Source: a virus
UHGV virus genome: UHGV-1364187
Strand: one strand, 5' to 3'
DNA length: 64,000 bases
Part shown: positions 1 through 64,000 of the stretch, one piece after another
How positions within the stretch are numbered: the stretch's first letter is position 1
How the letters are laid out: each line of letters begins with the position of its first letter
Translations under genes and position numbers: made by a program
Notes under the pieces: model-generated
What the model saw: the letters and a program-made list of their open reading frames with translations, nothing else
The model's database searches: none
Told to the model about the DNA's origin: nothing

Positions 1-235
1 ATTAGTTTATTAATAGCATTAGTATTCTTAATTTATAATATAAATACACTATATACAATATTAGACAAGAATAATTTATCAAATCTAAAGAAATGGTTTG
101 AAATTGGAATTATATGTCTATGTGTTGTATGTATGAATATTGATATTAATTTCTTATATAACTTATCTATATTTATGATATCTTCAATAATTATCACTAA
201 TATGTGTATAATTATATTAGAAAGGAGATTACAAA

Positions 236-1441
236 ATGAGAAAGCTAAAACTAAACAGTGGACAAGAAAAGATAGTACAAGAAGCAGTGGATTGGTATTT
301 CAATTCATCAGAACAAGTATTTCAAATTTCTGGTCCAGCAGGCTCGGGAAAGAGTACTGTATTACTAGCTATTATCCAACGTATTGGAATCCCTATGAGT
401 CATGTTCTTCCTATGAGTTATGTAGGAGCAGCAGCCTTGAACATGAGACTAAAAGGATTGTATAATGCAAAAACTATTCATTCAGCATTATATGAATTAG
501 TAGATATAATCAAAACAGATTCTTTAGGTAACGTTATTATGGATAAATATTTAAACAGACCTATACTTACACAAGTATTTAGACCTAGAGAATTGATTAA
601 TAATTATTCACTTCTTATTGTTGATGAAGCTGGCATGGTTCCTAGTTATATGAGAAAAGATATACTTCATCATAATATTAAAGTACTTGCTGTTGGAGAT
701 CTTAATCAACTTCCTAGCATAGATGGATCTCCAGCATTCTTATATACAGGAGAAGTTCATTTCCTTACAGAAATTATGAGACAAGGAGTAAACTCTTCTA
801 TTATTGAATTGTCACAAAGAGCAATTAATGGATTACCTATTCATACAGGATATTATCCTAATGATGTATTAGTAATCGATTATGATGACTTAACTTCTGA
901 AATGATAATGAGTTCTAATATGGTTATTTGTGGAAAAAATAATACTAGAGATTTCATAAATAATAAAGTTAGAAAAGAGATACTAGGTATTCATTCGGAG
1001 ATACCTATTTGTGGAGAACGAGTTATGTGTGTTAAAAATGATTGGAATGAAGAAGTTGATGGAATTAATTTAGTAAATGGTCTTACTGGAATAGTACTAA
1101 ATAATCCTGATGTTTCTAATTTTGATGGTAAATCATTTAGAATGGATTTTATGCCTGATTATGGTAATGGACCATTTGTAAACTTACCAATAGATTATGA
1201 GTATATTACTTCATTATCTGATCAAAGAAAGAAATTGAAAAATAGAAACTACTCTAATGGGGAATTGTTCGAGTATGCTTATGCAAGTACATGCCATAAA
1301 GCACAAGGTATGACAATTCCTAGAGTTGTATATTTGGAAGAATATCTGAATAGAGATATTCAAAATAACCTTAACTATACTGCTATTACAAGAGCAAGTC
1401 AAGGTTTAATTTATGTAAAACAAAAACGTAAGTTTTTTTAA
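236..1441 (+). CDS. SF1 DNA helicase, Dda/RecD-like
   Basis: Walker A ISGPAGSGKST, Walker B LLIVDEAGMV, C-terminal TCHKAQGMT motif typical of Dda/RecD/PIF1. N-terminus resembles T4 Dda (LNSGQEKIV vs LTEGQKNAF). RBS AGAAAGGAG 8 nt upstream. Confidence 0.8.
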   Translation: MRKLKLNSGQEKIVQEAVDWYFNSSEQVFQISGPAGSGKSTVLLAIIQRIGIPMSHVLPMSYVGAAALNMRLKGLYNAKTIHSALYELVDIIKTDSLGNVIMDKYLNRPILTQVFRPRELINNYSLLIVDEAGMVPSYMRKDILHHNIKVLAVGDLNQLPSIDGSPAFLYTGEVHFLTEIMRQGVNSSIIELSQRAINGLPIHTGYYPNDVLVIDYDDLTSEMIMSSNMVICGKNNTRDFINNKVRKEILGIHSEIPICGERVMCVKNDWNEEVDGINLVNGLTGIVLNNPDVSNFDGKSFRMDFMPDYGNGPFVNLPIDYEYITSLSDQRKKLKNRNYSNGELFEYAYASTCHKAQGMTIPRVVYLEEYLNRDIQNNLNYTAITRASQGLIYVKQKRKFF

Positions 1442-1483
1442 TAAGAGAATAGTCATTCATAAAAATGAATGACTAATCTCTTA

Positions 1484-1512
1484 TTCAATTATATATTATA
1501 TATATGAATATA
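1484..1512 (+). promoter_or_regulatory. conserved early-promoter element
   Basis: TTCAATTATATATTATATATATGAATATA upstream of the 1536 gene. Confidence 0.5.
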
Positions 1513-1535
1513 ATATTAAAGGAGAGTGTTTTATT

Positions 1536-1916
1536 ATGGAAACAAAACAACTAGTATCACCAGCAGTTATAGTGTCAGCAGAAGAAAGGAATGCTAATTA
1601 TGATAATTTTGATAAGTATTATCTTGTCTTATTAGTATTTAATACAGATCAAGGAGAAGAAAGAGATTGGGTTGTAAAAAGAGGTCGTAAAGAAGCATAT
1701 GATCTATTAAAAGATTACATTCAAAATGATCAATATTTTGATTCTATTGCATCAAAAATTCTTGTTAATGGAAATACATTAGGAGACGAATTATGTGTTG
1801 CTAAATTTATGAGCATTATGCAATTAAGATTTAAAGATAATGAATTTAATATTGACAACTATGTTGAACCAGAAGAATACGATATTGAAGAGGCTAACAT
1901 ATTACCAGAAGAATAA
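1536..1916 (+). CDS. hypothetical acidic protein; N-terminus carries the VSPAVIV motif
   Basis: 126-aa ORF with RBS AAAGGAGAG and the conserved promoter element upstream. Confidence 0.55.
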   Translation: METKQLVSPAVIVSAEERNANYDNFDKYYLVLLVFNTDQGEERDWVVKRGRKEAYDLLKDYIQNDQYFDSIASKILVNGNTLGDELCVAKFMSIMQLRFKDNEFNIDNYVEPEEYDIEEANILPEE

Positions 1917-1933
1917 AAAAGGAGTGAATCAAG

Positions 1934-2398
1934 ATGGCAAAACCAAATAATAAAAACAAAAAACAAAATCAAGACTATTTTAGCAAATCAATTCAACAAA
2001 AAGGAGAAGGATTTATTCAAACGAAATCTCCACAAGAATTACAAAGAGATGCTATTAGAATCTTTAGAGATATTGCTAGAGGTAATATCGATTTAGAAAA
2101 GATGGCTCAATATATGATGGACCAGACAATGTTGACAAATATGATCATAGCAGCAAAAGGAAAACTTACAGCAGAGACAATTAAACGTGATGGTGTTTCT
2201 ATGCTATACTCAGAACAATTAAGAAATCCAATGATTCAAGATACTAGTATGGTAGAAACTGTATTACAAAATCAAATGGCATTAGTAGAAGTATATACAA
2301 TTATTTGTAATATGCTTGAACAAGTGCAATTTACTAATGACCCTGCATGGTTATATACATTAGCTGCACAACTTAGTAGCTATAAGTATATAATTTAA
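1934..2398 (+). CDS. hypothetical protein
   Basis: 154-aa ORF with RBS AAAAAGGAG, packed tightly after the previous gene. Confidence 0.5.
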   Translation: MAKPNNKNKKQNQDYFSKSIQQKGEGFIQTKSPQELQRDAIRIFRDIARGNIDLEKMAQYMMDQTMLTNMIIAAKGKLTAETIKRDGVSMLYSEQLRNPMIQDTSMVETVLQNQMALVEVYTIICNMLEQVQFTNDPAWLYTLAAQLSSYKYII

Positions 2399-2433
2399 CT
2401 TATTAATAATCTATTAAAAAAGGAGGAAAAATA

Positions 2434-2814
2434 ATGACACAATCAGATATCACTGAATTCAAACCGTATATGAAAGAAGATGACATATTTGTAATCATTA
2501 CTGGAAGTCAATATTCTATTATCAATACACCATCAACACCAGTTATCTTTGATGACGCTAAACAAAGAATATATTATTTTTCTATCTCTAATCATAGAAC
2601 AAATAATACACATAACGGTAATAAAAGATTTAGAGAAATGCAAATATTTGAATATGAACAAATTGAAAGTATTATTCTCATTCAAGATGTAGATGATATC
2701 ATTAAAGTTGCACAGGCTAAAGGTATTACTGGAAGTGATTTAGACCGTGTTAAGAAAGCATTAAGTGATAATCATGGTACTTATATCAATGAGAATGAAA
2801 ATGTAAAAGGTTAA
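2434..2814 (+). CDS. hypothetical protein
   Basis: 126-aa ORF with RBS AAAGGAGG. Confidence 0.5.
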   Translation: MTQSDITEFKPYMKEDDIFVIITGSQYSIINTPSTPVIFDDAKQRIYYFSISNHRTNNTHNGNKRFREMQIFEYEQIESIILIQDVDDIIKVAQAKGITGSDLDRVKKALSDNHGTYINENENVKG

Positions 2815-2884
2815 GATTTAAAACAACTGCAAACTATACAGTAATTATAGTTTGCAGTTAATAAAAAAGTGATAGTAAACAAAA

Positions 2885-2902
2885 TTTCAATTATATATTA
2901 TT
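2885..2902 (+). promoter_or_regulatory. conserved early-promoter element
   Basis: TTTCAATTATATATTATT upstream of the 2973 gene. Confidence 0.45.
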
Positions 2903-2972
2903 AACGTGTAAACAAGTAGTTAATCAACTACATTGTATAAAAATAATTTAAAATTTCAAGGAGGAATTAATT

Positions 2973-3803
2973 ATGTACAACAATTATAATGGTAGTTACA
3001 ATGGACAAGGAAATATGGGTATGGGATACAATGGACAATATCAAGGTCCAGTTATGACAAATGCAGTATCTCAAGAAGAAATTAAAGAACTTAGAAAAGC
3101 AGGTTCAACATCTGCTATTCCACAAGTAACAAGAGCAGAAATGTTAGCTGCAAAATGTACACATAGAGATCCACAAAAGAATTGCTTTGCAACAGTTCCA
3201 GCTAATGAAGAAGGTTATGTAGTATGTACTATTTGTGGTGCAAAATTTAGACCAGTAGAAATGACAGAACAACAAGCAACAGAAGTCGTTAATGAAACAA
3301 TCGATATTGCTCAAACAGCTAAAATGAATTTCATTGACATGAGTCCAACAGCAGTTGTTGAATATTTCCAAATGATTCCACTTCTTAGCAGATTACCAAA
3401 ATTATATGCACAAAGTTTAAACAACTTTAACAAATATGACAATGGTATGCAATATCAACAAAATGGAAATAACAACTTCTTCAATATGTTCTCAGCATTA
3501 ACATCTCCTGGTATGGGCATGGGTTATGGACAACAACCTATGTATCAACAACCAATGTACGGACAACAAATGGGAGGTCAACCAATGTATGGTCAACAAC
3601 CTATGTATCAACAACCAATGTGTGGACAACAAGCTCCACAACAAAACTACTTCTATCAACAACAACCTAATCCATTACAAGCAGCAACAACTGTAATGCA
3701 ACAACAAGGTCAGGTTGCACCAAATCAACCTGTACCACCTCAACAAAATGCTCCAGCACCACAAGCTGGAAAACCAGAAGTTAAAAATGTAATTAATGCC
3801 TAG
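2973..3803 (+). CDS. zinc-ribbon protein with Q/P/M/Y-rich low-complexity repeats
   Basis: C-x8-C...CxxC (KCTHRDPQKNC...CTICGAKF) followed by about seven QQPMYGQQ-type repeats. RBS AAGGAGG. Conserved promoter element at 2885-2902. Confidence 0.6.
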   Translation: MYNNYNGSYNGQGNMGMGYNGQYQGPVMTNAVSQEEIKELRKAGSTSAIPQVTRAEMLAAKCTHRDPQKNCFATVPANEEGYVVCTICGAKFRPVEMTEQQATEVVNETIDIAQTAKMNFIDMSPTAVVEYFQMIPLLSRLPKLYAQSLNNFNKYDNGMQYQQNGNNNFFNMFSALTSPGMGMGYGQQPMYQQPMYGQQMGGQPMYGQQPMYQQPMCGQQAPQQNYFYQQQPNPLQAATTVMQQQGQVAPNQPVPPQQNAPAPQAGKPEVKNVINA

Positions 3804-3830
3804 TACATACTAGGTATAACTTAATAAATA

Positions 3831-3870
3831 AAGTATAACTAGAATTTTCCTAGTTATACTTTATTTTTTT
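3831..3870 (+). terminator. rho-independent terminator
   Basis: Stem aagtataactag/ctagttatactt followed by tattttttt. Confidence 0.6.
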
Positions 3871-3963
3871 CTGTGTAGATACAAAGGCAAATTATTTATG
3901 ATACTAATATTAAATTAACACATAATTATAGACATTAAATTTATTAGAAAGAGGTGTAATGAA

Positions 3964-6351
3964 ATGTCAAAAACATTACAGAAGAATTATCAAGAAAACA
4001 TCGATAATTACAAGAATGAGATTAAACAATTAACAAGACTTGTAGATATCGTAAGACAGATGCCTGGTATGTATATTGGTGATGTTGGATTAAAAGGTCT
4101 TATTAATATGATAAGAGAAATCTTTCAAAATAGTGGAGATCAATTAATGCGTGAAGATTCACCATGTGATCATATTATTGTATCTTTTGATGAAGCTACA
4201 TGTACTATTATAATCGAAGATAATGGTTTTGGTATTCCATTTGGTATTATGGTAAAATTATTTAGTGAACAACATGTAAGCTCGAATTATGAAAAGACTC
4301 CATTTAAGTTTACTTCTGGCAGACATGGTATTGGTTCAAAAGTAACGAATATGTTATCTAAATTCTTTGTTGTGCAATCATTTTCTAGTAAAGATAAGAT
4401 AGGTCATGAGGTAAGATTTGAAGAAGGTGTTTGTGTAGAAGACGAACATGAAATTGAAAATCCAGAAGGAAAGCAAGGCACTGTAGTAACATTTTCACCA
4501 TCAGAATTTATATGGGAAGCTGGAAGAAAGAATGGTATAGAAGAACATTTAAGTTCAGAAGAATTATTAGCATTTATACAATCTTTAGTTCCACAGCTTA
4601 ATATTGGTGCTAAAGTAATATTTAATGCAATAAGACCAGATGGTTCACAAATTCATGAAGTTCTTGTTAATGAAGATGGAATTTTTACACATATTTATGC
4701 AGCAACACAAAATAGCCTTATTGAACCTATTCATATTTTTGATAATACAGATGGTGAGCATAAGGCTGAAATTATATTTACATTTGACCCAACTTCTAAT
4801 ATTTCACCATACATCATTTCATTTGCCAATACATGTCCAGTATCAAATGATTCTAAACATGTAATTGGATTTGAGAATGGTTTGGTTGGATGGTTTAGAA
4901 AATATATGAATAATGTATATTTAAAGAATAGTAAATCGAAAACACAGATTATCGCTAATGATATTAAAGAGGGGCTAATTTGTGCAATGTCTGTATTTGT
5001 ACTAGAGCCAACATTTGATGGTCAATCAAAGAATTCATTGGCTAATGCTGATATGATTAAATATATGCAAGATTTAGTCTATAACGGACTAGAAGAATGG
5101 AGTAAACAAAAACCATCAGATCTTAATAAAGTCTGTAAATATTTAAAAGAGGTAGCAGACTTAAGAACAAAACATGAACAAGGTAAAGTTAAATTAAGTA
5201 ATAACTTTAAATCTTCTAGTATTACAGGTATGCCAAAGAAATACACTAAACCTTCTGGAAAGAAAAATTTAGAGTTATGGATTGTTGAAGGTGATTCTGC
5301 TAATGGTCATGCTAAAGTAGCAAGAAACAAAGAACTCCAAGGAACTTTTCCTATAAGGGGGAAGATGCCTAATGCCTTAACTACAGAAAGAAGTAAATTT
5401 TTATCTAATCAAGAAGTTTCATCTATCATAACAATTGTGTCTAACGGTGATGATAGAAATTATGGAAGAAACTTTGATCTAAACAAATGCATATGGGATA
5501 AAATTATAATTGGAGCTGACGCAGACGAGGATGGTAAACATATAGCAAACCTTATTCTTATATTCTTTATGACTTATATGACGCCATTAGTAATAGATGG
5601 AAGATTATATAAATCAGTACCACCATTATTTGGTATTAATTTTGGTACTGTTCAAAAACCAAATTTCAAATACTTTACAAATAGATTAGAGTATTCTGAA
5701 TATGTACAAAAAGAGTTTGCAAAGAATCATAAATTATCAACAACAACAGGTGTACAATTAACAGATAATGAAGCATTAGCTTTAATCTATAAGAATATTA
5801 TGTACACATACGAGATGGATTTAGTATGTAAACGATATGCACTTGATCCTATCTTATTAGAAACAGTATTGTCAAATATTTATGAACCATTTGAAGTTAT
5901 GAAACAAAGAGTAGAAGATAAGTTTAGATTCATGAAAGTTAATAGAAAAGGAAATATGTATGAGATTACTGGTTTAGTAAACAAAGTATATCAATTACTC
6001 ATTCTTAATGATAAACTTATTGAAGATGCTAAACATATTATAGATTTGATCCATAATGTAAATAATAATAATCTTCATTATTCTGTAGATGGTCAAATAG
6101 TTTCTATGTATACACTTATGTGTATCTATAAGAGTTCAGAACCAAAAGGACTAGTAAGATACAAAGGGTTAGGTGAAATGAATGAAGATCAACTACAAGA
6201 GAGCACAATGGATCCATATGGAAATAGAACATTAATTCAATATACTTTCGAAGATGCTAAAAAAGAAATAGATCGTATACATTGGATTAATAATAACAAA
6301 GATCAATTGTTATCTAAGATTAATGTATCTAGATACGAGTTATTAGGTTAG
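3964..6351 (+). CDS. type II topoisomerase ATPase/TOPRIM subunit (GyrB/ParE/T4 gp39+gp60-like)
   Basis: GHKL boxes: N box EIFQNSGDQ, G1 DNGFGIP, G2 GRHGIGSKVTNMLS. TOPRIM motifs ELWIVEGDSANG and IIGADADEDGKHI. Confidence 0.85.
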   Translation: MSKTLQKNYQENIDNYKNEIKQLTRLVDIVRQMPGMYIGDVGLKGLINMIREIFQNSGDQLMREDSPCDHIIVSFDEATCTIIIEDNGFGIPFGIMVKLFSEQHVSSNYEKTPFKFTSGRHGIGSKVTNMLSKFFVVQSFSSKDKIGHEVRFEEGVCVEDEHEIENPEGKQGTVVTFSPSEFIWEAGRKNGIEEHLSSEELLAFIQSLVPQLNIGAKVIFNAIRPDGSQIHEVLVNEDGIFTHIYAATQNSLIEPIHIFDNTDGEHKAEIIFTFDPTSNISPYIISFANTCPVSNDSKHVIGFENGLVGWFRKYMNNVYLKNSKSKTQIIANDIKEGLICAMSVFVLEPTFDGQSKNSLANADMIKYMQDLVYNGLEEWSKQKPSDLNKVCKYLKEVADLRTKHEQGKVKLSNNFKSSSITGMPKKYTKPSGKKNLELWIVEGDSANGHAKVARNKELQGTFPIRGKMPNALTTERSKFLSNQEVSSIITIVSNGDDRNYGRNFDLNKCIWDKIIIGADADEDGKHIANLILIFFMTYMTPLVIDGRLYKSVPPLFGINFGTVQKPNFKYFTNRLEYSEYVQKEFAKNHKLSTTTGVQLTDNEALALIYKNIMYTYEMDLVCKRYALDPILLETVLSNIYEPFEVMKQRVEDKFRFMKVNRKGNMYEITGLVNKVYQLLILNDKLIEDAKHIIDLIHNVNNNNLHYSVDGQIVSMYTLMCIYKSSEPKGLVRYKGLGEMNEDQLQESTMDPYGNRTLIQYTFEDAKKEIDRIHWINNNKDQLLSKINVSRYELLG

Positions 6352-6363
6352 GAGGAAACAGAA

Positions 6364-8727
6364 ATGGCAACTAGAATTATATCAGTTCCAGCTAGTGAAC
6401 AATTCGAAAACGATACTATTGATTATATGATTGAAGTTAATAGAAAGAGACAGATACCATCAAGTAGAGATGGATTAAAATTTGTTCAAAGAAGAATACT
6501 AGATACTATGACAAGATTTTTAAATTGCTTCAATAAGACTGTAAAAAGCCAATCTATTGTAGGTAGAACAATGGAAATATCCCACCCTCATGGTGGTGGG
6601 GTATATGAAGCAATGAAACCATTAACAAACTGGTTTGAAGAACTTCATCCGCTTATTACAAAACAAGGATCTTTTGGTACAAAATATGGAGACCCTGCAG
6701 CTGCACCACGTTATACGGAAGCAAAAATTTCACAATTTGCAAAAGAAGCGTTAGGTCTATATGACTTAAAAGATTTTGAAAGTATAACAGATTGGTTAAC
6801 GACATATAATAATGATAATGTTGAACCAGAATATTTTCCAGCAGCAATTCCATTATTATTGATCGAAGGGTGTTTTGGTATTGGTATGGGGTTAAAAACA
6901 GAATTACCACCGCATAATTTAGTGGAGGTAATAGATGCAACATTAACTCTGCTTCATAATCCAGATGCAAAAATTATGCTTATACCAGATCAATGTATGC
7001 CATGTTATGTTTTTGATACAGACTTTCAACTTATTTCAAATAAAGGACATGGTTCTGTAACTTTTAGAGGAATAGTTGATATTGAAAAGAGAAATGGAAG
7101 AGATGCATTGATTATTAAATCAGCACCAGATATGGTATATATAAATACTGTTCATGATAAAATTGAAGAATTGGCAGAAGCCAAACAAATTCAATTAGCA
7201 GATTGGTATGAAGAAGATGCATGGAATGGTGATGGTGAAAAATATTCATGGTATGTATGTGAATTAAAGAAAGGTGCAGACCCATATTATACAAGAGATA
7301 TCTTATATAAGAAAACAGAATTAGAACATACTGTTGCTATTTCTTTTGAATCTCTTGATGATGAATATAAACCAGTAAGATATTCTTATAAATCTTATTT
7401 ACAAACATTTATTCAGTTTAGAATGCTTACTAAGTTTAGAGTAATATATTCTAAATTACAATGGTCTCTAACAAGACAACATCAAATAGAAGCATTTATT
7501 AAAGCTATGACATCTGGTCAAATTGATGAGATTATTCATAGAGTAAGACAATCTACTACAAAGAATGATGTAGAGCTTATTGAATATCTTATTCAGCTTC
7601 TAGATATTACAGATTTGCAAGCTAAGTTTATTATTGATGCTAATATCAAGAAACTTAGTCCAGTATATTTACAAGGATATCAAGAAGAATATGCTTCTTT
7701 ACAAGCAGATATTGATAAATATATGTCTGTAGTAGAAAGTGATGATTTGATACTAAGTGAAATTGAACAAGAGTTAATTCAGTTCAAGAATAAGTATGGT
7801 AAACCTAGAAATACTATTGTCATTGATGCTCAAACGGATACAATTCCAAAAGGAGAATTTAAGATTATCATTACACAAAATAACTTCATTAAGAAACTTC
7901 CACTTAATATGAATGGAGTAGGAAGTCTTAAGGGTGATAAGATTAAAACTATAATCAAAGTAGAAAATGATAAAGATATCTTATTATTCGATGAAATTGG
8001 TAAGGTATACAGATTACCAGTACACAAAATTCCAGTATCAGATAAATCTACTAACGGAACGGATGTTAGATTACTATGTAAGAATCTTACGTCAAATATT
8101 GTGACTGTTATGTATACACCAAAAGTACAAGAACTGGCACAATCTGTAGAGCCATATTATCTTACTGCAGTTACAGCAAATGGTAATATTAAGAAACTTG
8201 AACTTCAAGATTTAATTAGTGTACCATTAAGTGGTATCATCTTCTTTAAACTAGATAGTGATGCTATCAGAGATGTAAAGATTGTTCATGATAGACTAGA
8301 CATAGTAGTATATTCATCTGGAGAAGCATTAAGAATTCCAATGAGTGAAATTCCATTACAGAAGAGAAATACAAAAGGTGTTAAGTCTATGAATAACACA
8401 TCTGTTATTGATGGATTTGGAATTGTAACTCCAGATACAACTAATGTATTAGTCATCACTAATAGTGGTAAGATTAACAAACTTAGTATTGTTGCATTAC
8501 CACAAAGTGAACGTAATAAGAAGAGTACTAGAATTATTAAACTTAAACAAGGAGATAGTATTTTCAATGTACATATGTGCAATGATCATAATGTACTTCA
8601 CGTAAATACAACAAATGATAAATTTGATATTCCAGTACAAGATATACCAGATGGAAGTAGTATTTCTGGTGGTAAGAATATGATTTCTCTTAAAGGAGAT
8701 ATTCTTATCAGAACAAGTATTAGATAA
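6364..8727 (+). CDS. type II topoisomerase DNA breakage-reunion subunit (GyrA/ParC/T4 gp52-like)
   Basis: RDGLKFVQRRIL motif, as in GyrA RDGLKPVHRRVL. Active-site region AAPRYTEAKI with the catalytic Tyr. RBS GGAGGAAAC. Terminator immediately downstream. Confidence 0.85.
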   Translation: MATRIISVPASEQFENDTIDYMIEVNRKRQIPSSRDGLKFVQRRILDTMTRFLNCFNKTVKSQSIVGRTMEISHPHGGGVYEAMKPLTNWFEELHPLITKQGSFGTKYGDPAAAPRYTEAKISQFAKEALGLYDLKDFESITDWLTTYNNDNVEPEYFPAAIPLLLIEGCFGIGMGLKTELPPHNLVEVIDATLTLLHNPDAKIMLIPDQCMPCYVFDTDFQLISNKGHGSVTFRGIVDIEKRNGRDALIIKSAPDMVYINTVHDKIEELAEAKQIQLADWYEEDAWNGDGEKYSWYVCELKKGADPYYTRDILYKKTELEHTVAISFESLDDEYKPVRYSYKSYLQTFIQFRMLTKFRVIYSKLQWSLTRQHQIEAFIKAMTSGQIDEIIHRVRQSTTKNDVELIEYLIQLLDITDLQAKFIIDANIKKLSPVYLQGYQEEYASLQADIDKYMSVVESDDLILSEIEQELIQFKNKYGKPRNTIVIDAQTDTIPKGEFKIIITQNNFIKKLPLNMNGVGSLKGDKIKTIIKVENDKDILLFDEIGKVYRLPVHKIPVSDKSTNGTDVRLLCKNLTSNIVTVMYTPKVQELAQSVEPYYLTAVTANGNIKKLELQDLISVPLSGIIFFKLDSDAIRDVKIVHDRLDIVVYSSGEALRIPMSEIPLQKRNTKGVKSMNNTSVIDGFGIVTPDTTNVLVITNSGKINKLSIVALPQSERNKKSTRIIKLKQGDSIFNVHMCNDHNVLHVNTTNDKFDIPVQDIPDGSSISGGKNMISLKGDILIRTSIR

Positions 8728-8733
8728 AACATA

Positions 8734-8769
8734 AACAGGAATGGATAACCCATTCCTGTTTTATTTTTT
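8734..8769 (+). terminator. rho-independent terminator after the topoisomerase genes
   Basis: Stem aacaggaatgg/ccattcctgtt followed by ttatttttt. Confidence 0.65.
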
Positions 8770-8810
8770 GCCTGAAACATATAAATAATGACGAAAGGAG
8801 AGTGATAGAA

Positions 8811-9359
8811 GTGGCAAGAGATAAGATTACTATTAATGAATTGTCAGACTATTTGAAACAGAAAATAGAATCATCATCTACTTCTACAAATAATAGTTAT
8901 AGTAAATCTGAAATTGACACAAAGATAGATGAAGTTAAAGAAATGATTCAAAATATTACAGTAGACCCATCACAAATAGATCTTAGTAATTATTATACTA
9001 AAAGTGAAGCTGAAGTATTTGTAAGTAAACTCATATCTACAGCTATTGTAGAGCATAATACAGATACGAAATCTCATAATGGTATTAGTACAAAAGTTTC
9101 AGATATTACGAAGATGCTAAGTAATTTATCTATATCTACTAGAGCATATAAACTTGATGTAACACAAGATATGCAAACTGAGTTTACTATATCTGATACA
9201 TCATTTACACCTGGAATTAATATTGGAAGTATTGTAGTATGGAATACTATAGTATTAACAGATTATACTATAAATGGAAGAATATTAACATTCTCTAGCG
9301 GTATCAATTTAGGATCTAATCTTACATTAGTAGTATTCTCTATAGAAGGAGTGATTTAA
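8811..9359 (+). CDS. hypothetical structural protein, paralog of 10650-11108
   Basis: Start moved to the GTG at 8811, which is 10 nt after the AAAGGAGAG RBS. Shares NYYTK and a C-terminal L(T/S)LVV..E pattern with the 10650 ORF. Confidence 0.45.
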   Translation: MARDKITINELSDYLKQKIESSSTSTNNSYSKSEIDTKIDEVKEMIQNITVDPSQIDLSNYYTKSEAEVFVSKLISTAIVEHNTDTKSHNGISTKVSDITKMLSNLSISTRAYKLDVTQDMQTEFTISDTSFTPGINIGSIVVWNTIVLTDYTINGRILTFSSGINLGSNLTLVVFSIEGVI

Positions 9360-9360
9360 A

Positions 9361-9771
9361 ATGACACCAGAGAAAACATCATCTATGACTGAATTTATAT
9401 CTGTGGGAAGTATAGAAAAAATGACTTTCCAGAATAGTATTATATTAGCACAAGCTTCAGAGTCCACTGTACAATACGGAATACATAGTATAATAGATGA
9501 CTATCTTGATGAAATACTTGAAGAATGTGTTGTATTACAACTAACTAATACAGAGATGATGACATATAAATACAAACCTTGGTTGTTATCTTATCATATA
9601 TACAATACTACAGATTTAGATTTTCTTATATTACGTCTTAATAATATGATTTCCCCAAAAGATTTTACTAAGAATAAACTTACTGTTATAAAACCTAGTG
9701 GTTTAGAGTTAATCAATAAAATATATAATGCGGAGAAAAAATATATAAGAGCAAATAGAAATACTTTATAA
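9361..9771 (+). CDS. hypothetical protein
   Basis: 136-aa ORF. TAAAATG stop/start arrangement with an upstream GAAGGAG. Confidence 0.45.
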   Translation: MTPEKTSSMTEFISVGSIEKMTFQNSIILAQASESTVQYGIHSIIDDYLDEILEECVVLQLTNTEMMTYKYKPWLLSYHIYNTTDLDFLILRLNNMISPKDFTKNKLTVIKPSGLELINKIYNAEKKYIRANRNTL

Positions 9772-9866
9772 AAATTATATACGTCTACAATTTTTACACC
9801 GTAGACGTATATAATTTAACATCTATATAAATTTTATATTACTTTAGAAAAGGAGGTTAGAATGTA

Positions 9867-10622
9867 ATGAATGGTCAAATTCAGAAGTTTAATCTATCCA
9901 AAGAATTAGCAGATGAAATAGATTCAAAAGTTTCATCTAATGATATTTATACAAAAACAGAAACTGATACATTACTAGATAATAAAGCTAATTCTAGTGA
10001 TGTGTATACTAAAACTGAAGTTGATTCACTTATATCAACGTCTAGTGGATCATATACAAAAAAAGAAATAGATGATAAATTTGGTAATTTATGCTGGAAA
10101 GATCCAGTTACAGATTTTTCTAATTTATCTTCATTCTATCCATCTCCGAAATCAGGATGGGTAGTTCCAGTAATTAATGATAATATGATTTATAGATATG
10201 ATGGTTCTGCTTGGGTAGCATTAATTAAAGACGCTTCAACATTATCAAGTGGATTACTATCTACTACATTATATGAAAAACTGTCTGAAGATTATACTAA
10301 AGATGAAATAGATGATCTTATAGCAAATATATCTTTGACAGATTATTACACAAAAACACAAACAGATACATTGCTAGATAATAAAGCTAATTCTAGTGAT
10401 GTGTATACTAAAACACAAGTTGATAATCTATTATCTAATAATTCTAGTAATGATGCTGAATTAGTAAATGAAATTCTGGCTTCTAAATTAAAATATAATA
10501 GATTATTCAATTTAGATGCAGAAATTACATCATCATATATAATAGATACTTTAAAATATGATTCAAAAATATCAGATTACAACGGTTGTTCTTTCAATTC
10601 AGATTTAGGAACAATTGAGTAA
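9867..10622 (+). CDS. tail fibre-like protein with YTKTE(V/T)D repeats
   Basis: Two internal near-identical segments (DTLLDNKANSSDVYTKT). N-terminus ...FNLSKELADEID is shared with 11131 and 23638. Confidence 0.5.
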   Translation: MNGQIQKFNLSKELADEIDSKVSSNDIYTKTETDTLLDNKANSSDVYTKTEVDSLISTSSGSYTKKEIDDKFGNLCWKDPVTDFSNLSSFYPSPKSGWVVPVINDNMIYRYDGSAWVALIKDASTLSSGLLSTTLYEKLSEDYTKDEIDDLIANISLTDYYTKTQTDTLLDNKANSSDVYTKTQVDNLLSNNSSNDAELVNEILASKLKYNRLFNLDAEITSSYIIDTLKYDSKISDYNGCSFNSDLGTIE

Positions 10623-10649
10623 ATAAAATAAAAAAGGAGGTATAATATC

Positions 10650-11108
10650 ATGGGATATACATCTACAATGGGTGATATTATTAAAGCCGAAGATATCAAA
10701 AAAGAAATACCTATTTATTACAGTAAAAAAGATTTAGATGAAATCCTTGGTAATTATATGAGTAATGTAGATAAAACTATTGATACAAAACTCAATAAAT
10801 TATTAGAGGATATGATTAATAATGGTGGTACTATCAGTATGACTAATTATTATACTAAAGATCAAGTACAAGATATTATCAAGTCAATGAAACCACAAAC
10901 AACAATTCATACATTAAATGTTGCGACAGATAAACAAACGGTGTTTAGTATTCCTAATATTAATGCACCAATTGCAACTTTCTTAATCTTTAATACTACA
11001 GTCAGAACTGACTATACTATTACTGGATCAACTCTAACTACTTTATTTGATGTACCATTAGGTTCACAATTATCGTTAGTAGTTGTTAATTTAGAATACA
11101 CATTCTAA
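10650..11108 (+). CDS. hypothetical structural protein, paralog of 8811-9359
   Basis: RBS AAAAAGGAGG. NYYTK motif. Confidence 0.45.
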   Translation: MGYTSTMGDIIKAEDIKKEIPIYYSKKDLDEILGNYMSNVDKTIDTKLNKLLEDMINNGGTISMTNYYTKDQVQDIIKSMKPQTTIHTLNVATDKQTVFSIPNINAPIATFLIFNTTVRTDYTITGSTLTTLFDVPLGSQLSLVVVNLEYTF

Positions 11109-11130
11109 TTAGGAAAGGAGGTGAAATATT

Positions 11131-11886
11131 ATGGCAGATAAAGGAATTACAAGAGCCAATTTATCACCAGAATTACTTGCAGAATTAGATAATATTGTTG
11201 GAGGACAATGTATTATTCCACAAAATTCTCCACCAACAACAATTCAATTTGGTGGGATTGCACCTGGAACTGATTTAAGTGGTAAAACTGTAGTAGAAAC
11301 ACTTCTACTTGCAACTAATCCATATCAGAAACCAGAGATCACACAATTCTCAACAACGAAAACGTTATATGAAGCTGGAACAACTATTACTTCTATTGAC
11401 TTAACTATTAAAGTTACTAAAAAGTCAGATGCTATCACAAATATTTCATTATATGATGGGTCTACATTAGTAACAACTTTCTCTAATGTGTCTAATGGTG
11501 GTACATTTACTTATACTTATAGAAGTACTATTAATGCTAATAAAACATTAAAAGTTACTGCTACTGATGGTAAAGAAACTGTATCTAAACAATTAGCTAT
11601 TTCATTTATCAATCCAATGTATGTTGGTACTGTTAATGGAACTATTAATAAAGTTTTACAAGCTAAAGGAACATATACATTTAGCAATATTACTTGTACA
11701 AATGATCAAGTAGTATTTAAATATGATGCATCATATGGTAATTTAGCATCAATTAAAGACTCTAACAACTTTGAAAACATTGGTGCATTTACAAAAACAA
11801 CGGAAGTTATTAGTGGAGTTACATATAATGTCTACACAAGTGGAAGTGCAACTCTATCTAACTTCAAATATATATTTAGTTTCTAA
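11131..11886 (+). CDS. tail/baseplate-associated protein
   Basis: N-terminus MADKGITRANLSPELLAELDNI is conserved with the fibre genes at 9867 and 23638. Thr-rich beta-type sequence. Confidence 0.45.
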   Translation: MADKGITRANLSPELLAELDNIVGGQCIIPQNSPPTTIQFGGIAPGTDLSGKTVVETLLLATNPYQKPEITQFSTTKTLYEAGTTITSIDLTIKVTKKSDAITNISLYDGSTLVTTFSNVSNGGTFTYTYRSTINANKTLKVTATDGKETVSKQLAISFINPMYVGTVNGTINKVLQAKGTYTFSNITCTNDQVVFKYDASYGNLASIKDSNNFENIGAFTKTTEVISGVTYNVYTSGSATLSNFKYIFSF

Positions 11887-11904
11887 AGAAAGGAGTGAAA
11901 TACT

Positions 11905-13026
11905 ATGAAGGGAGCTAAAGGTATGCAGATTGGTGCTCCTTTCTCTCTACGTTCAACTGCTAGTTTGGACGATAGAGAAGAATTTGACACCTTACAAGAC
12001 ATGCTTGATTTTCCAGAAACTTCATTACCACCTTTAATTACTTCCACTATTAAAGCTACTGGTGAAATCTATACATATTGTGTATACAATACACCTAATG
12101 TAGATAGACCAGAGTTAAATAAGTGGCGTGAAGGTGGTTTAGGTGGAAGCTCTAGTAATACTTATACTAAAGCCGAACTGGATGCTATTCTAGGAAAAGA
12201 TCCATCCAGTGGTCAAATTGGAACTAATATTACAGAATTAGAAAATACTATTGGAGAAGATGCTGTTATTGATGACAGTGATCCAGATAATCCTGTAATT
12301 GTTACACCAGCAACAGGTATTAAAAAAGATATTGATGATCTAAAAGAACAAGTTAAGAATGCTTCTGGTGCAAGCGATGCAGAAAAAGTCACATATGATA
12401 ATACATATGGATATACTTCTGTAGAAGATGCACTTAATGATATTCTAGATAAAATTAACTATGTTAAACCAACAATTACATCATTATCTATTACACCTAG
12501 TGCAACCGAATATGAAATTGGTAAATCTGTTCCAAGTGTTCAATTCGATTGGGCTTTGAATAAAGATGTTACCAGTCAATCTTTAACAGATTGTACTGTA
12601 ACTATAACTGATAGAACAGCAACATATTCTACCCCACTAACTTCAACAAAAACATTCACTCTTACTGTTAGTGATGGTAAAAATTCTGCTAGTTCATCAA
12701 AAACAATTAGCTTCTTACCTAAAATTTATTGGGGTGGAGCTGAACAACCAGCAAGCTATGATGATGCTTTTGTATTAGGTCTTTCTAATAGTAAATTAGC
12801 ATCAAAATTGACTGGAACTTACACAGTCGATGCCAGTGGCACGAAGTACGGGTATCTAGTAGTACCAGCGTCACTTGGTAAACCAGCAGTACAAATTAGT
12901 GGGTTCGATACAGACCTTGACTTAGTTGCTACATTTGATCATACTAATGCTAGTGGACACAAACAGTCTTATAATGTGTATCAAGCATATCAAGGCTTAG
13001 GGGTCTTTGATATGGAAGTGAAATAA
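11905..13026 (+). CDS. structural protein, paralog A
   Basis: Shares DAVIDDSDPDNPV...ATGIKKDI.DLK and ATFDHTNASG.QSYNV blocks with 13051-14109. Confidence 0.5.
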   Translation: MKGAKGMQIGAPFSLRSTASLDDREEFDTLQDMLDFPETSLPPLITSTIKATGEIYTYCVYNTPNVDRPELNKWREGGLGGSSSNTYTKAELDAILGKDPSSGQIGTNITELENTIGEDAVIDDSDPDNPVIVTPATGIKKDIDDLKEQVKNASGASDAEKVTYDNTYGYTSVEDALNDILDKINYVKPTITSLSITPSATEYEIGKSVPSVQFDWALNKDVTSQSLTDCTVTITDRTATYSTPLTSTKTFTLTVSDGKNSASSSKTISFLPKIYWGGAEQPASYDDAFVLGLSNSKLASKLTGTYTVDASGTKYGYLVVPASLGKPAVQISGFDTDLDLVATFDHTNASGHKQSYNVYQAYQGLGVFDMEVK

Positions 13027-13050
13027 TATTAAAAAGGGAGAGTGGTATTT

Positions 13051-14109
13051 ATGGCAGCAGTTAGAGTTGCAGCAAAAATCAAACAATTAAACGATGCATC
13101 CTTCTTCTTAATGGATGCAAAAGATATTGAAACTAAAGGTGGAACCGACCTACAAACATTCCTTGATGATTTATCTGGTGGGGCAGTTGAAGACATTGAA
13201 GAACTCAAAACTTTAGTTGGTAAAAAAGCGTATACAGATAATACAGTTCCAGATAGTCCTGTTGATGTTCCTTCAACAGGTATGGTAAAAGATGTAGAAG
13301 ATATTCAAGCTACGATTGGTGTTGATGCTGTTATTGATGATAGTGACCCAGATAATCCTGTAGAAACTTCACCAGCAACAGGTATCAAAAAGGATATCGC
13401 TGATCTTAAGAAAGCTATGGATACTAATGTTTGTGATGTAGACAAAATTCTTTATACTCAAGCAGATTTTCCTACTATTGCAACAGTAAAAGATGCTTTA
13501 GATCAATTATTTGAAGATCTCTATTACTTAGCTCCAGAAATCACATCATTTACTACTACACCAACTTCATTAACATTCGAAATTGGTTCTACAGTAAATA
13601 CTATCGATTTCACATGGGCACTTAATAAAGAAGTAACTAGTGTTACATTGACAGATTGTACAATTGCTGATCCAGCAGATACAACTGCTCAATATGCTAC
13701 TCCATTAACAACAGATAAAGAATTCGTTCTTACTGTTACTGATGGAAAAGAAACAGCTACTGCTAAGAAGAATGTTAAATTCTTACCATATGTATATTAT
13801 GGAAAAGCTGCAGCTCCAGATGGGGTTACAACAAACTATGATGATACATTCGTATTAGGTTTACCACAAAAAGCATTTAAATCAAATGCTAAAGGTAGTT
13901 ATGATATGACTTTAGGTGTAGATGAATTTGGATATTTAGCACTTCCAGCTTCATTTGGAACACCAAAAGTTAAAATCGGTGGATTTGATACAGAATTAGA
14001 TTTAGCTGCTACATTTGATCATACAAATGCTAGTGGATATCAACAATCTTATAATGTATTCAAAACAGGTAATGCTAACTTAGGTGCAATCTCTATGGTT
14101 GTCGAATAA
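13051..14109 (+). CDS. structural protein, paralog B
   Basis: ATG at 13051 is preferred over the track GTG at 13042 on RBS GGGAGAG spacing. Paralogous to 11905. Confidence 0.5.
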   Translation: MAAVRVAAKIKQLNDASFFLMDAKDIETKGGTDLQTFLDDLSGGAVEDIEELKTLVGKKAYTDNTVPDSPVDVPSTGMVKDVEDIQATIGVDAVIDDSDPDNPVETSPATGIKKDIADLKKAMDTNVCDVDKILYTQADFPTIATVKDALDQLFEDLYYLAPEITSFTTTPTSLTFEIGSTVNTIDFTWALNKEVTSVTLTDCTIADPADTTAQYATPLTTDKEFVLTVTDGKETATAKKNVKFLPYVYYGKAAAPDGVTTNYDDTFVLGLPQKAFKSNAKGSYDMTLGVDEFGYLALPASFGTPKVKIGGFDTELDLAATFDHTNASGYQQSYNVFKTGNANLGAISMVVE

Positions 14110-14138
14110 TAAAAATTATTTTTTGGAGGTGAACAATC

Positions 14139-14354
14139 ATGGCATATGTAAGATTAGCAGATAAAATTAAACAATTAAACAATGCTAACTTCAAACTTGT
14201 AGATTCAGTTGATGTAGAGATGGATGATGGTACTGATCTTCAGACTACGGTTGACGCATTAAAAACTGCATCTGGAAGTATTGAAATGATGTCAACAGAT
14301 GATTGGAACACCTTCTTTGGAGGGCTAACAGTTGATGTTAGCTCTTCCAATTAG
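14139..14354 (+). CDS. short protein homologous to the N-terminus of paralog B
   Basis: MAYVRLADKIKQLNNANF...GTDLQTTVDAL matches MAAVRVAAKIKQLNDASF...GTDLQTFLDDL. Confidence 0.4.
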   Translation: MAYVRLADKIKQLNNANFKLVDSVDVEMDDGTDLQTTVDALKTASGSIEMMSTDDWNTFFGGLTVDVSSSN

Positions 14355-14386
14355 AAGGTGTTTTATTTTAGAAAGGAGTGAATACA

Positions 14387-15748
14387 ATGAGTAAATATGT
14401 GACAGAAGAAGTTCTTAAACAGGCAGCCGAAGATATTATCAGATCATTAGGTAGTCATATTGTAGAATATGAACCTTATACTGACGATGAGATTGCCGAA
14501 CTTTATAATCTTACTCCAGAAGAAGTTCAACAATTAAGCGAATTAATCAGAGATGATATTATTTCTCAATATAAACTTTGGTCTAGTAAAAAAGTTGATA
14601 GCTCTATTACAGATGCTAAATTGGAATGTAATGAATATACTGATAAAATGCTTTCTAATATCAGTAGCATTTCTTTAGAATGGTGTGAAACTTCTCTTCC
14701 AGTTACTGGAGAAACAAACAAGATTTATATATTTCCAAAAACCACTGATGGTAATACTGTAAACACTCTAAATATTTGGAGTACTACTAGTTCTGATTGG
14801 GTCACATTTGGAAATTTAGATATAGATTTTTCTCAATTTTATACTAAAAGTGAAATTGATACTAAACTTGATTTAAAAGCTAATAAAACTGAAGTACTAT
14901 CTCAAGATGGAGTTATTGTAGATAAATCATTAGCAACTACTGCTAATGTATTAAGTGCTACTACTACTGTAGAAGAATTGGATAAAAAGATAGATAAAAC
15001 AAGTATTGTTACGAGTATTACTGATTCTAGTACAGATGAACAGATTTCTACAGCTAAAGCTATTTATAATAGTATTATTAATGGAAAATTAGGATGCTTA
15101 AAATACAATACTGAGTATATGAATTCAGATACATTAAATATTTTTCTACCTAATGCCGGAATGTATAAAATTGGTTCTCCAACTAAAGGTGTCCCAGAGA
15201 ATAATTTACAAGATTATACATTATTTAATATTCCTTGGATGCTTACTGAAAATAATAATTTTGCTACACCTACATTAGAATATGGGTGTCAACTACTATT
15301 TTCACCAAGATTTATAAATAGTTTCTGGTATAGAGTTGTATGGGGATATGATAAAGACACATATACATATACTGAAGGTGATTATTCAGTATTTACAAAA
15401 TGGAGAGTAGTTAATACAACTTCTATAGAAAATATAAATCCAACAACATTAACATATGATACATCTGTTGTTTCAGAAGGAACTATTTCATATGAAGTTA
15501 GAAATGGTATTTGCTACATTTCATTCATATCTGTAAAACTTGCGACTACTGGAACTAATCAAATTATTTCATCAACACTATTACCAAAGCCAAGTCAAGG
15601 ATTTGCAACATTTTCTTTATTTAATGATAGTGTTGATATAAGAGTTGGAACGTTCTTTATTGATGGTTCTGGATATTCTAAAGTACACTGCTTTACTGCA
15701 AATACTGGTGTATGGCAAACATTTTCTTATCCAGTAGCAGAATCTTAA
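14387..15748 (+). CDS. receptor-binding/tail fibre protein, paralog 1
   Basis: C-terminus ...WQTFSYPVAES is shared with 17550. N-terminal KIYIFP..DGNT block is shared with 15925 and 17550. Confidence 0.55.
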   Translation: MSKYVTEEVLKQAAEDIIRSLGSHIVEYEPYTDDEIAELYNLTPEEVQQLSELIRDDIISQYKLWSSKKVDSSITDAKLECNEYTDKMLSNISSISLEWCETSLPVTGETNKIYIFPKTTDGNTVNTLNIWSTTSSDWVTFGNLDIDFSQFYTKSEIDTKLDLKANKTEVLSQDGVIVDKSLATTANVLSATTTVEELDKKIDKTSIVTSITDSSTDEQISTAKAIYNSIINGKLGCLKYNTEYMNSDTLNIFLPNAGMYKIGSPTKGVPENNLQDYTLFNIPWMLTENNNFATPTLEYGCQLLFSPRFINSFWYRVVWGYDKDTYTYTEGDYSVFTKWRVVNTTSIENINPTTLTYDTSVVSEGTISYEVRNGICYISFISVKLATTGTNQIISSTLLPKPSQGFATFSLFNDSVDIRVGTFFIDGSGYSKVHCFTANTGVWQTFSYPVAES

Positions 15749-15750
15749 AA

Positions 15751-15792
15751 TACTATGATAACCTTAATCGGTTATCATAGTATTATTTTTTA
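15751..15792 (+). terminator. rho-independent terminator
   Basis: Stem tactatgataacc/ggttatcatagta followed by ttatttttta. Confidence 0.6.
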
Positions 15793-15924
15793 TATACTAA
15801 AATACATCTATAGCGTCAAATGTATTATTTTAACACTATAATAAATATAATCAAACTATACTATTACAATTAGTACAGTTTACAATCACATTATATTAAA
15901 TTAAAAAGAAAGGATGTGTATTTT

Positions 15925-17520
15925 ATGGATATCACATTACGTAAAGAAAAAGGTATTACTACGGATAATCTTAAAAAGATTGTTCAGATAGGTATCAATT
16001 TCGGTGAAAAACTTAATACCATAGAAGCAGCATGTATTGAACAATATGATCCAGATACACCTTATGTTGCTGGTAATCACTGTTATTATGACAATTATTT
16101 ACAGGAAGCATTAGCAACAACAAAAGGTGAATGGAATTCATCCAGATGGAAAAAAGTAGGTGATGATCTAAATCCTATTACTAAAGATGATATTGATGCT
16201 TGGCTTGGATTATCACAAGATGAAATTAATACATTATCAAGTATTATCTTAGATAGTGAAGTACGACTAGATAAAACTTATAGTTCTTCAAAAATTTATA
16301 CAGATATACAACAGTGTTTATCAGATTCAAAAACATTTACTTTAGCACAATTTGCTAAAGCAAATAAAGCTTCATACAAAGTGGCTAATTCTTTAGATGA
16401 AATGACAGAAACTAATATCTTATATTTATATAGTGCTAGTGGAGATACTAATTATGATATTTATGCTTTAATAGACGGAACAGCTACACCTATTGGAAGT
16501 ACAACTATCGATCTTAGTAATTATTATACTAAAGATGAAGTAGATGCGGATTTCTTAAAGAAAACTGATGCTGCTTCTACATATGCTACTATTGATAATG
16601 TAAATGGTAAAGCTGATAAAACAGATATTGTTACTCCTAGTAAAACATCAACCACATCACAAATGGCAAATGCTAAAGATGTATTTGATATGCTTTCTGG
16701 AAAACAACCAATTTTAAAACACAATTTATGGGATGAAGATGCTCTTAATAGAACAGATAGAACAGAAGTTGCGTACGGGTATATAGAAACTACAACAGCT
16801 GTATCAATAGGTATAACAGACGCTACAGATTTCTTCCATGTAATATATTTACCTTGGGATATGTCATATCCTACAGAAATTTTAATTACATGCTCTGGAC
16901 AAAGTAGAATGTATTTAAGAAGTTGTTTTAATGGAACATGGAGTAATCCTAAAGAAATATTAACACGGAATAGAGTTATAGAATTAGGAGATTTAGGAAA
17001 CGGTACACGAGGATTAATATATACATGGAAAGGTGATAATGACGAAGGATATTTTGGTTTAGATTTAACAGGTGCAGATGGAACAACAAAAAGAGTTCAA
17101 TTTAATAAAGAAGCATCTAATAATATAATAGAGATGTTTAATCACGACGGTACAAATTGGAATTATCTAGGTAGATGTGCAATGACAAAAGTTAATGATA
17201 TTCCATATACACAATTGCAACTTAGTGGAACTTCTATATTTAGTGAAGGTGTAATTACATACTGTGTAAATAATGGATGGTGTAATTTTACATTTTCTGC
17301 TTTTACAAGTGCTTTAGGTTCATCTGTTGGATTATCAAGTTCTGCATTTCCTGCACCAGTTAATGGACTTATAACAGTACCATTAATAGATGATCTTAGT
17401 GGTACAGTAGTAGGAATGTTCTATATAGATAGTCAGTATGGTTCTATACCTAGATGTCATGTATATAAAGCAGGATTACGTGCATTTGCATCATTGTCAT
17501 ATAAAGTAGAAGAACCTTAA
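15925..17520 (+). CDS. receptor-binding/tail fibre protein, paralog 2
   Basis: ILYLYSASGDT block and YYTKDEVD repeat. The RBS region AAAGAAAGGATGTGT is the same as at 17550. Confidence 0.55.
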   Translation: MDITLRKEKGITTDNLKKIVQIGINFGEKLNTIEAACIEQYDPDTPYVAGNHCYYDNYLQEALATTKGEWNSSRWKKVGDDLNPITKDDIDAWLGLSQDEINTLSSIILDSEVRLDKTYSSSKIYTDIQQCLSDSKTFTLAQFAKANKASYKVANSLDEMTETNILYLYSASGDTNYDIYALIDGTATPIGSTTIDLSNYYTKDEVDADFLKKTDAASTYATIDNVNGKADKTDIVTPSKTSTTSQMANAKDVFDMLSGKQPILKHNLWDEDALNRTDRTEVAYGYIETTTAVSIGITDATDFFHVIYLPWDMSYPTEILITCSGQSRMYLRSCFNGTWSNPKEILTRNRVIELGDLGNGTRGLIYTWKGDNDEGYFGLDLTGADGTTKRVQFNKEASNNIIEMFNHDGTNWNYLGRCAMTKVNDIPYTQLQLSGTSIFSEGVITYCVNNGWCNFTFSAFTSALGSSVGLSSSAFPAPVNGLITVPLIDDLSGTVVGMFYIDSQYGSIPRCHVYKAGLRAFASLSYKVEEP

Positions 17521-17549
17521 AATAAATAAAAAGAAAGGATGTGTTTTAG

Positions 17550-18839
17550 ATGAGTCAAAAGTTTGACATATTAACTAAAGAAGAAGTTCAATATTTATGT
17601 GGATTAATACGTAAAGTTGTAACTGTTTCTGAAGCAATTGATGATATTAATCTTAGATCAGATGGGACTTTCTCATCTGTTAAGATTGATAACTTAATCA
17701 AATTAGCAAAACAAGAATGTAATGAATACTCTGATCAGGTATGTAGTGCATTAATTAAACTTACATGTAAGAAAACTACAGTACAACCTACATTAGATAA
17801 TTCAGAAACAAATGTAATCTATTTATATTCTGCAGATGGAAATGCTCCATTTGAACAATGGTTAAAGCTTTCAGATACAGAATTAGTAGATATGGGTAGT
17901 ACTACTATTACATTAGATGGATATTATACTATTGATCAATGTGATGGTAAATTTGCATTAAAAACAGATTTAGCAGATGTAGTTACTGCTGTTAATGAAA
18001 TTAAAAATACTATTGGTACTGATACTTTAAATACTACTGATAAAACATTAATTGGTGGTATTAATGAAGTAAAAGATTCAATAGATACTAAGATTGATAA
18101 ATCAAAAATTATTACTACTATTGATAGTTCTAGTACCGATGAACAAGTACCTAGTGCTAAAGTAACATATGATGAAATAAATTGTGGTAAAGAAATAAAC
18201 GATGATATTATTTCAAAATACGGAACAGAAATTTATAAATACCCAATAGGAAGATGGTATATTCCTACTGTTGAAATATATATGAAAATGACAGATTTGC
18301 CATCAAATTCAAAAACTGCATGTACAATAGATATATCATCAATAACACCACATAGAAATATAACAAGTCCTTGGTGTTACAGAAATATAGTTTTAAGATA
18401 TATTTGCACAAATTCTGGATATATGTATATAAGATCTTTTAATAGTGGTTCTACTGGTGGCGAAATAAATTCAGATAGTGGATGGGAAAGAGTTTGTACT
18501 ACAAAAGTTGATGATGTAAGCCCTACAAAGATTAATATTAATACGGCATATATATCAAATCCTATGTGTTATTATGAAGTAAAAAATGGTATATGTTATA
18601 TAAATATGATATCAGGCAATTATATAATACCTTCACAATTAGATGGAGTTACATTAGCTTCAGGATTGCCAAAACCATCGTTAAGTCAAATTACACACAC
18701 ATACAATCTTTGGAGCAATATAAATGCACAAGTAATATTATTTGTTACTGCTGAAAAACAATTGATTCTTCATGCAAATGCTGCAGCCAATGGTGGATGT
18801 GTATTTACTACATTCTCATATCCAGTAGCAGAATCTTAA
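17550..18839 (+). CDS. receptor-binding/tail fibre protein, paralog 3
   Basis: VIYLYSADGNAP block. C-terminus FTTFSYPVAES is identical to the 14387 gene. Confidence 0.55.
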   Translation: MSQKFDILTKEEVQYLCGLIRKVVTVSEAIDDINLRSDGTFSSVKIDNLIKLAKQECNEYSDQVCSALIKLTCKKTTVQPTLDNSETNVIYLYSADGNAPFEQWLKLSDTELVDMGSTTITLDGYYTIDQCDGKFALKTDLADVVTAVNEIKNTIGTDTLNTTDKTLIGGINEVKDSIDTKIDKSKIITTIDSSSTDEQVPSAKVTYDEINCGKEINDDIISKYGTEIYKYPIGRWYIPTVEIYMKMTDLPSNSKTACTIDISSITPHRNITSPWCYRNIVLRYICTNSGYMYIRSFNSGSTGGEINSDSGWERVCTTKVDDVSPTKININTAYISNPMCYYEVKNGICYINMISGNYIIPSQLDGVTLASGLPKPSLSQITHTYNLWSNINAQVILFVTAEKQLILHANAAANGGCVFTTFSYPVAES

Positions 18840-18920
18840 AATGTCATACAAAACATTAAAATAAGAGTGAGAATAATCCCACTCTTATTTTTATTTCATA
18901 TACAAAGGAGTTGGTCTTTC

Positions 18921-20549
18921 ATGACTAAAAATTACAAAGTTTCAAAGAACATTATAAGCAATAAACTAAAACTCACTAATGTTGTACATAATAGTTTGTC
19001 TAAATTAAATATTTATGCACAAACAAACAGAAAAACATTACATAATGATTTTGAAAAGAATATTGTATTATCTGTAAATGATAAAGAATACAATATTCAA
19101 CTTCCAGTCCCTATGTATGGTATTGAATTATTTAGGGACTATGTAGATATAATTAATAAAAAATTATATAAAAAGGTATCTAAAAGAATTATTAATGGAT
19201 CAGAAAATATCTTTTCAATTCAGGTATGCAGTACTGTTGTAAAAATTTGTATCAAACTAGATCCAACTACAAATTATATTTCAAGAAATGAAGAAAGGAC
19301 TATAATGTATAGTAAAATCAACGGAGTAAAAGAAGTATCTGTTTATAATAGAGATTTCAATATTACTTTATCAAAAGATGTTCTTTCTGAATATACAGAG
19401 AATGGAGTAAAATCTTTCTTAAAAGAAAATAATCTTGTTATATACTACATTAATAAAGTTTATAAAGAATATGATTTAGATATAGAAGATATAAATTTAG
19501 TAGATGGAGAAAACGAAATATCTATTAACGGTACAGAAGAAAATGGAATTGAAATCGAATATGTTTCAACTGTAGAGCCAGAAGAAAAAATATTTAAACC
19601 TAGATTTTGTAGCGTATTAGATTTCGTAGCCACACCAGCAGATGCTAAGGGTGGTATGAGATATTGTCAAGAGACATTATATAATGAAGATATTGAAGTA
19701 TTTAATTCTCTTAAAATAACAGATGATCCATCTATTCTTGTTGTAGACTGTTATTACAACGAAGAGACAGATGAGATGTATCTATTAAAAGATAAAGATT
19801 GGTATGTAACAAATTATGCAAGTAAATATATTGATAATGGAATTAATATAGACAAAATTAAGTTACATACATTCTTCTATAATGGAGGATTAGGAAATTC
19901 AGAATATATAAGACAAGTAATTGGTAGAGATAAATTTAAAGAAAAATATGATAAGATTCTTGACGATGTAATTTATATCGCAGATAATCTAAGAGACAAA
20001 GATGGAAATAAATATATCAAAGATATTATCTTATTTAACGAATTAGATGCTTTATTCCATGATGATGAACTTACAGACTATGTTATTGATTCTGTTAATA
20101 AGATAAAAGCATTAGGATATAATTCAGGTGTATCAAATGCAAGCCCTCTTAATTTCAAGAACAATGATGAAAGATTGAAAGAAGCTTCATCTAAATTCTA
20201 TATCAACTGGTATATTAAAATTCAAGATAATAATCATGTAGTTGATATTGATAAAGTTGTAGAAAATGTAAGAAATTCAAGAGAAATAAAGATTCTTGAA
20301 GAATTTACGAAGAAATATAATAAGAAAGTGTTTATTAGTGAAACAGGAGTATTAGATGATTGGGAATATCTTCATTGCCCAACTAGATATGGATTTACAA
20401 ATGTAACACCTTCATATGGAGAGACTGAAAATATTTACTTAAACATGATGTTTAAGGCATTAAACTTAGATTATATCGAAGGTGTATGCTATTGGTGGTA
20501 TATGGGTTATAATAAACTCATTAATCCAATTCAAGAATATACTAAATAA
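18921..20549 (+). CDS. putative glycoside hydrolase (clan GH-A-like TIM barrel)
   Basis: ILFNELD (acid/base-like NE) and FISETGV (nucleophile-like ETG) roughly 100 aa apart, then CYWWYMGY. Start taken at the ATG after CAAAGGAG. Confidence 0.4.
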   Translation: MTKNYKVSKNIISNKLKLTNVVHNSLSKLNIYAQTNRKTLHNDFEKNIVLSVNDKEYNIQLPVPMYGIELFRDYVDIINKKLYKKVSKRIINGSENIFSIQVCSTVVKICIKLDPTTNYISRNEERTIMYSKINGVKEVSVYNRDFNITLSKDVLSEYTENGVKSFLKENNLVIYYINKVYKEYDLDIEDINLVDGENEISINGTEENGIEIEYVSTVEPEEKIFKPRFCSVLDFVATPADAKGGMRYCQETLYNEDIEVFNSLKITDDPSILVVDCYYNEETDEMYLLKDKDWYVTNYASKYIDNGINIDKIKLHTFFYNGGLGNSEYIRQVIGRDKFKEKYDKILDDVIYIADNLRDKDGNKYIKDIILFNELDALFHDDELTDYVIDSVNKIKALGYNSGVSNASPLNFKNNDERLKEASSKFYINWYIKIQDNNHVVDIDKVVENVRNSREIKILEEFTKKYNKKVFISETGVLDDWEYLHCPTRYGFTNVTPSYGETENIYLNMMFKALNLDYIEGVCYWWYMGYNKLINPIQEYTK

Positions 20550-20615
20550 GGGAGTTGATCTTTTATGACTAAATATGATAATTTAGTTGCAGCGTGCTTA
20601 TACTTGGTCTAATTT

Positions 20616-21520
20616 ATGGTCCACATGGAGAATGTAGCCGTAGAGAACGAACCTGACGATATAGATAAGCAGATTAAAATGATTAAAGATCATAATATAA
20701 ATAAAGCACAAATTGTGCTTACTTTAGGACTAGATGATGGCGAAACAAGTAAACATAAAGGATTGTATATCGCTGGTCCTAAAAATTATGACACATCAGA
20801 TTATTTATTTAAAAGATTGGAAGAAGAAAATATAAGCATATAATTATTAAAAATCCATTTTAATTATACTGGAGTGAAGGATTGTGATAAATGGATTTCT
20901 AATACATTAGGTTCTTTAAAGGAATTTTCTAATTACTACCACGATAAAGTAATTGAAATTGCTGAAAGATATAAAGGTAGAATAGAAAATATATGCCCTT
21001 GGAATGAAACAGGATGGGGTAGTAGAGGAAATTATATCCCATTTATTAAAGATACAATTGATGATTTACATAAATTAGGATATAAAGTCACAATGAGTAC
21101 GATGGGCTTTACTGAACTTGTAGAAATTGATAAAGAAATATTAGATAAACTTGATTTCTTTAGTTGTAATAATTATCCTCACGGTTCAGTAAAAGGTAAA
21201 AAAATGTACACCAAAAGATACGGCTCAAGCATTTAGAAATTATGAGTTTGATCCATTAACAGTATATAATTGGTGTAAAAAGAATTATCCTAACAAAAAA
21301 GTATGGATAACAGAAAGTGGAACTTTTGATTCTAGTAAGCATGTGTTATTACCAGCTCTTTCTGATCCAAATATTGCAGATGGAAATAAAGAGGCTAATG
21401 GTAAAATACAAGCAAATTATTTAGATGCATTATTTACACTATATGTAAACAAATTTGAAAGAATTTGTTGGTGGTGGAAAATGGAATGTGAAGAAACTAA
21501 AAAATTATTAGGAGTAAATT
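20616..21520 (+). pseudogene. decayed duplicate of the upstream glycosidase gene, split over three frames
   Basis: VENEPDD, ICPWNETGWG and VWITESGTF...ICWWWK segments are colinear with the C-terminal half of 18921-20549. They lie in three different frames across 20616-20843, 20874-21236 and 21237-21520. Confidence 0.4.
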
Positions 21521-21523
21521 AAA

Positions 21524-22170
21524 ATGACTACAATTAATAGTGATGATTTAGATTTTATCAAAGGAATGACAGTATCAAATATTTTCGATGGAGTAACTGA
21601 GCCTTTTACTTCTGTAACTATCAAAGATGATTTATATACTAAACTTTTTACAATTCAAACTCATAATAATGACCATAATGATATTGATCCTTGAGAACAA
21701 TTATTTGTTGTAGATTTTATCAATTATAGATACAAAGCAAATGGGTATGAATTAAATAAAATACCATATACTGGTATTGAAGATTTTAAGATAATTATAA
21801 ATATTAATACAAATCCAAATAATTTCCATTGTACTTATGCTTGTACAAATAAAAAAAACCATTTATTGATATTATAGCTTTAAGAACAGATGATAATAAA
21901 GTAGATTTCTATGGACTTAATAGAGTAAATGGTACTAGATTATTAAGTAGATTAAGTATTGGAAATATTTCATGTATTGATTTTTATAGAGTAGACTATA
22001 TAAAAGAACATGAATGGACTGATACGATAACAAGTGAAAAGAAAAATGATAAAGAAAGATATATTAAATGCTACTATCCTAACGTCGCTTATATGAGCGG
22101 TATTACAAATAAGATAACAGCTTTAGAAAATAGGGTAAAAGAACTAGAAGAAAAATTAACAGTTTCATAA
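21524..22170 (+). pseudogene. disrupted ORF with an in-frame TGA at 21691-21693 and a frame change at an A8 tract (~21847-21854)
   Basis: Translation stays open and protein-like for about 61 codons after the TGA. It then continues in another frame after the A8 run through to 22170. Confidence 0.35.
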
Positions 22171-22201
22171 GAAAATAAATAATACGAAGGAGTTGTTTAT
22201 A

Positions 22202-23563
22202 ATGGAAAATATTTTAAATGTAAAAGATTTTGGTGCATCTGGAAATGGTGTTGATAATGACACAGAAGCTATTAAAGAAGCATTAAAAACTATGGAAGAA
22301 AACGGTGATGATAAAATATATTTTCCTAAAGGAGATTATATTGTAGATTATGATGTAGAATTTAAAAACTTTGTTGGTGAAGGTACTATTACATTTAATG
22401 GTATGGTAATTGAACCTTTTAAATCTCATTCACAAGGAAAGAAAATTAAAATTAAAGATCTTCATGATGAAGTTAATATGGCTATGCAAGTTCCAAATGA
22501 AGTTGGATGTATAGAAAAGATTGATAAAAGAAAAAGAAATTGTGGAGCATGGCAATTAGATGATTTTTCATTCAAATCTTATAAATATACATCAAGACAA
22601 CGTGTTAATACTTGGGGCGTTGTTAGAGTGTGTGATATTAATAAAGTCCCAGATAAAGCTACATTTAAAATTGGACATATGCATACTCTTGGATATATCA
22701 AATCATTACAAAAATGGGTTATGCTTGGTACAAGTAGAGTAGCTGGAGGATATTGGGCTAGAGGGAACAATTATGTAGGAAACTTAGATATTAAATTTGA
22801 TAAATTTGGTAATGGACTTGTAGAATACGATAAAGAAACTAGAGGCGAATTAGGACTTCATTTCTGGGGTGATGTAATTCATGTAAAAGAAAAATGTCAA
22901 TATAAGTGGGATGATATTCAGAATGTAGTATGTGTATATGATATTTCTGTTACAAGTTCTACTGGAAGTGTAGAAGGTGCATGGTTTGGTTATTCAGGCG
23001 GAGATGCTAAACATGATGATTCTTCAAGAAATTATCTTGATGATGAAAACTCTATTCTAGAAATGTGTAGTGGTAGAGCAAAATTCTTACATAATTATCC
23101 TGTTAGACTATATTCTAATACATTAGATTATCCATCTAGTATGGAATATTGTAGCCAAGAATTAATCGATAATATTATTGGAGAAACTGTACATAATAAA
23201 CAAGTAGTGAATTATAGTGTAGACTTTAATACACTTATTATAGAAGGAGATTATAATGTTTGTGCAACAAATTGTGTGCATTCACCAAGATCAACTGGAT
23301 ATAATATTGGTGTATTAAATGTAAAAACAATCGATGGATATATAATTCAAGAATTTACAGAAAATAAAAATAATGAAAAGATTACTATTTTCAAAAGAAT
23401 GTATATCCAATATCATGGATGGACATCTTGGTGTACAATTCCTAAGATTTATGAAAGACCAAAGATGGGAAGTAAATGTACAGATTTAGATAGTTGTATT
23501 GAGCTTACTAATAAAATCGCTCAAGGTTTAGCAGATTTATATATTTTACAATTCGGTGAATAA
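22202..23563 (+). CDS. pectate-lyase-fold (right-handed beta-helix) depolymerase/tailspike-like protein
   Basis: N-terminal VKDFGASGNGVDNDTEAIKEAL is the classic Pectate_lyase_3/tailspike signature. RBS GAAGGAG. Confidence 0.6.
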   Translation: MENILNVKDFGASGNGVDNDTEAIKEALKTMEENGDDKIYFPKGDYIVDYDVEFKNFVGEGTITFNGMVIEPFKSHSQGKKIKIKDLHDEVNMAMQVPNEVGCIEKIDKRKRNCGAWQLDDFSFKSYKYTSRQRVNTWGVVRVCDINKVPDKATFKIGHMHTLGYIKSLQKWVMLGTSRVAGGYWARGNNYVGNLDIKFDKFGNGLVEYDKETRGELGLHFWGDVIHVKEKCQYKWDDIQNVVCVYDISVTSSTGSVEGAWFGYSGGDAKHDDSSRNYLDDENSILEMCSGRAKFLHNYPVRLYSNTLDYPSSMEYCSQELIDNIIGETVHNKQVVNYSVDFNTLIIEGDYNVCATNCVHSPRSTGYNIGVLNVKTIDGYIIQEFTENKNNEKITIFKRMYIQYHGWTSWCTIPKIYERPKMGSKCTDLDSCIELTNKIAQGLADLYILQFGE

Positions 23564-23637
23564 AAAAAATATATGATAACCAATTAAATTTGGTTATCAT
23601 ATATATTTCACATTATATTAAAAGGAGTGTGATAACT

Positions 23638-24552
23638 ATGCAACAAAGAGGGATAACTAGAAACAATCTTTCTAAAGAATTAAACGCTGAATTAGACTCA
23701 ATAAAAAGTTCAGCACCTACAAATGTGTATACAAAAATAGAAGTAGATACATTATTATTAAATAAAGTAGACACTGTAATTGATAAAGATTTATCTACAA
23801 ATGATTATACAAATAATGATAAATCTAAAGTTGACCTAATACAAAATACTGGAGATGGATCATTATATTTTAATAATGCTGGTGGATATAGTGCACCACC
23901 ATCATCAGATGGTAAAGTAAAATTATCATCAACATCTACAGATTCACATTATCTAGATCAATTGATAGATGGTATTACATTAGTAGTAGAAAATGAAAAG
24001 ATTATAGCTAAAACACTTGATGGGTTAAATGTGACTATAGCTGAATTAAATTTTGTTAAAGGTGTTACATCTAGTATACAAGATCAAATTAATGCATTAT
24101 CAAAACCAATGACAATGTATGGTGTATATAATACACATGCAGATTTATTAACTGCTAGTGCAACAACTACACCTACAGATGGATCAACAGCTATAATAAT
24201 AGCCGATGAAAATAATTCAGGAAAACAATGGACTTATATATACATTGATTCTCTATCATCATGGAAACCTGTTTCTGAATCAAATGTAGTATTACGAGAC
24301 TTTACAACTAACCCTATTGATCTAACTAAAGAAGTTACAGGAGTATTACCATTAACTAATATCGATACAACAAATCTAACATTAAAGACAGATTTAGAAG
24401 ATTATCTTAAATCTGATAATTTAATTGCTGGTAGTGGAATTACGTTGACTTTGGATTCTTCTACTGGTCAAATTACAATTTCTTCTTCTGGAAGCAGTAT
24501 TGATACATCATATACTGATACGGATGTTGATGATGTAATTAATTCATTATGA
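23638..24552 (+). CDS. tail fibre protein
   Basis: N-terminus MQQRGITRNNLSKELNAELD is shared with 11131 and 9867. Contains NVYTKIEVDTLL. Ends in a tandem stop TGATAA. Confidence 0.5.
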   Translation: MQQRGITRNNLSKELNAELDSIKSSAPTNVYTKIEVDTLLLNKVDTVIDKDLSTNDYTNNDKSKVDLIQNTGDGSLYFNNAGGYSAPPSSDGKVKLSSTSTDSHYLDQLIDGITLVVENEKIIAKTLDGLNVTIAELNFVKGVTSSIQDQINALSKPMTMYGVYNTHADLLTASATTTPTDGSTAIIIADENNSGKQWTYIYIDSLSSWKPVSESNVVLRDFTTNPIDLTKEVTGVLPLTNIDTTNLTLKTDLEDYLKSDNLIAGSGITLTLDSSTGQITISSSGSSIDTSYTDTDVDDVINSL

Positions 24553-24629
24553 TAAATATACAAGTATCTATATAGGTACTTGTATATTTAAAACATCTAA
24601 TTAAATATCATAAAAAGGAGGAGACTTAT

Positions 24630-25760
24630 ATGGAACTAAATATCAAAAATTTCATAAGAGATGTACTTAAAAAGTACGACACCAGAGTAGATACAAAGTT
24701 ATCAAATTTAAATATATCTACTGATTATACAAGTTTATCAAATAAACCTACATTAAATGGTGTAGAAATATCTGGTAATAAATCATCATCAGATTACAAT
24801 TTAATTGGAGAAGATCATGACTCTTCAACAACAGCTCATAGTGATATTAGATCATTAATATCCACTAATAAAACTACTATAGATTCACACACATCAAATA
24901 CAGATCTACATGTTTCTAGTTCAGATAGAAATTTGCTTACAGCATTAAACCATAATAAAGGTACATTTGAATCAGAGACATTATTACGTGCAGCATATCC
25001 AACAGCATCTAGTGGAGATTATTGCGTTTGTTATAATGGAACTAACTATACTGTTTGGACATACAGTACAGATTGGGTTGATACTGGACAATTAGGAAAT
25101 GTAACATCAGTAAATAATCTTACAGGAGATATTACATTAGATTCTAATAATGTAAATTACGAAACTGGTATTACATTAAAAACAAAGATAGATCAAAATC
25201 AATCCGATATACAGACATCTATAGGAGATTTATCAGCATTACAAACTGTAGATAAAACTTCTATTGTTAATGCAATTAACGAGGTTTTTCTAGAAGTCGA
25301 TAATGGGAAGACTTTATTGGCTAGTGCCATTACCGACAAAGGAGTTACTACTAGCAAAGATGATGAATTTAATACTATGCTAGGAAATCTATATAGTATT
25401 AAATCTGGAAATAATAATAAAGCAATTGTCACTTCTATATTAAGTGAGAATTCTAATAATTATACGCAAATCATGACAAAAGAAAAATACACAGTATATG
25501 CAGAAACTATATATAATGTAGACTCTGTATATACTGATAATGGAAATGGTAGTATAACTATAGACAACGATTATACAACAGTATCATGTTTAGGGTATAT
25601 TACTGTTCTAGATGAAACAAATAAACCAGTTTTTATGAAACCAAATGACAGTAATATGTATTACATGTTATCGTATATGATAGTTATAGATAGTTCTGGA
25701 AACCAAACTACTGGATTATCTGGATTAAAAGTATTGCCTCGACCATGTGTAATATTATAG
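24630..25760 (+). CDS. tail fibre-like protein
   Basis: RBS AAAAAGGAGG. S/T/N-rich beta-type sequence. Confidence 0.45.
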   Translation: MELNIKNFIRDVLKKYDTRVDTKLSNLNISTDYTSLSNKPTLNGVEISGNKSSSDYNLIGEDHDSSTTAHSDIRSLISTNKTTIDSHTSNTDLHVSSSDRNLLTALNHNKGTFESETLLRAAYPTASSGDYCVCYNGTNYTVWTYSTDWVDTGQLGNVTSVNNLTGDITLDSNNVNYETGITLKTKIDQNQSDIQTSIGDLSALQTVDKTSIVNAINEVFLEVDNGKTLLASAITDKGVTTSKDDEFNTMLGNLYSIKSGNNNKAIVTSILSENSNNYTQIMTKEKYTVYAETIYNVDSVYTDNGNGSITIDNDYTTVSCLGYITVLDETNKPVFMKPNDSNMYYMLSYMIVIDSSGNQTTGLSGLKVLPRPCVIL

Positions 25761-25771
25761 GAGAAATAACA

Positions 25772-27028
25772 ATGAACTTAGTTACTAAAATTAATGACAT
25801 AACAGAAATATCTAAAATTAATAAAAATACATTTATAAAAGAATTACAAAATAAAGGATTTGATATTGATGATAATGCAACATACAAAGATATATCTAAT
25901 TATATAAACAAAATAGATATTACTAATAATAATATTCATCTAAATGGTATTTCAACATCATTTATAAATTCTGAATGGGTAGAGCTTAGTTCTCTACCAT
26001 CAGATTTTATAAAACATAAATCTGTAGTATACAATGGAGATATTCATATATTAGGGGGAGATGGAACTAAAAATTCCACTCTTCATTATAAATATGATGG
26101 AACTTCATGGACAAAAGTATCAACATTACCATTTGTATTTATAGATGGTCAGGCTGTAGTGTATAGAGATTGTATACATATAATAGGATCTTCATACAAT
26201 TCGACAGTAAGACCATATCATTATAGATATAACGGAACTTCATGGACAAAATTAACAAATTCACCAGCATCATACCCATATGGAGGATATGCAGTTAATC
26301 ATAACGATAAAATTCATTCTATTGGTGGAACTTATACTTATAACGATAGACATTATACATGGAACGGATCAAAATGGACATCTATAAAATCTGTACCTTT
26401 TGATACAAGATATGGTTGTGGTGTAAGTTATAATAATCACATATATGCAATTGGGAGTAGTATATCATCTAGTAAAAACAGATGGTCTAGATGGTCAGAT
26501 GAAACTTCTAGTTGGGATGATATAAAAACATTATCGGCTTCTTATACAAATGCATATGCTGTTGTATATAATAATAGTCTACATTTACTTGGTGGTTCAG
26601 AAACGAAAAGACATTATTCATTTAATGGATCTAAATGGACTTTAGAAACTACACATGAAAATTTATTATATTATGGTGCATGTGTTATTTGGAATGAACA
26701 ATTTCATATATTAGGTGGAACTGGTACAGAAAATAAACACTATGTTTTATCTAATATAACAGTAAATAATACAATAATAGTAAAAAATACTTCAACTATT
26801 TATCATGAATCTACAGAACCTACAATAACAAAGATAAATGATGAATATGATTGTATTACGTATGTTAAAGATGAATATTTAACCATTAAAGATAATGATA
26901 AAATAACATTTATTCATTCTAATAAAGATAATAAGTGTTATTTACCAAAAGGAAGTAAGATAAACGGTAATATACAAGATATATATGGTGTAATTGATTA
27001 CCCAAATTATCCATGTATTATCGAGTAA
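25772..27028 (+). CDS. Kelch-repeat (beta-propeller) protein, paralog 1
   Basis: Repeated ~45-aa units (IHILGG...YKYDGTSWTK). N- and C-termini are paralogous to 27073-29118. Confidence 0.55.
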   Translation: MNLVTKINDITEISKINKNTFIKELQNKGFDIDDNATYKDISNYINKIDITNNNIHLNGISTSFINSEWVELSSLPSDFIKHKSVVYNGDIHILGGDGTKNSTLHYKYDGTSWTKVSTLPFVFIDGQAVVYRDCIHIIGSSYNSTVRPYHYRYNGTSWTKLTNSPASYPYGGYAVNHNDKIHSIGGTYTYNDRHYTWNGSKWTSIKSVPFDTRYGCGVSYNNHIYAIGSSISSSKNRWSRWSDETSSWDDIKTLSASYTNAYAVVYNNSLHLLGGSETKRHYSFNGSKWTLETTHENLLYYGACVIWNEQFHILGGTGTENKHYVLSNITVNNTIIVKNTSTIYHESTEPTITKINDEYDCITYVKDEYLTIKDNDKITFIHSNKDNKCYLPKGSKINGNIQDIYGVIDYPNYPCIIE

Positions 27029-27072
27029 CATAAGTTAATATTTTTTATAAACAGGAATTGGGGGTGATAAAT

Positions 27073-29118
27073 ATGTCTTTAGTTAATCAAATAAACGACA
27101 TTACAGATAGTATAAAACTATATAAGGATGCATTTATAAAAGAATTAAAAAATAAGAATATTACAATTGATTATGATTCTGGTTTTCAAGAGATATCAGA
27201 AAAAATACAAGATATTTCATCATCAGTAACTGAATTTTCAACATGTGCATATAATGAAGATTACATAAATGGGGTATGGAAAAATGTATCAACATTACCA
27301 GATAGTATATATAAGATGAAAGCTGAAGTTATTGATAATAAAATAGAATGTTTGAATGCTAATTATAGACTAGAATATGATGGATCTTCATGGACTAAAT
27401 TTACTGATATTCCATACTCATGTGGAATTGATATGTGTGTTATAAATTATAATAATGAACTTCATGTATTAGGAGGCGGTACTGGATCTAATAGAACAAA
27501 ACACTATAAATACGATGGTGATTTGTGGACCACAGTGTCAACTATACCATATCAATTTTATAGAGGAATATGTATTGTGTATAATAATGAGATACATCTG
27601 ATAGGTGGATATTCTTCTAATAATTATCATTATAAATATGATGGAAATTCTTGGACAAAAGTGGCAGTGTTACCATTCGCTTCAGTGTACGGTACAGCTG
27701 TAGTGTATAATAATGAAATACATGTTATTTCTGCAAATTCAACAAATGCTTCAAAAGGGAATCATTATAAATATGATGGGACATCATGGAGTTTAGTTAC
27801 TACATTTGAACCTGTAAAAACAAATAATGATAGATCTTGTTATTCAATAGCAGTTGTTTATAATAATAAGATACATGTATTCAATGCGTACGATTCATAT
27901 TATAATACATATGATGGTACATCATGGACTTCTATTGGAAATTACCCATATGGCACATATAGTGCAATTGTTATATATAATAATAAAATACATTCATTGG
28001 GAGGCAGTAATACTAATTTAACACATGTAAAATTGGAATTTTCTAATAATACAATACCTTCAAATATATCTAGTACAATTGTAGATAATATATCAAGTGA
28101 TGATGATATATTTGATAGTATATATTATAAAGGTAAAATATATTCATTTGCTAATGAATATAGATATGAATATGATGGTACATCATGGACTAAAATATCA
28201 GATATACCTAACTTATATGCAAATATTATGAGGTGTGCGGTAGCAATATATGATAATAAAATTCATATATTGGGTGGCGGTTATGCTGAAGATAGAGCTG
28301 GTCATTATTCATATGATGGTACATCATGGACTAGTGTATCATCTTTACCAATAAGATCAGTATACGCTAATGCTATATCGTATAATGGAGAACTTCATCT
28401 TATTGGTGGGGATGGATACACTACAATACATTATAAGTGGGACGGAACTTCATGGACACAACTTACAAATTTACCGTTCGATTCCAAATCAGGAACATGT
28501 GTTATATATAATAATGAAATTCATATAGTAACAAGTGTTGATAGAGGATATGATGTGCACCATTATAAATATGATGGAACGACATGGACTCTTATTCACA
28601 CATTTACTTCAGACGAAATTAATAGACCAGAATACACAAAAATGATATTATATGATAATAAATTGCACTTATTTAGTGAGTTTAATAATAGATATTATAT
28701 ATTTGACGGGACATCGTGGACATATGTATCTAATTATACATACGATGGATATGCTTCCAGTGGTATAGTTATATATAATGATAAAATTAATACTATAGGT
28801 GGATATTCTAAAATGTATAGATATATTATAGATTATAATGAACTTTCTATAAATTGTACAATGATAATTCCTAGTACATCAACAATATACCACGAAACTA
28901 CATCTCCTACTATAACTAAAATAAATGATGATTATAATCTTATATCTTTTATAAAAGGTGAATATTTAACTATTGCTAATAACAACAAATTAATATATGT
29001 GTGTAAGAATGATACTACTAATAAGTGTTATTTACCAAAAGGAACAAAAATTAATGGAACAGAAATAACAACATACGGAGTAGTGGATTATCCTACAACA
29101 GCATGTATTATAGAATAA
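27073..29118 (+). CDS. Kelch-repeat (beta-propeller) protein, paralog 2, with roughly twice as many blades as paralog 1
   Basis: More than 10 Kelch-like blades (YNNEIHLIGG...YKYDGNSWT). C-terminus (...KCYLPKG.KING...YGVVDYP..CIIE) is shared with 25772. Confidence 0.55.
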   Translation: MSLVNQINDITDSIKLYKDAFIKELKNKNITIDYDSGFQEISEKIQDISSSVTEFSTCAYNEDYINGVWKNVSTLPDSIYKMKAEVIDNKIECLNANYRLEYDGSSWTKFTDIPYSCGIDMCVINYNNELHVLGGGTGSNRTKHYKYDGDLWTTVSTIPYQFYRGICIVYNNEIHLIGGYSSNNYHYKYDGNSWTKVAVLPFASVYGTAVVYNNEIHVISANSTNASKGNHYKYDGTSWSLVTTFEPVKTNNDRSCYSIAVVYNNKIHVFNAYDSYYNTYDGTSWTSIGNYPYGTYSAIVIYNNKIHSLGGSNTNLTHVKLEFSNNTIPSNISSTIVDNISSDDDIFDSIYYKGKIYSFANEYRYEYDGTSWTKISDIPNLYANIMRCAVAIYDNKIHILGGGYAEDRAGHYSYDGTSWTSVSSLPIRSVYANAISYNGELHLIGGDGYTTIHYKWDGTSWTQLTNLPFDSKSGTCVIYNNEIHIVTSVDRGYDVHHYKYDGTTWTLIHTFTSDEINRPEYTKMILYDNKLHLFSEFNNRYYIFDGTSWTYVSNYTYDGYASSGIVIYNDKINTIGGYSKMYRYIIDYNELSINCTMIIPSTSTIYHETTSPTITKINDDYNLISFIKGEYLTIANNNKLIYVCKNDTTNKCYLPKGTKINGTEITTYGVVDYPTTACIIE

Positions 29119-29136
29119 AAAAAGGAGGAATATTTT

Positions 29137-29484
29137 ATGACAACGACAGACTATAAGTACAATAATCAAGAAGTATCATATGAAATCTTAAGTAATGGAT
29201 ATGAAATTTATTTAAGTGGAAGATTATGGATATCACAAAAAGAACCATATATTCCAAATCCATCATTATCATATGAAGAAAATTGCTTAAATCAGATTAA
29301 AGAAACCTGTACAGCAGTTTCTAAAGATGAAACAGAATTAGAACAACTTAAAACAACTAATATGCAATTAGAATCACAAATTTCAGAATTAGACAAAACA
29401 TGTAGTATGCTATTATTACAAATAGCACAATATCATAATGAAGAAATGTCTTCTTCAACAACAGATACTACTACAACAAAATAA
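29137..29484 (+). CDS. hypothetical coiled-coil protein in the XkdW position
   Basis: RBS AAAAAAGGAGG. ELEQLKTTNMQLESQISELDKT heptad-like segment. Confidence 0.4.
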   Translation: MTTTDYKYNNQEVSYEILSNGYEIYLSGRLWISQKEPYIPNPSLSYEENCLNQIKETCTAVSKDETELEQLKTTNMQLESQISELDKTCSMLLLQIAQYHNEEMSSSTTDTTTTK

Positions 29485-29514
29485 TACAATTATAAATTAA
29501 AGGAGTTGTTAATC

Positions 29515-29676
29515 ATGATTTCATTTTACAATCAAATTAAAAGATATTATTTACAAGGACGATATACAGAAAATGATTTAGACACATTCGTAAAAGCTGG
29601 TATGATAACGGAGAGTGAAAATAATGAAATTATCAAAGCAAAAGTTGAGATTGAGTCTAATAATTCTACTAACTAA
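29515..29676 (+). CDS. XkdX-like small phage protein, copy 1
   Basis: 53 aa. YYLQGRYT...FVKAGMIT matches the XkdX family pattern. RBS AAAGGAG. Was below the ORF-track length cutoff. Confidence 0.5.
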   Translation: MISFYNQIKRYYLQGRYTENDLDTFVKAGMITESENNEIIKAKVEIESNNSTN

Positions 29677-29722
29677 TATTAACTTTTATATAAATAATAT
29701 TTTTGAAAGGATGGTGAAAAGA

Positions 29723-29896
29723 ATGTGGTATCCTGTTATTAGAAGATATTATTTACAAGGAATGTATACAGATGCAAATTTAATCGTATTTGTTACTGCT
29801 GGTATGATTACAGAGCAACAGATGAACGATTTAATTGCTGAAAAAGAAGCTCTTGAAAAAGAGCAAGACAGCACTTCTACAGAAGATGGAGAATAA
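29723..29896 (+). CDS. XkdX-like small phage protein, copy 2
   Basis: WYPVIRRYYLQGMYTDANLIVFVTAGMIT is paralogous to copy 1. Start chosen downstream of GAAAGGA. Terminator follows at 29903-29945. Confidence 0.45.
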   Translation: MWYPVIRRYYLQGMYTDANLIVFVTAGMITEQQMNDLIAEKEALEKEQDSTSTEDGE

Positions 29897-29902
29897 TAAG
29901 AT

Positions 29903-29945
29903 GAAACCCATAGTGATAAAAATGTCACTATGGGTTTTTACATTT
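29903..29945 (+). terminator. rho-independent terminator after the XkdX-like genes
   Basis: Stem gaaacccatagtga/tcactatgggttt followed by a T-run. Confidence 0.6.
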
Positions 29946-29977
29946 TAATAATACTTTATAAAAAGGAGGAGTTTATC

Positions 29978-30427
29978 ATGAATACTGGTGATATAATCTT
30001 AGTAAAAAATAATAAGTTAATTAGTAAGATTATTAAATGGTGGACTAAAAGTGAATATTCACATGTAGCATTAGCAGTGGATGATTTACATATGTATGAA
30101 ACAAATTATGATACTAATTCACATATAAAGATTATAGATTTTCCAACTAATATGTATGACATATATAGACTTAAAGATACATCAAAATTAGATACAGAGA
30201 AACTCAATAAGTTTATGAAAGAACATCTAAAAAATAAATATGATTTAGGTGAAATCTTTAAAATTGTATTTAAAATAAACACACCAGATGATGATGGTAA
30301 ATATATATGTTCTATGTTGGTCAGAGAAGCTTTCTTAGATCAGGGAATAGATTTAACTCCTGGAATTGAAATTCCAACTCCAGAAGATTTAAGTCATAGT
30401 GAGCTATTATATAAAGTAGAAGAATAA
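29978..30427 (+). CDS. permuted papain-like (YiiX/C92, NlpC/P60 superfamily) hydrolase
   Basis: GDIILV...SEYSHVALAV...CSMLVREAF pattern. RBS AAAAAGGAGG. Confidence 0.4.
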   Translation: MNTGDIILVKNNKLISKIIKWWTKSEYSHVALAVDDLHMYETNYDTNSHIKIIDFPTNMYDIYRLKDTSKLDTEKLNKFMKEHLKNKYDLGEIFKIVFKINTPDDDGKYICSMLVREAFLDQGIDLTPGIEIPTPEDLSHSELLYKVEE

Positions 30428-30493
30428 TTAGTAAGTGTGCAGTTAAAATACTGCACACTTACATTATAATAAAATAGAAAGGAGGTAATATGA

Positions 30494-31354
30494 ATGAATT
30501 TAAGTAGTATTACTGATGTAAAATGGAATGAAAAAGATATACAAAAATTATTATATTGTGGTAATACATTATGGGAAAGAAAAACAGAAAATGTAAAATA
30601 CACAGAGTATAATACAGATAGACTTGATACTGATATTGAACTTAAATATTATAGTGCTGTAGTGTATAATGATCAAATACATTTAATAGGAAAAAATTCA
30701 TATGTAACACAACATACAATATTTGATGGAACTAGTTGGAGCTATGGTACTAATTTTAATTATGGACCTGGTGTTGCTGCAGTGTATAACGGTAAGATTC
30801 ATAATATGAATGGATATGGGTGGTATAGTTATGATGGATCTTCATGGTCTAGTGAAGGAAGTGTACCATATCCATGTAGTCAAGCTGCAATTGGAGTTTA
30901 TGATAATGAGATCCATATAATGGGTAGTATAACTTCTGAATATGGCAAGAAACATTATAAATATGATGGATCATCTTGGTCAGAGGACACATATTGGCTA
31001 CCAGGACAAAATACTGGTGGAGGAAATATAGTTAAATATAAAGGTAAGATATATTATGGAAATATGGAATGGGACGGAACACGCATTACTGTATTAGGCG
31101 ACCATTTAATTAGATCATCATGTTATAATGATATAATATACAATGGATATTTGTATATATTTGCTGATGATTTAGCCAGTGGAACTATAGGTCTATTTAA
31201 TGCTATATTTAGATACGATGGTTCCAATTTAGAATTTATAGGTAGAACACCATATAGTATGCAGAAAGCATTAACTGTATTATATAATAATAAAATTCAT
31301 ATTATTGGTAAGAATGATGTACTAGCAAGTTCTCATTACATGTTAAATATTTAA
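30494..31354 (+). CDS. Kelch-repeat (beta-propeller) protein, paralog 3
   Basis: IHLIGK..FDGTSWS, IHNMNG..YDGSSWS and IHIMGS..YKYDGSSWS blades. Confidence 0.5.
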   Translation: MNLSSITDVKWNEKDIQKLLYCGNTLWERKTENVKYTEYNTDRLDTDIELKYYSAVVYNDQIHLIGKNSYVTQHTIFDGTSWSYGTNFNYGPGVAAVYNGKIHNMNGYGWYSYDGSSWSSEGSVPYPCSQAAIGVYDNEIHIMGSITSEYGKKHYKYDGSSWSEDTYWLPGQNTGGGNIVKYKGKIYYGNMEWDGTRITVLGDHLIRSSCYNDIIYNGYLYIFADDLASGTIGLFNAIFRYDGSNLEFIGRTPYSMQKALTVLYNNKIHIIGKNDVLASSHYMLNI

Positions 31355-31369
31355 GGAGGAATATAAATT

Positions 31370-32038
31370 ATGAATAATTCAGATTTTATTAAAATGATGG
31401 TAGAATATAATAAAGATTGTAAATCAACTTTTAAATCTGTTTCTATTGCACAAGCTATAGAAGAATCTGGTAGCGGAACATCAAATTTATATGTGTTAGC
31501 TAATGCTTCATATGGTATTAAAGCGACATCAACATGGTCAGGTAAAGTATATTCAACTGCAACTAAACAAGTATATAGTTCTTATGATGAAGCTAAAAAA
31601 GTTGGAGGAACTTTATATAGAGCTTATAATTATATAAAAGACTCTGTAATAGATCATGATAAATTCTTACAAGCTAGTAGATATACTCCAGTAAGAAATG
31701 CTAAATCTTATCAAGAAGCATGTTTACAATTAAGATTATGTGGATATTGTCCAGATGATGGATATGAAACAAGACTTATGAAAATTATAACTAAATATAA
31801 TCTTACTCAATACGATGAACCATTAGAATTTCCATTTAAAGTTAAAGTTGTATATAGTGGAAAGGATGGTGTAAATGTAAGAAAAAATCCAGATTATAAA
31901 GATTCATCAATAGATAATGTCAATGGACCTATTATGTATGGCAGTCAATGTACTGTAGTAGAATTAGTTGGTGATTTTTATAAAACAAAGTCTGGTTTAT
32001 ATATCACATCTAATCCTATATATATTCAGAGAGTATAA
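31370..32038 (+). CDS. GH73 N-acetylglucosaminidase-type lysin with a C-terminal SH3b-like domain
   Basis: SIAQAIEESGSGTSNL...SYGIKA matches the GH73 AQAILESGWG..NLFGIK motif. C-terminal VKVVYSGKDGVNVRKNP...GSQCTVVEL looks SH3b-like. Confidence 0.65.
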   Translation: MNNSDFIKMMVEYNKDCKSTFKSVSIAQAIEESGSGTSNLYVLANASYGIKATSTWSGKVYSTATKQVYSSYDEAKKVGGTLYRAYNYIKDSVIDHDKFLQASRYTPVRNAKSYQEACLQLRLCGYCPDDGYETRLMKIITKYNLTQYDEPLEFPFKVKVVYSGKDGVNVRKNPDYKDSSIDNVNGPIMYGSQCTVVELVGDFYKTKSGLYITSNPIYIQRV

Positions 32039-32074
32039 AAAAAGAAGTAGCACTTTATAGTGCTACTTCTTTTA
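32036..32074. terminator. bidirectional terminator between convergent genes
   Basis: aaaaaaa-gaagtagcac-tttatag-tgctacttc-tttt. Confidence 0.6.
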
Positions 32075-33902
32075 CTCTTGGTTCAATTGTTGCTGGAATT
32101 ATCATTGCAACTGAACCATTATGTTCTTCTTCCTCAGTTGGTTCTTGAACTATACTTACAGAACCATTAGTTTGATTTCTATATTGTGATAATAAGTAAA
32201 TATTATCTCTATTATGAAGTTTATCTTCTAATGGTAAACTTACACTTTCATCATTAAGATTCTCTTCTTGTTGTTGCATAACTTCGGCTCTTGTTCTCAT
32301 TCTACTGCTAGAAGAAGTAAGACCTAAATTAGCAATATCATCTTTAAGAGTTTCTTTAAATACTGGAACAAATTTATCTATATCAACATCAAGTCTAATA
32401 TGATTTGGTGATGTAAATGGTTGGCAAATATAATATCTAGGAGTACATTTACCTCTACATTTAAATCTATTAAATGACATATATTTATCACCTTTACTAT
32501 CATATTCTACATCAATAATAGCTCCCCAATCAATTACATTAAGAATTAAAATTGACTCTGCTATTTGTGCTCTTCCTAATACTCTAGCTACATCTTGTAC
32601 ATTATTCAATCTAGCATTATCAGTTTTAGCTGTAGCATCACGATTTAATTGTCCGAATGAAATTACAGGGATATCTTTTAATATAGCAAATGTTTTCATT
32701 TCTTCTGCGACTTTTCCTAATTCAACTCTCATATCAGGACATTTATACGTAGATCTAATACAGTTAATATAATCAAAGATAAGAGCTACCATTTCAACTC
32801 CTTCATCTTCTAAATCTTCTGCCAATGTATAAAAATATCCTGTATCAACTGAACCATTTGGTACATATTTTACAATGATATCTATTGGAGATTCGTCAGT
32901 TAAACATAATTCTCCATCTTCTCTAAGCATTCTAATTACTTCATCAAGACTATAATTTTGTAATTCTGAGTCTGGCGTTAATGCTATATCGAATATACGT
33001 TCAATAGTTTCAGTAATTTGATTTTCCATTGTAAGTAATACAACAGCTGGTCTTTTTGTTGCATCTTTTGGTTGATAATATCTATTAGCTTTTTTCATTT
33101 GTAGTAATAAATTTGTCGCTAATAATGATTTACCAGTATTTGGACATGCAAAGTACATATATAAACGTCCACTTTCAAATCCACCATATGTAAGTTCATT
33201 CATACCCTGCATTCCACATAATAATCTATTATTATTTGATGATAATCTATCATAAGCATCAGTTACAACATTTTGAAATATACCATCTTTCAATGAAAAG
33301 ATTTGATCTGTCATAGATTGTGTTGCAACTCTTCTAAAATTAGATTTGATTTTATCTACCATAGTTTCAATTTCTTTAACAATTGCACCTTTAGATAGAT
33401 AATTACTTGACTTAAATCTAGTCAATACATCAATAAAATCATCTACATCATTGTAGATAAATGAGTATTTTAAAGTTTCTGATACTGTACCATTTACAAA
33501 TTCCAATTCTTCTGTAGATAAAATAAAGTCTTCATAATTTATATCTAAAACATTGTCGTCCATAAACCCATCGTTTATATATTTAATGATAACGTCTGGT
33601 TGTCTTAAATTTTTATCTAATCTTGCTTCTAGAGCTTTTTTAATAAATCTAATCCTCTTCATCTTCTCAGGATCAGATTTATAAATATCCATATTTATAA
33701 TTTCAAATAAGTTTCTTAAACTAATTAGGTGAGATCTCTTTACTGATAAATTTAATGATAGTGTATAGAAACACATAAGATTTAAAGATGTCAAATCAAA
33801 ATTGACATCTATTAAATTTACTTTAGATTTATCTTTTACTACATTATGTCCTTGTCCTGTTATTCTTTTTCTTCTTGTAAGTGACATACTTCCTACACTC
33901 AT
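32055..33902 (-). CDS. DnaB/gp41-family RecA-fold ATPase (putative replicative helicase)
   Basis: GRLYMYFACPNTGKSLLATNLL Walker A at about residue 250. Start moved to the ATG at 33902, after GGAGGGG. C-terminus ends IIPATIEPRVKEVAL. Confidence 0.5.
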   Translation of the reverse strand: MSVGSMSLTRRKRITGQGHNVVKDKSKVNLIDVNFDLTSLNLMCFYTLSLNLSVKRSHLISLRNLFEIINMDIYKSDPEKMKRIRFIKKALEARLDKNLRQPDVIIKYINDGFMDDNVLDINYEDFILSTEELEFVNGTVSETLKYSFIYNDVDDFIDVLTRFKSSNYLSKGAIVKEIETMVDKIKSNFRRVATQSMTDQIFSLKDGIFQNVVTDAYDRLSSNNNRLLCGMQGMNELTYGGFESGRLYMYFACPNTGKSLLATNLLLQMKKANRYYQPKDATKRPAVVLLTMENQITETIERIFDIALTPDSELQNYSLDEVIRMLREDGELCLTDESPIDIIVKYVPNGSVDTGYFYTLAEDLEDEGVEMVALIFDYINCIRSTYKCPDMRVELGKVAEEMKTFAILKDIPVISFGQLNRDATAKTDNARLNNVQDVARVLGRAQIAESILILNVIDWGAIIDVEYDSKGDKYMSFNRFKCRGKCTPRYYICQPFTSPNHIRLDVDIDKFVPVFKETLKDDIANLGLTSSSSRMRTRAEVMQQQEENLNDESVSLPLEDKLHNRDNIYLLSQYRNQTNGSVSIVQEPTEEEEHNGSVAMIIPATIEPRVKEVAL

Positions 33903-33925
33903 TAATAATCCCCTCCATTTATTCA

Positions 33926-35107
33926 TTAGAGGTCTTCTATTATCTGTTTAACCTCTTCTGATGTTATACAATCATACCCTTCTTTAAGATTGATATAGAT
34001 TGCTATTTTTTCATATTTATCTAATTGTCCGTCAAGTAAAAATAAATATTGTTCTAATTCTTTATGCTGTTCTTTTACTTGTTCAACAATCTTTCTCTTT
34101 TTAGAATCACTTTGTTTTATTTTTACTCTATTGTTATTACTATAATACTTTTTTATAATCTCGATTTTGCTTAATTGTTCCTGATTTGGTACAATTAGGA
34201 ATTCTAATCTTAGAAATTCTATATCTTCTAAAATAGAATTGACATAAAAAATAATCTCATCTGGAGATCTATCTATCATATCATCCAGATTAAGAGTTAT
34301 ATATTTTCTACATTCTATTTGCTGGAAATAACAATAATGTTCACTTGTATTACAATTATAGAATGATATAAAGAAACCTTTTGCCCCTTCATCGCCAAAT
34401 GACCATCTATACGGTGAACCACAGTAATAGAAATATTTATCAAAACATCCTGTTGTATGAACATGTCCTGATAATATATAACCTTTACAATTACAGAAAT
34501 CATTCATAGTAAATACTTTATTTCGTGGATTAGTATTATCTAATGTAATTACTTTATCTTGATATACTGCACCTTTATACATACCATGAACAACAGCAAT
34601 ATCATATAAACCACTTTCTTTCATTATATTATCATAATATTCTTGTGGTTTATTATATTCTTCTGGTAAACATAATACTCTAATACCTTTAATGATTTCA
34701 AATCTAGCTTGTTCTACTATACGGATATCTAATTCTGGATCACTTAAATAAGAATAGAATAACTTCAATTGTCCAGAATCATGTTCTTTAGTACCATCTA
34801 TGATTAATAAAGTAGCATTTTTTCTTTTTACTTGTTCTACTATATCTTTCATCAACAATAATCCATACATTATAGTCTGAGAATTTGCCATTTCTTTTTT
34901 ATGAAAATAATCTCCAGCAATAACAAATATATCATAGTTTATATTTTCTAATGGTGATAGCATCTGATCTCTGATAACAGAATATTGGTAGGATAAATCC
35001 ATCCTACCAATATGTAAGTCTGCAGTAGATACTATAGTTAATATATTATTTGGTCTTACATTTAAATTTTCATCTTCTGGTCTTGTAAACACTGCAGGAA
35101 TAATCAT
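33926..35107 (-). CDS. calcineurin-like metallophosphoesterase, Mre11/SbcD-like nuclease
   Basis: Motifs STADLHIG, FVIAGDYFH and ILSGHVHT. N-terminus is MIIPAVFTRPEDE. RBS AAAGGAG. Confidence 0.6.
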   Translation of the reverse strand: MIIPAVFTRPEDENLNVRPNNILTIVSTADLHIGRMDLSYQYSVIRDQMLSPLENINYDIFVIAGDYFHKKEMANSQTIMYGLLLMKDIVEQVKRKNATLLIIDGTKEHDSGQLKLFYSYLSDPELDIRIVEQARFEIIKGIRVLCLPEEYNKPQEYYDNIMKESGLYDIAVVHGMYKGAVYQDKVITLDNTNPRNKVFTMNDFCNCKGYILSGHVHTTGCFDKYFYYCGSPYRWSFGDEGAKGFFISFYNCNTSEHYCYFQQIECRKYITLNLDDMIDRSPDEIIFYVNSILEDIEFLRLEFLIVPNQEQLSKIEIIKKYYSNNNRVKIKQSDSKKRKIVEQVKEQHKELEQYLFLLDGQLDKYEKIAIYINLKEGYDCITSEEVKQIIEDL

Positions 35108-35121
35108 AATATCAAACTCCT

Positions 35122-35607
35122 TTAAATTGTATATTTATATTTAGGTGTTAAAGTGAATATATAACTTAAAACATTATAGATTGTTGTGATCAATGTTGCA
35201 TATATTTCATATTGGATATTATCATTACAAGATCCGAACTTAGATTGTTGATCATAATATCCATTATATGTAAATTGATTATTCTTAAATTCAAACTTAA
35301 AATAATTATTTGCGTGGGAGATTTTTAATGTGATGGCATTAAGTCTGATATTAATAAAGAATGAATTCTTTTCTGCATTCTCAATATTATATGAGAAACT
35401 AAAATCTTCATCTTCTACTTTATCAATATCAAATGCCGAACATGCATACACAAGATCTGTTAATACTGTTGATAAGTTTAATGAATTTAAGTTCTTTACA
35501 TACTTTCGTATACATCTCCATATAATGAAAGCTTTCATTATAGGAACAAATATTTTTAATTTAGTATTGTTTAGTTTTGTTAAAGATTTTACTGTTTGTA
35601 ATATCAT
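35122..35607 (-). CDS. hypothetical protein
   Basis: 161-aa ORF with RBS GGGGGAAGAG. Confidence 0.45.
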   Translation of the reverse strand: MILQTVKSLTKLNNTKLKIFVPIMKAFIIWRCIRKYVKNLNSLNLSTVLTDLVYACSAFDIDKVEDEDFSFSYNIENAEKNSFFINIRLNAITLKISHANNYFKFEFKNNQFTYNGYYDQQSKFGSCNDNIQYEIYATLITTIYNVLSYIFTLTPKYKYTI

Positions 35608-35608
35608 A

Positions 35609-36457
35609 TTACTCTTCCCCCTTTTTAAATATATTTGGAACTGTTATAAAATTATCAGATATAGTTCCAGCCTCATTTAATGTAGTATGAATAATATGTT
35701 CTTTATTATAAATTACATCTGGAATATTCATACCACGTTTTAATACTTCTATGTCAATATCATTACCGTCTGAATGAATAGCATATACATTTGACATAAA
35801 TTTTTTAACTTTTTCTTCATCACCATTAAATAATGATGTTACTCTATAAATAAATTTATCAATATTCATATGTGGATTATCAGGATAACTTTGTAAAGTT
35901 AAATCTTGATAGAATTGGTCAAATTCTGCTATATGTTTGGCTAATCCAACAAATTTGACAGATTTATCAAATTCAATATCAGATGAATCACCAGAATAGT
36001 ATATATAACCATTATAGTGATTTATAGCTAATGCATAACAGTTTTTATATTCCCCATGTTCTACTGGAACAAATAAAATTTCTGTGTCCATAATATCATT
36101 GTAATAATCTTTTACTTCATACATTAACGGATCAACTTTGCACATTCCAAGATATGCTACAATTGAACCTTTATCTGGAAAATATACGGTTGGCTTAATA
36201 CCTTTTATATAATTACAATATTCAATTAAAGAACCTAAACTGCCTACATGATCTGAATGAAGATGAGTAATAATAATATTAACTGTTTTAATATTATCAT
36301 CTATAAGTTTAAGTCTAAGAATCTGTTTAAAAATATCACCACCACAGTCTATAAGTGTAAATACATTATATTCTGGTAACACGAAAAATGCTGAATTGTT
36401 GTGTTGATCTTCATTAAAACAACTTCCTCTACCAATAAAATTTAATAATTGTTCCAT
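35609..36457 (-). CDS. metallo-beta-lactamase-fold hydrolase
   Basis: ITHLHSDHVGSLGSL (HxHxDH). C-terminus ITVPNIFKKGEE carries the shared motif. Confidence 0.65.
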   Translation of the reverse strand: MEQLLNFIGRGSCFNEDQHNNSAFFVLPEYNVFTLIDCGGDIFKQILRLKLIDDNIKTVNIIITHLHSDHVGSLGSLIEYCNYIKGIKPTVYFPDKGSIVAYLGMCKVDPLMYEVKDYYNDIMDTEILFVPVEHGEYKNCYALAINHYNGYIYYSGDSSDIEFDKSVKFVGLAKHIAEFDQFYQDLTLQSYPDNPHMNIDKFIYRVTSLFNGDEEKVKKFMSNVYAIHSDGNDIDIEVLKRGMNIPDVIYNKEHIIHTTLNEAGTISDNFITVPNIFKKGEE

Positions 36458-36474
36458 AATTACATCTCTCCTTT

Positions 36475-37200
36475 TTAATAATTTGAATTATATATTGGAT
36501 TTAAATTTTGAGTAAATTGCAATCTAGCATAATAAGTATATACAGCTCCACTAAATGTCTGATATGCAAGATTCATAAACTCAATATTTTCATTAATAGA
36601 TAAATCTACTATATGATTATTTGCTAAAGGTTTTGTCTTAGATAATTGTAAGATAAAACATCCAGCAATTTCATATCCTTCTTTTATAAGCATATCCATA
36701 TATGCAGCTAATTGACACCAATACTTATAACCAATATGATTAGATGTCTTAAAATCCCCTACATATAATCTTCCATTAATCTTTAGTATTACATCTATAG
36801 TCCCACCATAATATTCACATACAGTAGGTCTTTCTATAGCAAATACTTCTACGTTATAATCTCTATTAAGTTGATTCCACCATGTTTTAAATCCAGAAAT
36901 ACAATTGAAAATTTGATTAGATATATTTCTTGGATATATAGAATAATCGACTTCATAATTACTATCAATCATGATCTTATCACAAAGATCATGAACTATT
37001 GTTCCAATATTAGCATAAAAGTCTAGTTCTTCTTCATAATTTTTATGTCTAAAACCAAGACTATTTGCCCAATTAGTAATATAATCATCATGCATCAATG
37101 ATAATATTTCTGTTACTCTTGGTACATTTCTTCCATTACATTGATATCTATCACAAGATATATATGGAGAGAAATTCATATAAGATAAAATGTTATTCAT
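36475..37200 (-). CDS. PD-(D/E)xK family nuclease (RecB/lambda-exo-like)
   Basis: IERP...GTIDVILKINGRLYVGDFKTS...QLAAYMDM corresponds to the E, D, DxK and QxxxY motifs. Confidence 0.45.
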   Translation of the reverse strand: MNNILSYMNFSPYISCDRYQCNGRNVPRVTEILSLMHDDYITNWANSLGFRHKNYEEELDFYANIGTIVHDLCDKIMIDSNYEVDYSIYPRNISNQIFNCISGFKTWWNQLNRDYNVEVFAIERPTVCEYYGGTIDVILKINGRLYVGDFKTSNHIGYKYWCQLAAYMDMLIKEGYEIAGCFILQLSKTKPLANNHIVDLSINENIEFMNLAYQTFSGAVYTYYARLQFTQNLNPIYNSNY

Positions 37201-37283
37201 TTAACGTTCTCCTTTCATATAAGATTATTATAGTGTTCTAAATTAAGTAAAAAATAAAAAAGATAGAGGGTTTCCTCTATCTT

Positions 37284-37694
37284 TTATTCTACTTCATACA
37301 CATCATATTGTGCATGTGAGATATTATAATCAAACCCTATTACATATTTTCTATCAGGATCATCTATAAGTTTTTGTATCTCTTTTGGTACTATATTAAT
37401 TATATTACCAACTCCAAAAGATATACATGTACTATCATAATTATCTTTATTTGTACTTGGTACTATCACCTTATGTTTTTTCACTTTACAAGTACAGTTA
37501 TCTAATGTATATTGATTAATACTATATATATTATAATAAATTTTACTATCGTCTAATGTTTCTAATATAGGACCATTCTCTTTGAGTAACTTATCTAAAT
37601 AATGAATATACAATGCTCTATCTTGATTCATATATACTGTTCTTTCTAAACTATCTTTTAATTTATTTACATCTAATTCGAGATTTATTAACAT
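37284..37694 (-). CDS. hypothetical protein
   Basis: 136-aa ORF. Bidirectional terminator hairpin at 37249-37288. Confidence 0.45.
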   Translation of the reverse strand: MLINLELDVNKLKDSLERTVYMNQDRALYIHYLDKLLKENGPILETLDDSKIYYNIYSINQYTLDNCTCKVKKHKVIVPSTNKDNYDSTCISFGVGNIINIVPKEIQKLIDDPDRKYVIGFDYNISHAQYDVYEVE

Positions 37695-37960
37695 GATAAT
37701 TCACTCCTTTTATTTTTCATATTTTGTTTACGAGCAATAGTAGCTCTTATTAAACATTCTCTTTTATTTTTCTTAATTACTTTTACAACTTTTTGATACC
37801 TTTTCTTACTTAGTTTACGTAATCTTACAGTTAAGTCCAGATGTACTGTAGATTTACTAACGCCGAATACTTCTGCTGTTTCTCTTAGAGTAGATTTGTT
37901 TTTTACATAATAATCCGCTTCATCTAAAATCCTTTGTTTAATACGTGCATTATTTCTCAT
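37688..37960 (-). CDS. SpoIIID-like HTH transcription regulator
   Basis: IKQRIL...YYVKNKSTLRETAEVFGVSKSTVHLDLTVRL aligns with B. subtilis SpoIIID IKERTIKIGKYIVETKKTVRVIAKEFGVSKSTVHKDLTERL. RBS AAAGGAGG. Conserved promoter upstream. Confidence 0.7.
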   Translation of the reverse strand: MRNNARIKQRILDEADYYVKNKSTLRETAEVFGVSKSTVHLDLTVRLRKLSKKRYQKVVKVIKKNKRECLIRATIARKQNMKNKRSELSC

Positions 37961-37984
37961 AACTAAATCCTCCTTTAATAATCT

Positions 37985-38016
37985 ATATTCATATATATAA
38001 TATATAATTGAAAATA
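37985..38016 (-). promoter_or_regulatory. conserved early-promoter element
   Basis: Minus-strand TTTTCAATTATATATTATATATATGAATATAG, then AAAGGAGG and the ATG of the SpoIIID-like gene. Confidence 0.5.
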
Positions 38017-38064
38017 TTATTACTTGAACATTTACATAATAACTTGTTAAGGAGGAATTGTAAT

Positions 38065-39021
38065 ATGAATGAAACTCAGTTTTTAAAGAAACTTAATGAA
38101 ACATATTTATTTAATGTCACAGACAATTATAGAATTATGATGACTAAGGCTGTAGTTGAATCTGATAGATTGAATATCAGAGATGACAAATTTGAAGATA
38201 TTAGAGCTTCTGTTAGTAGAAGACAAGTAAACTCAGTTATTAGTAGAACTATGAAATCTCCAGATGTTGTATTTATTAAACCTAGTATTCCATTACCAAG
38301 AGCATTAAAAGTATTTACTGTAAAGGATATTAAAACTCCTGGTAACCCATTAAAAGTATTCATAGATATATCAGAAATTATCTATGAAAAAGATGGTGAA
38401 TTTAAAATCGCTTCTGTAGATAAATTAATCGCTTATCTCACATCAGCAATGATGCAATTAATCTACAATTCAGAGCCTAATAGACTTATTAGTAATACAA
38501 CATTAATTGCTCCACTTAGAAGTGGGTTTGCTCAATTGGTATCATACATAATAGATTATCTATATAAGACTAGTAATCTTGACGGTATGAGAGATATGAT
38601 TAAACATATGGCTTCAATGTATTTTGATATTAATATTCTTAAAAGAGATTATAATATATCAAAAGATAGTATAGATGCAGCTGCATTAAAAATATCTGGA
38701 TTATCTAATAGACAGTTGGATGTATTAGAAATCTATACAGAAGATGATACATTTGATAATATTAAAACATTTGTAGAAACATTAAATGAATTACTTAAAG
38801 TACAAAAACTAACTATAGATGTTTTTATGAAAAAATGGTTAGACTTATGTGGTTCTGGTACTCAATTTGCATTAGAATATTTCCCATCATTGTCAGATAT
38901 GTTTACTAATGCTTATTGTTTATCATATATCAATAACCAAAAGACTATAGAAAAGATTGTAGGAAAAGATTTATCTTTATATTCATCTAAGCTTATAGCT
39001 TTAGGAGGAGGATTGATCTAG
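38065..39021 (+). CDS. hypothetical protein
   Basis: Start at the ATG after AAGGAGG. The track's 38008 start lies inside the promoter region. Confidence 0.5.
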   Translation: MNETQFLKKLNETYLFNVTDNYRIMMTKAVVESDRLNIRDDKFEDIRASVSRRQVNSVISRTMKSPDVVFIKPSIPLPRALKVFTVKDIKTPGNPLKVFIDISEIIYEKDGEFKIASVDKLIAYLTSAMMQLIYNSEPNRLISNTTLIAPLRSGFAQLVSYIIDYLYKTSNLDGMRDMIKHMASMYFDINILKRDYNISKDSIDAAALKISGLSNRQLDVLEIYTEDDTFDNIKTFVETLNELLKVQKLTIDVFMKKWLDLCGSGTQFALEYFPSLSDMFTNAYCLSYINNQKTIEKIVGKDLSLYSSKLIALGGGLI

Positions 39022-42000
39022 ATGAAAGTATTTGATTTAATGAGTAAATTACATAAGAGCACAGATAGTGCTCTTATGGAAACTCAATTGGGACATATTC
39101 CATTAGTATATGAATTACAGAAAGAGAAATTTCCAAGCAATATTAAATATAGACATGAATTAAGAGATTCTAATTCTTATAGAGTTCTTAAACAAGACTT
39201 TGTTAGAACAGGATTAGATGATTCTAAATTTATGAATGCTAATGATTTGTATAAAAATGGTAAAGTAAGAAAGATTATTTGTGTAGATCAAAATGGTTAT
39301 AAAGTGAATGATTCTACTATAAATATAATAATAGATGAAAGAACGTTCTTTATAAATTCAACAGATCCATATGCTGAATTAAAATATTGTATAGTATTTA
39401 TGGAAGATATAGTATATGATAAATCGTCTGTTATATTCGGTATAACAAATGGTATGTTTGTTGGTGGTATTGGTACTAATGAATGTATATCGTCTAAGAA
39501 TCTATTTATGGAAGCAGTGTTTACAACAGATGGGTTAATAGAACCTAAACAACTTAATGCTAGATATAAAGTATTTAAAGAAAATATATATGTAGTAAAG
39601 AATGGTAAGTTTTTATCTCACGATGTAACTCATGTATATGGAAATGTATTCAAAATTAATGATTTTACCGATACGGATAACTGGTTTGTTTATATTATAT
39701 ACTACAAAGATGAAGAATGTATAGATAATGTAAATAAATTAGAAAGTAAAATTAGAATTTTAGATGGAATGTTTCAAGAACTCCCAAACTATATAGAAAA
39801 AATGAGTGATGATTTTGACTATAGAATAGATCCAAATAAATCATATAAAGAAAATCTTCATGATATATTGAATTATATTTCAAATTATAATCATGAAGGT
39901 TTATTACAATTATATCTAGAGAATAAGACTTCTATTATAGAAGAATATACTGGAAAGTATATGATATCTTTAACTAAACCTGGAGATATTTGTGCTTATC
40001 TCCCAAGAAGAAGAAATGGAAAACAATATAATTATATAATTATGTATGTAAATGGATTATTATATAAATATCATGATGAGATAGAATATAATATTACCAA
40101 TATTAAAATACCATTAAAAGAAATCAATCATGAAGACGAGATTTTAATACAATTCTTTTTAGATTGTGGTAATAATACTTATAATACGACTTTTACTAAA
40201 GGTGCAACAAATACTATAAATTTTAGATATATTACTACCAATCCAGCTAATATAGAATTATATTCTCCAGAGTTTGAAGGAAAACATCTTTATGATTTGC
40301 CAGTAGATGATACAAGACCATTAAAAGTCGATTATGAGTATACTATGAATGGAAAAGATATGGAAGTTGAATTAGAAAATCCATATCTATATGGTAAAGA
40401 ATTAGCAATAGTGAATAAAAGACAGTTTAGACATCAAAAGATGCAAATACCAATTAAATATAGAAATAAATTAAGATATAAAGCATATTCTATAAGTACT
40501 ATATTATCTACATATAGAAACAATATTCCAAATAATATAGATGAATTTAATGCTTTATTTAGTAATATGACAGCTACATTAGAAAGTATTATAGATATAC
40601 CTAATGAATTAAATTTTATAGGAGTAGACGAATTCCCACCAGAATATTCTACAGATACATTTGCTATAGAATTAGAAGGATGTTTCTGGGTAGAAAAAGA
40701 AGATATATATAATATAGTGCTATTATCTAATGCTGGATCTAGATTATATATAGATGATCAACTTATGACTGTAGATATAAATGGTAGATTTAATGTAGGA
40801 GATGTAGATAATGGTCCTAATAGATGTAATATATTATTAGATAGAGGATATCATAATATAAAGATAGATTATGTCAATAATGTAGAACATCCATTATTAC
40901 AATTAGCATGGAAAGGATCTACAGAACAATACTATTCTATGATGAATGGAGATTTCTTATATCAAGAATTACCAGACTATTATATTCTTAAATTAAATGA
41001 AACAGATTTTAAATACTGTTTAAATTTTGGTCATTTTATCATGTTCAATGATGGAAGAAGATTATATGATAATGAGGCTTATGTAAAATTACATGGTATA
41101 GACCAAGTATATGATCAATCATATATAATAATATCAAAACCAATTCCAGAAGGAGATTTTATTGATATTTTCTATGTTCCAGATATAATTCTAGAAGTGT
41201 ATAGAGAAGATAGATTACCGGAAGATGGATATATTACTGTAGACAAAGATAATATGCTTAATACAAATCATCCAGAATTGTGTAATGTATATGTCAATGG
41301 TAAACTTATTAATCCTAAGCACATGATTAATCTAAATACTAATACTATGAAAATCAAATCTAATATTCACACTAAATCTTCAGTATGCGTATTAAAGACT
41401 AATATGTATGATGGATATACAGACGCAATATTTGAATATTCAAATGATGTATGGACAGAAGTAACAAATGGAATGTCACTAGAAGTAAAAAATAAATATC
41501 TTGGTGATTATGAAGATATTATCGATGAAGAACCAGATTATTTCAAACCACCATGTGTAGATTTAATATGGGCAATTATTAAGAAATTCTGGATAGATAG
41601 ATTTGGAGTTATCGATGCTGAAATGTTATTCCAATACAATGATGATCCAAGAGTATTAAGAAAGACAAAATTCTTACATGATTATATAGAATCTACAGAT
41701 TATGAAGATAACTCTAATATAGAATATAAATTATATGATCAAGATTATCATAAGTATCATAAGTTTATATGTAAATCACCAACTGCACTAAAATTTGGAA
41801 AACATGAAAATTTAGATCCTAATAAGAAATATTCTATCTCTATGAGTGTATCTTTATATTTAAATTTATCTCAACCAACAGATAGATTTTATTGTGAATT
41901 ATATGGAAGTGGTGGTACTAAACAAATTCCATTATGCTATAACCAAGAAACTTCTTTAGATATATCTCAAGTACCAAAAGTATATATGCTTAGATTATAT

Positions 42001-42207
42001 CTAGATAATATACCAATTACATCAGACTTTAATAATCTTAGAGTAGTATGTAATTTTAAAAATAGTGAAGAATTTGTTAAATTTGAAGATGGTATATTCT
42101 TAGAAGAACATGAATTTTCTAATAGAAATATAGAATCTATCATCATAGATCCATCTGTTATTACAGGAGTTAAACTTCCATATGGAAGTGAATTTGATAA
42201 AGAATAA
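39022..42207 (+). CDS. large PA14-domain protein (carbohydrate-binding/structural)
   Basis: FAIELEGCFWVEKEDIYNIVLLSNAGSRLYIDDQLM...GYHNIKIDYVNNVEHPLLQLAWKG fits the PA14 consensus. RBS GGAGGAGG. Confidence 0.5.
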   Translation: MKVFDLMSKLHKSTDSALMETQLGHIPLVYELQKEKFPSNIKYRHELRDSNSYRVLKQDFVRTGLDDSKFMNANDLYKNGKVRKIICVDQNGYKVNDSTINIIIDERTFFINSTDPYAELKYCIVFMEDIVYDKSSVIFGITNGMFVGGIGTNECISSKNLFMEAVFTTDGLIEPKQLNARYKVFKENIYVVKNGKFLSHDVTHVYGNVFKINDFTDTDNWFVYIIYYKDEECIDNVNKLESKIRILDGMFQELPNYIEKMSDDFDYRIDPNKSYKENLHDILNYISNYNHEGLLQLYLENKTSIIEEYTGKYMISLTKPGDICAYLPRRRNGKQYNYIIMYVNGLLYKYHDEIEYNITNIKIPLKEINHEDEILIQFFLDCGNNTYNTTFTKGATNTINFRYITTNPANIELYSPEFEGKHLYDLPVDDTRPLKVDYEYTMNGKDMEVELENPYLYGKELAIVNKRQFRHQKMQIPIKYRNKLRYKAYSISTILSTYRNNIPNNIDEFNALFSNMTATLESIIDIPNELNFIGVDEFPPEYSTDTFAIELEGCFWVEKEDIYNIVLLSNAGSRLYIDDQLMTVDINGRFNVGDVDNGPNRCNILLDRGYHNIKIDYVNNVEHPLLQLAWKGSTEQYYSMMNGDFLYQELPDYYILKLNETDFKYCLNFGHFIMFNDGRRLYDNEAYVKLHGIDQVYDQSYIIISKPIPEGDFIDIFYVPDIILEVYREDRLPEDGYITVDKDNMLNTNHPELCNVYVNGKLINPKHMINLNTNTMKIKSNIHTKSSVCVLKTNMYDGYTDAIFEYSNDVWTEVTNGMSLEVKNKYLGDYEDIIDEEPDYFKPPCVDLIWAIIKKFWIDRFGVIDAEMLFQYNDDPRVLRKTKFLHDYIESTDYEDNSNIEYKLYDQDYHKYHKFICKSPTALKFGKHENLDPNKKYSISMSVSLYLNLSQPTDRFYCELYGSGGTKQIPLCYNQETSLDISQVPKVYMLRLYLDNIPITSDFNNLRVVCNFKNSEEFVKFEDGIFLEEHEFSNRNIESIIIDPSVITGVKLPYGSEFDKE

Positions 42208-42250
42208 AAAATAAAAAGAAAGATAGGTACTAACCTATCTTTCTTTTATT
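42208..42250. terminator. bidirectional terminator between convergent genes
   Basis: A-run, then stem aagaaagataggt/acctatctttctt, then a T-run. Confidence 0.55.
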
Positions 42251-42604
42251 ATATTCTTCTCTAACATCAATCATCTTTTGACCTCTATACCGTCCGACGA
42301 TTAATTCTCTCTTAGCGATCCATTCATCACCTGCAATTTGCATATACTTTTCTAAAATGACGCATGTATATTTAGTCTTATTAATATTAACAACAATATC
42401 AAGTGTCTCATCACATTTACCATCTTTATAACTACAATTATTACATAATATTTTCTCTTCTTTAGATTCTTTAATATCACCTAATGAACCATCTGATACA
42501 TACAATTTATAATATAAACCTCTTGGTTCTCTATCCTTTAGTTCTAAATTAATATTATTACATCTTCCTTTTAATGTGAATTTCATTTCTTTTGATTTTA
42601 CCAT
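42230..42604 (-). CDS. hypothetical Cys-rich protein
   Basis: 124-aa ORF with RBS AAGGAGGAG. Confidence 0.45.
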   Translation of the reverse strand: MVKSKEMKFTLKGRCNNINLELKDREPRGLYYKLYVSDGSLGDIKESKEEKILCNNCSYKDGKCDETLDIVVNINKTKYTCVILEKYMQIAGDEWIAKRELIVGRYRGQKMIDVREEYNKRKIG

Positions 42605-42663
42605 AATAAATACTCCTCCTTAAAATAAATAGAGAATACTCTTAAGAGTATTCTCTATATGTA

Positions 42664-43185
42664 TTATAATAATTCTTTTAATTCTTCTGTAATTGGTATT
42701 ACATCTTGTTGCAATTTACCATATTCATTATAATATTGAATTATAATAGACTTTTCTGTTAATGCTACCCCTGATAATTTCTCATTTTTTAGAATAAAAC
42801 CTATACTATACCCACTTTGTGTTTTTATAATATTTTTATAAGTGGGATGTTCACTATCACTCATTATATAATCTTTAATCTCTCTAAACAATGGTAATAC
42901 TTTAAAGTTTCTCACTTTATAAGTAGCAAGTTTCTTCAGGTTTTTTACAGCTTCTTTCTTTGTATCAGCCCATATACGAGTTTTATTTTTAAACCATTTT
43001 CCTACATATGGTTCATATTCCTCATATATTATAGTATAATAATGCTCATTTCCAGTAACATAGGGTCCTTCTAAATACTCACTTCTACAAGCTAATGAAT
43101 TAGGTCTCATATACATACAATCTTCGCCACTAACTTCGCATTCAGCATGAGACATATCATATCGTTTTGCCCATTTACAACTCAT
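42664..43185 (-). CDS. hypothetical protein; C-terminus DVIPITEELKELL carries the shared motif
   Basis: 173-aa ORF with RBS AAGGAGG. Confidence 0.5.
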   Translation of the reverse strand: MSCKWAKRYDMSHAECEVSGEDCMYMRPNSLACRSEYLEGPYVTGNEHYYTIIYEEYEPYVGKWFKNKTRIWADTKKEAVKNLKKLATYKVRNFKVLPLFREIKDYIMSDSEHPTYKNIIKTQSGYSIGFILKNEKLSGVALTEKSIIIQYYNEYGKLQQDVIPITEELKELL

Positions 43186-43261
43186 TTTAAATAACCTCCT
43201 TGAATTAATTATTTAGATGAAAAATATAACACTAGGTTTTTACCATAGTGTTATATCTATA

Positions 43262-43474
43262 TTAATGCATCACAAACATAACCGTTCCGACAATAGCAGT
43301 TATGATTGCAAATATTAATGATTTATCTACAAATTTTCGTGTCTTTATTAAATTATCGACGTCAACATTTTCCCCATTGATGCTACTACGAATTATACTT
43401 AATGCTAATCTAGAATTACTAAGCATTGCAGATGCGATTATCATTAATGCCATCCCATAAATATTACTCATCAT
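43262..43474 (-). CDS. small two-TM membrane protein (holin-like)
   Basis: Two hydrophobic segments (GMALMIIASAML and LIFAIITAIVGTVMFV). Start at the ATG after GAGGGAG. Confidence 0.4.
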   Translation of the reverse strand: MMSNIYGMALMIIASAMLSNSRLALSIIRSSINGENVDVDNLIKTRKFVDKSLIFAIITAIVGTVMFVMH

Positions 43475-43584
43475 AAATAACCAACTCCCTCTCATTTTTA
43501 AATTATTTTAATTTAGAATATAGTTGTCTTGCTAATTTGTAACTATTATTTTTTTTACTGATTCGAATGATGTTGATTCTTCTA

Positions 43585-43833
43585 TCATGCTAGATAGATA
43601 AATGCAATAACTTCACGTTTAGCAATATTCATATTATGACCATGAGATCTAACAATATTTCTAAGTTGAAGTGTAAGTTTTAGTGTTGTACCTCTTGCAA
43701 TAATAGAATCATGTTTCATTAATTTAGATTCTACTCTTGCCTCTTCAGCATCACGTAATGATGTGCTTGCCATTACTTTGGTATCATCAATCCTTCTAGT
43801 ATCATAGACAATTTTCATTAATTCTAATCCCAT
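43585..43833 (-). CDS. hypothetical protein; the ORF stays open upstream to about 43980 with no canonical start codon
   Basis: An in-frame, protein-like extension reaches a strong AAAGGAG at about 43995. Only ATT/ATA triplets sit at the appropriate spacing there. Confidence 0.35.
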   Translation of the reverse strand: MGLELMKIVYDTRRIDDTKVMASTSLRDAEEARVESKLMKHDSIIARGTTLKLTLQLRNIVRSHGHNMNIAKREVIAFIYLA

Positions 43834-44060
43834 TCCAGTAATAATGTCTTCATTCTTTGCAATGAAACCTTTTAATTCATTATGAAGTTGGACGAATTTT
43901 TCTTCATATTGTTCTTCTGTGAATTCTTTTCTAGTTGATTGTTCTGCTGCTACACCTGATAATAATTTTGCTACTGTTTTTATAATTAAACAACTCCTTT
44001 AATATATAATATAGTTTTTATTTGAGTATAATACATATTATTTATACTATACTCACCTAA

Positions 44061-44080
44061 ATAATATATAATTGAAAATT
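44061..44080 (-). promoter_or_regulatory. conserved early-promoter element
   Basis: Minus-strand AATTTTCAATTATATATTAT upstream of the 43980/43833 gene. Confidence 0.4.
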
Positions 44081-44090
44081 TAGACCTTTA

Positions 44091-44134
44091 CAAAAAATAT
44101 AGATAGAGAGATACATATCTCTCTATCTTTTTAT
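44091..44134 (-). terminator. AGAGAG-core hairpin terminator
   Basis: Stem agatagagagat/atctctctatct with loop acat, flanked by A- and T-runs. Confidence 0.55.
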
Positions 44135-44610
44135 ACATGTAATCCTAATCCTCCGCATACAGCATCAGTAGACATTACTACTAATAATGATATATTAGTT
44201 TTATCTGTCAAAGTATCAACATCTAATGAATATTCTGTTTCATTTGTATATATACCTTTGCAAAAAGTACCTTCATATTCTATTACATTGATTTTAAATT
44301 TTTCATCTATATCATTATACTTAAATGATTTACTATATAATATTTTAGTACCATCATTTAATACAATAAGATTATATGATGTAGTTGTTGTAGTACTACT
44401 ATCAGTAACATTACATGTTACTGAGTATATTGTATTATCCGATAATGTAATAGAAGATATATCTACTTCTATTGGTGTTGAACTCGAAATTGTTCCAGTA
44501 TATACACTAGTACTATCTACAATAATATTTATATTCATACTAGTAGAATCATCAGATGTAACAGATAGTGTATTATTTTCTATAATGCCAGGTGTAATAA
44601 AACATGACAT
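44131..44610 (-). CDS. hypothetical Ser/Thr-rich beta-type protein
   Basis: 159-aa ORF with RBS AAGAGGTG. Terminator directly downstream. Confidence 0.45.
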   Translation of the reverse strand: MSCFITPGIIENNTLSVTSDDSTSMNINIIVDSTSVYTGTISSSTPIEVDISSITLSDNTIYSVTCNVTDSSTTTTTSYNLIVLNDGTKILYSKSFKYNDIDEKFKINVIEYEGTFCKGIYTNETEYSLDVDTLTDKTNISLLVVMSTDAVCGGLGLHV

Positions 44611-44677
44611 ATTTAATCACCTCTTTTTTAAATTTAATATAATAGAGAGATATATCTCTCTATTATATTTTTGTTAA

Positions 44678-45388
44678 TTAAGATTTAAATGGTGCTAATT
44701 GAGCAGAATACATAGTTTTGAATGTTGTAGATGTATCTAAGTCTGCTACTTTCTTAGCGATATGATAGAATGCCATAGTATTTAAACTATCTTCTAATTC
44801 TTCGGCATGAGCATCCAATAAAGCAACTGTAAGTTGACCTGATACTGCTAAAGATGGCACATGTAATCTATCTAGATATTTTTCGATGAATCCAACAGAA
44901 AGAATTTGATATGTTGATACTGTTTCATAATCAATATAATCGATTAATTCTTCCATAAGATCTTCACCTAAGATTTGATATTTGCATACAATATCAAAAT
45001 CTAATTCATCTTTCATTTCTCTAATGATTTCTGGATCTAATACTTGGAATCTTGCAACAAGATTAAGATCTAAGAAATTCTTAAAGTTTCTCATTAGATA
45101 AGAATCTAATTTTTGATATTTACAGATACATTGCCAATCTAATTTGTCTTTGTATCTATCGATATCACTTGTTGATAATACTTGATATTTTGATACTAGT
45201 CTATATGTAGTAGCTTTGAATTCTTCTGTATATTCATTAGCTGGATTTTCTAAAGTATCAAAAATAACTTTGATATCATCGGCATCCATCTCGAATCTAG
45301 AGAAGACATCAACACGTTCATCTACAGGAGTAGATGATTTTAAAACATGATTAATAAGATCATTATTAGCTTTAATTTTAGTAATCAT
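44678..45388 (-). CDS. repeat protein with five ~21-aa [CS]KYQ(V/I)L...D.LD units
   Basis: Units start SKYQVLSTSD, CKYQKLDSYL, ARFQVLDPEI, CKYQILGEDL and STYQILSVGF. RBS AAAGGAGG. Confidence 0.5.
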   Translation of the reverse strand: MITKIKANNDLINHVLKSSTPVDERVDVFSRFEMDADDIKVIFDTLENPANEYTEEFKATTYRLVSKYQVLSTSDIDRYKDKLDWQCICKYQKLDSYLMRNFKNFLDLNLVARFQVLDPEIIREMKDELDFDIVCKYQILGEDLMEELIDYIDYETVSTYQILSVGFIEKYLDRLHVPSLAVSGQLTVALLDAHAEELEDSLNTMAFYHIAKKVADLDTSTTFKTMYSAQLAPFKS

Positions 45389-45453
45389 TAGACTACCTCC
45401 TTTAAAATAGATTACTTATAAGTTAAAAAATAAAGAGTAGTATATCCTACTCT

Positions 45454-45810
45454 TTAATTAAAATAATCTTCTAACCATTGAACTTCTTCATCAGTCAATA
45501 ATGATAGATCTGAATTTAGAATATTATTATAATTTGTTCTACATGCATCATAAATACGTTGAATTAGATTTAATCTTTTACAATATAAAATCTTTGGTTT
45601 TGCATATTCTACAAAATACTGATGATCTGGAATAGTTTCAAGAACTTCAATGTTTACTTTATCAATTTCTATATTATTGATATTTTCTACAATTGAACAA
45701 TTTATAAGAATATCATGATCTGGATAATACTCTTTTAAGAACTCTTTTATATCATCAGTAAATTCTTTAACAATAAATACGTTACTGTTAAATACTATAT
45801 CTGTAAACAT
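45454..45810 (-). CDS. hypothetical protein
   Basis: 118-aa ORF. A 58-codon ORF from 46030 is in the same frame upstream, separated by a single TAA at 45847-45849. Confidence 0.45.
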   Translation of the reverse strand: MFTDIVFNSNVFIVKEFTDDIKEFLKEYYPDHDILINCSIVENINNIEIDKVNIEVLETIPDHQYFVEYAKPKILYCKRLNLIQRIYDACRTNYNNILNSDLSLLTDEEVQWLEDYFN

Positions 45811-46235
45811 TAATACATTAACATATTTTATTCCGTTATCAACAGTAAATTTTTACACTTGAATAAAGATATTGTCATTATGACCGCTTGATAATTTATA
45901 TGTTGATATTACTGATGGAATTTGTAAAGATAATGATAGTGAGAAATTATAAAGTACATTTGGTAGTGGATCTTCTCCAATCTTAAATAATCCTCGTTGT
46001 GTTGCATCGTATAAAGTTTCTTTTTTCATATTTATATCTCTTTTTTATTTATAAAATTTATATATAGAGTAGATTATAATCTACTCTATATATTTATATA
46101 TAATGGATAATAATAAGTAAAGTTTAATCTATATATGTTATAGTATAGATTTCTCCTTTCTTATCTATCTTTTAAGGGTTCTTAGTCAACGCCTTTAAAA
46201 GCCCCTTACTTTCTTGTTAGAAGTTTAATAAAACT

Positions 46236-47408
46236 TTACAATCTTGTCTTAAGAACTTCTAAAATCTTAAATTGTAAAGTTGATGGATTAATTAATTCAT
46301 CACCTCTCATATTTACAACATTATCAATATTTACTCCATAATTATTACACATACCAGATGCAGTTTCTTTATTAATCTTACCAATTTCAATATGGTAATC
46401 AAATCTACCATTTCTAAGTATAGCATCATCTAATTTATCTTTATAATTAGTAGTACCAATAAAGATACAATTATTTGGAGAGTTAATACCATCTAATACA
46501 TTAAGAAGATCACCAATTGTATCATATTTCATACTCTTCATATAATTATCAAATGGATTATATTGTTTATCTTTCTTATTATCATCTTTATCAGATCTTG
46601 TTCCTGTAGAACAATCTATATCTTCAAACAATATTACAGAATTAGTCATTCTTGAAATATTATTTATAAGATTATCATTAATATAATTAACTTTTATAAT
46701 TACTAATCTATATCCCATATAACTAGCAATAGCCTTAGCAAATGATGATTTACCAGTTCCAGGTTCTCCATATAATAGAATACCTATATTATGTTTTATT
46801 TGATGCTTTTTATAGATAAAGTCATCTTTCTTAAACTTCTCAAGTATATCTATAATCTGTTCTTTTTTGTCTGAGAATATATTATTCATTGAATATTTAT
46901 CATATTCATATTGATAAAAACTACCATTTTCTGAATATTGTCTAACATCTAATTTATTTACACTTTCTCCTCCTTTGTTTATATAATTAGTAATATATTC
47001 AAATTCTTGCTTCGCATTGACTCCACATATAGAAATATTTATTATATGATTACGAGAATCAGAAGCATCAAATGGAATATTACTAATTGTATATAAACAC
47101 TTATTATGCCATCCAGTGAAATGTAGATTAGAAGGTATATTATTGTCACTTGATGTTGATTTACTTTCATCTAAATATCTATTTGGTTTATAAAATTTAT
47201 TTAAATTTGGAAATAATTCATGCAAGACTTTACATGTATTGTTATAAGGTTCTAACCAAAACATATCATCAACTTGTATCTTATAACATATCTTTTGTTC
47301 AATTGATTTCTTCACTAATGGTGTAACTGTTCTTACAACACTATTTCCTAAGTTTGTTAATCCTGCTACTGCTGCTAATTTCATTAATTGTTTAACTTCT
47401 TTATTCAT
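46236..47408 (-). CDS. BCS1-like classic-clade AAA+ ATPase
   Basis: GILLYGEPGTGKSS, ILFEDIDC, NCIFIGTTNYKDKLDDAILRNGRFDYHIEIG. RBS AAGGAG. Confidence 0.7.
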   Translation of the reverse strand: MNKEVKQLMKLAAVAGLTNLGNSVVRTVTPLVKKSIEQKICYKIQVDDMFWLEPYNNTCKVLHELFPNLNKFYKPNRYLDESKSTSSDNNIPSNLHFTGWHNKCLYTISNIPFDASDSRNHIINISICGVNAKQEFEYITNYINKGGESVNKLDVRQYSENGSFYQYEYDKYSMNNIFSDKKEQIIDILEKFKKDDFIYKKHQIKHNIGILLYGEPGTGKSSFAKAIASYMGYRLVIIKVNYINDNLINNISRMTNSVILFEDIDCSTGTRSDKDDNKKDKQYNPFDNYMKSMKYDTIGDLLNVLDGINSPNNCIFIGTTNYKDKLDDAILRNGRFDYHIEIGKINKETASGMCNNYGVNIDNVVNMRGDELINPSTLQFKILEVLKTRL

Positions 47409-47462
47409 AATCTATAATCTCCTTATAATTAATTATTTTTATTATCAAAAAATGTGAATTTA

Positions 47463-47609
47463 CACCAAGTGATAAAACTTATTGTAACAGCTATCAATAT
47501 AATGATTCCTGGAATACTATCTTGTCAAACTTGACGTAATACTTGTACTGCTATAAAGTATAATATTGTCATACCGAAATTTAATAAAATTCTATTTTCT
47601 GTTTTCATA
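47463..47609 (-). CDS. small hydrophobic ORF with an in-frame TGA (27 aa, or 58 aa if read through)
   Basis: MKTENRILLNFGMTILYFIAVQVLRQV-TGA-QDSIPGIIILIAVTISFITWCKFTFFDNKNN. Both halves are helix-like hydrophobic. Confidence 0.3.
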
Positions 47610-47622
47610 TACAATCCATACT

Positions 47623-48498
47623 TTAATTTCTTTCACATAATAATTTTAATTGTAATTCACTTTGATTATATGGTGCTTCCATATCTTTAAGAATCTTATC
47701 TGGATCGGCACCAAAATATCTACACATATTTTCTGCAACTTCTCTATTATGTATTGGTTTAACTTCAAAGATCATATCAAATCTACCACTACGTAATAAA
47801 GCTTCATCTAATTTTTCTATATGATTCGTAGTAGCAATAAACATAACTTCTTCTTGAGAGTTAATACCATCCATTACATTTAACAATCCAGCGATATTAT
47901 TTTTATCTTCTACAACTTCCCCATTATCATTAACATTATTAGTTTTCTTATCTAAATATCTATCTATATCTTCAAATACATATATTGTTTCTTCGTATTT
48001 TGGGAGAGTTTTTAATTTAAATGGATCATTTACAGTAATAATACGTCTATTTGTATAATATGCTATAGCTTTGATAAGACTAGTTTTTCCTGTACCTGGT
48101 TCGCCATATAATAAAACTCCAGTCTTATGTATAATATGTTTTTCTTTATAAAAATCTGTATTTGAATTAAATTTGTCTATAAATTTAATAAGTGGTGATA
48201 TATCATCAAAGAATAATTCATCTAAAGATTTACAATATACACGATTAATTAAACCGTTTATAGTATTTGTATTACTATCAAATTCTTGAACATATACAGA
48301 ATTTGGTCTTGATTTAATAGGTGGATGATATTCATCAATTTCTTTAAAAATTTCCAATTTATTATGTCCTATAATATAAAACTTACACGTATTAAAATTT
48401 TTCATTACCTTATTGTCAGTACCTATAGTTTTGAATTCACTTTTTATATCAAATATAATATATGATGATTTATATATACATATATGAATACCGCTCAC
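47623..48498 (-). CDS. BCS1-like classic-clade AAA+ ATPase, paralog 2
   Basis: GVLLYGEPGTGKTS, VFEDIDRY, VMFIATTNHIEKLDEALLRSGRFDMIFEV. The apparent start is a GTG. A consensus sigma-A promoter lies upstream. Confidence 0.65.
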   Translation of the reverse strand: MSGIHICIYKSSYIIFDIKSEFKTIGTDNKVMKNFNTCKFYIIGHNKLEIFKEIDEYHPPIKSRPNSVYVQEFDSNTNTINGLINRVYCKSLDELFFDDISPLIKFIDKFNSNTDFYKEKHIIHKTGVLLYGEPGTGKTSLIKAIAYYTNRRIITVNDPFKLKTLPKYEETIYVFEDIDRYLDKKTNNVNDNGEVVEDKNNIAGLLNVMDGINSQEEVMFIATTNHIEKLDEALLRSGRFDMIFEVKPIHNREVAENMCRYFGADPDKILKDMEAPYNQSELQLKLLCERN

Positions 48499-48556
48499 TA
48501 TATTATTTATACATTGTATTTTTTATCGTATATAAACCCAACTTTTTCTAAATTAT

Positions 48557-48588
48557 TCTTTGTATTATTTATACACCATATGATATAT
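48557..48588 (-). promoter_or_regulatory. consensus sigma-A-type promoter
   Basis: Minus-strand reading TTGACA-gatatatcatatggtg-TATAAAT. Confidence 0.5.
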
Positions 48589-48780
48589 CTGTCAAGTTTA
48601 CATCCTGCTATATTACAAGTAATTAGATATTTGGATTTAATAAGATTCAATGATTTTTTTACTTAACGTTTTTATTAAATGCTTACATGTTTCTTTAGTT
48701 AAATCCTTAGCTACTGATTTGATTAAAGTGCTTTTCTTTTTCATAATAGAATCTCTCCTTTAAAATATATTATACTATTT

Positions 48781-48810
48781 TCATATTTATAATATATAAT
48801 TGAAAAATAT
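48781..48810 (-). promoter_or_regulatory. conserved early-promoter element
   Basis: Minus-strand ATATTTTTCAATTATATATTATAAATATGA upstream of the small ORF at 48741 and the AAA operon. Confidence 0.45.
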
Positions 48811-48841
48811 ATTAGAAGAGTAAAAATACTCTTCTAATATA

Positions 48842-50026
48842 TTATAATTGTTTAAATGATCCTTCTTGAATATATCCACGTATATCTTTATATTTACATG
48901 CGTATACAGAAATACCATTTATAATTTGTTTCTTAGTAGATGTAAGGATAGTATCTCCTTTTTTACCAGTACATAAAATTTTAAGATCTTTATCTCTTAT
49001 ATTAGCACTGTTTACTAATACAGCATTATATCTTTCATCTATTCTTTCTACATATTGAGCATATACCCAACCTCTATCAGTTTTATACCATCCACCTTTT
49101 TCTTCTAAAAGACTAATAACTTCACCATTTTTATATGTTCCTACAATGGTAGCGTTTGTTGAAGGTGTTTGTCTTATATTTAAAGATGGTGCGGCTATAA
49201 CTTTACCTGTTGCACCTGTGATATTTAATGATGTTGAATTGTTAGTATTAGAATCATTCATTATATCTAAAGCTATATCTTTAGAATACTTAGAACTAGA
49301 AGACATGAATCCAGATACATTATCAACTTTAACTCTATACCACCCATCAACAGTTTCGTATACATTTAATTCTGTTCCTGTTGGTAAAGATTTAATGACA
49401 TCATATACTTGATTAGGTCCTTTTCTTATATTCATATTATCTATCAATTTTATTCTCTTATCGATAGAATCTTCTAATGCTACGTTTCTTCCATTCATCA
49501 TATCTTGATATAAATCTTGAACTTTTAATTTAAACTCTTTCCAAGCATTTATATCAGATATATAAAATGCTGGGCAATTCTTTCCAGTAATATCATAATG
49601 TCTATATACATCATTAATTGTAAGGTGATATTTCTTTAGAAGATATGCAGTTAACCAAGCAGTGTTTTCCATAACCTTACTAAAGTTTGAATCTTTATTA
49701 ACACACATCTCTATTGAAATTGTAGTATAGTTTGGTTGTAATCCATTATGAAATAATTTCTTTCCAGTAGCAGTATATGATTTAGCTCCTACTGACCATG
49801 CTACTTCATTATCTGGAATTGCTTGTAATATGATTGTATCATCTACTAAATACTGTGTACTTGCATAAGTCGTAGTAGTTTCGTAATAATTCCTATTAGC
49901 TCTAGCATTAGCACGATTACCATAATTAGCTGTGTAATGAATTACTATACCTTTTCTTATAGTGCATTTAGTCATAGGTCTATTCCTAGTACTTGTTAAT
50001 AAATCTTGTGTTATTGTTGTTACCAT
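48842..50026 (-). CDS. amidase_2/PGRP N-acetylmuramoyl-L-alanine amidase endolysin with two SH3b-like domains
   Basis: GIVIHYTAN...AWSVGAK...ISIEMC matches the Amidase_2 pattern. C-terminal GTELNVYETVDGWYRV and GEVISLLEEKGGWYKT look like SH3b repeats. RBS AAAAAGGAG. Confidence 0.75.
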   Translation of the reverse strand: MVTTITQDLLTSTRNRPMTKCTIRKGIVIHYTANYGNRANARANRNYYETTTTYASTQYLVDDTIILQAIPDNEVAWSVGAKSYTATGKKLFHNGLQPNYTTISIEMCVNKDSNFSKVMENTAWLTAYLLKKYHLTINDVYRHYDITGKNCPAFYISDINAWKEFKLKVQDLYQDMMNGRNVALEDSIDKRIKLIDNMNIRKGPNQVYDVIKSLPTGTELNVYETVDGWYRVKVDNVSGFMSSSSKYSKDIALDIMNDSNTNNSTSLNITGATGKVIAAPSLNIRQTPSTNATIVGTYKNGEVISLLEEKGGWYKTDRGWVYAQYVERIDERYNAVLVNSANIRDKDLKILCTGKKGDTILTSTKKQIINGISVYACKYKDIRGYIQEGSFKQL

Positions 50027-50046
50027 AATTAATCAACTCCTTTTTA

Positions 50047-51627
50047 TTAAGATGTAACTGTATCTAATCTATATACTGAACTTTTAGATACACATATTAC
50101 TCTGTTAAGACTATCTACATACATATCTAATACTACATCAGATATACTTGTTTCTACTTTTTTATTGTATTTTATATCTAAAGATATAATTTTATCATTT
50201 CCTTCTAATATATGAATATTGTATTTAGATATAGAAACAATTTTTCTTATAGAAGAAGAGCCAGTGTATATAGTCTCTTCTATACCAAGTAATGGATTAA
50301 GTCTATATATTTTATTATCAGCACCCATTAATATATATTTACCAGTGCAATCAAAACAATTTATACTCGTTATACCACTATATGTGATAGTTCTTGTTTG
50401 ATGCATTGTTGATAGTTTATTTCCTTCATATATAAACACTTGAGCACCACTTGAATACATTTTAGCATTAGATGTATATAATGGTTCAACACTACTACAT
50501 CCTTCAGAAAAGTATCTATTTGTATCTTTATAATCTAATACAGAATTGTTAATTATGTCACTAAGTGCAAATAAGTTGAAGTTATTTGATGAATTAGATT
50601 TTAGTAAAATATATTGTGTATCTGTGTGGTAACTAGGTGAAGAACCACTAATAAATTCTGGTATAGTCTTATCTGAAAATACAACGTCTTGTATCGATGT
50701 AACATTTGGAATACTAACAGTTGTTACATTCTTAGATGAATCTATAAATTGTATAGAATTAGAATTAATCAATAATATATACGGTTTTTTATCTACATCA
50801 TACGTTTTATAGAATATTCCTACTGGAGAAGATGATGCAACTTTAGATACAGTATTATCTATATTACCATTGATATCATAATAATATACATTACTACTTG
50901 ATGATATATAGAAATTAGCATCTTCATTACTTGTAACCTTACTATTTTCTTCTGGTAGATCTATAAGCTTAGTAAGTTTATATTTATCATGAATATCTGT
51001 ATCAAATGTATTAAGTTTAGCTATATTCACACATATATTATATATAGTAGATCCTTTAGGTGTACTTACACCTTTACTAGTAAGTGCTTCACATAACATA
51101 TCTAAATGATCTCTATATTGTTGCTGTAATTGTTTAAGTAATTCATTTAAATCGTATGCTTGTTTGCAAGATGAAATCTTAACACCAATATCAGATTTTG
51201 TTAATATATTACTCTTAACTATATTATCAAATTCTGTTTTAGTATAAGCATTTATAGAATCAAACTTGATATTTAATAATTCATTCTCTATCCATTCGTT
51301 ATCTGGTATATTGTCTCCAGGATCTTGTTTAAGATTCAATAATAACATTAATACATTTACCATTGAATCTATAGTAGGTTTATCATAAGTCTCAAAATAT
51401 TGTATATTATCTACAATATATTTTGCATCTTTTATATGAGAATCTATATAATCTTGATCGTAATAATCATCAGTTATACATCTCAGTGTTTTTTCTAATA
51501 CATAGTTATAGTATTCGTCTATTTCTTTCTTAGTATAACAATCTAAACTAGTTATGGGTTTTTCATTTTTCTTATCTTCTATTATTTTTATTATACGTTC
51601 GACGAAGTCGTCCTTTTGAATATCCAT
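50047..51627 (-). CDS. fibre-like protein with N-terminal YTKKEID/YTKTEFD repeats
   Basis: 526-aa ORF with RBS AGTGAGGTG. Confidence 0.45.
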   Translation of the reverse strand: MDIQKDDFVERIIKIIEDKKNEKPITSLDCYTKKEIDEYYNYVLEKTLRCITDDYYDQDYIDSHIKDAKYIVDNIQYFETYDKPTIDSMVNVLMLLLNLKQDPGDNIPDNEWIENELLNIKFDSINAYTKTEFDNIVKSNILTKSDIGVKISSCKQAYDLNELLKQLQQQYRDHLDMLCEALTSKGVSTPKGSTIYNICVNIAKLNTFDTDIHDKYKLTKLIDLPEENSKVTSNEDANFYISSSSNVYYYDINGNIDNTVSKVASSSPVGIFYKTYDVDKKPYILLINSNSIQFIDSSKNVTTVSIPNVTSIQDVVFSDKTIPEFISGSSPSYHTDTQYILLKSNSSNNFNLFALSDIINNSVLDYKDTNRYFSEGCSSVEPLYTSNAKMYSSGAQVFIYEGNKLSTMHQTRTITYSGITSINCFDCTGKYILMGADNKIYRLNPLLGIEETIYTGSSSIRKIVSISKYNIHILEGNDKIISLDIKYNKKVETSISDVVLDMYVDSLNRVICVSKSSVYRLDTVTS

Positions 51628-51644
51628 TTAAATCTCACCTCACT

Positions 51645-53264
51645 TTATATAGCAAATGTAACTTTATAAATCCCACTAGTAGTAATAATAACAAGTATAT
51701 TTTTAGAAGTATCAAAGTATATACTTGGATAAGATCCTATACTTCCAGTATCAAATCTCCATAATAATTTATTATTATGAGATCCATATATACTACTTGA
51801 ATATATAGTATATAGCATATCACTAACACCATCAAATGTAGCCATATTATGAAGACTTATAGCAAATGTAAAAGGGTACTTTGTCAGTTCTAATGATGTT
51901 AGATTAATCATATCATATGCACCATATATTATTTCTTTATTATATTTAAGAGCATTATTGGCAAAATCTGTTTTATAACTAGTTCCACTTTTAAGTTTAT
52001 CTATTACATTCTCTAAATTTGCAGATTGATCTTTTAAATCTAATTTATCTAATCTATCAGTATATTTAAATAGATAAGGATTAGAATTCATATATAATAA
52101 CACAGCATCAAATGATTGTTTATTATATACATGAAGTGTATTATCATTTATTTTAGTTGATGTTAATGTATTATCATATGTGTAAAGATTATATGAATAA
52201 TTCCATATAGTAGTTCCACTTTGGTTCATTCCGATACCACCAGTTTTATACCCACATAACATTTTACCATCATTCATTAATCCTATTGGTGCTAAACCTT
52301 GGTCTGTTAATGATAATGTGAGAGAACTTTTATCTACAATATGACTTGTTGTATATATATGACTAGATGAAAATACAATATGACCAGAATAATCATATTG
52401 TAATCTTGGTAAACTTATTGTAGCTTGTTGTAGTAAATTAAAGTCTGTATCATATACTAATACTGTAGTTTTTGATAATATATATAAATTTCCTGTAAAT
52501 GGATCAACTTTAGCTACAGGATATGTCAATGTAGAAATTCCACTAGAAGAAAAATCTACTACTTTCTCTATTGATTGTGGAGTTTGAGCATAGTACATTT
52601 CTTCTGACATAGGTTTATTAAATCCTAATATATCATCTCTATACACTTCCCATTTTTCACTACCACCTCTAGGAATACCAATGCCAGTGATAGCGGTGGC
52701 AGTTTTTGATTTCCCATCACTAGCAGATTGTTTTAAACTTTCTATTTTGCTATTTAATATTGTGTATTGATTAACTGATACTGGTTTATCTGTATCTGTA
52801 GTTAATCCGTCTACAATATCAGATGTTCTTAAAAATTCATTTAGTTTATTATCAACTTCTTTTTTTGTATAAAATCCAGTTACATCTGGTAATGCTCCAT
52901 TAACGGCATCCTGAATTAATTGTTTAACTTCATCTTTAGTATACACAGATCCAGCATCTAATTTACCAGCAATTAATTTTCTTAATGTAGCAAATCTCTG
53001 ATCTATCTGTTCTTTTGTATAGTTATCAAAAGATGTTATTTTATCTAACTTTTCTTGAATTAATCCTAATTTGAAATCAATGATTTCTTTTGTATAAGTT
53101 TTATCTACAGTAAGAACAATATCAAGATAATTATTGATCTCTGTAATTAATAAATCTATTTCTTCTTTTGTATAATAATCGTCTAATACTTTAGGTGGTT
53201 GAGATAGTTTTCTTAATAGTTCAACCAGTTCTTCATTTAATTCGGCTTCACTAATTCTTCCCAT
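51645..53264 (-). CDS. fibre-like protein with five N-terminal YTK(E/D)E(I/V)(D/K) repeats
   Basis: YYTKEEIDLL, YTKEIIDFKL, YTKEQIDQRF, YTKDEVKQLI, FYTKKEVDNKL. RBS AAAGGAGTG. Confidence 0.45.
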   Translation of the reverse strand: MGRISEAELNEELVELLRKLSQPPKVLDDYYTKEEIDLLITEINNYLDIVLTVDKTYTKEIIDFKLGLIQEKLDKITSFDNYTKEQIDQRFATLRKLIAGKLDAGSVYTKDEVKQLIQDAVNGALPDVTGFYTKKEVDNKLNEFLRTSDIVDGLTTDTDKPVSVNQYTILNSKIESLKQSASDGKSKTATAITGIGIPRGGSEKWEVYRDDILGFNKPMSEEMYYAQTPQSIEKVVDFSSSGISTLTYPVAKVDPFTGNLYILSKTTVLVYDTDFNLLQQATISLPRLQYDYSGHIVFSSSHIYTTSHIVDKSSLTLSLTDQGLAPIGLMNDGKMLCGYKTGGIGMNQSGTTIWNYSYNLYTYDNTLTSTKINDNTLHVYNKQSFDAVLLYMNSNPYLFKYTDRLDKLDLKDQSANLENVIDKLKSGTSYKTDFANNALKYNKEIIYGAYDMINLTSLELTKYPFTFAISLHNMATFDGVSDMLYTIYSSSIYGSHNNKLLWRFDTGSIGSYPSIYFDTSKNILVIITTSGIYKVTFAI

Positions 53265-53354
53265 AAGTATTCACACTCCTTTAATTTAGTTTATTTAGAT
53301 GTTTTCGTATAAAAAATAAAAGAGATATATATATAAAATCTCTCTTTTAAATGA

Positions 53355-53996
53355 TTATTTTTCTTTTGGTTCTATTGTTGCTGGAACAATTAATTGTTCA
53401 ATTCTATCAACTTTTTGTTGTAATTGGTTAATCTGATTGTACATAAATCTATTTTGTTCATATAAAGGTGTAATCATTGCACTGAATAACCTACCCATAT
53501 CATATACAATTTGTTGCGTATTGAAATGATATTCTGTTTCTCCTAAAGAATCATTTATATATGTTTCGTTAGTTTTATCATCAATAGATTCCATTATTTC
53601 TTTAGAATCATATATTGGATTTGGTAATTGAAAATTTGGATCGTGGTTTTGATCTGTATAACTTCCATTCATATAGATAGATGGTAACAATTCATAAGAT
53701 ATCCAATTCTTAAATTCTTTAGCACATGGCATCTTTGAAGCATAAATAAGATTGAATACATCTGGAAGTTTAATAAAGTTCGTCATTTGCTCTCTACTGA
53801 TAGAATCAGTGACGTTACGTTTCGTAACGTCATCACAATGATCATTAATAACCTTTCTAAAACTATTCTTACTATACCCTAAAATATCTAATACATCATT
53901 AGCACAGAATAATGTATCCGTTTGGTTACCATTTTCTGCTGGTATGATTCTTACACTTCCTAGATTGTTAAAGATAAATTCTTGTACTTTATTCAT
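53355..53996 (-). CDS. Bro-N domain protein
   Basis: GSVRIIPAENGNQTDTLFCANDVLDILGYS fits the Bro-N pattern. C-terminus LIVPATIEPKEK. Start at the ATG after AAATGGAGGAATC. Confidence 0.55.
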   Translation of the reverse strand: MNKVQEFIFNNLGSVRIIPAENGNQTDTLFCANDVLDILGYSKNSFRKVINDHCDDVTKRNVTDSISREQMTNFIKLPDVFNLIYASKMPCAKEFKNWISYELLPSIYMNGSYTDQNHDPNFQLPNPIYDSKEIMESIDDKTNETYINDSLGETEYHFNTQQIVYDMGRLFSAMITPLYEQNRFMYNQINQLQQKVDRIEQLIVPATIEPKEK

Positions 53997-54087
53997 TTTT
54001 GATTCCTCCATTTATTTTAAATTTAATTAGAATATTTTTATTCTAATCACTTATATAATATATATAATCAAAATTTTAAAATATTAC

Positions 54088-54684
54088 TTATTTTTCTTCT
54101 TCTATCGTTGCTGGAACAATAAGTTTACCTTGGACTATTGGATACTTAGGTAAATTTTCATAATCGTCACTACCATTATTAATCATAACAGTACAATTAT
54201 GATCTATAAGAGATTTATCTATTAAATATTCTCCTAATTGTTCTGGAGTTGCTAATATATCATCATTAAATACCATATGTTCTTGACCATTAGGTTTTAT
54301 TATCATATATACCATAGAATCATATGAATTAGTAGAAAAACCATTTAGATTACAACTATCTATATACATAGGACATACTTCAAATGTTCTATTTATAATA
54401 TTACCATTATTATATTGAACATTATCTATACAACTATATATTTCATATCTAGCATTTTCTAAATCTTCCCATTGAATATTACTATGCTCTTTTAAATATT
54501 GAATGGTATAATTTGTAACTTGTGTGTTATCTATAATATTTACTTCATCTTGAATATAAAATTCCATATATAAAGTGCTATTTTTATCGGTATGATATGA
54601 TTGAAATAGTGGATTATCACTTACAATACAAGTGCTCATTCCTACTTCATCTTTTGATACTAATACATAAAAAATTTTATTCAT
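54088..54684 (-). CDS. hypothetical protein; C-terminus LIVPATIEEEK
   Basis: Start at the ATG after AAGGAG. Confidence 0.5.
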   Translation of the reverse strand: MNKIFYVLVSKDEVGMSTCIVSDNPLFQSYHTDKNSTLYMEFYIQDEVNIIDNTQVTNYTIQYLKEHSNIQWEDLENARYEIYSCIDNVQYNNGNIINRTFEVCPMYIDSCNLNGFSTNSYDSMVYMIIKPNGQEHMVFNDDILATPEQLGEYLIDKSLIDHNCTVMINNGSDDYENLPKYPIVQGKLIVPATIEEEK

Positions 54685-54712
54685 AATATACATCTCCTTA
54701 TATAGGTAATAA

Positions 54713-54749
54713 AAAGAGATATCTAAATGATATCTCTTTATTTTTTATT
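54713..54749 (-). terminator. AGAGAT-core hairpin terminator
   Basis: Stem aaagagatatc/gatatctcttt followed by attttttatt. Confidence 0.5.
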
Positions 54750-55470
54750 AAAATCCAATTGTCCCATTAATTTTAAACGGTCCAATATTAAATGAACCCT
54801 CTATTTTTGACTGTTTAAAAAGATCAAACATAGAATGTTTATTATTTTCAGTATTATTAGTATTAGGTTGTTCATTTGCTACATTTCTAGGAACAATAAC
54901 AGCTGGTGTGATCATTTCATTATTTCTAATCTCATAATGTGTGCCATAATATTCTTGTCCAAGTCCTTGCTCAACACCAGCAAAATTAATATTTGAACAT
55001 CCACTATCTATAACATCTCCATCTACCATTTGATTAACAACATTTTCTAATGACCCCATAGGGTTTGTTATCGGATATAGTCTACTTAAATCACATTTAC
55101 AATCATAATCACATTGAACATATAGTTCTGGTTTTGATGGATATGGATTTCCATATAGATCACATTGTTGTACTTGAACTATTCTTCCTTTATAACTACA
55201 TGGAATAATATTTGCATCATCAGTTAATACTGAACTAGTTTTATCACAAAATACAACAGTACAATTATCTGATATATCATATCCTAACATTTTAAGATTT
55301 GTCAATAGTTTTTCTGCAAATATAGAATTTCCTAATTCAATTCTGATTGAAGAAGATAATGGAAAATCTTTAATATATACTTCTTTAGCACTTTCTGGAT
55401 CAAATGTACAATCGTCAGATATGATAAATTTGCCTAGTGAATAATTTAATACATATAACATTTCTACCAT
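54748..55470 (-). CDS. hypothetical Cys-rich protein containing ITPAVIVPR near the C-terminus
   Basis: 240-aa ORF with RBS AAGGAGG. Confidence 0.5.
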   Translation of the reverse strand: MVEMLYVLNYSLGKFIISDDCTFDPESAKEVYIKDFPLSSSIRIELGNSIFAEKLLTNLKMLGYDISDNCTVVFCDKTSSVLTDDANIIPCSYKGRIVQVQQCDLYGNPYPSKPELYVQCDYDCKCDLSRLYPITNPMGSLENVVNQMVDGDVIDSGCSNINFAGVEQGLGQEYYGTHYEIRNNEMITPAVIVPRNVANEQPNTNNTENNKHSMFDLFKQSKIEGSFNIGPFKINGTIGF

Positions 55471-55527
55471 AATTTTATTTATCCTCCTTAAAAAAATAGA
55501 GAGAAGTTTAACTTCTCTCTATATATT

Positions 55528-56421
55528 TTATACTCTTTTGAATAGTAATTCATCACTACTAAATCCAGCTGCGTTTTTATGTCCTCCACCCCCATATGAT
55601 TCAGCAATAGAAGCACAATCAACATTTGGATCTTGTGAGAATATACTATATGTGTATTTTTCACCATTAAAGCAATAAACCATGCAAATTGGATATTCTT
55701 TGATTTTATCTCCAAAAATCCAACTATTTGTTTTCTTATTAACAGCTAAACATTTAAGTCCTCTAATTTCAGTTTCATATCCATAGTCATTAAGATATTT
55801 AGCATTAGAAGTATCAATATACCTTTTAATAGTTTGACCATTGTTGATAATAGCTTGTAATATAATACCACGATTATCTTCTGATATTCTGTTCCATATA
55901 GGTTTACTACATTCATAACCCACAGAATCCATTCCAAGTTTGAAATAAGTTGTTTTGTCTCCATACTTAAATACCCATCTATCATAATCGTCAACGAGTC
56001 TAATGAAATATGGAACTACTTTCTCTAATTCTTGTTCATTCTCTAATATCGTAACAGGAAGTTTATTAGTGTAGATGTATGTTAATAATGCACCACATCC
56101 TAGATTTGATCTAATACCTGCTATATTTTTCAAATCTTGATATTTATCTATAAGCTCGATAGAAGATTTATGATGATCAATCCATACCACAACACATCCA
56201 CGAGCAATTAGATCTCTTAATACATGACATGTATTTTCTGTAAAGGAATAATCTACAAACCAAACTTCATCACCATCTTTTACTGTATCTAATGGTAATG
56301 GATCTGTATAATTTACTTCAAAGAAGTCTTCTTTGTTATAGTAATCACAAAACCAAGCTACAATATCTCCTGCTAAATTTCCGTCTAAATCATTGTGATA
56401 AAAGCATTTAATTTTTCTCAT
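55528..56421 (-). CDS. DHH/DHHA1 phosphoesterase (NrnA/GdpP-like nanoRNase fold)
   Basis: FYHNDLDGNLAG (motif I), VWIDHHKSS (DHH) and SYGGGGHKNAAGF (DHHA1 GGGH). Confidence 0.65.
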   Translation of the reverse strand: MRKIKCFYHNDLDGNLAGDIVAWFCDYYNKEDFFEVNYTDPLPLDTVKDGDEVWFVDYSFTENTCHVLRDLIARGCVVVWIDHHKSSIELIDKYQDLKNIAGIRSNLGCGALLTYIYTNKLPVTILENEQELEKVVPYFIRLVDDYDRWVFKYGDKTTYFKLGMDSVGYECSKPIWNRISEDNRGIILQAIINNGQTIKRYIDTSNAKYLNDYGYETEIRGLKCLAVNKKTNSWIFGDKIKEYPICMVYCFNGEKYTYSIFSQDPNVDCASIAESYGGGGHKNAAGFSSDELLFKRV

Positions 56422-56714
56422 TATAATCTCTCCATTTCTTTTTCTAATTTTGATATTTCTTTATTATTATCATGAAATCTTTTTGGTAAGTTAGCTTTGA
56501 TATAATTTTCTACTAACTTATTTTCTTTAGAATTTAGATCTTCTAAGAAATCAACATCTTGTAAGTTATATCTGTATACAGCTTTAAAATATAATCTATA
56601 TACTATTCTAGAATTGATAGTATTTAATTGACCAATTCTATTTTTTAACTTATTGGATTTACTATCATTACTTAATGTGCGTCTTGTTACATCAAATATA
56701 AACATAAATATCAC
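56421..56714 (-). CDS. hypothetical basic protein
   Basis: 97-aa ORF whose stop overlaps the downstream start (ATGA). Confidence 0.4.
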   Translation of the reverse strand: MIFMFIFDVTRRTLSNDSKSNKLKNRIGQLNTINSRIVYRLYFKAVYRYNLQDVDFLEDLNSKENKLVENYIKANLPKRFHDNNKEISKLEKEMERL

Positions 56715-56740
56715 TCTTCTATTTTATTATATATTTTTTA

Positions 56741-57091
56741 TCAATCTACAAGATTAATTAAACCTATAGATGTATTGATATCTATTTTTACATTTTTAAA
56801 ATGATTATTCATTTCTGATAATATTTTATTACGAATATTTATCATATCTGAATAATCTTTTAGAATATTATAAGCTTCTGATGGTGACATTGATACATAG
56901 TCTTTAATATCTTTATCTGTATAAATTTCACCATCACATATAAGATCATTATTGAAATAGAATGAATAATATCCACAATCTATCTTCAATAATGCTTCTA
57001 ATCTTGATAAAGAATTTTGATTATATTGGTAATTAATACCTACTAGTACTTCTTTATCAGCATTCATAAACTGTTCTATTAATTTATTCAT
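56741..57091 (-). CDS. hypothetical protein
   Basis: 116-aa ORF. Confidence 0.4.
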   Translation of the reverse strand: MNKLIEQFMNADKEVLVGINYQYNQNSLSRLEALLKIDCGYYSFYFNNDLICDGEIYTDKDIKDYVSMSPSEAYNILKDYSDMINIRNKILSEMNNHFKNVKIDINTSIGLINLVD

Positions 57092-57232
57092 GTTTATATT
57101 GTATACTCCTTTCTTTTAATACCATTCTAATGTATAAGGTATTGTATTTGTATTAATTTTTGGTATAAAACTACAACCTTCTTCATAAAGTTCATTTAAA
57201 TACTCTTCTATTAATTGCTCATTTATTTTGTA

Positions 57233-57451
57233 TCATTTTGGTAATTTTGCATCGATGATCAATGTTCTTTCACTAATTACATCATAATACTTATTTAATC
57301 TTTCAAACATTATAATTTCTTTTATATCTCTCCCTTTATCTTTAAATTTACAATTTACAGACTTAACTACTCTATCATATATTCTATCATTTATTTTTTG
57401 TAGAATATGAATCTGTGATAGTAAATATCCTTTCCTAGATTTTGTAAGCAT
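57233..57451 (-). CDS. hypothetical small protein
   Basis: 72-aa ORF ending in TGA. The same frame stays open for 38 more codons, to a TAA at about 57117-57119. Conserved promoter element upstream. Confidence 0.4.
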   Translation of the reverse strand: MLTKSRKGYLLSQIHILQKINDRIYDRVVKSVNCKFKDKGRDIKEIIMFERLNKYYDVISERTLIIDAKLPK

Positions 57452-57480
57452 AAAATCATCTCCTTTATAATTTTATTCAT

Positions 57481-57510
57481 ATTTATAATATATTATTGAA
57501 AATCATTTTA
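57481..57510 (-). promoter_or_regulatory. conserved early-promoter element
   Basis: Minus-strand TTTTCAATAATATATTATAAAT upstream of the 57451 gene, in the divergent region shared with the tail fibre gene. Confidence 0.45.
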
Positions 57511-57578
57511 TATGTAAGTTCACGTCATTTTAACATGCTAATAATTAAGTAAATATATTAAAAAAGGAGTGATTAAGA

Positions 57579-60500
57579 ATGGCTATTACAAATTTTACTA
57601 ATAAAGCTAAACGTTTCTCAGTATTAGTATTACCATATGAGAAAAAAGACATGGCTGTAGCTAAAGAGTTAATTATTGATTATGATAATGGTCATATCTA
57701 TGTAGTAGATAAAACTGGTACTAGAATTATTAGTATCACAAAAGATTTACAAGATTCTATTGATAATATCATAAACAATGGTGGGAATATTATCAATGTA
57801 ACAAATCCTAGTGATAATACAACACAAATTTTAAACGACGTATTAAAGAATATATATAATTATGTCAATGCTTCAGTAGAAGGATTATGTATTAAGAAAC
57901 CAGCTAGATTATTATGTGATACTAATATAGCTGTACTTAATGGATTACCTGGAGATATTGATAATGTAACAGTTAATGATGGAGATGATATTCTCCTTAT
58001 TGCACAAGATGATAAAAGATTAAATGGTAAATGGAAAGTAAATGCTAGTGGTGATTGGAAAAGATCAGATGATCTTAATTCTCAAACAGAACTTGTTAGA
58101 AGTGCATTCTTCTTTATTGATGAAGGGGATAAATATAAAAGTACTGGATGGTTATTAACAACTGATAATCCAGTTATTGATTCTTCTGATTTAGAGTTTG
58201 AAATATTTTCTAGACAAGAAGACATTCTAGCTGGAACTGGTTTAGTAAGAACTGGTAATGAATTTTCATTAGCGGAATGTGTTATTCCTGGAACTGCAAC
58301 TAAAGTAAGATGGGACCAATATGGTAGAATTGTAGGATGGGAAAATCCTACAACATTATTTGAATATGGTATCACTGATGCTGTTCCGTTATCACATATA
58401 GGTTCTGGTGGAGATCAACATGCTATTGTCACTGTAGATGAGCATGGTTTTTCGTCTAAAGAAGATAAACAAATGCTTGACTCTCTCATGCCAACCATTG
58501 AAGATTTGGAAATAAAAACAAACGAGAAATTAAATATTAAGTCAGAAATTGAATTTATATCACAAGATCCGATAGAAATTCAATTACAAGGAGAAACAGA
58601 GATTGTAAATGACCTACTTACAGATTCTGCAACTAAAGCTTTAGCTGCTGGACAAGGTAAAGTATTATACGATTTATTAAACTATCTATTTCAAAATACT
58701 AATGAGGATGGAACTCCATATACAAAATTATGGATGGGAACATTATCTCAATATTATAATCTATTAGAAAAAGATCCCGTTACTTTATACATGTCAACCG
58801 ATTATGTAAATGAAAATACAGCACTTTCTATGGGTTCTAATGTAGAAGAGATTATTATGATGCTTCAATTAATGCAATCTTCTAAAGTAAGTAAAGAGGG
58901 AGATATTGTTAATGGAGATCTTATTGTCGGTTCTTCTGTTAAAAACCAAAATCTTAAAGTGTATGGTAATATTTATATTAACGGTGTATTATTAGATCAA
59001 GCATTTGCACCAATAGATCATGAACATGATGATATGGTTTCACAAATAGACTTTGATGCTAAATTAAAGAAAAAAGCTGATAAATATCATACTCATGTTA
59101 TACCAGATGTTGAAGGTCTTAAAGAAGCTTTGGACAGTAAAGCTGCTATAGACCATACACATAATTTAATATATTATGATAAAGAAGAATTAGATTTCTT
59201 ATTATCTACAAAAGCTCCAGTAAACCATAAACATAAAGTAGCCGATATTATAGATTTATTTACTAAAGGTGATAGTACTGGTGCTAAAATGGAATTATGG
59301 TTAAAAAATATGATTAGTGATCCATTACATAGAACTGTAACCGATGCTCAAATTGCAAGATGGGAACAAATGGTTAATGGAACTAGTACTAATACTGGAG
59401 GAATATCTAAACTTGAATTAGACTCACATAATAACGATTCTAATGCACATCCAGATATTAGAGAATCTATTAGAGAAATTTTAGACGAGTTAGGCTCTGC
59501 AAGTTTAACTTCTAATTTAAATATTAAAGAATCTATTAATGAATTATATACAAAATTACCAACAGTAACAAATTCAGCAAAATTAATGAAAGAAGCTTGT
59601 AATGTAATTATAACACAGGATAATACAACTAACGTTCCTATTGGATTTACTGGATTTGATCCAGATATTCATACATTATTAGTATTTAAAAATAGTACGT
59701 ATTATCATCCAATAGAAGATTATACAATGAATGGAACTACAAGTATTGATTTAACTAAAGAAATTGTTCCATCTGGTACTATATTTACATTTGTTGTTTT
59801 ATGGGTAGAAGGCGACGTATTAGGTGGAGGATCTGGTTCTGGTTCAATATCTCAAGATATTTATGATCTATTAGATAATAAAGCTGATCTTGATCATGAA
59901 CACAAATTAAAAGATCTTATAGATGATCCATTACATAGAACTGTAACAGATGCTATGATTGATAGATGGAATAATGGAACAACTAGTAGTGGAAATAATA
60001 ACGGAATAGATGCAGCTATGCTTATTGCTGCCCATAATGTAGATACTACATCTCATGATGATCTCAGAACTAAAGTGGATGAAATTTATAACAATATGTC
60101 CAATGTTTTATTTAAGACAAAAGTTATAGAACTTATTCCGACAAGAGATAATCAAACAGAATTTAGTGTAAATATGAATGATTTAGCTAAAGAAAAATAT
60201 GGTCATTTTGTAATGTTTAATTCTACTGCTACATCAGATTATGTATTGTCTGATTATAAATTGAAATTTAATGAACCATGTAATTTAACTGATAAAATAA
60301 AATTAGTATTATTCTGGATTGATGGTAATATTCTAGTTCAAAATTCAGCAGCTGGATCTGTTGCTTGGGATTCATTAACACAAGCTGTTAAGAATACAAT
60401 TAATAATAAGATTGATAAAACAGAAGTATATACTAAAACAGAATTAGACACTCTTATAAATTCACTAGCAAGCACTACGATAACAGATGATTTACAAAGA

Positions 60501-60992
60501 CAAATTGATGATTTAAAAAATAACAGTACAAGTTCTAGTAATGTATATACAAAATCAGAAATTGATACAATTTTATTAAATAAAGCTAATAGTGGTGATA
60601 CTTATACTAAAACAGAAATAGATAATAAGTTTCAAACTATAGATAATGCAATAAATAGTGCTGCTAATATGGCAACTAAGACTGATCTTGATAATTATTA
60701 TACTAAAACAGAAATAGATAATAAGTTTCAAACTATAGATAATGCAATAAATAGTGCTGCTAATATGGCAACTAAGGCTGATCTTGATAATTATTACAAT
60801 AAGACAGAGATAGATAATAAACTATCTGGTTATTATTCTAAAACTGAAATTGATAATAAAATAAATGCTCTATCAAATAGAATAACAGCACTTGAATCTA
60901 GAAAAACATTAGTTCCTATTACAGAAGCAGAGTATAATGCGTTATCAACAGCAAATAAAAATGATACTACAAAAATATACGCAATATATTAA
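57579..60992 (+). CDS. long tail fibre protein
   Basis: 1137 aa. Repeated DPLHRTVTDA.I.RW blocks, Gly-rich linker GGGSGSGS, C-terminal YTKTEIDNK repeats including an exact 96-bp tandem duplication. RBS AAAAAAGGAG. Confidence 0.6.
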   Translation: MAITNFTNKAKRFSVLVLPYEKKDMAVAKELIIDYDNGHIYVVDKTGTRIISITKDLQDSIDNIINNGGNIINVTNPSDNTTQILNDVLKNIYNYVNASVEGLCIKKPARLLCDTNIAVLNGLPGDIDNVTVNDGDDILLIAQDDKRLNGKWKVNASGDWKRSDDLNSQTELVRSAFFFIDEGDKYKSTGWLLTTDNPVIDSSDLEFEIFSRQEDILAGTGLVRTGNEFSLAECVIPGTATKVRWDQYGRIVGWENPTTLFEYGITDAVPLSHIGSGGDQHAIVTVDEHGFSSKEDKQMLDSLMPTIEDLEIKTNEKLNIKSEIEFISQDPIEIQLQGETEIVNDLLTDSATKALAAGQGKVLYDLLNYLFQNTNEDGTPYTKLWMGTLSQYYNLLEKDPVTLYMSTDYVNENTALSMGSNVEEIIMMLQLMQSSKVSKEGDIVNGDLIVGSSVKNQNLKVYGNIYINGVLLDQAFAPIDHEHDDMVSQIDFDAKLKKKADKYHTHVIPDVEGLKEALDSKAAIDHTHNLIYYDKEELDFLLSTKAPVNHKHKVADIIDLFTKGDSTGAKMELWLKNMISDPLHRTVTDAQIARWEQMVNGTSTNTGGISKLELDSHNNDSNAHPDIRESIREILDELGSASLTSNLNIKESINELYTKLPTVTNSAKLMKEACNVIITQDNTTNVPIGFTGFDPDIHTLLVFKNSTYYHPIEDYTMNGTTSIDLTKEIVPSGTIFTFVVLWVEGDVLGGGSGSGSISQDIYDLLDNKADLDHEHKLKDLIDDPLHRTVTDAMIDRWNNGTTSSGNNNGIDAAMLIAAHNVDTTSHDDLRTKVDEIYNNMSNVLFKTKVIELIPTRDNQTEFSVNMNDLAKEKYGHFVMFNSTATSDYVLSDYKLKFNEPCNLTDKIKLVLFWIDGNILVQNSAAGSVAWDSLTQAVKNTINNKIDKTEVYTKTELDTLINSLASTTITDDLQRQIDDLKNNSTSSSNVYTKSEIDTILLNKANSGDTYTKTEIDNKFQTIDNAINSAANMATKTDLDNYYTKTEIDNKFQTIDNAINSAANMATKADLDNYYNKTEIDNKLSGYYSKTEIDNKINALSNRITALESRKTLVPITEAEYNALSTANKNDTTKIYAIY
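60605..60796 (+). repeat. 2 x 96-bp near-perfect tandem repeat inside the tail fibre gene
   Basis: The two copies of tactaaaacagaaatagataataagtttcaaactatagataatgcaataaatagtgctgctaatatggcaactaag[a/g]ctgatcttgataattatta differ at one base. Confidence 0.8.
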
Positions 60993-61021
60993 TAACCGAA
61001 CATTAAGGTATAGGATACAAT

Positions 61022-61054
61022 ATTAAGGTATCTTATACCTTAATATATTTTTAT
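61022..61054 (+). terminator. rho-independent terminator after the long tail fibre gene
   Basis: Stem attaaggtat/ataccttaat followed by atatttttat. Confidence 0.6.
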
Positions 61055-61071
61055 AAAAGGAGGTTAAATAT

Positions 61072-62397
61072 ATGGAAATATCATATGGAAATAAAAGAGT
61101 TCTAAAAGTGTTTAGACAAGATAAATGTGTTAGTATTGGAATTCCTAAATCTAAATTATTACTTCATTTAGATAGTATAGGAATGGAGAATACTAAACTC
61201 GAGACTAGAAATAAATTCTATGATATAAGTGGAAATAATAATCATTTTAATCTATATAATTTCGATTTTAATGATGAAAATGGTTGGTTAGAAAATAACC
61301 TTCATTTTAATGGTGAAACTACATATATTGAGAATTATACATTTAATACTATAAATGTATATACTATATCTATATCTTTTCATGTCCCACCTAATGGTAA
61401 TTTTGCTGGATCATTTCCTGGTATAAATAAAGTATATACTAATAATGGAACTTTATATATCAATGTGTCAAGTAGTTCAAAAATATCATTAAATAGTGTA
61501 ATAAAACCAAACAAATTCTACAATCTCATTATGACATATGAAGCTGGAAGATTTACTGTATATCTTAATGGAGAGAAACGTAGAGTGTATAGTAATGTGA
61601 ATAAAGGATATGTAACTAATTTCTGTTTAGGTAGAAGTGTTGATTTTACATATGGAGAATTTATGTTACATTCAGTGCAATATTATTCCAAAGCATTAAC
61701 TGCACAAGAATTAAAAACGTTAAGTGATTTAGAACAAAAAAGATATATAGTATATTACGATAAGAATATGGTTATGGATGTAAGAGGGTATAACTCTATG
61801 CTAAAATACGGAGGATTTATTAGTATTAGAGATAATAGTATACATCATAATCACTTAAGATGTAGCAAATGGTATACACATTTTCCTAAAACTAGATCTT
61901 ATGCTATGACTGGAACAAATAGTATGAATATAGTTGGAAGACCTTTACTTATGGATTCATTCACACTAGAATTTGTAATAAGTCATATAAAATACATGTT
62001 TGCTGAAGAAGTATTTTTAATGGGTAAATATAAAAAAGGAGAATATGGTATAGAAATAACTCTTAATGTAAGAGGGTTAATCTTACGTATTCATGGTAAA
62101 ACTCAATTAGAATATTTATATCCTATAAATTATACAAATAAAAGAACTTCTATTAGTATAGTATATGATAGAAAGAATCAACAATTGATATTATATCATA
62201 ATGCTAATAGAGTTAAATTATTTGAGAATGTAGATTATATATCAAATATAAATGATATGACTATGAATTTCGCAAGAAAAGATGGATATTTCCCATTCAT
62301 TGGAAATATCTGTTGTATAAGAATGTATAATGAAGCTATATCTAGTTCATGTATCAATGATAATTATGAACAAGATATGGATATTTATAGACAATAG
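61072..62397 (+). CDS. putative tandem concanavalin A-like/LamG-like lectin-fold protein
   Basis: Two segments, each of the type ...YNLIMTYEAGRFTVYLNGEK.. and ..ISIVYDRKNQQLILYHNANR... RBS AAAAGGAGG. Confidence 0.35.
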   Translation: MEISYGNKRVLKVFRQDKCVSIGIPKSKLLLHLDSIGMENTKLETRNKFYDISGNNNHFNLYNFDFNDENGWLENNLHFNGETTYIENYTFNTINVYTISISFHVPPNGNFAGSFPGINKVYTNNGTLYINVSSSSKISLNSVIKPNKFYNLIMTYEAGRFTVYLNGEKRRVYSNVNKGYVTNFCLGRSVDFTYGEFMLHSVQYYSKALTAQELKTLSDLEQKRYIVYYDKNMVMDVRGYNSMLKYGGFISIRDNSIHHNHLRCSKWYTHFPKTRSYAMTGTNSMNIVGRPLLMDSFTLEFVISHIKYMFAEEVFLMGKYKKGEYGIEITLNVRGLILRIHGKTQLEYLYPINYTNKRTSISIVYDRKNQQLILYHNANRVKLFENVDYISNINDMTMNFARKDGYFPFIGNICCIRMYNEAISSSCINDNYEQDMDIYRQ

Positions 62398-62411
62398 AAA
62401 GGAGGATATAT

Positions 62412-63128
62412 ATGGGAAAATATTCTATAAAACCAGGTATAATCCATATTGGAACTGATGCATTATCTCCATATGTTCATACAAGTACAGTAATAGTAGA
62501 CAAGAATACAAAACTTAAAACTATACTTGATGAAACTTATAGAAAATATTATGAAAGAAATAAACCTACATGGGAAAGGGTGACAGTAAATATATCACCA
62601 GATGATTGGATTGCTGCTGATGGTATGTATAAATATCATATAATCTCTTATAAAGATAGAGAATATATGAAGTATAATATTATATGTGAAACTGAAGTTA
62701 GTATTTCTAATATGCTAATATTATTAGCAAATGAAAGATACAAGTTTATTAAATCTGAATGTATAGATGGTGAGGTTTATACATATACTAATGTGAAACC
62801 TAAACATAATATACGATTAGACATATTAACTATATGGACTGGGAATACATTATATTTTCAAGGAACACCAAAAAATCTAAAAGTAAATTTAAAACAAAAC
62901 AAATTTACTGTTTTAGATGATGAAAATTGTATGTATAAAGTAAATGTTGGTGATTTAGATTTAGCAACAAATCATTTCGTTACATGTACTTTTGACAATT
63001 ATAATATGCAAAAGTTTTTACAAAGTAATAATAGATTTATAACAGCATCATATTCGTATGGAGAAATAACAATATATACAGAATTTCCATTTGATGCAAC
63101 TGTTATATTAATAATTCATAGATGTTAA
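62412..63128 (+). CDS. hypothetical protein, paralogous to the next ORF
   Basis: V.ISPDDW block is shared with 63143+. RBS GAAAGGAGG. Confidence 0.45.
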   Translation: MGKYSIKPGIIHIGTDALSPYVHTSTVIVDKNTKLKTILDETYRKYYERNKPTWERVTVNISPDDWIAADGMYKYHIISYKDREYMKYNIICETEVSISNMLILLANERYKFIKSECIDGEVYTYTNVKPKHNIRLDILTIWTGNTLYFQGTPKNLKVNLKQNKFTVLDDENCMYKVNVGDLDLATNHFVTCTFDNYNMQKFLQSNNRFITASYSYGEITIYTEFPFDATVILIIHRC

Positions 63129-63142
63129 GGAGGTTTATTATT

Positions 63143-64000
63143 ATGGCTAATCAAGATTTAGAAACGTTTGGGTATATTCTTCATCCAGGATTTGCTCAAA
63201 CAGCACAAGGTGAAAAATGTTCACCGTTAACTCATGTATCAACAGTATATGATGGTGATAAATCATTGACAGAGATTATAAAAGAAATTACAGACGAGAA
63301 GAATAAATTACCAGAAATTACTGTAGTAGAAGTAGAAGTTAATCCAGATGATTGGAATGAACAACCAGATGGATCATTTGAATATGATTATACAGATTCT
63401 ATATTAAACGATAAATTAATGACAGAAGTTCAAGCTGATAAAGAAAACATGAAAAAAATAGTAAATGATAAAATTAGATGGGCTTTAACTGAAGATATTG
63501 TTGGTAATACAGTACCAATATTCATTCAGAAAAAACCTACACAACGATTAATATTGAAATTATTAATATATAGCAAATATATTAAGATACCATTATCTAT
63601 CCAAGAACCAAATTGGGAAGCAAATAATGTATCTAAAGAATATTTGTATGCAGATGATGTAATATTAGCATCACATCTAGCATTATTCAGACTAGATAGA
63701 ACAAATATAAATAAATTCTTAGATAATAATTACTCTATAACAAAAACTAAAAAAGGTGAAGTTACAGTATATACAGATAATGCAGTATCGTTAGATAGTC
63801 AGGTTATTTTACTAGATACTGGTTTAACTGCATCTGATTTAGATGATGATAATGGAGGAACTGGAGGTGGAACAAGTACAACACCATCAACTCCAAAAGA
63901 TGATAAAGTTGGAGATGTATTAACAGCAGTTCAAAGATGTAACTTAACTGGTTCTCTAAAGGATTATGAAATTTCAGAAAATGTTGTCGAAAAAGGTATG
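63143..64000 (+). CDS. hypothetical protein (3' end outside the window)
   Basis: RBS TAAGGAGG. Open to the end of the window. Confidence 0.45.
   Translation, partial: MANQDLETFGYILHPGFAQTAQGEKCSPLTHVSTVYDGDKSLTEIIKEITDEKNKLPEITVVEVEVNPDDWNEQPDGSFEYDYTDSILNDKLMTEVQADKENMKKIVNDKIRWALTEDIVGNTVPIFIQKKPTQRLILKLLIYSKYIKIPLSIQEPNWEANNVSKEYLYADDVILASHLALFRLDRTNINKFLDNNYSITKTKKGEVTVYTDNAVSLDSQVILLDTGLTASDLDDDNGGTGGGTSTTPSTPKDDKVGDVLTAVQRCNLTGSLKDYEISENVVEKGM

Follow-up and report, generated by a model that had tools for sequence, protein, structure and literature searches.

A genome-specific short peptide on DNA-processing proteins of gut jumbo phages, a probable docking motif for a shared partner

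Several DNA-metabolism proteins encoded in the window, a stretch of 64,000 nucleotides from UHGV virus genome UHGV-1364187, share a real short peptide motif, which recurs on the same protein families of related phages in a form that is alike within each genome and different between genomes. We read this peptide, at a probability of about 0.62, as a short linear docking motif by which its bearers (clients) would be joined to a single co-evolving and probably phage-encoded putative receptor. The source of the window is a 256-kb gut-metagenome jumbo phage, a distant relative of Bacillus phage AR9/PBS1.

Results

The strict motif, [ILVM][ILVMST]PA[TV][IF], has 6 matches in the 66 window proteins where 0.037 are expected; in 2000 shuffles the count never exceeded one. 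In fact, PA[TV][IF] occurs in the 19,478 window residues at these six sites only, with two hydrophobic or small residues ahead of it each time. When window sites were ranked with a PSSM trained without the window, on the motifs of relatives alone, all six fell within the top 8 of ~19,000 positions. The core comprises 7-8 residues, and this phage's version can be written [LM]-I-[IVST]-P-A-[TV]-[IF].

On the minus strand, the DnaB-like helicase (gene 32055-33926; domain matches PF20307/PF03796) carries MIIPATIE at residues 608-615, 8 aa from its end (32082..32105), and the Mre11-like metallophosphoesterase (33926-35107) begins with MIIPAVF (residues 1-7; 35087..35107). LIVPATIE is found twice on the same strand, in the Bro-N protein (53355-54011) at residues 207-214, 4 aa from the C-terminus (53370..53393), and in an unannotated 201-aa protein (54088-54693) at residues 191-198, 3 aa from the C-terminus (54100..54123). 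Another unannotated minus-strand protein, of 240 aa (54748-55470), has MITPAVIV at residues 186-193 (54892..54915). The plus-strand copy, LVSPAVIV, lies at the N-terminus of ORF1536 (residues 6-13, 1551..1574; gene 1536-1916), a small acidic adaptor-like protein whose gene is just downstream of that of a RecD-like helicase. Three of the six clients are without annotation. The first-pass annotation had placed the motif at protein termini, which is right for five of the six sites, at most 10 residues away; in ORF 54748 the copy is internal, with 47 aa between it and the C-terminus, and an N/T/Q-rich stretch comes next. The copies in Bro-N and in ORFs 54088 and 54748 are backed within this genome alone, with no orthologs in the fetched loci, and the client list is incomplete because it was drawn from 83 kb of the 256-kb genome.

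These six sites are what stands of nine terminal instances originally listed. The remaining three, 'ITVPNIF' of the MBL-fold hydrolase, 'VIPITEE' of the 42664 ORF and 'IISVPASE' of the topoisomerase, are absent from the top 22 PSSM matches among ~19,000 positions. The C-terminal ITVPNIFKKGEE of the MBL-fold hydrolase (35609..36457, minus strand) was rejected on this ranking, and orthologs of this protein in three related loci (L001, L002 and L087) do not have the motif. The N-terminal MATRIISVPASEQFE of the GyrA-like topoisomerase subunit (6364..8727, plus strand) was rejected as well; this N-terminus is conserved in its family as MAETIIxxxxLEQYKxD and stays constant while the genome's motif changes. 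In all genomes compared, both topoisomerase subunits and the RecD-like helicase were without the motif.

Conservation is at the peptide level and not that of a DNA repeat, as had been proposed from the outset. DNA flanking the motif sites is at background identity (0.30-0.60) and synonymous codons vary, and the identity of 0.48-0.86 among sites over the 21 motif bases is explained by the same peptide together with a strong codon bias (CCA 68%, GAA 87%). One could see the motif as mere chance, or as arising from a DNA or RNA element at gene ends (promoter, terminator or recombination site), in view of CCAGCAAC[AG]AT[AT]GAA, which is common to the three PATIE copies. Yet such an origin is effectively refuted by the excess of matches over expectation, by the codon variation and the flanks, and by the relatives, in which the physicochemical pattern is kept despite entirely different sequences. 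Moreover, no copies exist in the non-coding DNA of the window, no further in-frame copy was found there, and the other six-frame match is one chance case in a 12-codon fragment.

The helicase motif is at the end of a ~90-residue disordered C-terminal tail (AF2 pLDDT <50, residues 532-609). Helicase tails vary in length and composition among homologs, and a P-type motif was present in the last 30 aa of 54 out of 119 of them, against 9.3 in shuffles. In the AF2 model of ORF1536, residues 1-23 are disordered and the core, residues 26-100, has a pLDDT of ~90. Both modelled motifs are thus predicted to sit in disordered tails, undocked in cis. In the Mre11-like protein the motif is carried on an N-terminal extension of ~22 aa that precedes the catalytic core. 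Short, with few fixed positions, located in intrinsically disordered segments, and independently acquired by unrelated proteins in whose orthologs it persists while the flanks diverge, the peptide has these properties of a short linear motif (SLiM). The pocket of a folded partner that a SLiM is expected to bind has indirect support from the within-genome co-variation.

Among ~90 related loci, three places carry a motif of the type M/φ-φ-x-P/G/A-φ-x-F/Y/I: the C-tail of the helicase and the N-termini of the Mre11-like protein and the ORF1536-family adaptor. The helicase and Mre11-like versions, in that order, are MIIPATI and MIIPAVF in the window, ESPVTFV and ISPVNFL in L001, LQPMVTF and MIPMVKF in L005, IRGMIYE and IPGMVYE in L010, MYCPFSI and LYCPFDI in L013, INPFIHV and MNPFIHI in L036, MRDALEF and MRNAIEF in L037, and LIMPVIF and MMPVIF in L086. 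Mre11-like orthologs bear their own genome's variant, and adaptors of the ORF1536 family have one or two N-terminal copies matching their own genome's helicase tail. Permutation gave p<1e-4 for the pairing of helicase tail and Mre11-like N-terminus and p≤5e-5 for that of helicase tail and adaptor N-terminus (29 genomes), both tests being confounded to some degree by phylogeny. The code, initially taken to be specific to this phage, is instead a clade-wide system with genome-specific sequence.

In one sub-clade, the β'-C subunit of the non-virion RNA polymerase (nvRNAP) and an SF2 helicase also bear the motif. Seven loci from six distinct genomes, L021 and L022 being near-duplicates of each other, have the same variant on the tails of the helicase, nvRNAP β'-C (ortholog of AR9 gp154) and the SF2 helicase (ortholog of gp156), as in ICPIYFIED, ISPIYFLNGD and RSPIYFFDQ of L032. 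HNH endonucleases and a Cas4-like nuclease are sporadic carriers in relatives. Over 23 genomes, and with the seed instances counted, the motif was 13.9x denser within 25 aa of protein termini (57 vs 18 matches, Fisher p=5e-27). Tandem copies were observed, three in L019, two in L021 and two in adaptors. The motif is gained and lost between close relatives and, phylogenetic confounding notwithstanding, phages with helicases as similar as 63-70% identity already have different versions. In AR9, the nearest cultured relative, the code was not seen, and its gp002 is without the N-terminal extension described for the Mre11-like protein.

Discussion

The within-genome match of the motif points to one shared, co-evolving binding partner. 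A common docking partner had been suggested in the first-pass annotation, and co-variation within genomes in three to five unrelated families, together with the disordered context, supports it strongly; actual binding, the phage origin of the putative receptor and its recruitment role are what we infer from these observations. The proposed general motif, M/φ-φ-x-[P/G/A/C]-φ-x-[F/Y/I/V], often with acidic residues after it, would be displayed by proteins acting on phage DNA, on a disordered tail at either end. Its clients would be the replicative DnaB-like helicase, the Mre11-like nuclease, the ORF1536-family adaptor and the Bro-N protein here, with nvRNAP β'-C, the SF2 helicase, the Cas4-like nuclease and HNH endonucleases added in relatives. 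A single putative receptor, most likely phage-encoded, would read every copy of one genome and collect replication, recombination and transcription enzymes where the phage genome is being replicated and transcribed, multiple copies per tail and oligomeric clients conferring avidity. Motif and putative receptor would drift jointly, and this may be why each genome has its own variant. The receptor gene most likely lies outside the 83 kb covered, and two candidates are in view, the ORF1536 adaptor with its ERH-like core and a Zn-ribbon/low-complexity protein at 2973-3803.

Perhaps the peptide is rather a localisation or import signal into a compartment or factory that the phage builds for replication, with a transport or gating protein as its reader, so that a genome-specific code would admit to phage DNA only the 'self' proteins and the resident selfish endonucleases that copied it. 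Every annotatable client, nvRNAP β'-C and the HNH homing endonucleases included, acts on DNA, the code differs sharply between related genomes, and the same contig has a pair of Cdc48/Bcs1-like AAA ATPases and, as a weak match short of the Pfam cutoff (E=8.9e-5), a tubulin/FtsZ-like protein. Protein import into the phage nucleus of Chimalliviridae is species-selective, though a linear signal was not found there (PMC11087766). However, AR9-like phages are reported to be without chimallin (PMC13282480), no compartment gene was seen within the 83 kb read, and the motif-free topoisomerase subunits and RecD-like helicase would have to piggyback, and we hold such a signal to be unlikely. Rather unlikely, too, is an address code that gates access to replicating phage DNA by import or retention through a fast-evolving phage receptor, is copied by homing endonucleases and accessory DNA-binding proteins, and diverges to exclude the proteins of co-infecting competitors; if true, jumbo phages would have their first known linear sorting signal.

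A tag by which a phage AAA+ machine recognises clients for remodelling, translocation or timed degradation seems quite improbable. The window does encode two classical-clade AAA ATPases, tandem Cdc48/VAT/Bcs1-like proteins (46236-47408 and 47623-48498) that would be candidate readers, and the motif is accessible at its terminal sites on flexible tails, which are typical of unfoldase tags; but the tandem arrangement of some copies, and the distance of others from a terminus (up to 47 residues), fit avidity docking better than threading, AAA homologs lie near the helicase module in just one other locus, and destruction of the replicative helicase and RNA polymerase is hard to rationalise. Docking onto a host hub, e.g. 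the β sliding clamp or SSB, would suit a phage group reported to have no clamp or primase of its own, the more so as termini of many DNA enzymes also carry clamp- and SSB-binding motifs and the AR9 helicase ends in the SSB-tip-like DSGIPF. Group-1 jumbo phages are reported to have no classical clamp (PMC7824862), which also makes a phage sliding clamp, one of the partners named in the first-pass annotation, unlikely in this AR9-related group. Nonetheless, a host hub is scarcely probable. Q is missing from the motif, which follows neither QL[SD]LF nor the PIP pattern; close relatives have widely different versions of it, while the pockets of host clamps and SSBs are strongly conserved; and its N-terminal and internal copies exclude the SSB-tip mode, for which a free C-terminal carboxylate is required. 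No separate receptor would be needed if like strands on different proteins were homotypic stickers building a multivalent assembly or condensate, as identical peptides per genome, tandem copies, oligomeric clients and a conserved prion-like Zn-ribbon protein in the same module might suggest; a central proline is, however, poorly suited to strand-strand zippers and the motif is unlike the low-complexity types known to self-associate, which leaves this a most improbable explanation.

With docking to a shared receptor as the preferred reading, one short peptide appears to bring the replicative helicase, a recombination nuclease, an adaptor and the phage's RNA polymerase together on one putative partner, throughout a large uncultivated clade of gut jumbo phages. 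Phage replisomes are usually viewed protein by protein; the peptide may offer a handle for finding the organising hub, and new replication or transcription accessory proteins could be recognised from the tag alone. Priming in the absence of a primase could be explained if helicase and RNA polymerase met on a common hub. The fast divergence of the code may come from orthogonality between competing phages, from evasion of host decoys or from simple drift.

Comparison with known docking systems

The import system of Chimalliviridae (PicA/PIC pathway; PMC11087766) is similar in its species-specific choice of replication and transcription proteins and homing endonucleases, and in belonging to jumbo phages with multisubunit RNA polymerases. 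It differs in recognising folded surface patches, and AR9-like phages have no known chimallin or compartment.

The motif does not fall under any established consensus for clamp binding, PIP boxes or SSB tips. The Rad51 FxxA polymerisation motif with its BRC-repeat mimics, and the ERH-type small peptide-binding adaptors, bear a weak similarity that may be chance. The SSB C-terminal tip, DDD[IL]PF, has an interactome that includes helicases and nucleases; client types overlap with those described here, a core of Pro and an aromatic is in common, and there is the SSB-like end of the AR9 helicase itself. The polarity is reversed, however, as here many enzymes bear the peptide for one putative reader, and the copies, at N-termini or 0-47 residues from the C-terminus, do not follow the tip rule, which asks for [IL]PF together with an acidic run right at the C-terminal end. 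In T7, the gp4 helicase and the gp2.5 SSB have acidic C-terminal tails which both dock on T7 DNA polymerase. There too, the tip of the replicative helicase's flexible C-tail is common to another replication protein and recruits to one partner, and acidic residues often flank the motif here as well; but T7 needs a terminal aromatic and carboxylate, whereas the present copies are also N-terminal or up to 47 residues inside, on a much wider client set.

Sliding-clamp tails include the bacterial β-clamp motifs QL[SD]LF and QLxLxL, the PIP box Qxx[ILM]xx[FY][FY] and the T4 gp45-binding C-tails of gp43, gp33 and gp55. Our motif does not match them in sequence, is without Q and Pro/Gly/Ala-centred, and changes from genome to genome, even at 63-70% helicase identity, unlike the β-clamp type that is conserved across phages and hosts; in addition, the group is reported to be without a classical clamp (PMC7824862). 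The PIP pattern is absent and no clamp gene was seen within the 83 kb read. The logic is nevertheless alike: many DNA enzymes, unrelated to each other, display a short hydrophobic peptide on a flexible N- or C-terminus, and one hub, putative here, reads it. The T4 gp45 hub couples replication to late transcription, and a motif-bearing nvRNAP β'-C would suggest a similar coupling in these phages.

The window and its relatives

The window (27% G+C, densely coding) encodes 66 proteins totalling 19,478 aa and is part of the metagenome contig ena:ERZ27229639:k119_250412 (256,505 bp). It carries genes for a DnaB-like helicase (PF20307/PF03796; 32055-33926, minus strand), an Mre11-like metallophosphoesterase (33926-35107, minus strand), an MBL-fold hydrolase, a Cas4-like nuclease, a RecD-like helicase, a two-subunit type IIA topoisomerase, a Bro-N protein, two AAA ATPases and an endolysin, together with many tail-fibre-like genes. 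No close relatives were returned by megablast against cultured phages or by a single-protein query of IMG/VR; the IMG/VR relatives were recovered with an alignment query, and relatives, more than 390 of them in IMG/VR, came from pig-gut and other metagenomes. The best cultured-phage matches of the helicase, at about 30% identity, were from Bacillus phage AR9/PBS1 and Staphylococcus jumbo phages.

Several other genes deserve mention. A 90-aa SpoIIID-like helix-turn-helix protein (37688-37960, minus strand; PF12116, E=9e-19) points to a spore-forming Firmicutes host. The consecutive large ORFs 14378-15748, 15916-17520 and 17550-18839 (plus strand) have near-identical C-terminal peptides (TFSYPVAES, SLSYKVEEP and TFSYPVAES), ORFs 25745-27028 and 27058-29118 both end in YP..CIIE, and both sets look like paralogous tail-fibre modules. 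A 236-aa protein (44678-45388, minus strand) is made of repeats of about 25 residues (..YQxLSxxxIxxxxDxLDW..) and has no family match. On the source contig upstream of the window (locus L089), a 395-aa protein encoded at 4816-6003, about 5 kb away, has a weak match to the tubulin/FtsZ GTPase domain (E=8.9e-5, below the Pfam cutoff) and the N-terminus MKTKLFGVGAAGNKA. Also upstream, a RecA-like gene appears to lie in two ORFs about 345 bp apart (2067-2531 and 2877-3674), split between the segments ‘INHITQ’ and ‘GGNTPIY’ probably by an intron, or by another insertion; ‘AITPAQ’ in this gene was rejected as a motif copy, being read-through instead.

A terminal peptide motif in the window

The window proteins contain exactly six copies of the sequence PA[TV][IF], each preceded by [ILVM][ILVMST], and in five cases the copy lies within 10 residues of a terminus: at the N-termini of the ORF1536 product (a small acidic protein, 1536-1916, plus strand) and the Mre11-like protein, and at the C-termini of the helicase, the Bro-N protein and ORF 54088. 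The sixth site, in ORF 54748, is 47 residues from the C-terminus. For the strict pattern 0.037 occurrences were expected, with at most one in any of 2000 shuffles; exact k-mer repeat statistics were made uninformative by the N/K/I-rich composition. Six-frame translation of the window gave no extra copy except one in a 12-codon fragment.

The first-pass annotation had listed nine terminal instances, three of which (the MBL, 42664 and topoisomerase peptides) do not hold. A PSSM built from the motifs of relatives only ranks all six good sites eighth or better among about 19,000 positions, and puts these three outside the top 22. Moreover, the topoisomerase N-terminus is conserved family-wide and stays unchanged whatever the motif of the genome, and the MBL peptide is absent from MBL orthologs. 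Two weak resemblances were not counted, namely an internal STPVIFDD (aa 33-42) in an unknown 126-aa protein (2434-2814, plus strand) and the C-terminal NLNPIYNSNY of the Cas4-like nuclease (36475-37200, minus strand), whose orthologs in the related-phage loci L002 and L088 have a clear C-terminal motif.

Genome-specific variants in related phages

The pattern φ-x-P-φ-x-φ (φ, hydrophobic) is present within the 30 C-terminal residues of 54 out of 119 helicase homologs, whereas shuffled tails gave 9.3 (at most 18), and motif density in the tail is 29 times that of the remaining protein. Within a genome, the helicase C-tail shares its variant with the N-terminal extension of the Mre11-like protein, as seen in 80 IMG/VR loci plus six from metagenomes, and variants differ across genomes. 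For example, the pair reads MIIPATI/MIIPAVF in the window, ESPVTFV/ISPVNFL in L001, LQPMVTF/MIPMVKF in L005, IRGMIYE/IPGMVYE in L010, MIPALLF/MIPALYF in L011, MYCPFSI/LYCPFDI in L013, LIDPLIE/LIDPLKP in L026, INPFIHV/MNPFIHI in L036, MRDALEF/MRNAIEF in L037, MIEGIFF/MINGIEF in L039 and LIMPVIF/MMPVIF in L086. This co-variation is significant when genomes are permuted (p<1e-4); a first BLOSUM 7-mer test was noisy from low-complexity matches, its usable output being the permutation of the summed score. Helicase tails, too, have a Met ahead of the motif, in register with the initiator Met of N-terminal copies.

Other proteins carry the variant of their genome as well. Members of the ORF1536 family, small adaptor-like proteins encoded after the RecD-like helicase, have one or two N-terminal copies matching the helicase tail (p≤5e-5, 29 genomes), for example GNMCRIVNA/MGKEMVRII in L027, NIVTRVKVA/QQIVTRLNP in L040 and AIVPIKIAC/VIQPIVKVS in L038; a single-protein homolog search for ORF1536 gave one fragment only. 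In seven loci, representing six distinct genomes since L021 and L022 are near-duplicates, one variant is common to the C-tails of the helicase and the orthologs of AR9 gp154 (the non-virion RNA polymerase β′ C-terminal subunit) and gp156 (an SF2 helicase); in this order the tails are ICPIYFIED, ISPIYFLNGD and RSPIYFFDQ in L032, PIYYFED, ICPIYYLNGD and GSPIYYL in L020, and KVPFTFVSK, VKPFTFVNR and KIPFYFIDK in L034. Sporadic carriers are HNH endonucleases in L013 and L007 (no family match in L007, where the assignment is from sequence features only), the Cas4-like nuclease in L002 and L088, and a small L002 protein with a weak PC4 match and tandem copies. Across 23 genomes, seeds included, motif density within 25 residues of a terminus exceeds that of protein interiors 13.9-fold (57 vs 18, p=5e-27).

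The code is not visible in AR9, the nearest cultured relative: the last residues of the helicase are DSGIPF, and the Mre11-like protein lacks the N-terminal extension. The end of this helicase (gp007, L004 3583-5268; ...EKDSGIPF) is like the bacterial SSB C-terminal tip (DDD[IL]PF), and cultured relatives may have a different tail code.

Structural setting and candidate readers

In an AlphaFold2 model built with a homolog alignment, the helicase has a confident core and a C-terminal region (532-609) of pLDDT <50 in which the motif is undocked. In the ORF1536 model, a confident small α/β core (26-100) lies between a disordered N-terminus (1-23) and an acidic tail that is also disordered. With this predicted disorder, the motif looks like a typical short linear motif carried on flexible tails. 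On the C-terminal side of ORF1536 (aa ~104-112) and its orthologs there is a second, acidic motif, F-[DN]-I-x-[DE]-Y, which is near-constant across genomes, unlike the N-terminal motif, and suggests a second, conserved partner for this family.

Several proteins were considered as receptors. The helicase and the ORF1536 core did not dock their own motif in AlphaFold2; the conserved 136-aa ORF at 9361-9771 encodes part of the baseplate, and a 125-aa ORF upstream of the window, with no family match, looks structural from its gene position and sequence features alone. The two neighbouring AAA ATPases (46236-47408 and 47623-48498, minus strand), of the classical clade, were rejected as clamp loaders, both belonging instead to the Cdc48/VAT/Bcs1 clade; in the PDB they match VAT/Cdc48/p97 and mitochondrial Bcs1 best, and each also hits PHROG 7485, a family of unknown function. 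A 276-aa protein (2973-3803, plus strand), whose gene sits between those of the RecD-like helicase and the topoisomerase in 57 related loci, has an invariant CxH...CxxC Zn-ribbon (only a weak Elf1-type match), a helical core, Y/N/G-rich and long Q/P/M/G/Y-rich low-complexity flanks and a conserved K-x-φ-x-φ tip at its end, a layout resembling an SSB (fold, linker and tip) or a condensate scaffold.

Discussion

The best-supported reading is a putative docking motif to one phage-encoded hub. Replication, recombination and late-transcription proteins would be tethered to this single hub through the motif, accessory and selfish DNA-binding proteins would be tethered to it as well, and motif and hub would co-evolve. 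A phage sliding clamp is an unlikely reader, since this jumbo-phage group was reported without a classical clamp or primase (PMC7824862). Alternatively, the motif could dock on a host hub, yet a conserved host pocket, such as that of the β clamp or SSB, is unlikely, given that phages with helicases still 63-70% identical differ in the motif; a fast-evolving phage protein is the more likely reader.

Perhaps the motif instead directs proteins to a replication compartment, as an address or import signal. No linear signals were found in nucleus-forming phages (PMC11087766), which makes this possibility more interesting, although AR9-like phages were reported without chimallin. It could also be a tag for the AAA ATPases, or its copies could act as homotypic stickers. 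That it is the by-product of a DNA element is effectively excluded: the 30 bases on each side of every site are at background identity and synonymous codons vary, bearing out the earlier claim of peptide-level conservation, and the 48-86% identity of the 21 motif bases between sites is due to the same peptide and strong codon bias.

A full-text literature search found nothing similar to this motif system. The principle of recruitment by hub and peptide is already known from clamp-binding motifs, T4 gp45 tails, T7 acidic tails and the SSB tip; the motif described here fits none of their consensus sequences. It is genome-specific and occurs on proteins of both replication and transcription, and the clade that has it was reported without a clamp.

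Follow-up and report, generated by a model that had tools for sequence, protein, structure and literature searches.

Does a small gene of a gut phage encode a relative of SpoIIID, the regulator of sporulation in the mother cell, and if so, is its product directed at the host chromosome or at the phage's own genes? The initial annotation of the 64-kb stretch of DNA analyzed here (in the following termed the window) proposed a phage-encoded SpoIIID-like regulator driven by a conserved early-promoter element, and took this to imply a spore-forming host and to suggest that the phage either manipulates the sporulation programme or has reused the fold for late gene control of its own. The question is of interest because gut transmission is dominated by spore-forming Bacillota, for which dormancy represents a refuge from phages, and sporulation regulators carried by phages are regarded as counter-measures to dormancy.

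A divergent member of the SpoIIID family

The 90-aa product of the gene matches the Pfam family SpoIIID (PF12116) with 67.9 bits (E = 8.8e-19, cut-off 27) and covers positions 4-81 of the 82 positions of this profile. A second profile, PHROG 11726 ('sporulation stage III protein D', assigned to the category 'moron/host takeover'), aligns at its positions 8-87 of 89 with residues 4-83 of the phage protein (E = 9.5e-21), and a phmmer search against the PDB retrieved SpoIIID of Bacillus subtilis (2L0K; E = 2.6e-8, query residues 7-79). In an AlphaFold2 model based on 65 homologues (mean pLDDT 93.3) helices are located at residues 2-21, 25-32, 36-50 and 52-89. The top PDB fold match of this model is again 2L0K, with a probability of 1.00, TM scores of 0.67/0.65 and 38% identity over 76 columns, and the second-ranked match reaches only E = 0.9. 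Profile, sequence and fold comparisons thus bear out the family assignment made in the initial annotation.

[quoted passage not shown] The alignment on which the assignment had originally been based, FGVSKSTVHLDLTVRL versus FGVSKSTVHKDLTERL in SpoIIID, was quoted correctly and is identical at 14 of its 16 positions. Two sets of matching positions upstream of the HTH had been listed in addition; IK.R is indeed found in both proteins (IKQR in the phage protein, IKER in SpoIIID), whereas KT.R does not occur as spelled, the residues that pair with K, T and R of SpoIIID being K22, T24 and R26 in the arrangement K-x-T-x-R. The signature of the recognition helix in the SpoIIID family (G-V-S-K-S-T-V-H-x-D) is present, and K36, T38 and D42 of the phage protein are nearly invariant across the alignments. 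The phage protein therefore resembles SpoIIID of B. subtilis in being a single domain of approximately 90 aa with the same fold and a nearly identical recognition helix (SKSTVH-DLT-RL).

A SpoIIID orthologue or equivalog it is not, because its score with the NCBIfam equivalog model TIGR02844 (66.6 bits) is below the cut-off of 111.5 and its identity to bacterial copies is low. Over the full alignment, identity to 79 bacterial genomic homologues has a median of 38.6% and a maximum of 46.9%, compared to a median of 54.7% for B. subtilis SpoIIID versus the same 79 homologues; identity to B. subtilis SpoIIID itself is 33%. In a full-database HMMER search the phage protein was the sole member of its 50%-identity cluster. 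E-values below 1e-10 were obtained for 43 of the 1,404 hits in this search, and the single-domain relatives are 37-58% identical to the phage protein. The closest small homologue (P0019, 53-58% identity) is found on contigs of 0.7 kb, which do not contain the promoter element described below. The 90-aa protein is thus a new, divergent member of the SpoIIID family which has the SpoIIID fold.

The GC content of the gene (27.5%) equals that of the window (27.4%), and this match together with the low identity to bacterial homologues indicates that the gene is long established in phage genomes and has diverged. It is the only one of its kind in the window, as tblastn searches with both the phage protein and B. 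subtilis SpoIIID found this gene only. Recent capture from the host was also considered and was rejected, since the GC content is fully ameliorated and no bacterial genomic copy shows more than 51% identity to the phage protein in its best tblastn segment.

An altered C-terminal extension

It is mainly in its C-terminal extension that the phage protein diverges from SpoIIID. Here the motif ERHIRGG-AT-K-KY of the family reads ECLIRATIARKQNM, so that RGG is changed to RAT. RGG is found in all 79 bacterial genomic homologues, but in 37 of 52 homologues from IMG/VR and in 99 of the 132 nearest cluster representatives. Both glycines are absent in about 15% of these 132 representatives, and the proteins concerned tend to have a hydrophobic residue instead of K at position 41, as does the phage protein. 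The region is nevertheless still basic; in the model, residues 52-89 form one continuous basic helix of 38 residues.

The C-terminal part of SpoIIID reportedly consists of two helices with a kink between them, which lie in the minor groove, and the protein is said to bind DNA as a monomer. By analogy, monomeric DNA binding would be expected of the phage protein, with which SpoIIID of B. subtilis shares the basic C-terminal helical extension. With RAT in place of the RGG kink and a single helix predicted by the model, affinity or site preference may be changed with respect to cellular SpoIIID, and given the absent RGG the specificity of the phage protein may be different.

A two-gene unit with an early-type promoter

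The spoIIID-like gene is the first gene of a compact unit that consists of an early promoter, the spoIIID-like gene itself, a second gene (orf136) and a hairpin terminator (Table 1).

Table 1. Features of the spoIIID-like locus (positions in the window)
Feature	Position	Strand	Description	Basis
Early-type promoter (predicted)	37990..38012	minus	TTCAATTATATATTAT at 38012..37997, spacer ATATAT, G 37990	Motif copies and analogy to AR9
5' UTR (predicted)	37961..37989	minus	30 nt including G 37990; Shine-Dalgarno sequence AAAGGAGG at 37976..37969	Sequence
spoIIID-like gene	37688..37960	minus	90-aa product	ORF list, ATG to stop; profile and structure matches
orf136	37284..37694	minus	136-aa ORFan	ORF list; gene call on 5 of 6 independent contigs
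Terminator-like hairpin	37248..37285	minus	12-bp stem, 4-nt loop, then UUAUUUUUUA	Terminator scan

With at most one mismatch, TTCAATTATATATTAT occurs six times in the window (five exact copies and one with a single mismatch), whereas 0.24 copies are expected and none of 100 shuffled sequences contained six. All six copies are intergenic and have the same orientation as the gene downstream, and in all copies exactly six bases separate TATATATTAT from a G. A weaker seventh copy is located at 54062, and four further copies are found in the 10 kb on either side of the window. The early promoter of the Bacillus jumbo phage AR9, which is read by the injected virion RNA polymerase, has been defined experimentally as AAATATATATTAT-(6N)-G+1 (PMC5312081). 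The 10-nt core TATATATTAT, the 6-nt spacing and the G start base are identical in the two phages, and the part upstream of the core differs, being AAA in AR9 and TTCAAT here. In view of the AR9-identical core and spacing and of the AR9-like beta subunits encoded on the same contig (see below), there are good grounds to infer by analogy that TTCAATTATATATTAT-(6N)-G is an early promoter, and the conserved element noted in the initial annotation is real.

The promoter copy of the spoIIID-like gene is situated 37 nt 5' of its ATG. Following the AR9 model, transcription is predicted to start at the G listed in Table 1, and the resulting leader of 30 nt can be compared with the 5' UTRs of AR9, which span 26-491 nt (PMC5312081). 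The Shine-Dalgarno sequence ends 8 nt before the ATG. Unlike cellular spoIIID, a chromosomal gene with a sigma-E promoter, the phage gene would thus be transcribed from a promoter of the virion-polymerase type.

The ATG of orf136 overlaps the stop codon of the spoIIID-like gene by 7 nt, which suggests that orf136 is probably co-transcribed and translationally coupled with the spoIIID-like gene. Its product has neither a Pfam nor a PHROG match, and among 5.8 billion proteins no homologue was found except itself. The stop codon of orf136 overlaps the first bases of the terminator-like hairpin, which has a folding energy of -19.5 kcal/mol (z = -5.4; none of 200 shuffled sequences was equally stable) and is followed by a U-tract. 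The next gene, which encodes an exonuclease (36475-37200), is preceded by its own AACA-(6N)-TA motif at 37237..37226, and a motif of this type, which is similar to the AR9 late promoter, is found upstream of many other genes of the phage. The terminator and the separate late-type motif in front of the exonuclease gene thus indicate that the two genes form a discrete unit.

A putative AR9/phiKZ-type jumbo phage from the gut

The exact 90-aa protein is encoded on 16-18 contigs from several samples, and several of the short contigs are from gut metagenomes. Six contigs that carry the spoIIID-like gene are identical in sequence over the whole two-gene unit. The longest carrier is an ENA contig of 256,505 bp (ERZ27229639 k119_250412), of which the window represents the region from approximately 102.6 to 166.6 kb. 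Genes in the window code for a Dda-like helicase, both subunits of topoisomerase II and a DnaB-like helicase; a PD-(D/E)XK exonuclease, an MBL-fold hydrolase, an endolysin with Amidase_2 and SH3_3 domains, tail-fibre-like proteins and a virion structural protein are encoded in addition. The spoIIID-like gene is located between the replication and the virion genes of the phage. Together with split polymerase genes just outside the window, this gene content corroborates that the SpoIIID-like protein is phage-encoded, as had been stated from the outset.

A 592-aa product with the domain PF00562 (RNA_pol_Rpb2_6) is encoded on the contig at a distance of approximately 7.8 kb upstream of the window. 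Its N-terminal 228 residues show 31-34% identity to the split beta subunits of the Bacillus phages AR9 and PBS1 and of Staphylococcus jumbo phages (E = 1e-23 to 1e-26), and these residues also match phiKZ-like phages as well as a jumbo phage of Listeria (30.5% identity, E = 2e-17). A further polymerase match was obtained with phrog_3295, and a second beta-like ORF matches PHROG 3233 ('RNA polymerase beta subunit', E = 1.2e-37). Inside the window, neither RNA polymerase domains nor the beta' catalytic motif were found. Based on the split beta-subunit genes, which are homologous to those of AR9, the carrier appears to be a previously undescribed AR9/phiKZ-type jumbo phage of 256.5 kb with its own multisubunit RNA polymerase genes. 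It differs from AR9 in that protein identity is only about 31%, several large proteins show no tblastn similarity, and there is no similarity at the DNA level. A megablast search with 4 kb around the spoIIID-like gene against 50,697 GenBank phage records gave no match, nor did tblastn searches of phage records with three neighbouring large proteins. The window contains no tRNA and no member of an Rfam family, and no other homologues of sporulation proteins or sigma factors were seen in the region from 94 to 176 kb of the contig.

The gut origin, the GC content of 27% and the Amidase_2 and SH3_3 domains of the endolysin point to a Gram-positive host belonging to the Bacillota, and the bacterial SpoIIID homologues recovered in our searches are almost all from Bacillota, mostly from Clostridia. 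Given these homologues, the low GC content and the Gram-positive-type endolysin, the spore-forming host proposed in the initial annotation is a reasonable but unproven assumption.

SpoIIID proteins and sporulation regulators in other phages

Phage spoIIID homologues as such have already been documented, as ORF42 of phage phi3626, as PHROG 11726 and in a survey of gut phages (Schwartz 2023). ORF42 of the Clostridium perfringens phage phi3626 is annotated as 'similar to sporulation specific transcriptional regulator SpoIIID', and the phi3626 genome also contains a gene for a sporulation-like sigma factor. A SpoIIID homologue is found in the C. perfringens phage vB_CpeS-CP51, too. These homologues are similar in size to the protein described here, and the phages that carry them infect low-GC clostridia or Bacillota of the gut; their RGG is degenerate as well (RGV or RGA), and ORF42 shows an identity of about 44% over the tblastn segment (residues 6-78) and of 38% over the whole protein. 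In contrast, phi3626 and CP51 are temperate siphophages of 33-39 kb, whereas the carrier in our study is apparently an AR9-type jumbo phage of 256 kb with its own RNA polymerases. The genomic context differs as well: in phi3626 the spoIIID gene is located among replication genes, downstream of the sigma factor gene, and here it is the first gene of an early-type unit shared with an ORFan.

At least 57 loci with a SpoIIID homologue are present in IMG/VR, including contigs of 241, 167 and 130 kb. With none of these 57 loci does the locus analyzed here share its neighbourhood, and beyond endolysin-type hits there are no window genes in common. In AR9, PBS1 and the Staphylococcus jumbo phages with the shared polymerase, no SpoIIID homologue was detected by tblastn (E < 1e-5), and SpoIIID goes unmentioned in a review that compares 224 jumbo phages.

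A list of sporulation homologues for which phages of spore-forming hosts are enriched includes spoIIID (K06283) (Schwartz 2023, PMC10294663), and homologues of sigF and sigG from Bacillus phages reduced the spore yield of B. subtilis by up to 99% when expressed there (PMC10294663). Both types are phage copies of sporulation transcription regulators and are thought to rewire host development. The sigF and sigG homologues are, however, specificity subunits of the polymerase and belong to another family, whereas the SpoIIID type is a small HTH repressor or activator. Furthermore, the sigma factor homologues have been tested experimentally, which is not the case for phage SpoIIID homologues; the latter were termed 'not validated' in a 2025 review. 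What is new here is the gut AR9-type jumbo phage as a carrier, the expression class, an early unit of its own that is shared with an ORFan, and the RGG-less variant of the protein.

Host chromosome or phage genome as the target

Sites bound by SpoIIID, for which the initial annotation had proposed to search the phage genome, were counted in the 64-kb window of the 256-kb contig and compared to shuffled sequences. For GGACAAG, which we take to be the idealised site of B. subtilis, 5 matches were found versus 2.75 expected, and for WWRRACARNY, presumably the older B. subtilis consensus, 78 versus 71. The C. difficile SpoIIID box KRTAACARK (PMC5025042) has 17 matches versus 20.4 expected. In the window, there is thus no enrichment for any of the three published consensuses, which are short and degenerate and therefore have little power in DNA of 27% GC. 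A TAACAAG sequence beside the spoIIID-like gene (38037-38048, minus strand) was discounted because it overlaps the Shine-Dalgarno region of the divergent gene.

We give about an even chance to the idea that the gene encodes an early phage DNA-binding protein of the SpoIIID family that acts on the host chromosome rather than on the phage genome. As the box consensuses are not enriched and AR9-type relatives have no SpoIIID homologue, we infer that a host-directed role, namely interference with mother-cell sporulation, is favoured over control of phage genes; the absence of homologues from AR9, PBS1 and the Staphylococcus relatives also indicates that the protein is not a core part of the transcription system of these phages. 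In the proposed sequence of events, the virion RNA polymerase would transcribe the unit right after injection, starting at G 37990, and the protein would bind as a monomer to SpoIIID-box-like DNA (core ...ACA...), its recognition helix entering the major groove and its basic C-terminal helix running alongside. Targets would be mother-cell promoters (sigma-E/sigma-K) of a low-GC, spore-forming clostridial host in the gut, where untimely occupancy by a SpoIIID-like protein would repress or mis-time sporulation genes. The infected cell might then remain a productive factory, or its entry into sporulation might be tuned to the benefit of the phage, whose own genes are, by analogy to AR9, presumably transcribed by phage polymerases.

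Cellular SpoIIID activates transcription only in conjunction with the sigma-E or sigma-K polymerase, which is absent from vegetative cells; unless infection overlaps with sporulation, only repression or occupancy is thus plausible for the phage protein. Repression of sigma-E promoters by cellular SpoIIID takes place by steric overlap, and other promoters are activated (PMC517825). A host-directed role also fits with the enrichment of spoIIID in phages of spore-forming bacteria and with the drop in spore yield caused by phage sigF and sigG homologues (PMC10294663). If, as expected from AR9, the phage can transcribe its genes without the host polymerase, an effect on sigma-E or sigma-K transcription would be pure host manipulation.

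Alternatively, and this is the main rival reading, the protein might be a temporal regulator of the phage itself, an early product which binds phage promoters and has no role in host sporulation; we consider this possible, if somewhat doubtful. It might switch off early promoters, or else delay or enable transcription from the late promoters of the AACA type, and could do so either as a steric repressor or as a co-factor of the non-canonical RNA polymerases of the phage. The spoIIID-like gene shares a divergent region of 104 bp with a virion-protein gene, in front of which an AR9-late-like AACA-(6N)-TA motif is located at 38027-38038. The late-like motif, approximately (T/A)AACA(T/C)nTA, has a TAACA core in common with the C. 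difficile consensus KRTAACARK, but this core is just 5 nt long in AT-rich DNA, and after ACA the late motif has Y where the box has R. Steric promoter repression of the kind described for SpoIIID (PMC517825) would be workable against any polymerase, and the divergence of the protein, that is the absent RGG and the low identity, is as expected after co-option. On the other hand, the window shows no enrichment of complete SpoIIID-box consensuses, the late promoter of AR9 is read by the non-virion polymerase itself without a SpoIIID-like factor (PMC5312081), and the phages with the shared polymerase have no detectable SpoIIID homologue. A more specific version, in which the SpoIIID-like protein has been co-opted as an accessory factor of the multisubunit phage polymerases that reads the TAACA core and times the switch from early to late transcription, seems highly improbable to us. 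If true, no sequence-specific transcription factor would have been described before it for a polymerase system of the phiKZ/AR9 type, and this one would derive from a bacterial developmental regulator.

It is also conceivable, though in our view quite improbable, that the protein is an architectural or nucleoid-binding protein of low specificity that coats or bends host or phage DNA early in infection, for example for shutdown of the host nucleoid, and that the SpoIIID fold merely serves as a small monomeric DNA-binding module. The phage protein is indeed more basic than B. subtilis SpoIIID, with a pI of 10.6 versus 9.1 and 26 K+R in 90 residues versus 19 in 93, and it has lost RGG and has a longer and more basic C-terminal helix. 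B. subtilis SpoIIID binds many chromosomal sites without a regulatory effect, and an architectural role has already been suggested for it (PMC517825). However, the recognition helix is conserved nearly residue for residue, which argues for sequence-specific contacts in the major groove. That the gene is a mere remnant without function, or an ORF that arose by chance, has no specific point in its favour and can practically be dismissed, since the frame is intact and full-length with respect to PF12116, is equipped with its own promoter, a strong Shine-Dalgarno sequence and a terminator, yields a confident structure model, and recurs as an identical protein on contigs from several samples.

The protein is a clean test case for phage counter-measures to dormancy: it is small and by analogy monomeric, its recognition helix is almost unchanged, its C-terminal extension is altered, and it is predicted to be expressed very early. 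Perhaps more valuable is the context in which it occurs, since the contig appears to belong to a jumbo phage that is similar to AR9, infects an anaerobe of low GC content in the gut, and has early and late promoter motifs that can be recognised. In this phage, a group I intron splits a recombinase gene on the contig; AR9 has at least one intron-interrupted gene, the late gene g189 (PMC5312081).

RNA polymerase genes and promoter-like elements

The 256.5-kb gut contig encodes a split RNA polymerase beta-like gene pair upstream of the window, which matches PF00562, phrog_3295 and phrog_3233 and shows 31-34% identity to the beta subunits of AR9, PBS1 and Staphylococcus jumbo phages. Judged by the sequence of these genes, the contig is an AR9/phiKZ-type jumbo phage; no close relative was found among GenBank phages. 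In the same flank, a group I intron matching the full-length model of Rfam RF00028 (80.4 bits) is flanked by one ORF matching the N-terminal part of a UvsX-like recombinase and another matching its C-terminal part; the recombinase gene is thus intron-split.

Promoter-like elements of the form (T)TTCAATTATATATTAT-(6N)-G are repeated in the window and its flanks, and their core, spacing and start base are the same as in the experimentally mapped early promoter read by the virion RNA polymerase of the Bacillus jumbo phage AR9. The genes downstream are mostly small and of unknown function, but also include a Bro-N protein and two AAA+ ATPases, one of which shows a weak nSTAND3 match. A second motif, AACA-(6N)-TA, corresponds to the AR9 late-promoter consensus and can be extended here to about (T/A)AACA(T/C)nTAnnTAA. 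It is located 35-50 nt upstream of the start codon at many genes without an early element and represents a putative late promoter. With 21 putative sites in 7.3 kb of non-coding window DNA (11.8 +/- 3.3 in shuffled sequences), its enrichment is moderate.

Coordinates of features in the window and in the neighbouring stretches L065 and L066 of the same contig
Feature	Position	Strand	Remarks
RNA polymerase beta-like, split	L065 1-685	-	about 7.8 kb upstream of window position 1
RNA polymerase beta-like, split	L065 5278-6009	-	about 2.5 kb upstream of position 1
Group I intron	L065 1265-1601	-	about 7 kb upstream, outside window
Early-type elements	1484, 2886	+
Early-type elements	38012, 44076, 48804, 54062, 57500	-
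Early-type elements	L065 4836, 3448, 764; L066 17135	-	outside window
AACA-(6N)-TA, examples	3917-3928, 8776-8787, 9818-9829, 15832-15843, 24592-24603, 38027-38038, 57532-57543	+
AACA-(6N)-TA, examples	37237-37226, 53303-53292	-
Kelch/NANM-like beta-propeller repeat proteins (two, large, adjoining)	25745-29118	+	tail-fibre region
MBL-fold hydrolase (Lactamase_B)	35609-36457	-
orf136 (136-aa ORFan)	37284-37694	-	start overlaps spoIIID-like stop by 7 nt
PA14 (carbohydrate-binding) protein, 1061 aa	39022-42207	+
AAA+ ATPases (two, adjoining)	46236-47408, 47623-48498	-	behind early promoter 48804

Proteins encoded in the window and metagenomic relatives

The spoIIID-like gene shares an early transcription unit with orf136, whose product may function together with the SpoIIID-like regulator; a search of 5.8 billion proteins recovered only orf136 itself. 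Among the relatives that score best against the SpoIIID-like protein, most (P0011-P0018, metagenomic proteins lacking genomic context) are 169-599 aa long and consist of 2-6 tandem SpoIIID-like domains, an architecture that is not known to have been described before. The C-terminal RGG region is absent from the internal repeats of both triple-repeat proteins that were read (P0011 and P0014).

The N-terminus of the MBL-fold hydrolase resembles the anti-Pycsar nuclease Apyc1 (PF23023) below threshold (27.5 bits, cut-off 50), and a role as a cyclic-nucleotide-degrading anti-defence enzyme is possible. The PA14-domain protein, whose gene lies directly 3' of a virion structural protein gene, is probably a virion-associated host-recognition protein.

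Follow-up and report, generated by a model that had tools for sequence, protein, structure and literature searches.

Genomic setting

The stretch of DNA analysed here (the window, 64,000 nt) corresponds to bases 102605-166604 of the 256,505-bp metagenome contig ERZ27229639:k119_250412, and the same jumbo phage is present as fragments in several gut-metagenome assemblies. The window has a G+C content of 24-34% and is 91.6% coding. It encodes a RecD-like helicase, GyrB, GyrA, a DnaB-like helicase, an Mre11-like phosphatase and a metallo-beta-lactamase, as well as a Cas4-like nuclease, a SpoIIID-like protein, two AAA ATPases, an amidase/SH3 endolysin, a Bro-N protein, a DHH phosphoesterase and tail-fibre-like proteins. 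The first six of these, together with a baseplate fragment, are the seven window proteins with homologues in phage AR9, to which they are 25-33% identical. Neither a megablast search with 10 kb of the window nor a tblastn search with the virion protein 38083-39021 matched any phage record. In IMG/VR, the DnaB-like helicase query returned no relatives, and none of the loci that were fetched exceeds ~57% protein identity to this phage.

Two regions of the window deserve a separate mention. The metallo-beta-lactamase-fold protein (35609-36457, minus strand), which is the homologue of AR9 g022, gives a sub-threshold match to the anti-Pycsar protein Apyc1 (27.5 bits, cutoff 50). Within the tightly packed tail-fibre block, the 498 bp at 21695-22192 hold no ORF of at least 50 aa and could be a decayed gene or a region of short ORFs; a gathering-threshold Rfam scan found no match there or elsewhere in the window.

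A repeated intergenic element

The window carries six copies of an element of the form (T)TTTCAATTATATATTAT-N6-G, where none is expected by chance (Table 1). Four of them match the 27-mer TTTTCAATTATATATTATAAATATGAA with at most two mismatches, against 0.00 expected from 100 dinucleotide-preserving shuffles. The remaining two, 2884-2910 (+) and 44052-44078 (-), agree with it only in the left 18 nt, which read (A/T)TTTCAATTATATATTAT, and in the TG of positions 24-25. The original prediction, whose coordinates were correct to a few bases, had listed six near-identical copies, which are better described as four near-identical and two partial ones. All six can be read as AAT[T/A]ATATATTAT-(6N)-G, preceded by a fixed TTTC 5' extension, and both the G that follows the 6-nt spacer and the T at -1 are invariant (6/6). 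Since the flanks of the six copies are mutually unrelated, the element is a discrete signal and not a piece of a larger duplication.

The placement of the copies is equally constrained. Non-coding DNA makes up 8.4% of the window and contains all six, each in sense orientation to the adjacent downstream gene, and the chance of six intergenic copies under random placement is ~0.084^6 = 3.5e-7. An equal frequency in coding DNA, which the original prediction had named as evidence against itself, is therefore not what is found, and its statement that structural operons lack the element also holds, with no match above 15 bits in 8.8-32 kb to the AR9-trained weight matrix described below. Its spacing of 20-35 bp to an AAAGGAG ribosome-binding site (RBS) applies to four copies; in the other two, 2884 and 44078, about 50-60 nt separate the element from the RBS. 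When the search is extended to 82.9 kb of the 256,505-bp contig (the window and 10 kb on each side), ten strict AANNATATATTAT-N6-G matches are obtained, and the four that lie beyond the window are likewise intergenic and in sense, one of them preceding a tubulin-like gene.

Terminator-like hairpins are strongly enriched in the regions concerned: 37.7-57.6 kb contains 17 (2.2 expected) and 1-10 kb contains 9 (2.2 expected). Three of the copies are directly preceded, on the transcribed strand, by such a hairpin (1450-1475, 44101-44128 and 48806-48843, the last abutting copy 48780-48806), and a further hairpin (2824-2860), scored on the minus strand only, lies before copy 2884. A hairpin followed by the element is the classic terminator-promoter arrangement.

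The genes behind the element form short operons (Table 1). The SpoIIID-like gene (37688-37960, minus strand; Pfam SpoIIID, E = 8.8e-19) is the first behind its putative early promoter. As a side remark, such a regulator may allow the phage to disturb the sporulation programme in the mother cell of a spore-forming Firmicute that it infects. The minus-strand ORF 43585-43980 is open to 43980, 7-8 nt past a perfect AAAGGAG, where the codon is ATT/ATA; its first ATG (43833) lacks an RBS, the start chosen by the gene caller is 43818, and the gene probably uses a non-canonical ATT start.

Table 1. Putative promoters, leader structures and associated operons (window coordinates, except L128 where given; scores from the AR9-trained matrix).
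Feature	Sequence	Position	Strand	Bits	Details
Putative early promoter	TATTCAATTATATATTATATATATGAA	1482-1508	+	22.0	2 mismatches to the 27-mer; predicted +1 G 1506; leader 30 nt to ATG at 1536
Putative early promoter	ATTTCAATTATATATTATTAACGTGTA	2884-2910	+	21.5	predicted +1 G 2908; leader 65 nt, beginning with stem-loop; downstream gene start 2973
Putative early promoter, flagged by the original prediction	TTTTCAATTATATATTATATATATGAA	37988-38014	-	22.0	predicted +1 G 37990; leader 30 nt to SpoIIID-like gene 37960-37688
Putative early promoter	TTTTCAATTATATATTATTTAGGTGAG	44052-44078	-	17.0	predicted +1 G 44054; leader ~74 nt, beginning with 12-bp stem-loop; ORF 43980-43585
Putative early promoter	TTTTCAATTATATATTATAAATATGAA	48780-48806	-	23.2	0 mismatches; predicted +1 G 48782; leader 41 nt to 35-aa ORF (start 48741)
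Putative early promoter	TTTTCAATAATATATTATAAATATGAA	57476-57502	-	18.2	1 mismatch; predicted +1 G 57478; leader 27 nt to gene 57451-57233
Candidate variant promoter before Bro-N gene	TTTGATTATATATATTATATAAGTGATT	54045-54072	-	11.3	predicted +1 G 54048
Predicted early operon		1536-2814	+		3 small genes without assigned function; ends at hairpin 2824-2860
Predicted early operon		37284-37960	-		SpoIIID-like regulator and 136-aa ORF; ends at hairpin in 37201-37283
Genes behind copy 48806		48498-47623, 47408-46236	-		35-aa ORF, then these two AAA ATPase genes (AAA domains)
Genes behind copy 57502		57451-57233, 57091-56741, 56714-56421, 56421-55528	-		last gene DHH phosphoesterase (PHROG match)
Predicted +1 stem-loops		2908-2945	+		
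Predicted +1 stem-loops		44054-44024; 54048; L128 ~6121, ~2049	-		
Late-type motifs in sense		3917, 8776, 9818, 22158, 24592, 38027, 57532	+		AR9 late consensus
Late-type motifs in sense		37237, 53303	-		AR9 late consensus
Late-type motif		15832	+		84 nt from start codon
Late-type motif	AACATTTACATA	38027-38038	+		38 nt before structural gene 38065-39021 (PHROG virion structural protein)
Late-type motif	AACATGCTAATA	57532-57543	+		47 nt before tail-fibre gene 57579-60992 (tail-fibre repeat domains)
Late-type motif	AACATCTATATA	9818-9829	+		49 nt before gene 9867

Correspondence with the early promoter of phage AR9

In AR9, which like PBS1 is a Bacillus jumbo phage (Takahashivirus), 41 early transcription start sites define the consensus AAATATATATTAT-(6N)-G(+1) (Lavysh et al. 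2017, PMC5312081). These sites were mapped by dRNA-seq, with a sample validated by primer extension, and the promoters are active without protein synthesis, which has been attributed to a multisubunit RNA polymerase that is carried in the virion and injected (PMC5312081). More generally, an AT-rich motif near -10 has been found upstream of early operons in every jumbo phage encoding these polymerases, and such motifs proved to be early promoters wherever transcripts were profiled (review, PMC7598289). Because motifs of this sort are reported in all such jumbo phages, the kind of element described here is already known.

The comparison with AR9 was made with a weight matrix built from the 32 promoters annotated in the AR9 record, to which the window contributed nothing. 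No other site in the window scores as high as the six copies (ranks 1-6), which reach 17.0-23.2 bits; the AR9 training promoters score 17.8-28.1 bits, and a Markov-simulated window gives 0.34 matches above 15 bits. The window matches that come next, at 12-15 bits, are the four quasi-palindromic copies read on their reverse strands. The correspondence extends to a long identical run: the annotated AR9 promoter 47-59 (cATTTTTCAATTATATATTATAAAgatG), taken with its flanks, has the 23-mer ATTTTTCAATTATATATTATAAA in common with the window copy 48806 and its 5' flank.

The two phages agree in the core TATATATTAT, the AA at -19/-18, the 6-nt spacer, the G(+1) and the T(-1). They also agree in the placement of the promoters, after terminators and before short operons of small or replication-type genes, in the presence of a copy of the element before a non-virion polymerase subunit gene, and in the existence of a partner late class, AACA-(6N)-TA/G, including divergent early/late pairs. 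The third base is T in the window (AAT) and A in AR9 (AAA), and the TTTC 5' extension, fixed in the window copies, is variable in AR9. In AR9 the gyrase genes stand behind an early promoter, and here behind a late-type motif only, so that the two regulons are not identical. In addition, uracil replaces thymine in AR9 DNA, and AR9 is a Bacillus phage, whereas the phage of the window is an uncultured gut phage known here from sequence alone.

The early promoters of the phiKZ-related jumbo phages phiKZ and phiR1-37 resemble the element in having a highly conserved AT-rich block of ~10 nt centred near -10, a start 6 nt downstream, and an injected multisubunit polymerase as reader that dispenses with the host enzyme. 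Their consensus, however, varies from phage to phage (PMC7598289), and the window motif is the AR9 version. For the Staphylococcus jumbo phage DC4, the published description contains no promoter consensus. The promoters of T7-like and N4 virion polymerases are also long, near-invariant and phage-specific and define a temporal class, and N4 injects its polymerase as well (PMC5312081). They are nonetheless read by unrelated single-subunit enzymes, and those of the N4 early class are hairpins; in the window phage, a split beta-type subunit is seen and a single-subunit polymerase is not.

A weaker candidate lies before the Bro-N gene, where the original prediction had proposed a variant of the element. 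The variant is indeed present, intergenic and in sense; it keeps the TATATATTAT-N6-G arrangement, and a hairpin is predicted from its +1 (z = -3.1). Its score nevertheless falls below that of every AR9 training promoter (minimum 17.8 bits) because TT replaces the AA at -19/-18, which is near-invariant in AR9 promoters. The AR9 data indicate that one deviation from the early consensus can silence a site (PMC5312081).

A partner class of late-type motifs

The AR9 late consensus is AACA-(6N)-TA/G and is read by the non-virion polymerase (PMC5312081). In the window, AACA-(6N)-T[AG] occurs 95 times, 21 of these in the 8.4% of non-coding DNA. Ten of the non-coding copies are in sense and 35-49 nt before a start codon, most of them before virion or tail genes. 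The motif often takes the form AACATCTAWATAA and precedes structural genes and some replication genes. Two intergenic regions contain divergent early/late pairs, 37961-38064 (38014 against 38027) and 57452-57578 (57502 against 57532), and the same layout is found in AR9 at g120/g121 and g152/g153 (PMC5312081). These pairs provide an independent fit with an AR9-like programme of two polymerases. As AR9 late promoters are read on uracil-containing DNA, the late-type motif also raises the question of dU-DNA in the window phage.

Polymerase genes on the contig

The gene for a 592-aa protein lies to the left of the window, at a distance of 7.8-9.5 kb. Over 576 aa, this protein has 30% identity to AR9 g089, the beta-C subunit of the non-virion polymerase (tblastn, E = 7e-66). 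It carries the Pfam domain RNA_pol_Rpb2_6, and its best solved structure is chain C of the AR9 polymerase 7S00 (E = 1.1e-66), followed by chain C of the phiKZ polymerase 7OGP. A motif copy, AATTATATATTAT-ATATAT-G, stands directly before this gene, and the order of a uvsX-like gene, promoter and beta-C gene is that of AR9 (g086, promoter at 72060, g087-g089). The recombinase is a single gene (g086) in AR9 and is split on this contig, into two adjacent minus-strand ORFs (L128 2877-3674 and 2067-2531; 40% and 41% identity to the halves of g086). The 82.9-kb stretch breaks off at its right end within an ORF whose sequence matches those parts of related contigs that show homology to AR9 g270 (beta'-N). 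This ORF is probably a beta'-N fragment, and hence a second polymerase subunit. By sequence homology, then, the contig encodes a non-virion split multisubunit polymerase of the phiKZ/AR9 type.

Subunits of the virion polymerase were sought in the same 83 kb of the 256,505-bp contig by tblastn; no homologue of AR9 g145, g189 or g264 was found there, and among the AR9 subunits used as queries only the non-virion beta-C gave a match. A profile search for g264-like proteins, a family of at least 601 clusters at 90% identity, returned no copy from this phage among the 120 matches listed. Two candidates were set aside. The g264-like cluster P0037 belongs to another phage of 250-260 kb, and the g078-like ORF at L128 6578-7309 is not counted as a virion subunit because it covers only residues 280-414 of g078 and has no polymerase match in Pfam or PDB.

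About 3.8-5 kb left of the window, a minus-strand gene (L128 4816-6003) encodes a 395-aa protein with a weak Tubulin/FtsZ match (E = 9e-5, below the Pfam cutoff), which may be a PhuZ-like phage tubulin. It is preceded by a putative early promoter with a 14-bp hairpin at +1.

Interpretation and alternative readings

The element is very probably an early promoter of an AR9/PBS1-like jumbo phage. Given its near base-for-base match to the AR9 early promoter, it most likely marks where the phage's own injected RNA polymerase begins its first genes. The signal itself would be of an established kind, the early promoter of AR9, and only its carrier, an uncultured gut jumbo phage of 256 kb, would be new. 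By analogy with AR9, the phage particle would contain a multisubunit RNA polymerase, injected along with the genome, that would recognise the block AAT(T/A)ATATATTAT at about -19 to -7 without a host sigma factor and, after a variable 6-nt spacer, would start at the invariant G within T(-1)G(+1)A(+2). This enzyme would transcribe short early operons ending at hairpin terminators, whose products would include the SpoIIID-like regulator, the two AAA ATPases, the DHH phosphoesterase and several small proteins without assigned function and, outside the window, the non-virion polymerase subunit. This second, non-virion polymerase would then read the AACA-(6N)-TA late promoters before the structural genes. 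It is from AR9 that we infer the G start site, the early timing, the presence of virion polymerase genes and the virion polymerase as the reading enzyme, start site and timing being matters of homology alone; with a protein identity to AR9 of only 25-33%, the specificity of the polymerase could in principle have drifted.

The original prediction of a temporal-class promoter is supported, the class being non-structural and probably early, as the copies follow terminators, precede genes with an RBS, are always in sense and match the AR9 early consensus. Its suggested reader, a modified host RNA polymerase, is not supported, given the lack of a consistent -35/-10 pair and the AR9-type polymerase subunit on the same contig. 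The 'phage factor' that it named as an alternative fits only loosely, in that the phage encodes the polymerase. The class was thus right and the likely enzyme wrong.

A promoter for the host RNA polymerase, carrying either its housekeeping sigma factor or a modification by a phage protein, is very unlikely, even though the element is AT-rich with TATA-like hexamers, the TG at 24-25 is followed in some copies by TATAAT/TATAGT/TAAAAT-like hexamers at 28-33, and a SpoIIID-like DNA-binding protein is encoded by the phage. The best -35/-10 pairs reach only 8-9 of 12 positions, at inconsistent places, a level equalled by random 85-nt windows (mean 8.23), and sigma-70-like sites are not enriched (173 against 192 +/- 14 expected; 71 against 75.5 +/- 7.1). 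A -10 hexamer at 28-33 would put the start inside the Shine-Dalgarno sequence in three copies, and at least 18 invariant bases far exceed the needs of sigma-A. The homologous AR9 promoters, moreover, need no new protein and are attributed to the virion polymerase (PMC5312081). Membership in the sigma-70/sigma-A class, with hexamers 16-18 nt apart at a fixed position, was rejected, the offsets differing from copy to copy. The likeness of the element to sigma-70/sigma-A promoters and to T4 late promoters (TATAAATA) is confined to an AT-rich, -10-like composition and, for T4, to two copies that contain TATAAATA; the -35/-10 geometry is absent, four of the six copies lack TATAAATA, and the conserved block lies upstream of it, so the T4-late reading was dropped too.

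The near-palindromic form of four copies, whose reverse strands score 12-15 bits, and the position of one copy directly before the SpoIIID-like gene would suit an operator, namely a TTCA-N17-TGAA site bound by a dimeric phage regulator such as a SpoIIID-like protein controlling itself and the accessory operons. This reading is highly improbable. The two half-sites are not conserved in all copies, the right one (TGAA) being missing from 2884 and 44078, and the palindromic operator was rejected as a class; the mapped AR9 promoters have the same left block with variable right sides, and an operator would not need a strict single orientation to the downstream gene. The sites of B. subtilis SpoIIID have a GACA core, which the motif lacks.

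Also unlikely is a phage-polymerase promoter whose class or enzyme form differs from AR9; the non-virion polymerase, with or without an alternative specificity subunit, might for instance use the element as a middle promoter. This reading would accommodate the fact that a search of 83 kb of the contig yielded no virion polymerase genes, and the gene set behind the motif differs from that of AR9, as with the gyrase genes that lack it; phiKZ also has a middle class, for which the form of the reading enzyme is unclear (PMC7598289). However, a motif copy precedes the non-virion beta-C gene itself, which fits transcription before the non-virion enzyme exists, the AACA-(6N)-TA class already accounts for the promoters of the non-virion polymerase, and the sequence is near-identical to the AR9 early promoters. 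An AR9-type early promoter remains the preferred reading.

Distribution, leaders and promoter extent

More than 116 IMG/VR stretches contain the exact 16-mer TTCAATTATATATTAT; many of them belong to contigs of 200-260 kb, and the AR9 genome (251,042 bp) is among them. A G follows the 6-nt spacer in 71 of 120 copies and a TG in 63 of 120; as the IMG/VR loci are ~30% G+C, ~15% G would be expected at that position. Homologues of AR9 polymerase subunits are found in 24 of 115 of the ~8-kb loci around the 16-mer, and, conversely, a locus fetched through a virion-subunit homologue and not through the motif has two matrix matches of at least 17 bits, each before a gene with an RBS. AR9-like phages appear to be common and diverse in metagenomes. 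The clusters of the g264 family come mostly from ENA and Logan metagenome assemblies, with several on contigs of 220-261 kb.

The leaders that follow the element are of two kinds. In the four long-leader copies (2908, 44054 and two in the left flank), a stem-loop is predicted at or near +1, with z = -2.9 to -7.6 (-2.9 for the 2908 copy and -5.2 for the 44054 copy), while the six short-leader copies have no predicted stable +1 stem-loop. The predicted structures could be 5' stabilisers or attenuators. The long-leader stem-loop pattern recurs in many IMG/VR copies.

The conserved stretch in this phage is ~27 nt long (TTTC + AATTATATATTAT + N5 + TGAA). In other copies, a lineage-specific block is seen ~5 nt before TTCAAT (~-34 to -28), which reads AAAAGGT in ~12 copies, AAAGATA in ~6 and TTAAAA in AR9 (examples are IMG/VR L009, L025, L038, L063, L067, L068, L112, L115 and L116); the window copies have only a weak [CG]TAA[TA] at -34 to -28. 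The block may be a second, variable promoter element. It is a tentative proposal, and one that we hold as somewhat doubtful, that the published 13-mer is a mere core of a longer, lineage-tuned promoter, one that a large clade of uncultured AR9-like gut phages has kept almost unaltered.

Significance

If the longer promoter and the leader features are functional, recognition by the virion polymerase would be more extended than has been described, and early mRNAs would carry a built-in 5' stabiliser or attenuator. From sequence, the element would delineate which genes of this 256-kb gut jumbo phage form its early regulon, among them those for a SpoIIID-like sporulation regulator, AAA ATPases, a tubulin-like protein and a polymerase subunit. 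The AR9 early promoter is kept nearly base for base, although the proteins are only ~30% identical. The 16-mer followed by N6-G is a cheap marker, which can flag AR9-like phages in metagenomes and sort their genes by temporal class, and the many promoter/polymerase pairs could help to locate the poorly understood promoter-recognising part of the virion polymerase.
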